Of a DNA stretch of 64,000 nucleotides, positions 1 to 64,000 are shown piece by piece. Below the pieces are notes generated by a model, which did no database searches, had not been told where the DNA came from, and saw only the letters and a list, made by a program, of their open reading frames with translations. The stretch spans positions 97,154,001 to 97,218,000 of the forward strand of contig OZ320314.1 of assembly GCA_976226885.1 (NCBI GenBank), read 5' to 3'. The stretch is from Iphione sp. A-MEVVRFRX5 (taxonomy: Eukaryota). Within the stretch, counting starts at the first letter, position 1. Each line of letters starts with the position of its first letter. Both the position numbers and the translations under genes were made by a program.

Positions 1-3000
1 TGGCAATGACTGGCCATTGTGATAACCAGACGCGACCGCCCAATGCCTGTCGCCGTTCCGCTCCCTAGAAAAACAGCCGACTACCCCGGAGGCAATCAGC
101 AGAGGAGACTTTCAGACAGACACTGGCGTCGCCGGAAAAATACTCCAACACCCCTATATACATTCAGGTGCACAGAATAATATTTCAATCCACAGTAGGT
201 CTTGTTTTTGTAACACTTTGGGTGTCCTTTTTTAGGCAGATCGTTTGATATGGACTTCATACGTCTATGTTGAGTCCTTTTTTCTACAAAACGTTTCTGT
301 GATGCCATTTAGAGGTATACAAAGGATAAGATAGCATGCGCTTCAATGTAGAATACTCAGCAGGATGCTGTTCTTGGGATGGATAGAAAGCAAACATCCA
401 TTAAGTAAAGATCTGTGGGCTAGCCTTGGTTTCGGTAGAGATATAGATATCTAGCATAGATGTAAATAGAATGAGTGCACTCAATGAATATTGCAAACTA
501 TATCATCTGCGTTTTGCAGAACTTTCGCATGCTGGGGCTGCACGAGGTTATTTTTTAATCTTCCTTAATTGGCAGGAAACTCTTTTGTGAGCGGCCAGTG
601 GCCAGGCCTTGAATGTGGCGAAAAAGATCTGTTTGTGAGTTGTATAGGGACGTTCCGGCCTGTGAACGCTATTGGGAAGCCTGGATTGTGGTGTAATCTC
701 GGCTAGATTTCCCCCGGGCCCACTTTGCTCTGTGCCCGCTTGCCGCTTGGCGCATACAGGCTGCGGGTCTCGGCCGGGCGCACCGCACACAGCTAAAACT
801 CAACCGTTTCGCCCGAGTCTCCCCCACCCACTCCCCCAACCAGCACAGAGCCTACTGTGCTGTATTGTATCTCACTTCTGGCGAGCTCCCCACGGTGCGG
901 CCGGTAGTGAACATGCGGAAGCGAGTAAACCATACTTAGATAGATCGAGTGATGATGGTCGTATCGATGGAAGGGAGGACTACATTAGAAACACACAGAG
1001 TAATGCAAACATGAAAGATTGGGAATCATGGGGTTAATCTTAAAGAGCCCAACTACCGTACAGGTGCCACCTTTCTCCAAAGCCGCTCTGGCGCTGGGCC
1101 TTTTCCCAGTGATTTAATGAAGACAATCAACATTCAGGCCCTGTGCAGTGACCATCCTTCAAGGAGGTCGTCCTTCACATTGTTATGCAGTAAGCACAAC
1201 ACAATTGCCAATCCCACCTCCTTTCTTTCCTACTTCACACCAACCAAGATCCCATTCACATGGCCAAGACCTACATGTTGACCACTACCCACATTTCGGC
1301 TCCTCTGTTTGGCCTGGGAAAACTGTGTCACTCCAGCAAAAACACATTGCAGAATGTTTAGCCTAGGATCGATGTATAATTGCAGCAATTTGATTTTAAT
1401 TAAAGAGTAAAGAAGATGAGCTCCAAGATGATCAATGTGCTCTCAGAAAAAAGGTGATGAAGAGCCGTATGGATTGGAAGTTATAGAAGTGTTTCTTGGC
1501 TGACGACAGGCAGAAATAGGTGGGTGGATGGTGTCGGTGGTGCACGTGCGCGACCTGTAGAGCGTGAGAGCGACCTGCGGATCTGTCAATAGGTCATTGG
1601 ATCAGCCAGGGATCCCCTCGGATAAGAGAGACGCGCACAATGGCCTGCGCGGGTGATTACTAGGGCATCAGCTCCAGCCGCATCACCGGCACCGTGGCAA
1701 GCTCAAACAACGAGCGTGGTGGACTGTCACTTTATTCCTCGTCTCCTCAGCCAGGGCTTCTTGCCTGCAGCTTGTGCCCCCCTCCCGGTCGCTGTTCGAT
1801 GTTGTTTGATTGGTCAGAGATTATAATCCTATCATCGGCGCTTTCTCTACGCCAGCAGAAACTAGCACACGTCCGGATTCCTTTATTGCAATTTTTTCTC
1901 CGCCCTTTCTCTCGCAAATCTGTAACAGGAGTGTGGCGCTGGGCCCGGTGATGCGTGCTGCAAGTATTCAGATCAGATAGAGCCTACCCGGGCGTGAAGC
2001 TGTGCAACCACTGGAGCGTGAAGTCACGTGACTGCCGACATAGATAGCCATCTATTGGACGGGATCCGCGAGGCCTCCAGAGGTCACGTGGGGTGGTCAC
2101 GTGGATGTCTCGACCCAGAGCTCGGGTGGGCTTCTCAGAGTGATACAAGTGGGTGAAAACCACTTGCTAGATCGAAAGGTCAAGGCCAAGAGAGCAACAG
2201 AACTAGTGCTCGGTTTTCAGGAAGACACGTACCGATAGAGGCACGAACATTACACCAGTGATATTCACAGAAGACCAGGAATATGAACGCGTGTTGAGCG
2301 AAAAGCAGTTTGACAGCCATGCACGCATTGGAGGTAACATTGGCTGAAGCGAGCGCTAGCCATCCAAAAGGATCTATTAGATTAAACCCAAAAGCAATAG
2401 AGGATAAAAGAAATGGACGAGAGGAAGCGACAATTACCGGGAAAAATGAATCTGCACAATGGAATTGAAAGTTCAAAAATCACATTATGAGGCTGGTGGA
2501 AAGAAAGATGACTCAGCACAGACACGACAGAAATGCCTTTCTTGGTAGCGAAGCAGGAATCACTGCAATTTGTGACGTCAAAAAGGTAACTTTGGGGCTT
2601 CTTACAATAAAAGGAATTGTAATTTAGTGTTTACAAAATGAAGGATACAAACGAATAAGTGAAAAGTTATGTTAAGACAGCACCGAAAACGTCAACACTG
2701 TGAATAGATGGAAGTTATAAACAAAAAACTATAAAATTGTGAGACCAGATGATATACAGGCAATGGAATGATGGTGTTGAAACACCACGAGAAATGCAGC
2801 CCGTTTCTGCGCGAGGGGAGAGATACAATAGGCAATACTATCACCCTACCAACACCTGCGTTAAGATCGGCCCGAAATAATAGGCCGGATATGGAAATGG
2901 CCGCTCTCATCTGGCCAGACAGGCTATCTCTCAGCGATAGGGCCCCTTCTGTTCATGGCAGTACATGGAACACCGATAAAACGAGGTGCTGTGTAGCAGA

Positions 3001-6000
3001 TTGGTTGCGGATCATCCTCCGCCCATCCCATCATGAATCAAGGCCTGCGGGTTGATCCTATATCTTAATCCAACCTTATCAGCAAGCCTATTGATCCGAG
3101 TCTTCTGCGCTGCGCCCCGGCGGCGTACGATTCCCTCGCCCTGCCGAGCAGCCTATTGACTGATGCTTTAGCTGCGTGCTGCCCACTTCATCTTGGACCC
3201 TGCCTCTCTGTTCGTCTAACCTTTCTCCCTGCCTTACTGAGGTTCTTCTGATAGTTAACATGATCCCGGCAATCTTACCAGATCATTTTGGACACCAAAA
3301 AAGGGAGAAGAGCGAAAGTGATTGAGTTCACTCAGCGCTGTAATCAATTCCCCAAATGAGCACGGGCATGTATCAAGTAGGACTGAAAGAGGAGTTGAAC
3401 AATAGCTCATGATTAAAACAGGACTTAGCAACCTGGGGAAGGACCAAAGCAGCGGTATCAGGTGTGCTCTTGCCCTTCTTCCCGAGGACAGGCCATGAAG
3501 TCAACATCCATTTAAGAACAAATCCGTCAAGGAGGGACAGAGGCAGAATTGGGAATTAGCTTATTAACTTGAAATAGAATGGAATGCCTGCTCCCTGCAG
3601 GTGGAGGGCTCGCCCTGGCTGGCCCCAGGCAAGGCACTCCTATGTCAAAGTAAGGCGCCATGATGCCTCAGGAGCTTGGCTCAAGCCTGACAAATCAACC
3701 AAAATCAATATTAAATGGGGTTTCCCATGAATGTATTGCTTGGTGGTATCTGGGCGCAACTTGAATGCTCTATTTGTCATGCATTATTCCTCCTGTAATA
3801 TGTCATTTGCAGATGACTCAGTGAGATGGACAAATGGACAGACAAACAGACAGTTTAGAAAGATTGTGCGATATCTTTGTCTGTCCTTGGTACACCGATG
3901 TCCCAGATAACCAAAAGCGAAACGCCCTCATCTGGGATTGGCTTGACAATTTTCTTATCCAACATCAATTATTTCACTGATTGGCATTTCGTGTAGCTGT
4001 TTTTACCACTGCTATTGGAAAAACTACCTCTGCTGACGCAGGCTAATTTGAATCAGGGCAATAGTGAAATATTTTATCACCATTTTAGGTGTGTAAATGT
4101 GTGTAAATGAAAATCATCTACCGTTAGAATGGTCAGTAGCTGTGGCACCAATAGGAAGAGCACAATTGTTAGCGATAAAATGAAAATCATCAGAATTTCC
4201 TGCTTCCGAATGATTATAGTTGGACACAAATGAACGCCTCAGTGGGATCTCTCCCCTAGGTTCTCCTTCGTCTGTATTTGAAAACCGCCCAGCATTCGCA
4301 AAATGAAGAGGCCAAAAACAGGTCCCCGTTTTTCGTACTTCCTTTTTACATTTTTATTTTCGTGAAAATGGATCGGCAATTCCATTAAGGACTGTAGATT
4401 AAGTCTATTTAAGTTCTTCGTGGAGAAGCAGCAACCTGCGAAGTAGGAATAAATTAACCTTACCATTTCTTATTAAGACCGATTCATAGTTCATAGTTCT
4501 CATCATAAGAATTTCTTACAATTTTGGACACATGAAAATAGATACAACGCGAATGTTTCCCCTCTTCTCCCTTGGACTAATGTTTATTAAAGACTCACGC
4601 CATTCGCACATTAACGTATGTTTAATCATTTGGTCGTTCTCATTAGTGTACAGACGAAGGGCTTTAACATGTATAAGATGGTCATTAGATGCCAATTATG
4701 CGGTAATAATCCATGCTAGGCGGAGATGCGACCATTATGCCTCCATTTACTCATATATACAGCGCCAAGGAAGTAGACCACTGGGACGCCTGGGATCATT
4801 TTTGCATATGTAATGAGCAATGGCTATGAATATCCGTGCACCGGATGAGTATTTATGAACGGGGCAGACACTTCCGGTTATGGCCTGATTCATCTTTTGA
4901 AGCCATCATACAAAGCTTGGGTCCAGATGATATCTACTGCGTTACTGTTCTATATTTCCATGATATCGGTCAGATATGGGCAGAAAAAAAATCTTACACA
5001 GGGCCACTAGAAATCGATCCGCAAACAAGACCTTTCCTTGGCTACGGGTTGGTATTCTGGGCTAACCGTACATCATTGTAAATTAAACGGAAAGCAAATG
5101 TACGTGAAAGTTCAGTGTATTTGTACCCCCGTGGCACCGCGCAAACCGCATTATATGGTATTCCTACCATTGATGCAGCACGTTATGGAACGAAGCTATA
5201 AATAGCCATGCATGACATGCCATCTAGGATGTCATTACTTAGATGTACAGACAGGGCAGGCAACAAGCATACATGCATTATAAACAACCTATCTGGATGA
5301 ATATTATCTTAATGCTTCTCATTGTTGACGTTTGTCACTGTTTCAGGTACAGGTAGTACATTTGAATCTTTGAGTCTGCTATTGTTAATAGTAACACACT
5401 TGAATTACGGTACATGCATTTCGCCTTTCACTACTGTCTAGCTGAGAAATTCGAATCTTTTGGTCTGTCACCGTTGGAAGTGATATCTGTCCGTCTCTAG
5501 GTATAACACAAGGCATGTAGCTGTGATGGGAATTCGCTTCATGCCCACTCCACACAATGAATGCGTTTCACATAAAGGCAGACAAAGTCAATGCATATTC
5601 AATTAAGGGGATTTTATGTTAATTCTTAAATATTCTCTCTCAACTAATGATGATAAATGATAAAGCAACTGAGGTAGTATCAAAGATTCAACTTTGAGAA
5701 ATAAAATGACCATGGAATAAAACTAAATTGCCAGCATCTATTTTACTACCCTTTCAAAAGATTTTCCTGGAAATGAACACGCCACCCACAAAGCTTGTTA
5801 AAGGCCTGATCACTGTTAGATGTAATGCACTTAAATCATCAGGTCTTACAGTGATAGAAATAATGTTTCAATCTTAAGGCTTGGTACTGTTGCAAGTAAC
5901 ACACCGTACATTTGAATCTAGGAGTGTTACCAGCAGAAGTCATGTGTTTAAATTGTTAGGCCTATCACGATATAAGAAAGAATATGTTTGGCTATTCATG

Positions 6001-7647
6001 TGTGTCCCTGTTGAAATTAATAAACTAAGATGACACATAGTTTGAGATGTATCTTGGCAGCAGGGTGCGATTTATGAGATGTGACCGCGCCAGCCGGAAT
6101 TCATTCCCCATGGTCTTCCCCAGACACCAGCTGTCATGGCCGCACTCCTCTGCCGAATGATGACTTTTCCAAGATGAGCGTGACCATATAGCCTACTCCG
6201 AGGGCTTCTCCGTCTGTCACAATCTGATGTGTCAGTCTGGGACGACCACTACTTCAACAAGCCTTGGACGTCTCCCGCCTATCCCGTTGCCCTTGGCTGT
6301 TGCCCCCAGAGGGGCATTCTGTCCGAAATCCTCCCTCCATGAAAGGTTAAGTGGAATCAGCTGCAGTCCACTCGGTTCAACTTTGACCCCTTGCATTGGT
6401 CTCCATAAACCTGGAAGTTGAGCTATTTAAGAGCTAGCGATGTTTTTCAATGGGCCTGTTAGCTACAGAAAAAACATCCATATAGGCATAACGCAATGTG
6501 TACTTAAATTTTTGAAACCAAGAAATGGTGAAGGTGTAAAGACACGTCAAGGACCTGCAGTAGCTCGGCCAGGAGACGGGGGCCGGGGGTCGATAAAATA
6601 TCTCCATGTGTGATTACAGCTTAAAGAAGACCACCTGGCAGCCCCCGCTTTCTCACCAGAGCAGAAAACTATCACAGCGTGGGGGAGGTTTCCCAAGCCG
6701 TCTCAAACATATCGTCTCCTTATCTGCCAGTTCCCATTATTGGATTCCTCCTAGTCCTCATGGCACAGCACCGAGCCTAGTCATATCAAAGGCGTCCCGG
6801 ACATTCCTCTGTGTAGACATCTTTGATAAATTTGAATACTATATGCCCCCCCTCTTGCTATATAGCAAGGGCATCCACTGTAGGGAACCCTCTTTAATGT
6901 ACCGAGAGTGCTTAAGAAATAAACAGGATAAGCAGATGCCAAACTCTAGTGCTTTATATTCTACATTTACGGATATCCACACCGGATTCACCCGCTACAG
7001 CATGTCTGCGCTTTACCCTTAACTTGCCTGCAAGTTTACACCGCCTGCTTTATCCAAAGTGACACACAAATTGAAAGAATAATCATGTGGTTGGACTGCT
7101 AAAGAGGGAAACGTTTGCCATCGACATTCTATATTTAGATAAGAAAAACTAATGAATTTCTGGTACACCTTTTTCTAAATATTAATAATCAACACCTCTC
7201 GAATGATGCCCCTTTTCAACACACAATTATTTCTTAGTCTAGCTCCCTAGAAATCTGGATTCCTTTTCTGACACGCCCAACCTCTCTCATTTTTATCACC
7301 TTCCCTTCCGCCATATTTCCTTCTGCCATATGAGGATTTTGTATTTTAGCCATTTCAAGGACCTCAATAGCAGCCCTTCTTACGCCGAAGGCCTCCTCCC
7401 CCTCGGCCAGGCAACCCTTTGTACGAAAACATCGAACACAAGCTGCTTCACGAACCCCACGACAAGTACGCTTCAGTACAGTACACTCCCTCAATTACGG
7501 ACACCCTCCGTTCTGCTTCAAATCGTCCGCATTTGAGACGCGTCCGCTTCCGAGGCGGGGTACATGTACAGACAGGGGGTCAAACTAGAAAGTGAAATCC
7601 CTTTCTCCTTCTCTCTCTACAACTGATATGTACATGAAACATCCAAT

Positions 7648-7808
7648 AAGTGCTGAATTTGATGACTTTAAGTCCAAAAAGTGCTGAATTTGATGAATAA
7701 AAGTCCAAAAAGTGCTGAATTTGATGACTTAAAGTCCAAAAAGTGCTGAATATGATGACTAAAAATCAAAAAAGTGCTGAATTTGATGACTTTAAGTCCA
7801 AAAAGTGC
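7648..7808. repeat. 31-bp tandem repeat x5.2 (aagtgctgaatttgatgactttaagtccaaa)
   Basis: Units start at 7648, 7679, 7710, 7741, 7772 and 7803. Confidence 0.95.
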
Positions 7809-7821
7809 AAAAAGATACAGT

Positions 7822-7988
7822 CCCTCCAGGGTGTGAGAGACATCAGAGAGGTCGCCATTGACACTCCATACCTCTCCCACCTCCCTTTCCATGGTGTGAG
7901 AGACATCAGAGAGGTCGCCGTTGACACTCCATACCTCTCCCACCTCCCTCTCCAGGGTGTGAGAGACATCAGAGAGGTCGCCGTTGAC
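7822..7988. repeat. 63-bp tandem repeat x2.6
   Basis: ggtgtgagagacatcagagaggtcgcc recurs with period 63. Confidence 0.95.
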
Positions 7989-8002
7989 GCCCCCGGCGGG
8001 TA

Positions 8003-8070
8003 TAGACCGCGAATTGGGGGGTTTAGACCGCGAATTGGGGGGTTTAGACCAAGAATAGATTGGTTTAGAC
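8003..8070. repeat. 21-bp tandem repeat x~3 (tttagaccgcgaattgggggg)
   Basis: Two near-perfect copies and one degenerate copy. Confidence 0.85.
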
Positions 8071-11000
8071 TGATTTCAAGGTGTGAATTCGCATTTCCAG
8101 GTGCGACATCCCCCGTCCGCAGGGTGGCGTCCCCCGATTTTGGCCGTCCGCATTGGAGACGTAGGCTTATAATGCTTAACCATAGGAAATTATTTCGTTC
8201 TGCGTCAAATCGTCCGCATTTGAGACGCGTCCGCTTCCGAGACGCGTCCGCGGGGAGGGAGTAAACTGTATATACAAAACGCGTTTTGCCTCCCATTGAT
8301 TCCCGTTAGCCCACCCAACAGAGAACGTGTCAAGACCCATTCACAAAGATCGTCCGTCTGAAATCTAGGCTTTATTGAATGCACATTTTTGCTACAGATA
8401 TAGGCCAGGCTGGCGGAAAATAGCGACCAGACTAGTCCACTTGATCCAGTGGCATGCCCGTTGCGCCTGTTGTCCGCCCTCCTGCGCCTCCTCCAGGCAA
8501 CTGCCGAACCTGCTGCCACCCCACCCCTCCTATAAGGTCATCAGGAATTGTCCGAGCGCCACTAATGCATAGTCACCCAGGCGATCGGCCGCTACCGGCA
8601 GGGTTACAATAGATCGCGGGCGCCTGAAATATTTACGACCCAGCACTGCCAGCTTTTTCTGGCCATTCACATGGTTGGTCCTTTGCCTTGGTGTGCAATG
8701 CATCACAAAATAAGCAGCAACTGGCGTTCCTTTTGTCTGCAGGACTCTCACCTCAACAATGTGGCTGTTGGTGCTATTTTTCTCTCCATTTTCTCTCCCG
8801 GCCTAACAATACCAATTGCCAACTATAAACTCTTTGACCTGCCACGGAAGTCAATTCAGTGCTATGCGGTAATATGTATGGCCATGCTCTTATATTTTTC
8901 CAAGTGTATTTTCTGAATATCCAAATAAGCCACAATATACTTCATATATATACATGGTGTCTTAACTGAATCTGTCGGAGAACAGCTGCTGTTGTTAAAC
9001 ATTACAAGAGAATTCTATTAGCACCCATGGAAAAGAATGCAGCTGGCAGGAAGTAATTCATCAACACAAATGTCATGAAGGCCAAAATTGTCTCTCGCAA
9101 ATAAAAAAAGACGGTGGTGGTACGCCGAAATTCGAACGCTTCTTTTTTCCAGTATGCAGCACTAATAACCTGTTTTGCAGGTCCTATGGTCACCAATTCA
9201 TCCATTGAGACAATGTGAAGCCATTTATCTCAATACTCTTATTGACCAACCTAATATATTCATTATTGTACCTTTCGTATTCATGTTTTTGTAAATAATC
9301 CAGCCTCGTACATAGGAACAAAATAAAATGATTTTACATGATGCCGGGCTGTCAGTTTGGCAATTTTGGAAGCTTCAATGCAAAAACAGGCATTACATAT
9401 TTTGCAAATAAACAGCATAGAGAGGAGGAAATGAAAAACACCGAGAAGGACTGTCTTGTTCTTTATCGATTAGAAATCATAACTATTGGATTGCGCTGGA
9501 AAAGACATTGTGCAGTGGACAAGCTGCATTCTAGGTTTCCTTATACGGGAGCAAATATTTCCAGTCAGCGCTATCACACTTTACCGTTATGGCTTATAGA
9601 TTGTTGGTTTGAAAGTCTGGCAGAAACAGGATATGTTCTATATCACCATCATTTGGGAAGACTTATTACCCGGTCCTGAGTTTACCACAAAGTGCTCTCA
9701 TTGAGAGCCATGTTACATATGGCGTATCAATAGTGGCCACAGGTGATAAGCCGGACAAAACTAGCATCTGAGACACACACATCCTGAATGACTGATAATC
9801 ATGTATTTATCCTATCTGTGACAGGCACGAACCAGGGATGCCTCAATATCGCTCATGACGTGTCATACTTTCGTACGTATTTAAGTGAGACCATTCCAAT
9901 TACACACCGATAACGTCGAACAAAGTGCGGTTGCACCAATTAAGGTGATAGATGTGTGTGTACTGACATCTGATGTTGCACTCCCTGATCTCTTCTGGCT
10001 CCACAAAATTTGCCACTCTCTATAAATAACCACCAAGTCAGACATTAGAAGGACACTTATGGAGAATTTCAGCTCATTTTAGTCTTCCATTTTGATAAGG
10101 AGAACTATACATCAATGTAGCGATCCAACTTAATTTCTGCGGCGTATTCCGTGTATCCATATGCCTGCCATGGACGCTGCTTGTGTGTGGCGCACTGCGA
10201 ACCTTCTTCACGGCGCATGCTCGCCGATCCATTATTGATGCAACGCCCCTAGCCCAACCAGCCTCGGAATGACACTAAGCTGTGAATGTTTCATGTCCTC
10301 CCACCGGCCTGCACCTGGCCCCCCGCTCTGCATGCCAATTAGCCATAAATCAGCCTTAATTATTGCATATCTGAAACGCCTGTCTCACACACACAAACAT
10401 CGTATTGGCGCTGCTCACTTTGCCTACCTAGTTATTGTTGTTCAGGTGTTTCCTTATAATCAACCATGCATGGGTTACAGGAGCAGAAAGTTGGGCTTAG
10501 ACATGACTATCGCTGTGGGAACACAGAGAAGAGATTAACAGAAAACCCCATCGGGAGTGAGGGCAAGAACTATCTACACTGCGGAGCCAGCTGACAAAGA
10601 AACATAGATAACCTCAAGTGTAAGGACACAGCATATGGAAAGACGAGAGAGCTAGACGGGCTGATGGAGAATCTCACGTTCGACGCAGTTGGTAGCCCTC
10701 GAATTGTGCCGGCCTGACCTTCTGACCATCCCCAAGGGAGCGGTCAGTGAAAAAGCAGCGCATGTAAAATGCATGGGCCGAGATTGATGCACGTCTTGGC
10801 GGGCTTATGCTTGCCTCGGGTGTCAAGTGATTTATGCAACCTAGTGCGTAAAGTAATCAAGGCCCCGTTTTACCTTCAGATTAGATTACACCCACAAGTT
10901 TTGGTATGACGTTTAGTTAGAAGACCGCATATCTATAGAGCAATATAACATTATCCTGCTTGGAAAGCCACAGAAGGTACAAACACGAATGGCCACCCGT

Positions 11001-12895
11001 TCTTATGAACGTGTCATGATGGATGGCGTCTGGCGAAAAGGCTCCGTTTTTACTGCTTTTAATTTATTCATGCGACATCTTGTAGGCGTTAGAGAGGATA
11101 CCCGGATCGCAAGGTGCAGCATCGGGAGCTGGATGTATAAAGACAGAAGGAGAGAGAGAGAGGATAATGTATTGATAGATGCTGTACCGATTCTTCTTGC
11201 CGCTGTCTTTCCGTGGGCGTGGAGAGGAGGCGCCGAGTCTCTTGAGTAATACTTCAGCTGAAGTCACCAAGACGGAAGACGGCGCCACCGGCGACCTTCC
11301 AGCCTCCAAACAACTAATGGACTAATTTCTTTACCGCTGATCGCAAATAAAGGAGGGTGAGTCAGCAGCCCCGCTCGCCCTGGCGGGCCGCCCTTGTGTC
11401 AGCGTCGTTTTGCAGGGTGCGCGTCAAACATATCAGTAAATGGAGGCAGAGTCAATGTTGACCTCGCCAATGACCAATTAGTTACCCTGTTGATTATGTT
11501 GACTGGGTCATGCGGTGACTCGTGCAGAGTAATGTGAAAGGGGCTAGAAAAGAGGCAGGCAGAGGACATCAGGCGACAGAATGTAAATTGACCTACGCTT
11601 GTGCGAAAACTACTCAGAAACCCTATTGGTTGCTTGTAGTACCAATTACATGTTCTCTTGTAAAGGAGCAGAACAGTAAGATGTCAAGAAGCTGCACCAG
11701 AATTATGATATAACCAGGTGGCTTTGATCCTCCAATACCAACTATAGCCGGATACCCTAGGTCCTTCGGCAGAAAAAAGACTGGCCATTGCAACGGGTGG
11801 TGAGGTCACACGGCTGACCTTTTGCTGTCGCCAGAGGGTGCCTGTTCGGCTTGAATGGCAGCACTGCGCATGCCTTGAGACAGCCAATGGTGATCCCTGA
11901 TCCCGTTATAGGTCAAAGGTCACTCTCCATCTGGACGAGCTGGTCTGTTATCGTGGTCGACCGACCACTGTCGCACTGTCCTCTGGGCGGCTGAGCATGG
12001 ACGAAGGGACGGGGGGGGGGGGGAAGGCGAAGCCAGTGTGTGGCGGTAGATGACATTCAAGAACAAAACGTCAGCCAAAGCAAATCTAGCGACGAAAGAC
12101 AGATGTGTATGTAGATGACTTTCCCGATGGTGTAGCGCGATGAAAGAGTAACTACACTAGATGAACGTTCATGTAGTGTGTATTTGTATGAAGTACCTTC
12201 CTGATATTCTATAAAAAAGAATAATGCATATGTTTTCTTTTGAATGGCACATTGCAGCATACATTCTGTGTATTGTTGTGTTCAGAATTTGTCGGGTACA
12301 GGTTATCACACATTGAAAAGTTTCTCTATGGAATCTGGCGTCATTTCTTGTCATTCTTCCGAATATTTCCTAACTGACTCTTGGGATTCACCAGTTTACA
12401 CCTGAACCGTACGGATGTCAATAGATATATCGAAACGTATATTCAGGTCGTCTGAAACCAAATCAGAGACGATTTAGAGGACTTATTACATGTATTAGTG
12501 TTTTCTGTGTAACGTTTACGTTAGAGTACAAATATCATCTATATTAAAGCTCGGCTTTGTAGGCGAACAGTTTCGGTAGAAAAAAAATGCACTTGGATTA
12601 TAATGATGCTCTCGAAGCCATTCTAATTCAGACTGAAAACATATTTTCCTTCGACAACGATAGAGTCCTTCCTGTAATTACTATATGAATTCATGTTGCA
12701 CCGATAGCTCCTATTACGGTGTATTATTGAAGCTTTTGTTATTTACACCCACTGTCGTATTTAATGTTGTCACAATTAATATGATGATAATTGCACTTTT
12801 ATGTTTATATATTCACACGTGTTTTGACAAATTCTCCACATCATCTACTACTATATTCCTTTTCCTGATATTACTTTCCCCTGGTTTTCCCTTAG

Positions 12896-13037
12896 GATCC
12901 GGACGGAGAGTAAAGGAGGAGCCTGGTGTCCTGGGCAGCAGGTCTCTGAGGATGTCTATGAGTACCTCGAAATTGACCTGCAACAATTGAAAATCATCTC
13001 CTTCGTCGAGACACAGGGCCGGTTTGGCAACGGGCAG
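12896..13037 (+). CDS. DDR: DDR-A exon, DS domain ([47 protein letters not shown])
   Basis: ttttcccttag| acceptor and cag|gtgtgt donor; 142 nt, same as DDR-B 48007-48148. Not in the ORF track in this frame. Confidence 0.93.
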
Positions 13038-14655
13038 GTGTGTATATATACAACATATTACCAATGCTGGCGCTCTGCCGCCATTTCGTCCTGACCTTCC
13101 CTTTATACCTGCAGCCGCGATGTTAAAACCAATGTCTCACATTAGGGGGAAAGGGAAAACATTGATTGCAAGTAATAGGAGCACGATATCTAGCTACAAA
13201 TCCAGTATGCAGGATATTTTTATTGGCTTTCTCGCAATAACACTAAAATGCATATATTTAAATAACACGTCCCTCAAGCTCCAATTCCACGTGTAGTTAA
13301 ATGTATGATTGCTGTTGTGAATAAGTCACACCTTTTGATAAATGGAAACGGGAGCTTGCCGTCTCTTTTTGAATTCCGTTATGATCTAGATCACAGTACA
13401 TATATGGACATTTTCACGCTGTAGACCTTACAGCTTTACGAAGAGATGCATCTGAAACGACAGACATGACAAGATGCATTGCTTAGGTCTCGCCTTTAAT
13501 AAACAGGTGGTTAAAGATGTGTACAAATGGAAATATTATGCACGATGCCAGTCAAACGTCAGGTATCCCCCGGACCCATGAAATATTCTCCAATTCAATG
13601 GATAAGATTTAATGAGAAACTGACAAGAAACTGACGAAATTACCTCGATCTTAACCGTCAACAATAGGCCCATTGGCCTTCAATCTTGAGTTGTCCATAG
13701 CAAGAAATGGCCATATTTCTCCTCCAGTTCTTCCTTTTGCTACGTCGCAGCGCAGGCATATATCACTCTGTCAGTTTCCATATCGTTCTGCGAACGCTTG
13801 GCGGTCCGAGCGCCACGTTTCAATTCCCAGTGAGCAATACCACACAGTACCATTTGCTCTGCACCCTTTAGCGCCCCAAAAGCCCTCCCCCTCCTCAACC
13901 ACAAACCCAAATCGCCCCCTCCAACCCTCCTCAGCGCTGTAGCCGAACCTCAAAAAGGCTGCCATAAATAATGGCAAGTAAGCGGCGTTGAGTAGGGTGG
14001 AGGGGGGAATTCGGTATACAGCGGTTATGCGGTCGGCCGTTTGGGAATGGCAGACCGGTTTTGCTTGACTCCTCAGGCAAACCTGTCCAGTGGGGGGCTG
14101 GTCACTCAGCGGCTCCAATCAAGGGTGGCTGTCATCGGCCTGCAGCTAATAGTGAAATACGAGCCGCCTGCCTCCTGCCCGCCCGTCCATCCATCGCACC
14201 CGCGCCACCGCCGCCGCCGCCTCCGCCTTTCTCGGCCGGCAAGCGCCGTCGCAGCCCCACCAGCGCCATGGTGGCGCTCTGTACACCTGTAGCCAATTCC
14301 ATCCTTTACTGCCAGCCAATGCATTTGCCATGGGAACCCGAGCTGATTGGCCACTCTATCATTTCCGCGTGCGGCTGGCTCAGTCCGACTTTTACTGACG
14401 GGCCGCCAGATCACCACAGGGCCATCAGGGCCCTGGACGCCTCCAGCCACATCCCACCCTGCACCAGCCATTCCCGACGGGTTATTGGTCTGTTGTATGA
14501 TCCAAACATCTCCGTGGATATGTGACACACCTTAAAAGTGGCAAGTGGTATGAGGTGGAAGAAGGAGGCCTCAATAAATACAGGTTATCACCAGGGAAAT
14601 GGTCTGCTGTAGCCAAAACTGGCGTCCGGCCTCGAATCAACTACATGTAGTGAAA

Positions 14656-14738
<83 letters not shown>

Positions 14739-17700
14739 GACGGAAAGAGACAGAGACAGAAACAGCGAGACAAAGATAGAGACGGAGAGAAGCCGACTTG
14801 CTGCAGAAAAAGTGAAAACATTCTGACGTGTCAGTTTACCCTTAACAACTGCACACTCTCTGGAAATTGCTTTAGGTGTTAGTGTGACCTTTCAACATGA
14901 TGAGCTTTGATAGAACAGTGATGAAATTCCAGCTTACATAAGCAAGTAATAAGCCCTTGAAACAGGCGGCTGACTTCAAAAGCCATGCTGAATGTTGCAG
15001 CTTTGATCATTTGATTGATTTGTGGAAGTCATTTTGCACTCACGGAAGGTCCTATCACGAGTGCCAACGTCATTTCCTGTGTACCTCCTCAGAACGCCTG
15101 GCAACGCTCTTTGGAGCACTTAGGGTTCGACATCTTTGTGATGTCACAAATGAAATTGACCCAGAGATGTACTCGAAGATGCTCTTGGACAGCACTTGGA
15201 AAGTGTGGGTACATTCATGATTAAAAGACGAGTCAACTTATGTAACAACAAAGAGAATTGTTAAACCCTGATTTATATTTGATATATATTATTAAAAAGT
15301 ATCAACGTCACAGTCTTACGATACATCTCAAAATGTAGCAGTAACATTTATGGTTAAATTAGCTTTGTTCTCGTGTGCAGTGTTGTAGGTGATATATCAT
15401 TATAATACAAAACGATCGTCCCAGTATTGGTGACGGACAACCCGTTTGGACATTCAAACTGTGACACAATGGAACTAGCACTGGTGAATATTGGCGCGCA
15501 CAGATGAGAATCAATTTGTCGATAAAAGTGACGAAATGACCGGACCAATATATATACACCGCGCTGTCACTGTAGTAGACTTTCGTTTATAAATGAATCA
15601 TCCTCAACGTTTTCAATTCTAGCCAAAAGATCGCAAAAATAGACTTATTGTACTGTAGCCGCATTCGTCCAGTTAAACTACTCGGCGTATTCCGGCGAAA
15701 GTAATTCCCCGCGTTCAGAAAGATCACAAAAAGTGGAGATCGACGCCCATCCTCGGGTAAAGCTCTAGGGCCTGCCGGTTCCCCCTATCGAGTTAAAAGG
15801 GTTGAAAGGCTTGTAAGCCAACTGATGACCTGGGGCTAGCCACGGCTAATGACTTGTGGGGGAGTGACCAATGGCTACGAACGGTCCCGGAGAACAACCC
15901 ACACGGACACCAGTCCCGCCCTATGGTAAAGGGGTGGGTGGGCGGGACCGCCGAGGGGAGGGCGGAAAGGGGTCGACGACTCGTGCCCGTCTGCCCGGCG
16001 TCAACGGGGGCTCCTAAGAAGACCTACTCAGTTTGCCCTTTCATTGGCGAAATAAGCTCCAACAAGTTAATAGTTTTCGATTAGATTTGCTTTTAAACTG
16101 CTCTAAAGTTGGACCGGAGAAGGTGGGGGGATGTTGAAGACTATACTGATTGGAGTTCTCTGCAAGAGACCTCCCACCCCCTCCCCCATTTCGGTAGCTG
16201 CCTGGCTTTGGCGGCACTAAACCGGTAAGGAGTATATGGCCCTTGTGCGGGTAGTTTGGAGGTGTTGAAAGGTTGCTGAAATCGAAGCATCCTGCAATGA
16301 CCCCTCTGGGAGTGGTAAAGGGTCAGCGCAAAAGGACGAGGACCGAAAGGCAACAGATGCCACCGTCCAGTCATGGTTATATTGCCCTTTGCTCGTGACC
16401 AGCAACAAAACCCATGGTCGTTCAGGCAGCATTTCTTCCTATTGAAGGATATCTTTTAGCCCCGTTTCGCGCGTGCCCATCTCTGTAGGGCTCAGTAAAA
16501 GGAGCTTGGGTCGTCAACACCATCTGACTCGTCGATCCCGTTTGCAGCCAGTCAACACTATGTAATACAAACCATCATCGTCGGCATAAAGTTTCCTAGC
16601 AACTGCGCTCATCACCAGGGTCTGGTGCCTTCATCGCGCCTCCCTCTCAGAGATAACGCCGGTAGACGTTTATATTGTCGTCCATGTGATATTTGTGAGA
16701 ACGTCCTATCGTCGCCTCTAATCTCTTTCAGAGGGTCTACTTTTTTCGGTGCGGCTAGTTATTTTCCTCTCGGCGTGCCTCCAAACAGCTCCTTCATCCA
16801 GCCGCAACGTATCTGTCACCCACCCCTCCAATCCAACACGAATCCCACATGTTGTGCGCGCTGCTGAGAGAAGAATGACATTTACATACTGTCTATAGGA
16901 AACATATGAACCTCGCCCAACCGTCTGATGTCCTCCTCCTAAGGGGTTCCCCCCTTCGCCTGTCTGGATCTTCACGATTTATCTCTAGTTTATTTTTTGC
17001 TACCCGTTTGACAGAAACCAATTTATATACTGAACGTGATTTTTATTTTAAGAAAAAGGGCACCATATATACAAGGACACTTAAGCACGCAACCAGCCGT
17101 TACAATATATAGAGCTAGTCACATGCCATATGGCAGTCAGCGGTTTTGATTGCAACTCATAAAGTTGCTTGAAAACGACCACCGTTTGCATTCCATAAGT
17201 AAGGAGCGGATTGGCATTTGATTAGATGTCATACTCGGAATTGCACCGTTGACTATTTCAGCCCTGTCTTCTCTGCGCTGTGCTCCTAACCCTTCCCCCA
17301 TCCATGTCCCAGTATTCGTCCCCCTCCAGGGGCAAATTATAATACCATCCGTCGAACCCTATGGAGCCAATACCATCATACATGTGCAGACAACCGCTCG
17401 GCTGCGGCGATGCCGAGCCTCCCCCATTCCTGCGTCCTCCTGGGTTTGACAGGTGGCCAACACCAGGGGGCGCCAACTCAGCTAGATCGAGCGCCATGTT
17501 GGTTTTACAAACGCCGGCGTCCCGTAGGGAACCGCCTCCGAAATAATTCCTTTCATAAGAGCTACGACCAGACGATCTCGGCATGAGATAGTGGACATAT
17601 TGGGCGGGCCTTATACTCCTCTCGCGGGACCTCGCGAGAAGACTCGTCTTCCCAGTTGCGCCTGAGTCAGTCCGTCCAGGCGGCGCCGAAGGAGTCACGT

Positions 17701-20700
17701 GACCTTCGAGCCCAGCTCTTGATGGGGGGTTGGGGCCTCGGTTTGATCTGCGACGCCCGGCGCTCGATGACTAGGGACCGGAGCTATCTGCCGGGTTATC
17801 TCATGTTAGTGCAGCCCGCCGATGGACTACCGAGAAGGGGCGCAGGGAACTGTGAAGATATCAGATCTGGCGCCAAACGACCGATATCGTCGTCCTGACG
17901 CTTTTGAAGGCCCCCGTCTAACTGTCAGGAATGAAAAACTGAACTGACAGCAGAACCGAGGGTGCCTGGCACTAATTCTACGGAAGCAAGAGATTGATTG
18001 TAATATCAAAACGGCGGGCTTCCTTTTGTCAGGAAGTGGCCTACATTTGATCTGTGATCTCCAGGGTTAATAATCAGAGGTGACGGATGGATATCTTAAA
18101 GTTGTGAGCAAGTACAGTTTTCTGTTCTAAAAGGAGGTACATGATATGAATGGCCTGTAAATTGCTTTTTGCTGATGAGCCGGTTTAGGTACGGTGGTTA
18201 TAAGTTAAATGAGTTGTTGATTCGATTTGCTATGTTCATTTGAAGGCACATGGTCGGCTGGATTGGAGAGGCACGGTACCAGGAGCAGAGTACATACACT
18301 ATATCACACTGACCGCCTGCATTAGATTCCTAGAGCACCAAGCATTCTGTCGATGATAACCAAACACAGCACAGGCAGTTCTGTGGCAGGGCTAGAGGAG
18401 GGGTAGGAAGTGGAGTGGAGGAGTGGGCATGTATAGGGTGGGAGTAGGAGTTTGGAAGGCGATAAGGTGATGAGGGATGAGGCGATGGAAGGCAACTTTA
18501 TCATAGGTAGCCCGGCGGGTCAGGTAGCAGCGAGCACCTCAAGCACTTGAGTATCTCGAGGACATATCTCCCTGCCTAACGAAGACGAGGGTCGGTGTGA
18601 GTTAATTGGAATATCTACATCGGTCCCCGAAAGGGCGAGGAAGGACTTTGAAGGAAGTATTGGAAGAAAAGGAATGCAATATCATTGCACAGCGCATGAG
18701 ATGCTGGTGCCAGTCCCATTACGAAAGTAATTGGACGTACAGCTATCCCAGAGACAAAGAGAGCGCGGGCGATATTAGTCGGTGAAAGATCACCTGCAGG
18801 TTCTTTTGGCCACCAATAGAAAGACGTGTTCTTAATTAATAAGAGGCACAGATGACAGACATAATATTATGACAAAATACTATCACACAACAGGTATACA
18901 GACTGTTATAGATGATCTACGCTTAAGGACACTAGCGCTGGTTTTCGGCCCCAGCAAACCTACTAAACGGTAGACGATGTGTTCGTCTTGGAGGATGAAC
19001 TCGACACCGTGGGCCATGTCATCTGACAGGACGATTAATCACTCAATAGATCGCTAAAAAGAATTCAATTTTCCACATTTTGGGCGCTCCTCTATCCCCG
19101 CAGAGAACTGCCAATCATCACAGAACATTGGATTAATTAAGCCCAGCGGAGCACTACCACACAAACAACAACGTTTTCTGACAGGCGAATATTCCCTCCC
19201 TGTTGAGTGATTTCTTACCCCTGCCCTGTCTAGTTCTGACTAATGTGGTTGGAAGCAGATGGAAGACCAAATAGGAATTCTACTTGTCAGAGTAAACATT
19301 CACCGAAAATTATTACCCCGCTTCTTGCAGAATTGTAAGGAGGGGAAGAACAGTTTACATACATGAACTTCACAAATAGAAGAGAAGAGCAGGTAACAGA
19401 TACTAAAGGGTATCTTAGAGCTCATTCTTAATTGCTTTCATTGATTATCAGACACTTTGTCGCAGTTTAAAACAGCTCCCTTTACCAACCTTACTCAAGA
19501 AAAGGTTAGAGGAAGAAGGGTGTTATGGTGGGCGGAGAGAAATGTAATGGTCTGTGGGGCACTCAGAAACACCCTACAATCAGAAATTCTCTTTGAAGTC
19601 TACAACTTTCCAGTACCAAACCAAGAATAGTAACCTTACTTTTATAAATATAAATCTATAAATAAAACCACATCTGTGTTCAAAAAAAATCTTTCATTCG
19701 GAGTCGACGTACTTAGAACAGACGGACGGCTAGGGTGGTGGAGAGAAGAAAAATGAAACGTCATCTAGACGTCCAGTTTAGCTTTGCTAACCACACAGTG
19801 GGACTGATCTCCTGAGCTATGTCTCCTAATCCCGTCTCCTACCCAAACTTGTATTTATCGCAATACTTGGAGCTGATCCTCTGGGTCCACTTCCCTGAAT
19901 AGAAATGATGCTAGCATGTGTTTCCTTTGGCGGTCTCCTGCGGTGGTCCAATTGTATCACGAGTCACCATTCAGGGCTTTTCTGGCTAAAAGGTAAGAAC
20001 GGTGGCAGGTCTCTGGTGACCGGGCCGTATCAGAGGCATGCGCATACGGACACTGTGTTCTTTGAAGGAGATGAAGACTCTGTTGATGAATGTTCGACCT
20101 ACTAGGTCCTCTATGCCACGCTGAGCAATGAGTTGATTGGAGAGGTTAGTTGTCAAAGGCACTGAACAGGGCTGAGAAACATGCTACCATTAGCCCAGGG
20201 GCACACGCTTCATTATTCCTATCGCCTTAGAACATAACCAAAACCTGCCAACCTTCAAGACTCGCTGCCCGAATCCTTCTTTTGTCTGCTCGCTGAGACC
20301 ACCATGTGTTGAGCACGTGTGGGACAACTGCATTTTTTCCTTCCTGCTGTTAAAGGTTGCAAACAGTATTCATACTTAACACTCCTTGGTCAACTGTAGA
20401 TGTACTTTTAGACCTGACACTCAGTCAATTATTCAAATACAGTTCTTCGTTCGTGGTTCTCAGGTCGCCCTAAGGGCGGCGTTCAGTTGCCCTGTTCTAT
20501 AAAAATAGATGTGTTGATGGACATATGTAACAATGCCGCTTGAAAATGGTTCTATATTATCTATCTCTGTAAAGTATGGGCAATAATCTAGGGGACTAAA
20601 GAGTAATAACAGGATACGTAATTAAACTAATCCAAAAATATCCCCCTACAAGTAACCTCCTGGCTGCCAAGTTGAAATGACACTGCCTTCATTAGAATAA

Positions 20701-23700
20701 GAAATGGCAAAATTCATGTTAGGGATCCAATGCTCGAAGGATGGTGAATTGGAAGATGCCTAATTGTTGTCGAGGGCTAATTACCTTTGATGGCCGAGCC
20801 TGGCAAGCCGAACTAATTAGTTTATCTTTTTATCATCACCTGTAACACTAATCTTCCCTAATTGCGGTATTTACGAGTGGAGCAGGAGATTTGCACGTCG
20901 TCTCCAACCTAACGTCGATGACTCTCACGAGCCGCTCGCTATTTGCTCACGAAAGGCTCCGACTTCGGTCTCGACCATCTAACCAGCAAGTCGTCCGTCA
21001 GCTGACATCTCTCCTGGTAACAGATGGCAATGTTCCTGCTTCATCGCTCTACAAAAACTTGAACTGCAGGATATGATGACTAATGTTTCCCTTCCGTAAC
21101 ATATGGTTGCAGGAATATGACTAACGTTGAATGTGTGTGCAGTCTTGTTTTTTGTATTATCGGATTACCGGATGCTGTGAAGAATGTGTATTCACAAAGT
21201 AAGAAAGGGAAAGAGTGTATAAAGTAGGTATCCACGTGTCTAAAACAAGTTTTTAAATAGCTCTTTGTATGTGGTAGATGAATTGCGTGATAGAGAATGC
21301 GTGTGTAGGAGGCCGCAAACATAAAGAAGAATAGTGTTGCAACCATATTACAAATGGCTTTGCCTGCAGTCCAAACCTGGCTTTATCCTGGGACAACCTA
21401 TGGCAAACATCGTCCTGGCAGTGATCAGACATATTATATATGGTCTCTGAATTCCAATGAGACATATCGTAACTGGATCAAACGAACTGAAACTCCTGCA
21501 CATTGTCATATGGGATAGTCTTTAGTATAAATAATACTCGAGAGCCTTCTCCCTGTAGTGAACCGAACACTGAGGGTATCACAAAGCAAAATATTTCTAT
21601 ATTATAAGTAAACTTTATCTTCGCAAACTGGAATGCTTGTATCATGTACTCTATGAAATTAAACAAACCTTTCATATTTAGAGGGAGTGTGTCTGCCGGT
21701 GTGTTTTTGCGTCGACGAGTTCATTTTTCAGTTCGAAAGAATCCTTTCGATCTGAAGGCAGCAAAACTTCAAGCGCGTTCTGTTTACGCTGCAAACAAAA
21801 ACCCCATGAGAACAATGAGGAGAGGAAGTGCCCTCCGTCTCTTGTGAGTTTAGATGCACAGTAAGAGCTCCATCTACCAATTGCACTATAGCAGCGATAC
21901 AACAAAGTCCCCAAACAATACGCCTGTAGCTTCAGACCTAGCTGTGGCTAATCTAGTAAACACCTTCTGGGGAAGCGAGAAATCGAATCAAGACAGTGGG
22001 AAGCTTGCCTCATCACCTAGAACTGGCTTATTGGAAAATCTTTACATTACTGGTAATTGTCTGCTACTGTAGGCCGGTTCCCACAGCTTCCAAAGTGGGA
22101 ATGAAATGAAAGGAAAAAAGTAAATAAGCATTATGGCCTTAATAGGTTGGGTGGAAAGCAGACATTCAACAAAACGAAGAGGCAATAATCTAAAAGGACG
22201 ACATTCCTTCACTCCTTCTCTCTTACTTCTTTCAGGGCCAAGAGTATGCTGATCGATACCTCCTGGATTACCAAAGAGAAGACAACGGGCGATGGTTCCG
22301 GTTCCGCAATCGTCGAGGTCAAGAGGTAGGGACCTAAAAGAAACTGTTGCCATTTTCACCGTTAGTGGAAGCAGATAAACAAATTAGGCCTAAACCAAAA
22401 TATCTGTGTTTCCGGTAACCCGACTGACCCTACATCAGAGCCCCAATTGTGATTTTTTTTCTTGTTTTTTGAACTCCAGAAAGAATAGTGATAGAAACTT
22501 ATACGTAACACCATTTTGTTCCTTAGCTTTTATTTGATATATTTCATTAACTTCTAAGCAGTGCAAGTAGCACTATCATATGGATTTGTGATCTTTAGAA
22601 TGCTTTAACAATGAAAAAGCAGAAAAATAAAAATAACCATCTACCAACCAACCTTCTATATTTTTAGCATGTTACCAGAAACACAGGTTTTTTAGGCCTT
22701 AGTGTGTGGCATGCTGCAGGATAGATCGCAGATATCTAGTATTTGTATGTAGCGACTGTCTTCGTCATATATTCCGTGTTATTCTGTGAAGATTATTACC
22801 AATAAAGCTTCTTAGTCTTTTTTGTTGGGAAACGTTTCATGCCGATCGACATTTACAAGTACATGTGATAACATAATATATATGTAGTACTTATTTTTCT
22901 TACTCTTTGTGCCACACATACACTTGCACGAAACTAAAGTGAACACGATAGTTTGCACTAAACATGTACAGTCAACTCTCAAGTCTTGATAGAACCAAAG
23001 TCTATATTCTATATAAAAAGAGACCACAGAGGAGAACAGACCACAACAGAGACCAGATTTCTCCAGTCCAGAGGTGGTCTCCTAAGCAAGAGTCTACTGC
23101 ATGTGCTAAGCTTTCACTTTATTAATATTTCTTTCGGCACATGATAGCTTCTCGACCGATATTATCAAGGCCACTGTCTTTTTTAACACATACGTACCGG
23201 AGTAATAAAAGAAAGTCTCCATATGGGTTGCGAAAAATACGTTGCACCTGTAACGCTCATGCATACAACCCTCAACTATTCTCGTTGCTATTTGATACTA
23301 TTCAGTGGCTGTGCCCCTTCTGAAACCCTGGATATTTGCCAGTGGTGAAACCGGACGAGAAAAAATCTGTGCTAAAGAAGGAATGGTAATCTTTGCCCAA
23401 GGCAGGATTACTGTAAACATGTACCTGTATTTTTGAATGATTACACAGTGCGCTTTGGCTGTATTATATATTTAGTGTCTTCTTGCTTTCGGTGAGGGTA
23501 TCATTCACCCGAAAACTTGCGCTACCACGGAAGATGTCTTGAGAAAGACCTCCATTCACATTCCAACCTGGACTTGGTTAGCTTTTCTCAATTCTACTTT
23601 TTCAGTTCTTGTTCGCTGTGATTTTATAGGAATCGATGGGTGGTAATCAGGGCGCCTACGGTTCAAAAGTGTTTCAACAGAAATATTTGATTTATACCCG

Positions 23701-26700
23701 AGTTGCTCCTGATACCCAAAAGGAACGATACATTTCCAGAGGAGATACAAAAAACACAGTTTTAGTAGATAAAAAGAAGGCCTTGTAATCGTGTAATCAT
23801 GTACTGTTTTGATTGGACACTGTTCAGTTTAAGAACTATATTATGGTATAACTATCTTCTATTTTACGTACACTGCCATGAATTTGATGTTATATACCGG
23901 GATAAATGAAGTAAAAAAGATGAAACAATGTAACCTCGATTTAAAATCCGAAACATTTATTCTGGGGTTGTACTGATGCCAGATATTTTTTTATTCTCAG
24001 ATGACTGCCATAAAGGGCATGCAGACCCTCACTGGCTCACTGAGGTAATTCTCCCAAGGAGAGTTACCCCGCGTCACCTCGAGCCCAACAATGTTAGAGA
24101 GACATTCCTACCTTCCCAGTAAAATTTGCATTGTTCAATATGGACGACCACAACTGCTCAGCGCCTTTCATCGGTCGACGAATGGGGGCCACATGTTGTC
24201 CAGTGGACGTAGTAAACCGAGCGGGGTTAAGCAATCCGGGTGCCACATTTTGCCTGTCCGCTCAACATTAAGGGCAGGAGCCGACGTCCGTCCCCATATG
24301 TGTGTGTAGGTGTGTGTGTGTGTGTGTGTGTGTGTCGGGAAAGGCGGGGGGTGGGGGGTGTGGCTCTCATGCACCTAGTTAACCGTCCACCCGTCCCAAC
24401 ATCCCTGTTTGCTTTGGGGAATTGGATTGGCCGGTCTTAAATTGGGATGTGTATAGCACGTTACTGTTGGGCGGTGTGGAGGCAGTCGGCGCTGTTCGCT
24501 CATGGCTTCTGTTGTGGCTTCCAGTCTGGCTTCCTTGCTCGGCCGTCCGCCGCCGCAGGTTTGCTTTGCTCGCATAATTGCGATTGTCAATTCGCTGCGG
24601 CGGAAGGGAGGGAGAAAAAAGCACTTTCTAGAAGATCACGGTGTTTCGCCTTTCCCCAACGCTGCAAGGTGATGGATGATTGGATGAGCAATCAGAGGGA
24701 AATCGAACTGATTAGAACGTGGTACGGATTGAGTTAATGTTACTCTTTGGTTTTCTGGCTTTTGACGTTTTAAGGATCTAGCCGTTGGATGTTATATGAA
24801 GCAGGAGTAGATAGAGAAGAGAGACAGAAAGAAATATAGCCAAAGATATGGAGAGAGAGGGGGGAGAAAAAGAGGACAAAAAACACGTAGTTCTAAACAA
24901 CTACATTTATTTATAATGTGTAGCTTTAAAATTAAGCGACATTTCACAGTTATCGACACGAGAATATTAAAGGAATCCTATTGCCTTTCAAACAAAATCT
25001 TGCACTAAGCTTATTAATACTGACGCCTTGACAACAAATGAAGACTACTAAAAAACAGCGCCATAGGCTCCATGAAAGTGGCTCTTAAGAGGCACTTTTT
25101 AGCCTTCTGATCAGCGTGCAGAGACTCCGATATGGTAGCCGTAGGCGCAGTTACTGCCTCAAAGCCCACTCTACTTACAGCTTTCCATTGTGCGATGTAA
25201 TGGCCCTCCACTGGTTCTCGCTCTACAGCTGACAGACCTAAAAACCCAATAACACTCCATAGAATGTCGCCTCTCGGCACCAGCAACATACGTCACGTGA
25301 CGCAGACACGCCTCCATTTTTCTCCTTTGTGATGGTAACAACATCAAAATATATTTTAAGCTCACCGCGCTAATCCTTTGGTCTACGGCGGAGACACAAT
25401 GACTTGTTTATTTTCTTTTCAATATTAAATCATCGCGAGACCCAACCCATACCTTCCCAATTTCAGTCGGTTAATTTTGAAATTAAGATAAACTGGTTTT
25501 CGGCGTACATTTTATCTTTATTTTATATTCACTATGTAGTACATGGCTAATCAGACTGCTGTTTTTTTATTTCATATTCATAAGCAGTGAAAACTCTCGC
25601 GGATTTTTGTAGACCAGAGAATGTTATGTTGCGATTTGAGCCTGAAAAATTACTTAATAGCTCCCTTCAGTTTTTCGAACATTCTGTGCGTATAAATCAA
25701 GACGAAGGATAATTTGATTTACGTCCGCTTTTTATTTTAGTTAGATTTAGGCAGGGGCTCCATGGGCAAAAGGCCTGCTCTTTAAATTTGCTTTCAATAG
25801 AACTCAGATAAATTTCAATCGAAGTCAGCAGGTCTAGGAGGAGAAAAGAGACCGACAGACGGCTGGGAAAGAGAAATCCATAGACGCACCGGGCATGCAC
25901 ACAGGACACTATTTACTCCGAAATTACCAAGTGACATTCTGATTAATGGATGCCGGCCGTATTGACAATGGATGCTCCCATCCATCCCTCTGGGTGGCGG
26001 AAGGAAGTCGAAGCGCGCATACGCTGATAAAAATGGAGGTCACCAACTCTCGTGTGAGGCCGCGAGAACTGGTGTTAGGTCGTCCCTGGGAGCGTGACCC
26101 GGAAACGGAACCACAGCACCATTTTCTGCTCGTCGAAATGTTCAGAGGAAATAGGAAGGAGGGGGGAATTTGCAAAGGGGATGGATAAGACGAAATTCCT
26201 TCAATCTTTATTTTTGTCAGCTATCTTGTGCGGTCAAACTGACACGCAACCGTCTGTAACACCTAATTCTGTTCGTTACCAGAGAATCTTATTCTGAGGG
26301 GGAGGGGGTTCTTGTTGTTTTCAGACGGCAAATGACAGCTGTGACTTCTGCCTTATATGTACATCGTCTGTGTTGCAGATAATCCAAGGTAATACCAACA
26401 CGTACATAGCGGAGCTGAGGGAGGTCGACCCTCCTATCATTGCCCGACGAGTACGGTTCATTCCTTACAGCAACCACCCGCGGACGGTATGCTTGCGAGT
26501 GGAGCTATATGGATGCCCATGGAAAGGTATGTAGATGAACCAGCATCCGCTCACATTATTCCTCCGCTCTACTGCAATAGAAAAGATTTATCGAGCAAGT
26601 TCCGGAATCCATCTTACGAGTCCCCAAAGTGTGATTCCTTTTTTTTTTTATTCTGCAGAGGGTGTTTTTAGGTTTCGGATGTATCCTCGAGCAATCTGTT

Positions 26701-29700
26701 TTCCAATTTGCAGATGGGAGCGTCTCCTATTCGATGCACCAGGGAGAACGGCGAGGGACAGAAGTCGACCTTTATGACTTCACATATGATGGCACGGTAT
26801 CTGACTATCAACTAACCGGCGGCCTGGGCCAGTTGACCGATGGAGAACTGGGAGAGTCAAATTTCCGTCTTGACCCAAAGGGCTTTGGCATTAAGGGTTA
26901 TGAATGGGTAGGCTGGAGGAATGAATCCCATAATGGTAAAGCCATTGAAATCACTTTCAAATTTGATGACGTGAGGAATTTTTCCAACATACGTATCCAT
27001 GCCAACAACATGTTCAGCAAGGACGTTCGAGTGTTCAAAGGTGCAAAGCTCTACTTCAGTATCGGAGGGGAATACTTCAAAAATGAGCCCATCACCTACT
27101 GGTATATGAGAGACACCCTGATAGAATATGCTCGCCAGGTCACCATTCCTGTACCTAACTTAATTGGACACTATGTCAAGATACAGCTTCTCTTCGATGC
27201 CAAATGGATGATGATAAGCGAAATCCAGTTCGAGTCAGGTAGGCCTAAATTGGCATTCTCATTAGAATTACCAAGTTGTAGGCGGACGTTTTCTGAATGC
27301 AATTTAAGTCGACATCCAACGTTTCCCCTGTCGATGAATTGATTAAAGTCCCCATGATTAAAATTCAAATTAGCTTCCAATTGACGTGATGCACGCTTCG
27401 TAGTCGGATTTAAAGCAATTGAATGCAATTTCACCGACTTTCTACTGCGACAATGCGCAGCATAATCCAAAGAGAAAGAAATCGTGCCTTTCCACCACCG
27501 CTACCATTACCAGTGCTCCCGCAAGTGCTAATTCTGGACTTCGCTGTTTTGTTGTAGAATATGCGGTGGGGAATTTCACCCCGGAGGTTCCGCCGTCGAC
27601 AATACAGCCACCGGGGGCCTCTACAAAGGATGCCAATATTGTTCAAGTCATCGATCTCTTGCCGAACGGCAAGCAGAACAAGACGGTCGGCTCGCGTAAA
27701 GTACATCCCACCTACGGTAAGACGGCCTTCTATCTTCCCCTCTTCCTACTACTCCTCTTTCTACTACTACTCCTTTTTCTCCTGTTCCCTCTTCCACCTT
27801 TCTGTGCGTCCTTCACGACAAGTCCGCTCCCAGTCTCTTGCCAAACCCTCATTCTTGAGACTCCTCAGAGCACCCCACATCCAAACATCTGGCTTGACGT
27901 CCAGCATCGTTTCCCACCTCTTTGAACAGGAAAGCTCGTCAGTTTGGATAGGCTGTAGGGTCCTTCTGACACCATTTTAGAGGAACCATCATCCACAGAC
28001 CTAGGATGATATCCGGAAACCCGAATGAAACTGAGGGGAAAAAAGGTTCTCCTTTAATCGTTCCATCAAACATTGAATTTCCCTTATCGACCAAAAGCTT
28101 GCGTGTCACTCGCATTTCTGTATTTGCCGTTTGAGATTATAGGAAGCAGCCTGGGAATATGATTCCAAATCTATATAGGGATGAATTGATTAAGGATCCC
28201 GATAAATTAATTCAATGCAACTAGTCTGACAAAGTTATCACGGGCATGTGTAAAACGATTCTCAGTATGGCCTTTTACACAGTTATAGTATCCCAGGCCT
28301 TAAACAGTTTTATGGATGTTAAATTGAAAAGGGGAGACCGAATTTCACTTTGGATTAAACAAAGTAATAGGAACGAGAAACGTAATCACAGCAACATTCT
28401 AACTAAGGAGTAACCCAAGAATGCATGAATAAGTTCTATGACTGGGAACGCGGGATCCGTATTCTTGATGAATTGCGGATTAACGTGTACATGTGAGTTT
28501 CCCCTATTCACACAAGGGACCTGCCCGCTGTCTCAAAAGAAAGACAGCAGTGCGGTACGTTGTACACAGTGTAATTAGCACAACATGGTGACTTTTATTA
28601 CAGACGAGGCGGACGCGGGCGGATCGAAGTCGACGACGACGATGGGCTCGGCCGGCGCCGAGGGCTCGCAGACGGAGAGGGAGAAGAAGGCGCTGGACGA
28701 GGAGTACATCGGCATCATCATCGGAGCCCTGGCGGCGCTCATCCTGCTGCTCTTCCTGGTCATCGTCATCATCATCATCCGCCAGCGACACCGCAAGTCC
28801 AACAATAACCACCAGGCGCTCATTAAGTCGTCCATTGTGCCGCGACATGTGACTCTTGACCTGAATGACCTTCAGGCCAATCAAGCTAATGGTAAACGAT
28901 CCGTACACGACATCCGTTTAGCATATGTTATGTCTTATTCCTGATCATTCACGGTGCAATTTGGTATGTAAATGGTCGTTAACTGGTAATTATTTGTACA
29001 TGTAGATATAACATATTCAGAAAGGTTAGCGCAAGTTGAACCCTTACCATGGTCAGAGTAGTGTGGAGATTATGATAGTTCAAATTCTTTAAATTCCCTG
29101 TCATGGAAAACGCGGTATTCTTGGCGGTAGAAGACTGTAAATAGCCAAGATCTAAAATACACGGATAATCGCCGACTTTTTGTGTCTTGAGTTTACTAGT
29201 GATGTAGAGCCCTCATCTGATTCGACCCTGTTGGACACATTTCAGAAGCGACTCTGTCACGGGAATATGCAGTGCCAGATATCACCAAGTCGTCCTTTGG
29301 TCAGATGCGACCTAACATCCCACCCCCTGCCTATAGCCCCAACTTGTACGCTGGGGGTGCCACCACAGCTCTGCCCTTGTCTGGTGCTGCGTCGCACTAT
29401 GCTGCGGCAGATGTGGTCAACATCCCCAACATTCAGGGTGTGTCTGGCAGCAACGTCTATGCCGTTCCCAATGGCGATCTCTTGTGGACCGAAGATTTGT
29501 CTGTCATGGAATTCCCCCGAGAGAATCTCAAATTCATTGAGAAGCTCGGAGAGGGACAATTCGGAGAGGTAGGTACCATTCCTTCAGAAAGATGATAGCG
29601 GCATAATGTGTTTTAAATCCACCCATGTGTATATCTATTGGCGTACCTTCTAATTGTTGTATAGTACTAAATACCATGACATAATTTGGGGGAGTTAATC

Positions 29701-31845
29701 TATGAGCTGAATACCAATGCCCCTCGGGAATGGATTATATTAGTCCATGGAAAAGGTAAGGTACTTAACATAATGGACATTTCCATCTTTTGACAACAAG
29801 AATTCATTTCGTAGCTCTCATGAGCTAGTGTCTTCTACATTGCTGCCCCTAGCAGGAACACTTCGGCCTTTACTAAACTTTCGCTATCAAACACACATTA
29901 GGTTCACTTGTGTGAGGCGCAGCACATGACAGACTTCCTCGGTGATGACTTCCTCTTAAACCGTACCTCTTCGGGCAACTCAATGCTCGTTGCCGTGAAG
30001 ACACTTCGTCGAAATGCTGACCAATCTGCAAGGTACGGAACTTGAGAGTTCTAGTTGTGGTTCCAGGTTAGAAGTATATGGCGAATAGGGTTGGAATGTT
30101 AAGGCCTAATAACGAACTAAAAGGGTGTATATACAGACCTTTAAACTAAAAGGTCTAACAAGAAAAAAATAGTGTCTTTGAATGCAACATGTGCCACAGA
30201 AGCACGTGTATGTGTCGCTGAGATAGATACAGACGCCAAATACATGTAAATTTGCTCTACAGAGAGATTTGAAGTAACAAACTTGGGCAGGTGTTCATTA
30301 ACACATGTTATTCTCTACTTTTTACCTTCAGAGATTCAAAATAGATTTTCTCAAAAACTACCACACACGGGTTACATAATAAATAACATAGAATTTGGCG
30401 ATGCGTAAATATCAAGCAATTGTGAGGGGGGACGCATCGCGATCACACGTATTCGAGCATTTTATGTAATTAAATAAGCAGTTCCATCGAATAAATGTAG
30501 ATGTAATAGTGGAATGAATTGCGGATGGTAAGAGTTTAGGGAGCAAGTTGGTTAATGCGTGAGGAGGTCAAAGTGCAAATCATACTGTTCTTCCTATCGT
30601 TGCCTGTATTACGACACTGGTTTTATTCGTCCTTGTCATTTCTAGGACCGACTTCCAAAAGGAGGTTAAGATAATGTCTCGCATCAAAGACCCAAACATC
30701 GTCCAGGTACTTGGTGTCTGTACTCGAGATGACCCGTTGTCTGTGATCGTGGAGTACATGAAATTTGGGGACCTGCATCAGTTCTTAGAGCAGCATGTGG
30801 GTGAAAACACGACACCGAAGAAGAAGCACACAAAAACTCTCAGGTGATTGGATGTATACAGTTATTAAGAAAAAAAGACTTTGTGTAGGGCTCCGATGAT
30901 CATTCATCGAAATCATTATACCAGTTCTTGTAAGTTGTCCATTAAAGCCGTTTACCTTGATAGTAAATAGCAGACAAATAAATAAATTAGCAGCGGATTT
31001 TCATTTACTCTTTCATTAAGCAATAAAGGTTTGTTTTCTTACCTGGAACATCCTTTGCTTGAAGACTTCTGACTGAGACTCTTGGTTTTTCTAGTCGTGG
31101 CGGCCTTGTCTACATGGCGACGCAAATTGCCTCTGGCATGAAGTACTTGGAGTCTCTCAATATGGTTCATCGTGATCTGGCTACCCGTAACTGTCTCGTG
31201 GGTCATAACTACTGCATCAAGATCTCTGACTTCGGAATGAGCCGGAACCTGTATAGTAATGATTACTACCGCATTGAAGGAAAAGCAGTCCTTCCTATTA
31301 GGTGGATGGCATGGGAAAGTATCCTATTGGTAAGTTTGAGCATAGTAAAAGAACTGTTTTTTCATTATATCATTAAAACATGATATTAGAGGTAGTGAAT
31401 TTCTTTCTTTGGGAATGTATTGACACTGTCAGTTTTCTTTTAATGCAAAGACACCTATTTAAAAGCAATGCTAAATAACCATTTTTGAATCCTTTTTCAG
31501 GGCAAGTTTTCGTGCAAGAGTGATGTTTGGTCCTTTGCTGTGACTTTGTGGGAAATCCTTAACCTCGCCAAAACACAACCCTTTGACAACCTGACCGATG
31601 AGCAAGTCATAGAGAACTGTGGACATTACTACCGCAATGATGGACTGGAAGAATATCTGCCACAACCATCAAACTGCCAGCGTGAGATATACGATCTGAT
31701 GAAGGAGTGCTGGAATAGAGAGGAGATTCAGCGGCCGACATTCAGAGAGATACATATGTTCCTTCAAAGGAAGAACATGGGCTATGATCCGGTTCAGGAT
31801 CAGGCTACATATTCCACCAAAGGTGTCAATGTGCCTGTAGTATAG
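12896..31845 (+). CDS. DDR: Discoidin domain receptor tyrosine kinase, paralog A (5'-partial, 11 exons: 12896-13037, 22236-22325, 26379-26526, 26714-27238, 27558-27716, 28604-28891, 29246-29568, 29902-30032, 30646-30843, 31095-31329, 31501-31845)
   Basis: All exons are GT-AG bounded with compatible phases and join into an 860-aa open frame. Motifs: DS domain ([30 protein letters not shown]), DS-like domain, TM helix ([24 protein letters not shown]), [29 protein letters not shown] activation loop, [10 protein letters not shown]. Cannot be assigned specifically to DDR1 or DDR2. Confidence 0.95.
14660..14790. repeat. (GA)n microsatellite grading into (GACA)n
   Basis: Seen directly in the sequence. 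Confidence 0.95.
17461..17474 (+). promoter_or_regulatory. CTCF-like motif CACCAGGGGGCGCC
   Basis: Matches the CTCF core consensus; motif evidence only. Confidence 0.4.
22236..22325 (+). CDS. DDR: DDR-A exon, DS domain ([30 protein letters not shown])
   Basis: cttctttcag| acceptor and gag|gtaggg donor; 90 nt, matches DDR-B 46157-46246. Confidence 0.93.
22969..23099. mobile_element. Degenerate short TA-type MITE
   Basis: TA|CAGTCAACTCTC...GAGTCTACTG|CA with internal GAGACCAC/GTGGTCTC inverted motifs; shares ccagtcca...gtggtc with the 36962 element. Confidence 0.45.
24299..24335. repeat. (TG)n microsatellite
   Basis: Seen directly in the sequence. Confidence 0.95.
26379..26526 (+). CDS. DDR: DDR-A exon, DS domain end ([49 protein letters not shown])
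   Basis: tgttgcag| and aag|gtatgt; 148 nt; 42 of 49 aa identical to the DDR-B counterpart. Confidence 0.95.
26714..27238 (+). CDS. DDR: DDR-A exon, DS-like domain
   Basis: tttgcag|ATGGG and tcag|gtaggc; 525 nt, same as DDR-B 42781-43305. Confidence 0.95.
27558..27716 (+). CDS. DDR: DDR-A exon, stalk 1 ([14 protein letters not shown]...KVHPTY)
   Basis: gttgtag| and tacg|gtaaga; homologous to DDR-B 41730-41897. Confidence 0.9.
28604..28891 (+). CDS. DDR: DDR-A exon, stalk 2 + transmembrane helix + proximal cytoplasmic juxtamembrane
   Basis: ttattacag| and aatg|gtaaac; TM segment followed by basic RQRHRK. Confidence 0.9.
29246..29568 (+). CDS. DDR: DDR-A exon, distal juxtamembrane to kinase G-loop ([10 protein letters not shown]...GEGQFGE)
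   Basis: catttcag| and gag|gtaggt. Confidence 0.92.
29902..30032 (+). CDS. DDR: DDR-A kinase exon (VHLCEA...[15 protein letters not shown])
   Basis: cattag| and aag|gtacgg; 131 nt. Confidence 0.93.
30646..30843 (+). CDS. DDR: DDR-A kinase exon ([19 protein letters not shown]...[12 protein letters not shown])
   Basis: tttctag| and cag|gtgatt; 198 nt. Confidence 0.93.
31095..31329 (+). CDS. DDR: DDR-A kinase exon ([11 protein letters not shown], YxxxYY)
   Basis: tttctag| and ttg|gtaagt; 235 nt. Confidence 0.95.
31501..31845 (+). CDS. DDR: DDR-A last coding exon (kinase C-lobe, tail ...GVNVPVV*)
   Basis: tttttcag| acceptor and TAG stop; 345 nt. Confidence 0.95.
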   Translation, partial: GKFSCKSDVWSFAVTLWEILNLAKTQPFDNLTDEQVIENCGHYYRNDGLEEYLPQPSNCQREIYDLMKECWNREEIQRPTFREIHMFLQRKNMGYDPVQDQATYSTKGVNVPVV

Positions 31846-32320
31846 TGTCACATGTCTTTGACGAAAGGCTTTTGACACAAGCCTGACTGTAGGAGGACAT
31901 GTTTAGATAATCACGATCTGTGATTGACCTTTATGTGTTATGGGGCATTGAGGCGCTGCTGTCTGTTAATGTCTTCGAAGTACACAGGCCTAACCTAGGC
32001 TCCAGAATATAACACAATCCTGATAATATGCCTTGTTGAATATTCCTCTCTTCGGAGAAAAAATTATCTTCGTCACTTGGAACAAGCTGGGCGTATTGAT
32101 TCTCGACTGTGGTTCACCTAATGATTGGATCCCAAAAGTACATATCTCTAATGCCGTGGACATGTCACTATTTGGAAAAAGCACTAAACCTTAACATGAG
32201 CCCCCGGCAACGGCAAAAGACATCTTAAGCGAGTGAATTCCTTTCTATCGCAGGAGTCCTACATAGAAGAAGCTGCTCAACGTAGATCTGTGTAATCATA
32301 CATCCTCGGATGGGTCATTC

Positions 32321-33451
32321 AATAAACGTTTTAGCTGCTATAATTGAAGCTGTTGAATAAAATTAGTGGTTTCAATTAACCTGGCGATTACCATTGGCTC
32401 GGGCTAGTACTAAAGGTTACCAATAGACTAAAGTCACAACTTCTATCTTCTAACTGAACCAATGTCAGTAAAGTGATGTAATCATGCTGCTTGTCTGACC
32501 TTTCCACAAACACAGCATGTTCAGAAGTGACACTCATCTTTTCACAAATTCGTGAAGTGATAAAGATGGATGGAAAGGAACAGGACGATAGCAATTATAT
32601 ATACAACCATGGTTTCACATTATATGAGCTATTTACCTTTTGAGATAATTATGAAGATTACAGAATATTGAGATAATAACGGATCATGTCTTTACTAAGT
32701 AGAAATAAGCGATTACTAGTTTGAAGGTTCAAATATCAGAGTTTATTATTATCTATATAACTCTTCCTACCTTGCACAATGTCAAAGATGTCCCTGTGTT
32801 TATTTTTTATTACTTAGACATGTGTATTGCAGATACACATCGTTTGCGCATGGTGCTCTAGGTTAGCAAGGGGGAAAAGGCCATTTTGAAAGCACGTTAA
32901 CTGTCTGAGGAAATTAGATTTAGCTTACATATTGGTTTTGCTTTTTTTCTTGTATATCAGCTCATTGCATTGGTTGGTACTGCTGATCCTGAAACCTGCC
33001 AAGTCGTATATTATGGGGACAGTTTGGGGGAAGAAGCATCTCCAACGTTTCATTTTATCTGTGTGGAACTATATAATAAGCTTGTTTCAATTCACACCAA
33101 ATTCTCTCTCTCCTAAACTCGCAAATATTGTCACAAATAAGACACTGAACTGGAGCATTTGAGAATTGAGTGTATATCCAACCCTATATATCACATGTGA
33201 TTTTATGCTTGAAATAGTTCGTCTACTGATCATGATGGAGCAATCAAGGCGCCAAATGTGCACTGGATGCATGGCAAATACATGATAATCATTGTACTTG
33301 TATATAATATTGTTCTTACTAACCCCATGTGCAGCATTATTCTGAGTCAAAACAAAGGCTACACTGTACAAATGTCGACTATAAATGTGTATATGACAAA
33401 ATGCATATATACCACATATATGTTCAATATATGCTTTACATTGTTAATAAA
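32321..33451 (+). terminator. Candidate DDR-A poly(A) signals, AATAAA at 32321, 32356 and 33446
   Basis: Canonical hexamers downstream of the stop codon; usage unknown. Confidence 0.45.
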
Positions 33452-34874
33452 ATGCTGAACTGTAAAAAAAGAACAATATCGAACTGGTTATTATTCCTTT
33501 GTTCATTATTCGAGAAAAAATCTGTATTCATGACGAAAATTTTAATATCCTGCTACTTCAGTTAATAGACCGACTCCTTCGTGAGTTATCAAACCCGGTA
33601 GAACATTAATTCGTTTTTACTTAGGAACTAGGACATCAAACATGGTTTGTCTGTGCTTTTGCGTGGGGGTGTTTATGTATGTGTATGGAGAAAACGCATA
33701 GAAATAACACGAACTTTCGGAAATTGGATAACTGCTGCAACAGTTGCAACGTTATGAGGAAAGATGGAGTGGCGCCGTCTTTTGAGCCGTTTGGACAACT
33801 ACTGCATGCGACTGACCCCGAATAATGATATGATTTCAGATTGTGTCCTTATACTCATTTAGCCACTCTTGGGGAGTAAGACTTAACGTACAACTAGTTT
33901 ATCAAATAGATTACGAGTACTGAAACATCTGTCCTATAAATTTTTCACGAAAAGGTTTAAATCCAAATCAAAATAATGTCATTTACCAGCGTGTCGACCT
34001 AATAGGATGGTTTTCACAGTCTGGAAATAGCGAACATATTTGCAGTTAATTTCAATACAATGGTACATTGAAAGTGGTAATGATGAAATTTCTCCATAAT
34101 ATTTTATGAATGATTGATGTGGTGATCAAATGATTCTTGTGCAGTTCTTGTTTTGATAGTTTTTATGCTTTTTGGCAGTGGGGAAGTTAAGCAGGGTACG
34201 GTTGAGTAAAGCATATAATGGTTGGAAAGGTATAGGAATATGCATGATATAACTGAGTTTAAATCGTCACTTAACTTCCTCACTGGTGTAAAGCAAGCGA
34301 TGACCTAAACTAAATTGTATTATACATATTGCTATACCCTTCCAGCCATTACGTGCCTCACTCAACCGTTTCCTCAGTTTCACGTTGCAGCGATTTAATG
34401 TCCGTGGCATTAAAAAATTGTATCACATTGGCAAGTATATGCTAGGGAAAGTCAGTAAAATACCATAAAAGTAATAGTGGGCCTAATATGGATTCCTGTA
34501 GAACATCATGTTCTACTTGCTTTTCCTTGCAGTACAATGTATCTCTTATTCACTTCACAAAGTTGCTTTCTAGTCTTCAGATAGTTTGTAAACCATAATA
34601 TGGCTGAGTCTAGGAAATTGAGTAAACCATGACATGACTGAGTCTGAGAAACTGAAAATTGCTAAATGAAAACCATTAACTTTTCATTCCACGTGATTTC
34701 CCTACAAATTCTCCTTCGTTCGCCATATCCTGTAGTTGCAATGTGCATAATGTAAGTCCAGCTTAATCTGGTAGAGGAAAACGTATGCACCAGTATAGCT
34801 TCAAAACAATTGTATTTGGGAACATTCCAGAATTTAGTTTAAAGTGAAGATAAAGCAATTGGTTAATTAAATGT

Positions 34875-35046
34875 TTTATTTTTCATCACAATAGACATTC
34901 AACATGGACAATAATACAGTTATATAAAGAACTGAGCAGTGGTTAGTATGAATCATTTTATGAATATTGTCTCAGAGACAATATAACCAAATTTCTTACT
35001 GATTTATTCAAACAGTTTAAATGGTTTATGTGATACATGATTTATT
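34875..35046 (-). terminator. Candidate DDR-B poly(A) signals (minus-strand AATAAA at 34875-34880, ~35003 and ~35041)
   Basis: TTTATT on the + strand, 1.3-1.5 kb downstream of the DDR-B stop; usage unknown. Confidence 0.4.
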
Positions 35047-36337
35047 CAAACAGTTTATGTAATACATATACTTTTTGGTAATATATGTAGTATGGATACA
35101 TTCCCTTGCTGCAATATCCACAGCTCCAATCTTTCAAGCCTTCAACATGTACATTGTTAAACTTTGGTTTGCATAAACTGCTTTATGTTTGTCATGAAAT
35201 GAACCTTTAATAATACCAGATATTTCTCAAGCTGAACTGCGTCCCCTTATGAAGACCGCCATCAGAAGACATCGTGTATATCTAAGATGTCTAGTGTATA
35301 TATTTACACCATGAAGATGTATTTCAGTATTCCCAACTGACTGAACAAGAGATAAGTCAGTGCAAACTTGAGATTACATCTTGAGGAATGAAGAATGGAT
35401 TTAATATGGATATCATTAGAAAAGCAGAAAAATCTCGGAACAGCGCCCGATTTGTGCATCCTTTTACTTCTTACTCTTTCGTTAAAAATATAAAGATATG
35501 ACCTCTGTTAGATATAGCTATATGCAGAATGTTACAAGTCAGAGCTATGAGCTCCAAAGTGTCGATTTTCATTGACATCGTATAGTTGTATTTACATGCA
35601 GGTAGTGATATCTTAGGAATATATATGTAATTGAATCAAATTATTCCGCACCATTGAGATATTGTTGACAGAAATGATATCGGTATAGGCAAAACAGTCC
35701 ATACCTTAAAGGACTGAGTCGTACCGTCGTTCTTTCAGACAAATCATACCCGACCTTCACAAAATAGATATGGCACCCTTGCAGTTTGTGGTATTGTTTA
35801 CACTGAGGAAAGATATACAAATATGTATGGTTTACTACGAAGTGGTGCCTTCTCAGGTACATAATCTGTACAACGTCAAAGGTCTTCATGTTCCCGCTGG
35901 GATAATGACATGATATTGTGGCATTCAAAAAGAGAATGGCTATTTACATTTGAATGCAAATATTGCTAAGGAACGTAAAATATACTTCCGGTAGGACTTT
36001 AAACGTGTCAACAGGGAACTAGAACAACAAATGCCAATTCAGTGGATATGAAGCTCAAGTTATGATCTTAGTCCCGTCTGAGTGGGCATCAGAAAGGATT
36101 CAAGTTTAACCATACAAAGATAATATCTATATACAGTACATGACTTCTTGAAACTTTCAGAGTTAACAATATTTAAATATAGCAGCATTTGCCAACATTT
36201 ATCCAACGGTCACACTTGCTTCACGCCAAACCCCTACTGCAAAACAAGCTTCTATCATATCTATTTTGTCTCATTTCGTTAATACTCAAACCAACACTTC
36301 CATACTCACACACAAACATCTAGGTCTTCCATTCAAG

Positions 36338-36682
36338 TTATACATATGGCGAGGTGGGGTTGTTTGTCTTGTGGTATGTCTTCTCCAACTTGGGATCATA
36401 TCCCATGTTTTTTCTTTGCAAGAACATGTGGATTTCCCTGAAAGAAGGCCTTTGTACTTCATCTCTATTCCAGCACTCTTTCATTAGGTCATAGATCTCC
36501 CGGGTGCATGTTGCGGGCGGAGGCAGGTAGGATTCAAGGCCATCGTTGCGGTAATAATGACCACAATTTTCAATGACCTGCTCATCAGTGAGTTCATCAA
36601 ATGGCTGCTCCTTGGCAAAGGTGAGAACCTCCCATAGAGTAACTCCAAAGGACCATACGTCTGTCTTTGTAGAGAACTTGCC
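36338..36682 (-). CDS. DDR: DDR-B last coding exon (tail ...NNPTSPYV*)
   Basis: cacctcag| acceptor and TAA stop; 345 nt; 81 of the first 97 aa identical to DDR-A. Confidence 0.95.
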   Translation of the reverse strand, partial: GKFSTKTDVWSFGVTLWEVLTFAKEQPFDELTDEQVIENCGHYYRNDGLESYLPPPATCTREIYDLMKECWNRDEVQRPSFREIHMFLQRKNMGYDPKLEKTYHKTNNPTSPYV

Positions 36683-39600
36683 CTGAGGTGAAGATAAAAT
36701 ATTGATGTAATCATCATCCAAGGCTTACCTTTAGTACATAATCACAAACGTTTTGCAGGCCACTTTGTGATATTGGCGAGGCATATACCCTTTATGCGCC
36801 ATCAAAGAAGTTCCATAAACAATTTTATCATATTGGTGGGACGTATGTTTAATCATAAATAATTGATTGTATATCTTCATTTTCGTAGAAATAGACCTAC
36901 CACAAAAACCATTCAACTATATTCTACACAAAACACATTGTTATAATGAAAAATCTGACTACAGTTGAAAACCTATTTGCGACGACCCCTCCAGTCCAAG
37001 CTAAAGTGGTCGTATTAGCGAAAATTGTCGCAATTCGATGTGGTCGCAAATAGGGGTTCGACTGTAGGGATTCCACTGTATTATCTTTCTCACATCGCAT
37101 CTTCGTGTGAATCTGTGCTTATTTGAGGAATATTGATGATGTCTGCAGTAAACTCACCAAGAGTACGCTCTCCCACGCCATCCATCGTATTGGTAACACC
37201 GCTCTGCCTTCAATACGATAGTAGTCATTGCTATATAAGTTTCTGCTCATACCAAAATCGGAGATCTTGATGCAGTAATAATTGCCGACCAGGCAATTTC
37301 TTGTGGCCAGGTCACGATGCACCATATTTAGTGACTCCAAATACTTCATCCCTGAAGCCATTTGTGTGGCCATATAGATTAGACATCCTCGGCTACAAAT
37401 GAAAGAACAAATAAATGTTGAAAACGCTGCAACTTTATTGCTCTTTGTGCACATGAAACCTGGCTATGGCACGGCAAGCTAAATGTGCTACCACGCGAAG
37501 CTACAACGAACACATTACTCTTTAGAAATCCAAAGAGAACTGTAATTGAAGACGTATACTGGATCACTTTTGGCATGTTCTTCCATACCTTAATTGCTTG
37601 ACATGTTTCTTCTTTGGGGTAGTGTTCTCAAAGACATGCTGGTGCAGGAACTGGTTGAGATCACCGTACTTCATATATTCAACAATCACAGATAAAGGCT
37701 CGTCCCTCGTACACACACCGAGCACACGGACAATATTGGGATCCTTGATACGGGACATTATCTTCACTTCCTTCTGGAAATCAGCTCTGTGGGGAAAGAA
37801 AACGACAGTAATGTTCACTGGTGTCGAACTGCCCTCTTATTAGAGTTCCATCTGCATTCATCATCAGAGATTCTCTGAAAGATTTTCCGGGCAAATATTG
37901 TCATCATTTGCATTTCTTGTCTTAAATAAAGAGAGAGCCAATACATATTTATTTTATCGACCTCGGAGTAAATGTTGCGAAAATTTCTAATCAAGTCTAC
38001 ATGTATATCATTGCTGTAGTGCATGTACAATTGAGTGCACTCCCTGCTGTGTTTAATCTACAGTATTGAAAGCAAATGTTTCACCTGGCATGTTGGTCAG
38101 CGTTGCGTCGCAGCATTTTCACAGCAACAAGCATAGACGTTGATGATGACGTCCTGTTCACGAGAAAGTCATCACCCAGCAAATCTGTTACATGATGCGC
38201 CTCACATAGGTGGACCTGGGTGAAAAAAAATACTTTTTGAGTATTCCAAACTTTGATGCTCATTTCAAGATACGCACACCTGCCATAAACAGGAGGACTA
38301 GGGCGTGAGGATAGTGGGCTTTACTTATATTATTTCCCAGTTTAATTTGTTCAGTATCACCCTATTCAACATTAATTACACTGTGACCATGTGCACATAG
38401 GTCATCGGTTAAGGCGGCAGTCTGGTAGTTCATCAATGGTCGGGTGCTACTGGACAGGGACGTGATGCACGGTAAATAGTTTCCATATCCTCTTTCCAGT
38501 AACAGTTACATGGAAGTACTCCACAGACGGCAGTTTGTTCACCATTTTAGTTTTCTAATAAATTAACGTTTTGTTTTGCAAACATCTTGCGGATCAATAC
38601 ATGCATGCTAACATAAACCATGGGCCCGACAATAGCATAGTTTATCCTTTTGCAAAGCTCACACTAAGGATTTTCTTTCGATGGAGTCTCCTGCCCGTGT
38701 CTCCAGGTTCTCCTGATAGGTTCTACATGCATATATTCGAACACAATCCAAAATATGCCTCACGGACCTGCAGGGAGAACCTGGAGACATGGAGGGGAAC
38801 ATGAAAATGGAACCTAAAAACACAGTGTTATATAGTAAAGACTTTGGCTCTCAGTCCCTTGTGTGTTCGCTAAGCTCTTAGCTACAAAAAGCCAATTAAA
38901 CCTCCTCTACAATACTCGATCCCTGGAGCCGTGTGCAGTGAGGAGTAGCACTCGTCCGAGTAATAGGTTACCTCTCCAAACTGTCCTTCTCCGAGCTTTT
39001 CGATGAACTTGAGCTTCTCTCGAGGGAACTCGATGATGGACAGGTCGTCGGTCCACATTAGGTCCGGGTTGGGTACGGAGTAGGTGTTGCTACCTGCAAC
39101 CCCTTGGATATTGGGTACGTTCACAACGTCGGCCGTGGCGTAGTGGCCCGCCGCTCCGCTGGAGGCGGCCCGCGGCCGTGGCAGGGTGGTGTGGTTGTAG
39201 ATGTTGGGGGTGTAGGTGGGTGGTGGAATGTTCGGCCGCAAGGTGCCGAAAGAGGACTTAGTGATATCAGGCACGGCATAGTCCCTGCCTAACGTCCCGT
39301 CTAGGTGAAATGTTGGGAAATGGAAAATAAGAAAAACTGAGCTCATGGGGATTATACTTCTACGTGTATGAGCTACCGGGAAGAAGATGTAGCAATATAT
39401 ATTCAATATGATTTACGTTACTGGATCGTACTTGATTAGATGAATATAAAATATAATACACAAAAGTAGGCGCCTTAAACCTAAGCTATAAAACATGCTT
39501 CGAAGTAAAACGTAGCTAGCAGGAGGGAAGGGGAATCCGTGCACCACTTAGGAAATATGTGCATAACCTATACATAAACCTTTAACACTACACCTAGTAT

Positions 39601-42600
39601 GTAAACAAAGGTAGCATTCCGCCATACGCCAATATGACATACCGGTTTTATAAAATTATGTGAATTGAGCGACCGACAAAAATTATGTGAATATAAATTA
39701 AGGCCAAACCAAGGGAATAGACGATCTTAAAGAAATGGTGTGGGTACAAGGTCAGATTCAGCCTTCGATTTGCGGACGCAAAACTCATGCTGTTGACTGC
39801 CCCCACCCCACCCCCACCCTTTAACCATCAAGCCTTACGCTAGCAGTGCACAAGGCCAGGCTATGGACGCGGTGAAAGGCCTGAGCCCAGGTGGTGCATG
39901 TCACTCCCCTTACCTGACGCCAGGAGCGGCAGATCGGGCAGCTTCCTCTGCTGAAGCTCATCAAAGGGGTTGACAAAGATGCCGCCCGCTCCGCCGCCGC
40001 CACCGATAGGGTCGCTAAGCTTTAGCACCACGCCCTCGGGAGCGCCTTCGGACGCGGTGGCTACAGTGTTGTACAGGTTGCTGCAGGGATGTTTACCGTG
40101 CATGAGGCCGCCGCCCGCGCCGCCGACGTGGCCGTCCGCACCGCCCAGGACACCGACACCGGCGCCCATGCCGCCCGCCTGAAGGTCATTGAGGTCGAGC
40201 GTGATATGGCGCGGCTCAATGGCCGTCTTCAGCGTCTGGTGGTTGTTGTTAAACTTCCGGTGACGCTGTCGGATGATGATGACGACAATGACGACGAAGA
40301 GAAGCAGAATGAGGGCCGCTAGAGCGCCGATGATAATTCCGATGTACTCCTCATCCAGCGATTTCTTTTCGCGGGAAGAGTTGTGCAGACTTCCGGTTCC
40401 ACTCCTAGTGCCACTTCCGGTCCCTGCAGTTCCTGTCCCGGTCCCGCCTGCGTTACCTCCGCCCTCGTCCCCGGAATACGTCGGTGATCGAGAACTCGAC
40501 TTACTCGACGGTGAGTTTATGTTATCTGGAATAGGAGGCCACAAATTTATTAATTTTTTAATAAGAAGAGCACCAGAAATGTGTATTAAAGCAGAACCCG
40601 GTGAAAGACCAGATCATAGGAAAGACCAGACAGGGGGACATTTTCCTTTGACAAGAGTATATCAAATGGATGAATCAATTATACTGTCCCAAGCTTAGTC
40701 TCCTACGCGAGTCTCGCCTATATTCTAAAAACAGATTGACTATAGTAAATGTATACATGTACTCTGAAACAATCATTCCATTCAAGCTATGTTAATTTGA
40801 AGGACAGCTTTAAAACAAATATTTCCGCTGAACTAGAGTTCGCATCTGTTATCCAACCTCGTAGGAACACTGTCTGTTCAGAGTTTTCCTTTTTAATCTT
40901 AACAATAAATTGTTCAGCGGCTGCTTTTAATTACAAATATTTCATGCACGGCCTCTTCAGCATATATCTATAGAATCGCCCTTCTTATATTTTATTGTAG
41001 TCTGTATAATGAATTTATTTTTTCAAAGAAGAAACATGCCGAGAGAAAAGTGATGAAATGAAATGAGACAGGAAAGAGGATGTTATTGACGCCAACAGTT
41101 ATGAGGTCTTTCGAATGAATACTACTGCTTATGAGAGAGAGTAACTTTATTCTTCATGCAACTCATTAGTTATTCAACTCTGAATTAACAGTGTACATAA
41201 AGTATCATAATATAGAAAAGAAATAGGGATTCTAGACGGCTTTTCTTGTAATCAACTATAATCTATTAAAATTATCTGATTCAGTTTGGAAGTCGTGACT
41301 GGAAAAGAATGCAATCAAACCTCATTAATCCGGTTTTCCGTTACAATCAATTTGGCTCAAGTAATGCATACTCCTGACAAAGGGAATTCCGGAGAAATGC
41401 AATATGACTACAAGTATACAGTATCAGAATTAGTACTGTGATACCTTCACTTATTTCGGAAAAATAACGAGGTAGGGACTGTGGCCTACTATAGGTGGAA
41501 GACGTTTTTGTACTGCTTCTAAAGTGTTAGCTTTTGTTGCCTATTTCTAAGGGGTTAACTATAAGCTTCTACCATAGTTGGGAGGTATTTGTTGATCCGA
41601 TTACTAAAGAGTTGAGTATCGAGCTTTCCATAGGTGGGAGGTGCTTATTGAATAACTATCTAAAGGGTTAACATAGGTGGTAAGATATTCAATCATCCCA
41701 TCTCTGAAGGGTTAAGCGCTGGGGCCTACCATAGGTGGGAGGCACCCGCCGAGAGCCGGTCGTCTTGTTCTGTTTGCCGTTGGGCAAGAGGTCGATGACC
41801 TGCACAACGTTGGCGTCAGCCGTGGTGGCGGGACGTCGGCTGGTAGGGTGTGGTGTCGTTGGCGCTACCTCAGCGCTAAAGTTTCCTACAGCATACTCTG
41901 AAAAGCGACCAAAACGCATCGTCAGCAGTGCTGGCGTAATAACGCAACCTTTAAAAGGTGAAGGCCACCAACGCATGTCTTGCTGCAATCACTGCTCACT
42001 TATGACGTGCTTTATAGCATATATCCATAACAGGTATGGTCGACTAGGATTATGTAACCATCCTTAGTAATGTTTGTAGGAGAATAAAGTACCTGACACG
42101 TATTAACTTATGTATGTCTCATGAACAAAAGACGTCAACGATTTCCATGTGCTTCTTTTCTGTTGTACTGAATGAAGCAGGGCCAACTCATATGCGCCAA
42201 CGATGCATTCATAAAAACAAAACGCAGCGACCCGGACTTCATCTTGTGGTGACCAGAAATCGATTCAGATTATGGCACCCCCCCTCCGCCCCAAATCGCA
42301 TTTTGGTGAGGTTAATCGTATCGTTGTTTTACGTCATGCCTCTAAATGAGTTGATTCGATATGGTGATCAGTGATCCGTTCTACGTTTTGCCATTTTGGA
42401 AAAATAAACTTCGACGTTTAGAGTTGCGGGAGTGAGCGGGAGGCGGTGCAAAAGCTCTTTTAATCAATAACAACGGCCGGCAACGACCAAATGTCACCAA
42501 TTGATGCGAATATTTATGGCGCAGAAAGCACGGGGAGATTTTGCCATGGTTCATAATGATAGAGTGTTTTCTGACCCTTATTGCAAATCATTATTTTTTT

Positions 42601-45600
42601 AATATGGAGTTGCTTATGGCAGCAGTCAGTCCCAACGAAACCAACAATTGGCCGGTTTTCAACACAAATAAATGGACCTCTGACAAAAAAAACACGCAGC
42701 ATTAATGCGAACATCGATACGTTCATATAAATACTTGTATGCGTGTTACAATAAAGCTGGGGATATTTTTGTATACTCACCAGACTGAAACTGGATCTCG
42801 CTTATCATCATCCACTTTGAATCGAACCACAGTTCCAGTTTGACGTACTTGCCTATCCTGTGCTGGAGAGGGATCTTCACCTGGCGAGCGTATTCTATAA
42901 GGGTGTCTCTCATGTAGCGGTATTCAATGGCATCCTCCTGGTAGTACTTTCCACCGATACTAAAGGAGATTCGAGCCTGCTTGAACACACGCACATCCTT
43001 ACTGAACATGTTGTTGCAGTGAAGCAGGATATTTGTAAAGTTCCTCACGTCATCGAATCGGAAGACAATCTGGACGGGTGTACCTTCGTGAGACTCGTTC
43101 CTCCAGCCTACCCACTCATACCCTTTAATGCCGAACCCTTTCGGGTCGGATCTGAAGTTCGTCTCACCCTCCTCCCCATCTGTCAACTGACCGAGGCCCC
43201 CCGAGAGTTTGAGGTTTTCAACATTTCCGTCGTAGGTGAAGTCGTGCAAATCCACCTCGGTTCCTCTTCTTTCGCCTTGCTCAGTATCATAAGCTACGAC
43301 ACCATCTAAAAATACATTTAAACACAGTGCTAAATGCGTGGGTTTTTATACACATACATATATTCATACCTATCATTATGATTTGTTAATATTGCAAGTT
43401 AACGAATAGACCGTTACTGTAGCATAATTTAAGAGGGTAAACTCCATGTCCGCAAGAAGAAAGGAATATTATTTAGAATGTCTAAAAGGTCAGTCTCGTG
43501 CTACTTTCGTGAATTGAAAGTATTTACTACAGGTAAAGAAAACTAATTACAAAATACTATAAAATAATCCCACTAATCATTAATACAAAGAAAACTTGGA
43601 AACCCTTAAAACAGACATTGATATTGTTGTTATGCTTATCTGACTACAACTGAGTGAATCAGGTTTCAAAGGGCTATTTAAAGTTTTTCTGTGATTAAGT
43701 ATTTGGCAAAGTCTCATTTTCCACCGAGTTGATGTCACAGCGGGAAATACGATACTGAAATTACTGCACGCACCTTTCCAAGTGCACCCATACACCTCCG
43801 TCCGCATGCAGACCGTCCGTGGATGGCTACTGTACGGGATAAAACGGATCCTTCGGGCGATAATAGGTGGGTCCACTTCACGCAACTCAGCAATGTAGGT
43901 ATTGGTGTTCCCTTGGAATATCTGAAATAGGAGGGAAACATGTTGATCGTACAAAGAAAGAGACGAGAACTGATACTGATTATCTAACTAAACTGATCGT
44001 CGTGTTGTCTTTAAGTAAGAGAAGCTTATAATACAAGCATGAAGCTTTAAAAACTTGATATGCTACGCACAGAATAGTATACAATAAAAAAGCCTTCATG
44101 TTCTGGTGTAAGACGTGTCCTTATTCCAATTTGTGATAATGTATTACTGAAAAAATAAATTTCATTCTATTTCAAGTCCCGACTGTCCTATTTCTCGTTC
44201 TGCACATATTTTGCAGCGTGGTCGCGCATTTTCCTGTGTCGTAGAACTGTTGTGTAAGTTACCATGTCAGGAATAACGGGTTTTACCGAACTTCCAGCCA
44301 CAGGGACATTATTATGTGGCTAATTTCGCACCCTCTATCGAGCAGGGTAAAAAGGGATCTAGATGACGGGTAGAAGTGACAATTACACGGTGTAGCAACA
44401 AGAAGAGCGGGACGAACAGGTAGAGAAAACGAAGTCCTCTTGTCGGGCGTGATGTGAATTATTTACCATATCGTGGCTGGCCTGCGGCAGCTTTTCACAC
44501 AGAAGGAAGCTGCTGGGACCACCCATCCCCCCCGGCCCCCAACCGCCACCCACCCCCCTAAGCCACCCGCCTAAAACGCCCGGTCATTACCGAAAGCAGA
44601 AAAAAGAATCCTCTCCCTAGCCCCACATGGTGAGTGCCCCTAGGCTATAGGCATGATTAATGTGGAATGAATGCTTCATGATGCCAGCAGGCATGTATAT
44701 GGTTATACGTTTGGCTCTAGAGCCGGAGCAGGAAGAGAACGGGAACTAGAATAATCTCATGCTTCATCTCAGACCGCCTCGGTCGTAAGATGCATTGTTA
44801 TGTCAATTAATTTTAGTACGAAACGATGTATCATTGAGGATGGGGGAATGGTAAGGCAAAGAATTCTGATGCCTGCTTCGATATTAGATACCCATGTACA
44901 TGCACATATACAGGTGTTAGCCATAACATGATTATGGCTGTACATGTACATCCTTTGATATGATATCCAGGTGATTATTGGTAGTATACAACAGGCGTGA
45001 TGACAGATTACGTTAACCAAGGCACGTGCATGATTTCGCCTTGGGGTTAACTTTCCTTGATATCACCCACGGCTGTCATAACTCTCCATGTCTACTGTGC
45101 ACTTCCTTCGCAGCGGCTTTGCAGTATAGAGGGGCGCATTCCCCGCTACACACCACAGTACCGACCTATCTACAATCTCTACTCGGGATGTTGCATGGCA
45201 AACGTGCTGTAGACTGGAAATCTTGCTGGCTTCAGGACTGGAGCTGCTCTGAGCAACTCGGGGAGCAGGTGGTGCAGGCGGTCACAGGAAATGGATTTGG
45301 CCGATTTTTCATCGCCACTTCCACTTGCAAGCAGTAAGGCAATAGTTGGCGACTGGGGGAATGGAGGAGGGGGTGGGAGTGGTAGGGGAGGGGGTGAGCC
45401 TGTGCGTGTAGTTATTTTTTTATCCCCATGCACCTCGTGCAAGTCTCTAGAGATCCTGTATTCGCAGGCAACAGGTGGACCAGGAGGGACTGATGACAAA
45501 TTTAATTAATGCCTGTTGGCTTAAGGACCGAGGAAAGTGCTTGTTTGTTCGAGTGAATTTTACTGGGCGGTGATAAAGGTAAACTACTTTAAGCTTGGAA

Positions 45601-48600
45601 CACTGTGCTACACAGTGGATAAATCTATTTTACGGGCGCCCACCTCTGGTGCTTACCTCCTCTTAGGAGTACGCCCCTTCTCTCATACAATCTATAAGTC
45701 CTCCATGTCCGACTACAATATTTTCAGTACAACAGATATGAACTCCATTCAAGAGCGGACTCACCTGAATATTACTGAATAAATATCCTTCAAGTCAATG
45801 TTTATAATCCCAAACACAACCATTCAAACACACGTGCTGTGTACAAAACTTCATCAGATGACAGAGCCAATGCGAAATATATTAGACAGCGAGTCATCCG
45901 CATCCACATTGCTTCAGAGAGGATTTCGAACTGCTGATGACCACAAGTAGAATCTAATAGAGACAGCAGGATAACCATTCATAATGACAGGTCCCTGTCG
46001 AGGACGTATTCGCTTTCCCCACGCAAGTAAGTACCCTCCAACAGTAAACTTGATAGACTGTGGAGCCCATATGTACCCTGGTAGGATTCGTAGCAGCTCA
46101 GGTCCGTAGAGACCGGTACATATTCAACAATCAAGGCTCATAGCGGCCAGACTTACCTCTTGACCCCGTCTGTTGTGAAATCTGAACCACTGTCCGCCTT
46201 CTTCTCGCTGGTACTCTAGCAAGTAGCGGTCTGCATATTCCTGACCCTAAGAGAAAAAAATACATGGTTAATAAGTTCTGCTAGTTTGAACAGCATGGAC
46301 CAATATGTATAGCAGTCATAAATGAACGAAACCTTTTTGATTATAAGTCAAGTGTAAATTCCGTACAGAGTGGACATCAATCAAACTGATGGCAGGAAAT
46401 AAACGTTGAGAAAAGTACAGAAATATAAGCTGAGAAACAAAAGATAAGTACCATTACACCCACATGCCTATCATGAGACAAAAGATTTTTTTCACCAACC
46501 GTCAAACAGACAGACTTCAGAGGCTCACACAACTCCTTTAATATAAAGCCAAGAAATGGGACAAATATTGGAAAATGCAAAAGTAAAACTGGTGCTGCAT
46601 GACAAGAGCCTTGCATCTGTGGTCAGACCTTAAGAGCAAACATAATTCGCCTCAGACGAGCATGAGCTCATACGCATGCTCTGTGGCGTTCTCTTGCAGC
46701 ATAAAAATGCTAGTATTGTCTCACTAAAGGTCCTTCACTATAATCTTAAACCACGTCTGTTTCCCCGAAGTACGCATATAAAACTGAATGTATGTAAGTT
46801 ATTTCAACCATTTTTCTAATCGCTTTCTAGCAGCTTGGTCGAAGAGATATCGCTCTCTCCTTATATTGTTTCTCACAACTTATCAATATGTAATGCGTTG
46901 GGAAAATATATATCAACATATCAACATCTATATACATATATATGATCTTTATTATGACCGAAAGCCTTTTGATGAAAAACTGCAGTACACATCGTTCTTT
47001 CTCCGAGGTATTTTTACAGCCAGGTCCGTCTTCTCCGTTGCCGCTTTTAGAGGGAAGGGGTCATCGTGCGGATGGTCCAAACGTGCGTGCATGCTAACGA
47101 TAAGGCCACTGAATGACCCTATGTTTCATGTCCTCAGCTTAATGTAAGCTTCAGTGTGCTGCACTATCGCCGTCCATCTTACCCTCTGGCTTGGATCAAG
47201 CCTCTCTTATTACGCGCACACCCTGTCATTTATGTAGTGGCCTTCATTAACACAGGCCGGCTCCACCATACTGTTTTATAAGGTTAAATAACCCAGCGTG
47301 GTGACTGAGAATTTACAGCCACTTGTCATATACTTTCCATTACGGTAAAGGGGAAAAAAGGATATCGCGGACCAAAGAGTTAAACATCAGCACTCGGGCA
47401 CAATGGCTCCTTTGAGAAATCCCTCACTAGATGGCAGCATGCAGGCCACTCACCCCAAGAGACCCATTAAACTTCCGGTTTCACGTCATGTTAAGTGGCA
47501 GAGGAATGGCGGCGCCTTCCCTCGGGGAGGCTGCAGCTGTAAGGATCGGGGCGTGCGGCGCGCACTATATGCTGCTCATTGACAAAAGCGACCGACAAAC
47601 ACACACACATGTATACATACATACGTACACCGTATGTCTGTCCTGTCAGTGGACACAGTTGCAATTGGGCACATACAATGAGACCTTTCCCCTTACTGAA
47701 AGGACATCACTTTTGGCATTCTTCTCGGACAAATACACATGTGGACAGTATAAGAATGGAGGAGAAAGGTGCCACTCATCTCAATTTCAACGAAAGGCTC
47801 CTCAAATATCGACGGAATTAAGCATCTCGATTTTCAAAGAAGGACCAACAATAACATCGGTGGTACAGTTGACAAAGGTAATGTCATGTAGGAGAAATAA
47901 AAATAATCTACACAGGAGCACAAGAGATACGAAATGAGGAAACATACATGGCAGGGAATGAAAAATAAAAATTAAGGCGAATACAGCTTTGGGGTATAAT
48001 ACTGACCTGTCCATTCCCGAAGCGACCTTGGGTCTCGACTAAGGAGATGACCTTGAGCTCCTGAAGGTCAATCTGAAGCCACTCGTACACGTCCTTGGAG
48101 ACCTGTTGCTGGGGACACCACGCCCCCCCGTTAATCTCCGTACGGATCCTACAACATCAAAGCCGGTCACTTCATTAGTGTGGATTGTAGTCCTGGGGCC
48201 CAGGGGGTTGTCTGGTGAGGAGGCGTCTGTCTGAAGGAGCACACGGGTGTGAATTTGTGTGTGTGCGTGTGTGTGTGCGCGTGTGTGTGTTTGACTCTGT
48301 GCATGCGCGTTGGTCATAGTCTAAATATTATACATAGTTTGTCCTTAGATGTGTGTGTATACTCCAGGTTGTCAATTTCCATCACATATGCCGGGAAATT
48401 TGACTCAGCAGCTGTACCAACTTGTTAAGCAACGTGGCTTTGGGAGTGCAATGGTTCCGTCCGTAAATTACAATTTGTGTATACTACTCACATGCAAAAA
48501 TAAAAAAAAATACCAGCGGGCCGACTCAAAGGTCAACGCCTTTGTTTGATCAAGTCAGAGGAATGGGAACATAGTGAGGCCCTCGTAATCATATACCTCC

Positions 48601-48800
48601 CTCGGGGAAATAGCTATGGCGTGAGCTGTTTACAGACACGAGTTACGGTCAGGAATTCGGAAAGTATATGTTGTTAATGACTGTCTTCACATACCTGCCG
48701 TTGGCGGGCCCCACGCTCTCCACGTCGTAGGATGAGCTGGAGGCGATGGCCTCGTCTGGAATCTCCCCCGACTGCATGCCGAGAGAGAGTCGGCATTGTG
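36338..48800 (-). CDS. DDR: Discoidin domain receptor tyrosine kinase, paralog B (5'-partial, 12 exons: 48800-48695, 48148-48007, 46246-46157, 43921-43774, 43305-42781, 41897-41730, 40525-39914, 39300-38972, 38215-38085, 37786-37589, 37392-37158, 36682-36338)
   Basis: GT-AG exons join into a 1008-aa open frame starting [15 protein letters not shown]. Domain order and kinase motifs match paralog A, and exon lengths of 142/90/148/525/131/198/235/345 nt are identical to paralog A. Confidence 0.95.
36962..37064. mobile_element. 103-bp MITE in the last DDR-B intron
   Basis: TA|CAGTTGAAACCTATTTGCGAC...GTCGCAAATAGGGGTTCGACTG|TA; ~21-bp imperfect terminal inverted repeats and a TA target duplication. 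Confidence 0.8.
37158..37392 (-). CDS. DDR: DDR-B kinase exon ([11 protein letters not shown], YxxxYY)
   Basis: tttgtag| and ttg|gtgagt; 235 nt. Confidence 0.95.
37589..37786 (-). CDS. DDR: DDR-B kinase exon ([10 protein letters not shown]...[12 protein letters not shown])
   Basis: ccccacag| and aag|gtatgg; 198 nt. Confidence 0.93.
38085..38215 (-). CDS. DDR: DDR-B kinase exon (VHLCEA...[15 protein letters not shown])
   Basis: cacccag| and cag|gtgaaa; 131 nt. Confidence 0.93.
38698..38789. repeat. Inverted repeat with perfect 16-bp arms (possible MITE remnant)
   Basis: tgtctccaggttctcc (38698-38713) pairs with ggagaacctggagaca (38774-38789). Confidence 0.7.
38972..39300 (-). CDS. DDR: DDR-B exon, distal juxtamembrane to G-loop
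   Basis: cacctag| and gag|gtaacc; 329 nt. Confidence 0.92.
39914..40525 (-). CDS. DDR: DDR-B exon, long Ser/Gly/Thr stalk + TM + extended cytoplasmic juxtamembrane
   Basis: attccag| and tcag|gtaagg; 612 nt; possible internal donor after 40097. Confidence 0.88.
41483..41741 (-). repeat. Degenerate ~56-bp tandem array (5 copies) overlapping a DDR-B exon end and donor
   Basis: On the + strand, (c/t)ataggtgg-like cores occur at 41490, 41573, 41629, 41672 and 41730, and ctaaagggttaa-like cores at 41519, 41547, 41604, 41660 and 41704. Confidence 0.7.
41730..41897 (-). CDS. DDR: DDR-B exon, stalk 1 ([10 protein letters not shown]...RRVPPTY)
   Basis: ttttcag| and tatg|gtaggc; 168 nt. Confidence 0.9.
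42781..43305 (-). CDS. DDR: DDR-B exon, DS-like domain
   Basis: tttttag| and ctg|gtgagt; 525 nt. Confidence 0.95.
43774..43921 (-). CDS. DDR: DDR-B exon, DS domain end
   Basis: atttcag| and aag|gtgcgt; 148 nt. Confidence 0.95.
46157..46246 (-). CDS. DDR: DDR-B exon ([30 protein letters not shown])
   Basis: ttctcttag| and gag|gtaagt; 90 nt. Confidence 0.94.
47425..47439 (+). promoter_or_regulatory. CTCF-like motif CACTAGATGGCAGCA
   Basis: Matches the CTCF core consensus; motif evidence only. Confidence 0.4.
48007..48148 (-). CDS. DDR: DDR-B exon, DS domain ([12 protein letters not shown]...[10 protein letters not shown])
   Basis: ttgtag| and cag|gtcagt; 142 nt. Confidence 0.94.
48256..48290. 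repeat. Imperfect (TG)n microsatellite
   Basis: Seen directly in the sequence. Confidence 0.9.
48695..48800 (-). CDS. DDR: DDR-B exon, DS domain start ([35 protein letters not shown])
   Basis: tttctag| and cag|gtatgt; typical discoidin N-terminus LGMxSGxIPD. Confidence 0.92.
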
Positions 48801-51800
48801 CTAGAAAGACAAAGGAGGAATAATTTATAAACCGATGCTGTAAACAACCCGCCGGCACCGCTTACAGGGTGGGACCCTTGAGTTCAGAGGAAAGTACATT
48901 GTGATCAAGTGAAAAAGTAAACACGGGTTAGCAAATGACAACCAGCGGTCCATAGCTGGAATATAAATAGACAGGGTCCCATTTCAACCCATTTAAATCA
49001 TCGCCCAAACCCAATTTTAGAAGTTGTCACAAGTCTTCGCCAAACGAAGAGGAGAACGTGATATGTTGTCTGTAAGGTCATAACCCGTAATATGACTGGA
49101 GATTGGAAAGCGTCGGTCTGACAGGAGGCCGAGGGGCTGGGCGGTCTTGAGCGCATTCCACAGACTGCCTCAACTTTTGGCATCACTTCTGGTTCTCCTG
49201 TATTGCATTACTGTGTTACCTTCTGCGTGCCAATCAGCACGTCATTTCCTATTAGCCTCCGAGCTGCTGCGCCGTTCGAAGGCACTGGTTATCGGCGGGT
49301 CAGGAAGTCCACCCGGGCTATCATCGCCCTGACACCGGATGCTATGTCACTTCCGCCCATAGTTATCCACATTCCCCGATAGGTGGCGGCCCATAAATAG
49401 GCAAGGGCGGTCCTCGGCAGCTTGGGCGGTCAGCCTGCCGTAATCAAAGTCTCAGAGGTGTCAGACAAGAGCAGGATGGGCACGGGACGTGAAGGATAAA
49501 ATATTTCGCGCCCACCCCTTGAACAGCCTGTTAGGGCGTGAAGGACAATTAGATTGTAGGTGGCACGCTAGACAGCCCATGGTCATCAGTATCTCTCATG
49601 TGTAGATGATTTTCATCACGCAGACTGGCCACTCTTTGATGTGAGGGGTGGGATTCCCATAGAAAAGATAATGAATTCCTACCCTCCCGGGACAGCGTAA
49701 GGCTCGACCTGACAGCAACAGGTCATGGTTGCCATGGCGACCTCTCACTAGCCCTCAGGTAGAGGCACAAGTCGTCAGACGTTGCTGAAGGCCGCGTTAA
49801 CGCTCCTCACATATCGGGATTCGGATATCCAGAGCAGTTTGCATTGTAAGCGTTTTTATTCGATGTCCTTCTTTTGCACACGCAAAGCGTAATAAGATGT
49901 GCGCCACGACGCAGCGCCATTGGCGGCAAATGTATAGCTCCGGACAAAAGAAACGTTATCCCTAAGTCAGCCCATTATGATATCACTGCATGAATCGATT
50001 TTGGCAATATGGGCGCCACATTACAGCTATGCTGGCTACTCGCTGGTGATGCTAGGAAGGGCTTCAATGCAAAATGGATGACGTTTGAAATATTGCATGT
50101 CTTCACATAATTATCTGAAGACATCTGAAAATTGTGAAAGATCTTTTGATCTCCTGGACCGGATTCACCTCCTCTCTTTAGAGAAGAACACTGCATTTAC
50201 TTCAGAGTTGGGGGTGTTAAAACCGCACCGTTGTATAGCATTTGTGTCAATATGTCACAATCGCGCGTCACAATCCGTTATCTCGGACTAAATCAGTCAG
50301 CACGGATATCACTAACATACATGATATCCATCAAAAGGCGGGCCAATTACGTGCTGCAGTGGTGGCATGTAACTCATCATCTCCGTCAACAAACAAACAG
50401 GTCCCATCAGGCTAATGACTTAAGGAAAGTTCTGATGCCAGAGGTATTGGCTTCCTGGCGTTCCCAGACGTCCTATCGAGTGGCCGCCACAGTGGCTGCC
50501 TATCGGTCCCCGTGGTGGCTGAGTGATTAATTGGAGCCGAAAACATTGCGATCTGAACAAGGTGGAGGCAGGAGAGGCCCCGGATGAGAGTCATTGTTCT
50601 TGTATCTGTCCTTTCGCTTCCTGCATCCCATGCCATCCATTACAGTCAAAACGAGGCTCCGGCAAAAGCGTTACACCGCAATGCCCCACGGGAGCATCGC
50701 ACAGTCAAAGGACCTGTGCTTGAGTTTCCCAGCCCAGCTTGGAGCAAACTATACATCGAATTTCAATGTCTCTTCATACCAAGTAGATTAATGCACTCCT
50801 TGCATGTATATGATCAAAGGAGGTGTACATATCAGCCGGAAATTACGACACCCTAGGGAAGTACATATGCCTGCAGCCCATCCACTCAAAAAAGTGATTA
50901 CATGTACATGCAGATGTATTTTATTAGCGGCGGTAAATGGCTAGAGCATTGATTGCTGTTATGACAATGTACGCTATAATGTGTTGACTGCACTGACATC
51001 ATTCCTTTTCTCTTTTCCATGGTAGTTCTTTTTACTTTTTCTAATTGTTTTGTAACTTAAATGTTGAAGAGACAAATTATGTGTCAGGCGATGTTTCATG
51101 AACATTTGATTTCTACAGCATTACGTGTACACAGAGAACAGAGGGAATTCATTGGGGAATGTGACATTTCCACAATCATATAACTCTCTTGCTATGATAC
51201 AGGGAGGATACGTCCTTGGAATACAGGTACACAGGTACAAATCTAGGCGTCGGCAGATTCTTCACTACAAAAGATTCTTCTATACAAAAGCAAAAAGCTC
51301 ATTGACAAGCTGCAGTCTGAATTCAACAGAAATTTAAAATTATCAATAATTGGAACATTGCGAACGCAAAGAAGTGTGTTATCTCTGAGGATAATGCTGG
51401 TGATCCAGACTGTGTGGGATAGAGTTAGGCAACAGCTGATAACGCTAGTGCACAGGCTAAAGGAGGGAGGAGTGTGGGCACTGACGATTTCAAAGGTCCC
51501 AACCAGATAGGGAAAGACACAAAGGCTAGCTTTAGAGAGACCAAGGAATGTGCTCTCTAAGACCTCATTTGTCTACTGTGGATGTACCTTGTGGAACTCT
51601 CTTCCAGAGACCAGGACATTACGACGGAAAATTGCTAGTATCAGACAAGATCAGATTGTAAACTTGTAGTCGCATCTATATAAGGTCATGCCAAGTACAG
51701 CTATTTACTGATGTTGATAGGACTTAGTGTTATAGTACGGGCGCTGTCCATGTTAGACTGCGAATATCTGCCCTTACTAATGTCAAGGATGGAGTAAATC

Positions 51801-54800
51801 ATTGCCGAAATAATGGTCAACAAAAAAAACAATTATTTGTTAGACCGGTTTTCTGCATCACCTTTCATCTTCCATCTGACTGTTTGCTTGGAGAGCTCTC
51901 GATGCCATATATATTCTATGTAATTCTGAGAAGTGAATAAATTGTTTGAAGTTGAAGTTGAAGTTAATGACATAAGGTAAAAGCTTCTGTTGTGCAACTG
52001 CTGGAGAGGTCCGAAGTCTGGAAACTGGATGTAAGTAGCTCGCACCTGTGTTCATGTTGCAAGCTGCTGGACGAGAGGCACTCAGAGCAGAGGGCATCAG
52101 CCATCTCCGTCCTACCTGGGAAGAATGCTTATCTCTTTCCAGGAGCAGGGAGAGCCGCCATGTTGGTCGGATACCTGATAATGTCATTTACCTCCGGTTA
52201 GCGTCGCTGTCCGAGTCTATTGCAATATCCGTGCAATTATCGTCGTCAGGAAACGCTAAACGGGACAAACGATGAGGGAACTGTATGAGCACAAATGTGG
52301 AAAAAGTTGGTACAATAAGTATATATTATGTAGCAAATGACACGGCTATTTGCGATAGATTTCCGATAGGCATGAGAGTGATGCTCAGGGACAACTATTT
52401 TGTACCACTGAAATTTCTGTATTGCATATCGTGCAGGTAATAACGTTCCGGATTCAGATGGCTGAAAATTTCGTTTGATTTAAAATCCAGACAGTTACAA
52501 GGAGGGCAACATGCTGAAAGTAGCTCTGAAGTGACCTCTGCTGAAGCCTACGCACGTGCCTATCGTAGACCCCCTGGTCACCTTGTATCTGGTGACCTTT
52601 GAACCTCTCACCCCCAAGTTCCAGTTTCAAGGTCAGACGAAGCTGGAACTGTTATCACTTCAGGGCGGGAAAGGGGGCGATGGTATGTCGCATGAAGAGC
52701 GTCGGTATTAAGATTCTAGGACGCCTCTCGGCGATATGTGCCATATTTACCACATGCATAACTTCATATAGAATGATACGACTAATGCATTTAGAGATAT
52801 TCGAAATAATCTGGATGATTATTTCTTTCGACTGTAAATTAGTCGATGAAAGGAATGATTTGGTAGTTTCCACCAAATTGAAACCTGTAAATGGATGTGT
52901 CTTTAAGTATTTAATTTTCAATTATATTTTATTAATTGAAATAAGGCACTGACGATTATCAAAGTTTATGTAAATATACTTATCGACAAAGTATCTCCTA
53001 GGTTAGTGTACGTGTACATGTATACTGATTATTTGTTACCATATTGTATGCTAGCAAAAAAGTATACAGACATAAATATGGTAATTTGTCACGAAGGTAT
53101 TTATCTTGTCAGCATTTATTTTCATATAAATCTAGTATTGGTTGTTGTTCATGTTCAAATTTGGCAGAGTCTAACTTCGGCACCAACAAAGCTTTTGGTG
53201 GGTGGTAAGTAGGACGCAGGGTAAAATCTACAGTTATTTATCATTCATTCTCTTGACAGACTATTGTTCTTCGATCGAAGGGAATAGAGGGTGGCCGAGT
53301 AAATAATGAAAAAAAATGAAAACGAATGTATGATAAAAGGTTGGCTCCCATGGAAAACTTAACACGCCCATCCACGGCCAAAGCCGGCGCTCCATGGTAC
53401 GAGATGAACACCACTGCGTTGATGGGCCAGTTCCTCCATCACCCTTTCCTCCTACTTCACCACCACCAGCGCCAGCATGTCTGACATGCTGGAGGTTGCA
53501 TGCTGCACGTGTAATTCGCAGCATGCTACGTTGTGTTTGAGCTGGCAGCTGGCCCGGGCTGGGGCCATGCCTAATTCATAAGGTAAACAAAAGCTCCAGT
53601 GATGCCAATAGGTGGCCGGATGGAAGTTGGGTTAGCCTGTACGGTTTCAAATGGGAAGGTAGTAGGAGCAATGGCGGTAGAAAGGCAGGCAATGCTACTA
53701 GTTTTCCTTTTGCGAGTTTTTCTATGTGGTCCTCGTTGTAAGCACGAAACGGAAACTTGCTCGGTAGAATGGAATACCAACTAATCTAGGAGAAATGAGA
53801 CGACAAGGCCAACGCCCTGGTGTTACCACATATATACAAGTAATTTTGATCGTGTCAGAAGCAAACTGGCAATGTTCTACAATTTCATAGCACCATCCTG
53901 GTAGTCATAAATACCAGGCTCCGATCAAACGTTGCTATTTCTGGCGAATGCCACCGTGCGAAATTGGGATTCAAGAAGTCAGGCACAAGGGGTACATGGG
54001 AGAAAAAGCATATCACTAGCGTATAACTTTTCAAAAAATAACATGATAGACTAACTTGTCTAATCAAATGTGCACATCACCAACAATTGAGTAGGTAATA
54101 AAATACTAAAAGGGATTGCAACTCGCGAGAAAGGTATGCAGAGAGCTACTTCATCTGGTGTCTTATTTTCATCAGATGTATTCGTGCTTTGGCCCCTCTT
54201 TCTTCCTACAAGATATCCAGTTTGTCAGCAGTTTCTTTGAACTTATTGAAGTAACTTTATAGAAAGCCTTGTTTCTCTCATATCGTTGTATGCAGACTAA
54301 TATTAAAAGTCGTGACGAAGGCAAAAAGAAGAATGTTCGAGGTTGTCTTACTTTGCCACGGGAGAGCCAGATGTGAAGAGTCCACTGACTATTAATAGAC
54401 CTCTGATGCCCGTGCAGCAATATTGTTTGTATGATACCGAAAAAGAACGAATGAAATAAAGCACTGTATACAGGATCCCGTTTTCGTTGTTGGAGAAAAG
54501 CGGCTGACAATTCACGAGACAACGCTCAGGGTCCAGTGTTTGCTTAGACAATCTTTCTGGATGCAGGCTGTTAATTATTTTGTTATACAACTGTATGCGA
54601 TTTCGCAACTTACTGCACGCGAGGGCTTATATACATGTTTACCATACATCATAACAACGATTGTACAAACAGACGTCAGTTATCGAAATCTGTCTCAAAG
54701 TGAATGAACAGCAGAGAACACCGCATTGTTCATTAGACAAACATAAATTTTGATCAGTACAATAACTATCTATGGCAATTCCTATAGATAACCAAAAAAA

Positions 54801-54902
54801 CATCCCGGATTTGCAAGAGGCAGTAAGCGACGCCTGTACGCGTCTTTGTTTTTTGTTTTTTTTACCAGTGTGCTTCGCACGATTTTTGATTTTTCATATG
54901 GA

Positions 54903-55058
54903 TTTTCGGACGAAATTACCTCAGTTTTGATGCTTTTCGGACAAAGTCACCTGAGTTTTCCGTATTTTCGGACGATTATGCCTTGGTTTTGATCACTTTT
55001 TGACGAATTCACCTGAGTTTTGATGGTATTTCGGCTTAAACTGCCTGGGTTTTTGTTA
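54903..55058. repeat. Degenerate 31-bp tandem repeat x5 (ttttcggac.aa.tcacctgagttttga...)
   Basis: Units start at about 54903, 54934, 54965, 54997 and 55028. Confidence 0.8.
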
Positions 55059-55106
55059 AAATTCGATCATATTCACGAAAGCGTAACTTTGCCGCCAACC
55101 GGAAAT

Positions 55107-55328
55107 AACAATCGTCCTGGTTCCTATACCTTAAGTATGTGAACATGGGCGAGGACCGCCCTTTTTATTACAAAAAGCGAAATTTGCTAGCAAGTGAGGT
55201 CGTTACATTCGAAACAGCACTTTATAGCAGCCAGACGCTACCTGCGTACACACCTACGCTCCGCAAAACAATCGTCCTGGTTCCCATACCTTAAGTTCGC
55301 ACGAAATCGAGGTAGGGGTACCAGGAGG
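55107..55328. repeat. 28-bp direct repeat (aacaatcgtcctggttcc.ataccttaagt) at ~55107 and ~55268, plus a terminal hairpin; probable non-autonomous transposon end
   Basis: The second copy pairs 14/16 with downstream aggtaggggtaccagg. Confidence 0.5.
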
Positions 55329-56810
55329 GGTTCAGAATGTTACGCAAAGTGTTGTCGAATCGAAATTTATATACAAAAGTTAATGGAACCATATCAGAAA
55401 GATGCATTTATGATTGATTTGAGTTAATTCCATCTTGGTTTGATCTAAAATGGTCTAATCTCTCCCAATTTCAATGAGCAAAAATTGATTCGACACGATT
55501 CCGCCATTTTGAATTGGCTTTTTCATGGTGCATCTCCCAGAATTCACTTAACCAAACCGGATTTCCGAGACGATGCCTTTTTATATAAGGTAGTTAATAA
55601 ACCAGTGCCCAATTGCATTGTACTTGATCACTTGGTGTCTAAAACCCATATAGCAAAGTATTGCATAATGGGCGTGGCTGGTCTTTTTGCATCATGAGTA
55701 TAGACATGTACAATGCAAATGCTTGCACATCTTTAGAATTGCCGCCGTCAACGAGAGCACATTATCTAAGCAGCAAAACGGAATAATTATAAATATCAAT
55801 GCGCGTTTAGAAGCACACGTGTAGTTTGTGTTGGAGTTGGATCGCGGGCCTGATTACAAATGCAGATCATGGAGCACTTTCTGTTTACCTACGGATCAAC
55901 AGTTGGCCGATCATACTTGCTCACCACCCCGGAATTGATCTGGAAGCTGGGGATGCTTTGCGATAGAGAGGGTGGGGTGGCGGTCGGGTGTGTGTGGATC
56001 TACTTGGGAAACGAGGCCTCCTCTACACTCTAAGGAACGATAACCGACATGGTGCAAATCGTGACGAAACAGGTTCCCCAGCCCCAGTGTTACATCTCTG
56101 ATTGCACTGCCGGTGATAAAATCCCTTTGGTAAAAAGCGACCTATGTGAACAGTACCTCCATAGAACAGTGGGAAGGGAGGCAGGATGACTATAAACCAC
56201 ACTGTGTTTATTCGTACCATCTTTGGCGAGAATCTTCTTGATACCTTCTGATTCGCCTTATTCTGACACTATATAATACCCTGTGCATATTATATGCCGG
56301 AAGAATCGAATACCATATCAATGCTATGAATGTGTAATATTTCGGTGAAGGATAGAAAATTCGATTTGCAACCGAACCATAACAAATGGGTGCCTTCCCT
56401 CTTAAACGCTGCTGTAATCGAAATGCTGTCCAAATAGAATAATTTCGCATTCCAGAATGAATTGGAGGCTATCTATATTCAAATATTTTAAAGCCCAATC
56501 CATTTTCAGAGAGGATTGTTCTATTTCCTTACATTTTATTCCCCCATTCAATTCCACGTCGTGTCCACACTCGCTTTAGCGCACTAGTTCTCATCACCAA
56601 GTATCCCATGGGGCAGGGGGTAGTTTGTTTCCCTGGTGACCCATCCTTTGATCTTCACCCACCTGTCCCCATAGAAACCCCACTGATTGACAGTGGATAA
56701 TATACAGTATTCAACATTTACATTAGCTGAGACCGCGAGAAGAAAAATGTCAAAATTTTAAGATGGTGAAACTAAACCAATCGCTAGGGGTAGTGATAGC
56801 AAGTATGGCA

Positions 56811-56872
56811 GACAGAAAGAGAGAGAGAGACAGACAGATAGACAGACAGACAGACAGAGAGACAGAGACAGA
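56811..56872. repeat. (GA)/(GACA) compound microsatellite
   Basis: Seen directly in the sequence. Confidence 0.9.
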
Positions 56873-58479
56873 GGCGTAGAGGAGCTGAGAGAAGAAGTAG
56901 TGCTTTTACCCGTAGCCCCCTTCCCTTCATGTTGATCTGACTGTGTCTCTGTCTGACCCTCTCGATCTCCCCTGTTGATAGATTTGTTACACTCAAATGA
57001 ATTCTGGTAAATTATTTTATGGAGACATTGTTCTGATGAATCCGTATTGGAACAGCGTTAACTACAAATACTGGTGTAAGTAAAAACAATGAGAATTTGC
57101 ATATCAGAGGTTCTGTGTATATGTAAAAATGACATAGATTTGACCACAAAAAAGATCACATGCATGTATATATCATATATAAGACATAGCACTACACTTC
57201 TAAATAAAGTGTCCAAGATATGTGTGAGTGAAAATAAATATTGTACTTTTCTAAAGTAATATCAGTGCGAGATGAGATTTGCATGGGCGGATCCTGCTTT
57301 CAGGCAACGTTTTATATGTGTAGTGTAATGAGTCTGAGACAGATGCAAAAACAGATGCAGTAGAACATGGGCCATATAACACTATGTTCTATGTCAATAA
57401 ACACTGTATAATTACACACTGTGCACAATAAAGGAATAAAGTTTGTCAATAAAAAGCAGCTCTTGTGTGGAAAATATTGTATTGATATTGGGACGGTGTT
57501 CATATTTTTCCATTTCTAATCATACTCTCCGCATTTCAAATTCCTCCCAATTCGTTGCATGTTTAAACAAGTGGGGCACCTATCGAATGTCTGAGTGACG
57601 CTACTTTCCTATTTAATGTTTATTTATGACGTCTTGCAGATATAATGTAGTTATTCCATATTCCTCCCTCAAAGTTGACGTAGCTATGAGATTGTAGTTG
57701 TCATAATTTCCCAGTCTAACCTTTTTCTGACCTATCATGGCGTATGTCATTTTAAGCTCCTTGAATATACTTGACGTTTCATTCTGGTGAAGAGATATTA
57801 AAACCTTCTAAGACGAAAATTATTGCCTCGGGCGTCTCTATTATACTGTCAGAGTCTAGGGCTTGTCTCGAGATAAATACTACATTCATACACAGAGCAA
57901 ACCTCATTTCCATGCCGACGCTAAGTGACAGTCTTGGGCGTATGATTCCAAATTTTGACTCTCTCAAAGAGGCGCTGTATGATCATGGTTTTGGCTTTGA
58001 GCTCGGCGGGAATGTCCAAGAACAGCTCCCCGAGCACAACAGCTCCCCGAGCAGCTCATTCGGCAGAAAATGACATACAGCCACCGCCTCGTCCTTTGTT
58101 CTCAAGAGTCTAATCGAAAGGGACACGTCTACAGCGAGCCATAAATTCTCACAGCACGAAAATCAATTATAGCAGGCCCTGCCCTAGAACTTACTCCGGC
58201 TGGCGACGCCAGGGGGCGGCACCGTGGGAGTGGTCGACCCAATGAGGTGTGGAACCAACGCGGGAAGGGTTCGGTGGTGTGGGGGGCAGCCAGGTTCTCA
58301 TCAGGAGATTGACGTGTGTAGTGAACCGTGACCGCCCGGCCGGCGGCCCCCATCATGTCGGCAACACGTGAGGAATGACCGACACATGTTGGTCTCTCCC
58401 GTAGGAGACTATAGGCCCTGTCAGCTCCTTTTAGACACTTTATACATTCAAGACTCACTGGATGGAAAGCGCGACTAGA

Positions 58480-58655
58480 CGAGATAGATAGAGGGAGAAG
58501 GAGTAGAGGAGAAGAGAGGGAGAAAGGTACAGATGGAAAGAAGGAATAAGGGGAAGGGAAGGGGAAGGATGGAAGGAGGAAGGGAGAACGTGGCAGAAAA
58601 GGGGAGACTGAAGGGGAGGCGAGTTGGAGAAAAGAAAAAGGGAAGGCAAAGGATA
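58480..58655 (+). repeat. Polypurine (G/A) low-complexity tract
   Basis: Predominantly G/A on the + strand. Confidence 0.8.
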
Positions 58656-58734
58656 GACTGTAAGTCAGACAGACAGACTTAGGCCCGGTTTTCTTGTTTT
58701 TTGAAAAACGTTCTAAAAACGTTAATGGGTGAGA

Positions 58735-58810
58735 GGTCTAGGCAGGGTTTGAATCTGGATGCTTTAACCTCCCATGTTAAGACTTGCACTCCTACCCACT
58801 GCTCCACAGA
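58735..58810 (-). mobile_element. Probable tRNA-derived SINE head (decayed)
   Basis: A-box-like TGGAGCAGTGG and B-box-like GATTCAAACCC, each one mismatch from consensus, at tRNA-like spacing. No intact cloverleaf. Confidence 0.4.
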
Positions 58811-58832
58811 AGCTGTATGAAGTAGATAGCAT

Positions 58833-59191
58833 GCTCTGAGACCCCAACACCTCGTCAGGTTCTTCCCTGGCCTTGGCCACCCTCCTGTCACTCTCAGAGT
58901 GCCCCACACCTAGTCAGGTGGTATCTGTAGCCTTGGCCGTCCTCCTGTTGCTCTGAGAGCTCCCCCACACCTCCTCAGATTCTCCCCCGGGCCTGGACGC
59001 CCTCCTGTTGCACTCAGAAGTCCCTTCACCTCGTCAGGTTCTTCTCCGGCCTTGGCCGCCCTCCTGTCGCCCTTAGATGTGTCCACGCCTTGCCAGGTGC
59101 TACCCCAGTCCTTGGCCGCCCTCCTGTTGCTCTCATAGGTCCCCACACCTCTCTCAGCTGTTTCCCCGTCCTTGGGCATCCTCCTGTTGCT
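58833..59191. repeat. 60-bp GC-rich minisatellite x6
   Basis: cctcctgt core at 58881, 58941, 59001, 59060, 59120 and 59180. Confidence 0.9.
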
Positions 59192-62100
59192 TAAAATGTT
59201 TGCAAACATAACCAAATAAAAAGTTCTAAATTTTCATTCCTTATTAACTAACTTTCAGTCATACAATGAGATATATATGAATTAATTTACATAAATACAT
59301 ACATTAGGTTACTATAGTGATAAGATTTAAGGATTATTTCAAATGTTTATGCTATGTAGAAATATGAAAATAGAATGCATCCTATCAAAAAACTGAAAAC
59401 ATTTCAAAAATATCTTTTTCAGGAACTGATTTTATGTAATTATTAGAATCTGAAATTAATTTATATACTTCACAGCATGTAGATGCTTTACGTTATAAAG
59501 TTTTAGAAATACATTAAGCAATAGTGAGCACTAATGAGACCTCAAAGCATTCTTTAATTTCCATGGGTTTGCATTGGAGTATCCCTTTTTCCTGGTTGGT
59601 CACAGTTAGTAGGTTTTAGGTAGGAAAGCGTAAGAAATAGGAGAAAAGCGATGGAAGCGATGAGAATTCGTGTCAGGTAAGAGCAACTTTTACAGAGGGG
59701 CCATGGTTAGGGCTTGCAGAAGGGACGAGAATACGGAACGGGAACAATTAGAATCAGGAATAGGAATTGGGAAGAACAAGGGTTAGAGTTGCCTTACATT
59801 TTGCCCGTCTTTGTGCCTCTCTTTCTCTCCAGGCCCAAATCAATCCCACAACTTTCTTGACTTTCCTTTGTGACGAGTTGTCGTTTAGCCGAGTTATGGT
59901 GCGGCCAAGATGTTACAGACCCAAGAAAGGTTATTCAATGGAACTCGAAGGTCGGTGACGATAAGAAGTGAACTCTCGATAATCACGTATTGACAAAGCC
60001 TAGAACTCAAACTGCTGGGTGAGGGAATGCACAGTGGAAGACTATGCATACGCGACGTTGCTGGAGCGCAATTATTCCCCCTAGTCCTGGAGGAGGCAGC
60101 TAAACCTCCGAAGGAATAGACGGAATGCGATCAGATTCCTTATACCTTGCTAAACATATCTGCATTACGGCGTCTAGAGAATGAGATGGATAGAGGAGGG
60201 GGCGAGTGTGCGGTCGAATGGAGCTGTATGTAGAAGATGAGCTTAGAGCTGGGGTGTATGGGTTATCATGGCGCCCAATTAAGTAAATAGTGTATAGTGA
60301 TGAGCAGCTGTAGAGGGATAAGAGGAGGATGACGTATCTGAAATAATGCAGCGGTTGACGTATCCAGGTTGACACAGCGCAAATGATGAGCGATGATGTG
60401 TATTGATTCACGTTACACGCGGCCAGACCAATATGTCTTTGTTTTAGCTTAAGGAATAGAGCAGGTGTACTGGCAGTATGGAATCTGAATCATTTTTATA
60501 TATAGCAGGAAAGCATTGACGGTGCCGACAAGATGAAAGCGCCACAAAGAAATGTAACTACCAAAGGTGCTAGACTAGACAGGATGCAATTAATTTTCTT
60601 TTTATATCCGGATTGACTTTGGAGGCATAATGCATGTAATACGTCCATCAGGCCAAGGCCAAGTCGATGTGGTGCATGGCAAGCGAGTGGAAGATTATTT
60701 TGCTTTCGTACCGAAAAGAGAGAGAGAATAGGTAAGACAAAATGGATAGGCTATATCCCATGTTCATGACAGGAAGCCGACGAAAGTGGAGAAGGGTCGA
60801 AAGCAGCCCGGCTCTCGGGTAGATTCTCCGTCTGGTGTAATCTCCAGTGGAAGCCAAGCATGCCATTCCAAGATGGCGATAACCAACATGATAGGCGGGG
60901 TAGGCCTGGCGGTGCCCCCTGGCGGGCAAAGCTCGAAGTCTGGCCGCTATAGACGGCTGTGGCCCGGTAGGGGGCGTACAGGGGCGACCACTCGCTGATG
61001 AGTACCGAGGAGTAGTAATGCTGTGTCCTGTGGAAATGTCAGGGTTACCGGTCCGACAAGATGTTTTCGTCGTCTGCGGCGCATCCTCTCCCGTCCTGCT
61101 CGGAGGAGGGACACCATTCGAGGACGCATTTTAAACTGATGGCGCCTCCTCTTCCAGGAATGATGGGTCACGTGTTGCAATTACTTACAAAAATAAAGTA
61201 ATCATATGTGTGCGCGCGTGTGTCGGGCTAGATGGTGGGAAGGCATAAACATCTGCAGGGATGGTCTTCTCGCAGTGATGTGTCCATTTATATACACACA
61301 TATACATATATACATGGATACTACCATCCATGGCGTCTTACAGCATAAAGGGAATCTGTGAAAGAAGGTGGAATAAGGAGGCCTAACGTACATTACACTG
61401 TATTGAAGATTTGATGTAAAGAATACATCAGAATGGTCGTAGTGTTGAGCAGCCTTTTTGTACTTTGTGGCCAGCCCTTAGTAATCGACTGATGTACAGC
61501 CGATAAAACTTTGGTGTTTTATCAGCACGCTTCCACACAATACTGTATATTGAAGCCAAGGGGATTGCCTCTAAACTATGTAGGAATAACAAGTGATTTC
61601 TCTCACCCTTTCCGTTCCCGTAATAACTGCCTAGAATGTATTCTATTCACGTACTCCAATAACCTAGGTAGGATCAGGAAGCTAACAATGGTCGTTTTGA
61701 CTGTGTGTTCCTTCGTTGAACCCGATATTTACCTGTCTATTCTAACCACGCTGTTGGAGTTGAGCATATGTACACGTACGTATGTATTTTAGACTCAAGG
61801 CAATTTCCCTCCTTAGGCCCCCTCCAATGTTACAATAAGACGTGACTATAATGTATTCTATTCACTATAGGTCATATGGACCTGGGAAGTGATAGCAGTA
61901 ACTACTTCTTTTATGTATTACATATATTCTCAGATATTTCATTTCATTTCATTTCACTGTATCTTTAACCAGGAACTAGATATTCTCTATCACATGACAG
62001 AGCTCTTCCATATCCTCCTGGGGTAGCATACTACCATCTATTGTCGAGAATTGAGAGACCAGAATACCCGGGGTTGCCCCCTACTCTTAATATAAAATTT

Positions 62101-64000
62101 GATATTAATGGTCTCCTTCCAGAGATGTATCTTCATATCATTATGATACTTCTCAGGTTGTGTGATCGCTATTACTTGATGCCCATGTAGGCCTTGTCCT
62201 TCCCTAGACCATTTTACCGCCCCATGTGTAAGGTGCTTCCTTGAGTTGAGAATCTTAAGTGTATTGTCAAGACAAAGAAATGGAGAAAATGCCACTAAAT
62301 AAATTTAAACTAAACTTTATGTTCGGTTCAAGCAACCCCCCCCCCCATCAAACACAAACACACACATGTACATATATACGCACAATTTACAAACCATTGT
62401 GTTGGGCTTTACCCACTATCATGACCAAGACAGATGAACACTATAGTACCTTTATTTGATTTTGACATTTTCCATCATTTTTTATGCATTATCCGCGCAG
62501 TGATAGAAACTCTATTCGGCATAAAAACGTTTCTACCCCTATGAAACGTCAAGTATCCAAGTGGGGGGTATGGCAGCTGTTTAGTACGCCATCGACCTAC
62601 TCCAGTACTTCATAACTAGAGGTTAACTCGAGGGGGGGGGCTATACAACCAGGCGCCATACTGCGCTTCAGATCCTGGGTAACAGGTGCTGTGGTGGATG
62701 GTTTTAAACACCATGATACCCATCCGATAGCCCACAGCAAGAGTCAAGTCTGATATACATGACACTGCACTACATGTCAGCCATAAATCTCTTGACAAAT
62801 ATATACACAGGTCCACCCGATGGAGAATGACTCGGATAAAGTCTGCTAATGACAAAGCACCATTTGTTTGCCCAGTTGTGTCCAGTGTATCGCCCTTCCG
62901 CCCTGAGTACACGTGGGTTTTTTCCCCCTATCGATTCGACCTGGATCAATTCTCTTCGGCCTATGTGGATGACCACGATGAAGCCCTCCCACTTTCCGCC
63001 CTCCCACTCCATAAAACCTGTTTCACCATCTACAAAACGCCCCACTAGTCTTAATTATAAACTGTATTTCGGCCCACTTGTCATCGGCAGGAGTTTATTG
63101 CACCTATTATTATTCATATTAATCCACCGGAAAGGACGAACAATTCTTATCACGCCGTTCCGCGAGGTCGACAATAAAATTATACTTGACAACCGGAGCC
63201 TGCAGCAATTTTGACGAGTGTCAACAACCTGGCCATAAATGCGCCCGGCTTAGTGAGTGACGAACGGGGCACCTTTGATAGCGAGGCGGTAGCCTAAGTT
63301 GAGCCAGGTAGATAAGGTGGACTTCAAACGGGATAAGGGGCCCTATCCCTGCTGATATAGCCAGGGCGCCACTGATACGTTGTGAGGATTAGTGATCCCT
63401 CCCACTTTAGCCCGTACCATTCAAGTACATGTGCATGAACTAGCCTTGCAGACAGGGATAAAGGGGCTGCGGACGTTGGTAGCATGGTTTCCACCACGTG
63501 TGCCCTCCCTGTACACTGGTAGGTCAATTACAACCCATTCAGTGGAGATCAACAGCTGTTCGATCGCTTGTACGCTTTTCAAGTGTAGTCAGCTGCAATT
63601 TCCAGTCCGTGTCCTGTCCAAGTCCAGTGCACTCTGTACGGGTGTGTGAAACTACTGGAACAGGTTATCCCCTGAACGTGTGTCGAGAGTAAAGATCTGA
63701 TATGATCATGGTACGTAATACATATACATTATTCCGTTACTAAAACTCAACTGGTTTTTAACTATTGCTACTTTCTGAGAATTGTAGACATCATGTCCAC
63801 TTCAAGTGACTCGCAGTCATCACAGTCTGGAAGTGATGTATAGGAGCAAAAAAAAAACAGACTAATGAATTCTTAATGTAGTCCCTAACCGGGTCAAACC
63901 GATACAAATTATGACGAGCCTAGACTACAGACCCACAGTTAAGGAACAATCAATCTGATTCATTTGAATAGACATGTGTGGAATTATTTAAACGAAAGAG

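Follow-up and report, generated by a model that had tools for sequence, protein, structure and literature searches.

A probable inherited alternative donor that would make a juxtamembrane segment optional in a DDR gene of Iphione sp.

The window, which is the whole stretch of 64,000 nucleotides that was analysed, contains two DDR genes, and one of them, DDR-B, raises the question whether a single exon is used with two different ends. In its long form the transmembrane/juxtamembrane exon of DDR-B comprises 612 nt (39914..40525, minus strand), with AG/GT ends and an open frame. It ends at a distal donor, CAG/GTAAGG (39908..39916, -; the slash marks the cut, and 39914 is the last exon base), which matches U1 at 8/9 positions. 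A further donor sequence, ACG/GTAAAC (40091..40099, -; last exon base 40097), lies inside the exon and matches U1 at 5/9 positions. It will be called site 1. The initial annotation had described this pair as CAC G/GTAAAC at 40097 and TCA G/GTAAGG at 39914, 183 nt apart, and all of its coordinates are right. Both donors are of phase 1, and each of them joins in open frame to the same acceptor (...CACCTAG/ACG, first exon base 39300) of the next exon (38972..39300, -), which extends from DYAVPD to GEGQFGE. The intron comprises 613 nt in the long form (39301..39913, -) and would comprise 796 nt in the short form. Between the two donors lies an optional segment of 183 nt or 61 residues (39914..40096, -), which can be removed in frame as had been proposed, with a translation identical to the one given before. 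An AG at 39372 (-), in frame and 72 nt ahead of the acceptor at 39300, also leaves the frame open and shows no sign of use.

DDR-B (36338..48804, -) was modelled with 12 coding exons, the signal-peptide exon being outside the model. The gene matches the Lineus DDR exon by exon and has the domain set of a DDR: Pfam PF21114 (DS-like domain) is found with 3.9e-67 (9.8e-67 in DDR-A), PF07714 (kinase) matches two kinase exons, and PF00754 matches weakly one exon of 49 residues. DDR-A (12894..31845, +) is an inverted paralog in tail-to-tail orientation, and the ends of the two genes at 31845 (+) and 36338 (-) are about 4.5 kb apart. From the DS exon at 26379 onwards the frame of DDR-A stays open as far as the stop, and the kinase motifs are intact; in both genes exon models with GT-AG ends are open to the stop, the catalytic motifs are intact, and one 15-residue peptide is found in both. 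The first DS exon of DDR-A was not found within the window. Its 5' introns are long, about 9 kb and about 4 kb (12894-22233, +), and the matching exons of DDR-B are much closer together. With the paralogs C and D, four DDR genes are present on one contig of this genome of 1.18 Gb. In a tree of 27 proteins DDR-A and DDR-B are sisters (100/100). The four paralogs group with the DDR of Capitella teleta with a support of 91/82, a node below the starred threshold, and the mollusc (100/100) and nemertean (100/100) DDRs form clades separate from this group. From this grouping the genes are probably those of an annelid. DDR-A and DDR-B agree in 77% of their residues, but their fourfold sites are identical in only 74 of 245 cases, and their duplication is therefore old. 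Three of the 12 GGT codons of DDR-B are shared with DDR-A.

The simplest way to account for the internal donor would be that DDR-B splices at 40097 only, as DDR-A does, and that the 183 nt are intron. The donor hexamer is indeed the same as that of the only donor of DDR-A. However, the stretch is open and exon-like in composition (GC 0.62 and GC3 0.70, vs a GC of 0.42 in the following intron), its homologs in paralogs C and D, like those in many relatives, are coding sequence, and it has a near-perfect donor at its conserved end. We have therefore rejected this reading, which is extremely unlikely. The segment is present in the DDRs of molluscs, nemerteans, and Capitella. In paralogs C and D it contains N-G-K, N/K-M-Y, Y-x-E-P, and R-x-L-P-x-L-P, followed by the long-form donor at the place equivalent to 39914. 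In an alignment of the transmembrane exon with 24 rows, hand-picked among the best of 93 matches, site 1 falls on a Gly-Lys column pair that is invariant in 24/24 rows, and the Tyr (Y100) and the Leu and Pro (L144, P148) of the proline motif are nearly invariant. The H-G-K of DDR-B aligns to the N-G-K of its relatives, with the usual spacing to the tyrosine motif, and a profile of 24 homologous segments gives 21.5 bits for the DDR-B segment. Because the segment is conserved coding sequence, the long form is likely the default, and the change by loss took place in DDR-A. The 61 residues are of low complexity. A PDB sequence search with them gave nothing meaningful (best E 1.3), and the transmembrane exon as query for homologs had no match among the longer proteins, where the next exon as query did match. 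The juxtamembrane exons of DDR-B (40100-40180, -) and of paralogs C and D contain Gly/Ala-rich low-complexity expansions that are placed differently around the conserved motifs.

The three motifs attributed to the segment are all contained in it. The sole tyrosine is in NLYN (40068..40079, -), which reads N-M-Y-N in most relatives. The basic PxxP motif, RKLPDLP (39927..39947, -), is kept in the alignment as RxLPxxP, which we take to be a class I SH3 ligand. The NPF (39963..39971, -) is followed by Asp-Glu and occupies the place of the relatives' Y-x-E-P, which presumably resembles an Nck SH2 site. The stretch reads V-N-P-F-D-E in DDR-B, so that the tyrosine is gone and a Phe is in its place. 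Among 34 representatives with both flanking motifs, NPF is found in one and Y-x-(E/D/N/Q)-P in 18. The NPF is therefore a feature of the B lineage and not of the family; P0016/P0214 have NPF, and P0017 has NPL at this place. According to PMC13282721, an NPF with acidic residues after it is the preference of C-terminal EHD proteins. The NPF-D-E of DDR-B fits this preference and makes the segment a candidate EHD-type ligand. A literature search for DDR1 Y484 together with Nck found no paper.

DDR-A provides the natural counterpart. Its transmembrane exon (28604..28891, +) ends exactly at site 1 with ATG/GTAAAC (6.1 bits) and lacks the optional segment, and the sequence resumes at the acceptor 29246; the exon end at AAT G/GTAAAC, with 28891 as last exon base, had been annotated correctly. 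The only plausible phase-1 donor before the frame closes is the one at 28891, the other GT being TCC/GTTTAG. The cytosolic juxtamembrane region comprises 137 residues in DDR-A vs 221 in the long DDR-B. A remnant of the segment in the DDR-A intron was not significant (84 of 300 shuffles scored as high), and a resemblance of the intron start to the DDR-B segment past the donor hexamer was dropped for the same reason. An A-type relative from another source (P0018/P0215) shows similarity that ends right after N-G-K, like DDR-A. It is likely that DDR-A ended with the short form only and has lost the 61-residue segment.

Whether DDR-B still makes the choice depends on how site 1 is judged. With a matrix trained on 33 donors taken from the four paralogs, which is a small and in-sample set, site 1 reaches 5.2 bits vs 11.4 for the distal donor and 6.1 for the sole donor of DDR-A. 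This is below every one of the training donors (33/33, the lowest having 6.0), which counts against its use, but close to the value for the DDR-A donor. Of 3257 coding positions in the four paralogs, 14 have an in-frame GT site with at least the score of site 1. GGT accounts for 63 of 326 Gly codons overall (19%) and for 6 of 38 in the DDR-B transmembrane exon, whose GC3 is 0.70 and in which GGC (21 of 38 Gly) and AAG (6 of 8 Lys) dominate. Taken as bare sequence, the internal donor thus appears only modestly more surprising than chance. Strong support comes from its position, because it is the site of DDR-A and of the mollusc isoform models described below. At the DNA level the site-1 codon is GGT in DDR-A, DDR-B, and the metagenome locus L009, GGC in paralogs C and D, and GGG or GGA in the bivalve-like loci L010 and L012. 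L009 was one of five loci obtained in a motif scan of metagenome contigs, of which three are DDRs and two are unrelated. It is a full-length spliced contig that groups with paralog C and contains AAT G/GTAAG at site 1 inside the long form. That C and D have GGC yet keep Gly-Lys means that the amino acids are constrained also without a donor, which weakens the case. On the other hand, DDR-A and DDR-B are saturated at fourfold sites, and the GGT-AAA of DDR-B is therefore not a passive carry-over. We estimate that its retention despite the saturation would raise the odds of use about five-fold, and no more.

The same data could be read as a complete partition of the splice forms: the ancestral choice was real, DDR-A makes only the short and DDR-B only the long receptor, and the GT of DDR-B is a relic or a chance codon. 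Such a split of isoforms after duplication is an outcome described by Lambert et al. 2015 (PMC4417111), the site in DDR-B is weak and has a very strong donor next to it, DDR-A already supplies a short receptor, C and D have lost the GT at site 1, and the chance of a GGT is about 16-19%. Counting against it are a GGT-AAA that has been kept through A/B saturation in an exon dominated by GGC and AAG, and a sole donor in DDR-A that has nearly the same sequence as 40097. We regard the complete partition as possible but rather unlikely. DDR-A does resemble the published cases in that a single ancestral isoform has become fixed in one paralog, whose exon structure differs; in contrast to them the partition looks one-sided, because DDR-B holds the DNA for both forms. 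Our preferred reading is that 40097 is an inherited, weak alternative donor that is probably in use and would yield a minor short receptor without the 61 juxtamembrane residues. The strong donor at 39914 likely gives the long receptor by default.

The comparison with other animals is based on a table of named isoform models from 25 species, for which 16 chosen clusters of homolog matches were expanded; Mya, a second Mercenaria paralog, Dreissena, and Potamilus were left out because their tails diverge or an anchor is missing, as were further matches with a single model and unnamed records. All isoform evidence in it consists of automated annotation models. Short models cut at site 1 exist in 9 of the 25 species (Patella vulgata, three Haliotis, three Octopus, Acanthosepion, and the chiton Liolophura), spanning Gastropoda, Cephalopoda, and Polyplacophora, and six of the nine have the long form as well. 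Only site-1 forms were among the retrieved models of three cephalopods. Since an intron must begin with GT, a cut at site 1 implies a GGT-AAR codon pair in the genomes concerned, as judged from the reading frame. The models of Patella vulgata (X1-X3), Haliotis (X1/X2), Octopus bimaculoides (X1/X2), Liolophura sinensis (X1/X2), and Lineus longissimus (X1/X5) have the same exon, phase, and next exon as DDR-B. The site-1 forms of the molluscs are cut at (N/H)/GK as in DDR-B, and the motifs lost with the cut are again N-x-Y-N and RxLPxxP. Unlike the Iphione genes, of which there are four with one fixed for the short form, the mollusc and nemertean genes are single-copy-like, and DDR-B differs from them by the Gly-rich stretch added before site 1 and by the NPF in place of Y-x-E-P.

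The position of the cut is not uniform. In Patella X2 and Lineus X5 the cut lies five codons past site 1. Scallops, oysters, Mercenaria, and Gigantopelta possess forms in which the first motif is kept and the 3' half of the segment or its proline motif is missing. Counting all cuts (site 1, five codons on, and later ones), a long form and a form without RxLP are found together in 15 of the 18 species with at least two retrieved isoforms; the exceptions are Tubulanus with long forms only, and Pomacea and Biomphalaria, which have none with the RxLP module. In oysters, 18-23 Logan contigs correspond to each short form and one to the long form. In the bivalve-like locus L010 (246-278, -) an intron directly follows the segment's first half, and the 3' half in Mercenaria-type genes is probably a separate cassette exon. 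The arthropod-like DDRs (P0084-P0106, P0150) break off after T-I-N-M-K and keep Y-Q-E/D downstream, with RKLP in one of them, and the break suggests a different intron position.

These models could also be explained by noise. Asn-Gly-Lys would then be kept for protein reasons, a drift to GGT would create a near-consensus donor from time to time, and the short models would represent unregulated mis-splicing. Gly-Lys is indeed kept without a GT in C, D, L010, and L012, the cut sites vary between lineages, and the models are automated. The site-1 models represent about five independent lineages, with more lineages lacking them, which counts against our preferred reading, and chance GGT codons together with permissive annotation could be enough to yield that number. 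Against noise are the fixation of the site-1 form in a whole paralog lineage (DDR-A, P0018), the three cephalopods with retrieved site-1 forms only, the many assembled contigs that contain oyster short forms, and the convergence of differing sites, in 15 of 18 species, on the loss of one and the same module. We consider noise as the sole source of the short models very improbable.

The initial annotation had proposed that the switch evolved independently in DDR-B. This part has to be given up, and with it any origin of the switch within DDR-B, because both site and segment are common to molluscs and nemerteans. The long/short choice is likely ancestral, old and shared, as far as gene comparison can tell. 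What remains of the proposed isoform switch is a segment made optional by alternative 5' splice sites, in agreement with ortholog models cut at the same codon and with the site used by DDR-A. A lophotrochozoan ancestor would already have made long and short DDR tails. After the old duplication DDR-A would have become fixed for the short form and dropped the segment, and DDR-B would have kept it and probably also the choice of donor. There the weak upstream and the strong downstream donor would compete, the strong one giving the long receptor by default, and selection of the weak one would produce a receptor with intact kinase that lacks the N-x-Y-N tyrosine and RxLPxxP. The segment itself could act as a docking module made of a conserved Tyr and an SH3-type motif, RxLPxxP, corresponding to the DDR2 pTyr481 region. 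Splicing would thus determine which adaptors are recruited and leave the kinase untouched. The loss of the Y-x-E-P tyrosine from DDR-B counts against our preferred reading as a whole.

The second part that does not hold is the homology to human DDR1a/b. The DDR1b insert is a cassette exon. It adds 37 juxtamembrane residues (505-541), including an NPxY with Tyr513 that binds talin, according to PMC8928223 and PMC5489314; Tyr484 is a separate phosphosite upstream of this insert (PMC4332414), and other deletions of exons 10-12 are described in PMC4789497 and PMC13681611. The outcome is analogous, since in both cases a tyrosine-bearing cytosolic juxtamembrane stretch is gained or lost in frame with the kinase intact (for DDR1 see PMC5489314, PMC8928223, and PMC4332414). 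The DDR-B segment has, however, one Tyr with NPF and NLYN and no NPxY, and it aligns to the Tyr481 region of DDR2; homology to the DDR1b insert is therefore rejected. The DDR1b insert lies downstream of Tyr484, whereas the choice of 5' splice site in DDR-B would, according to the DDR2 alignment, remove an upstream module. The 3' end of the profile of 24 segments aligns to YQEP..RKLP of the conger DDR2 with 2.5 bits in the whole protein and 6.0 bits in the isolated tail, the latter being equalled by one of 500 shuffles. Human DDR2 is phosphorylated at Tyr481 in the peptide DpYQEPSR (Table 1 of PMC3893797) and is described as a single isoform in PMC4332414, which makes the Tyr481 module constitutive in human DDR2. 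DDR-B has a Phe where DDR2 has the tyrosine. By alignment the DDR-B segment is a match to the constitutive pTyr481 region of DDR2 and so is not a DDR1a/b event.

If the choice is real, alternative splicing of this receptor tyrosine kinase would be conserved to great evolutionary depth, and the module around Tyr481 of vertebrate DDR2 would stand out as a unit made optional repeatedly in animals, which points to a function for a poorly defined site. With the A/B pair, nature would offer a test of how isoforms are partitioned once a gene has duplicated. The mechanism is not new, as both the use of alternative 5' splice sites and DDR isoforms that differ in the juxtamembrane region are already known, and the isoforms are already in RefSeq as unremarked models. 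No description of DDR splicing in invertebrates, annelids, or molluscs was found among titles and the beginnings of abstracts in a collection covering few subscription journals. Concerning invertebrate DDRs in general, activation by collagen was stated as unknown in 2013 (PMC4332414) and has been reported for C. elegans DDR-2, whose cytoplasmic domain binds SHC-1, in a paper whose corresponding part mentions no isoforms (PMC5161311). A much broader scenario can be drawn, in which a regulated switch extends through all Lophotrochozoa, governs the module present constitutively in vertebrate DDR2, was rebuilt at several sites in different lineages, and is half-partitioned between DDR-A and DDR-B, and in which a phosphotyrosine turned into NPF-D-E in DDR-B, so that recycling and not SH2 docking would be switched. 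This combination as a whole is doubtful.

A few features of the surrounding sequences deserve mention. Paralog D contains an in-frame donor of 8.0 bits, ACG/GTAAGA, at the second site (L007:9084), as in Patella X2 and Lineus X5, and this is a better candidate for alternative splicing than the DDR-B site. In paralog C (L005:781-822) the end of a kinase exon is repeated (similar to RWMGWESVLL) about 55 nt past the true exon end, possibly as a partial duplication or an alternative donor. A short tandem repeat at about 7700-7900 of the window is visible as repeated peptide text in the open reading frames.
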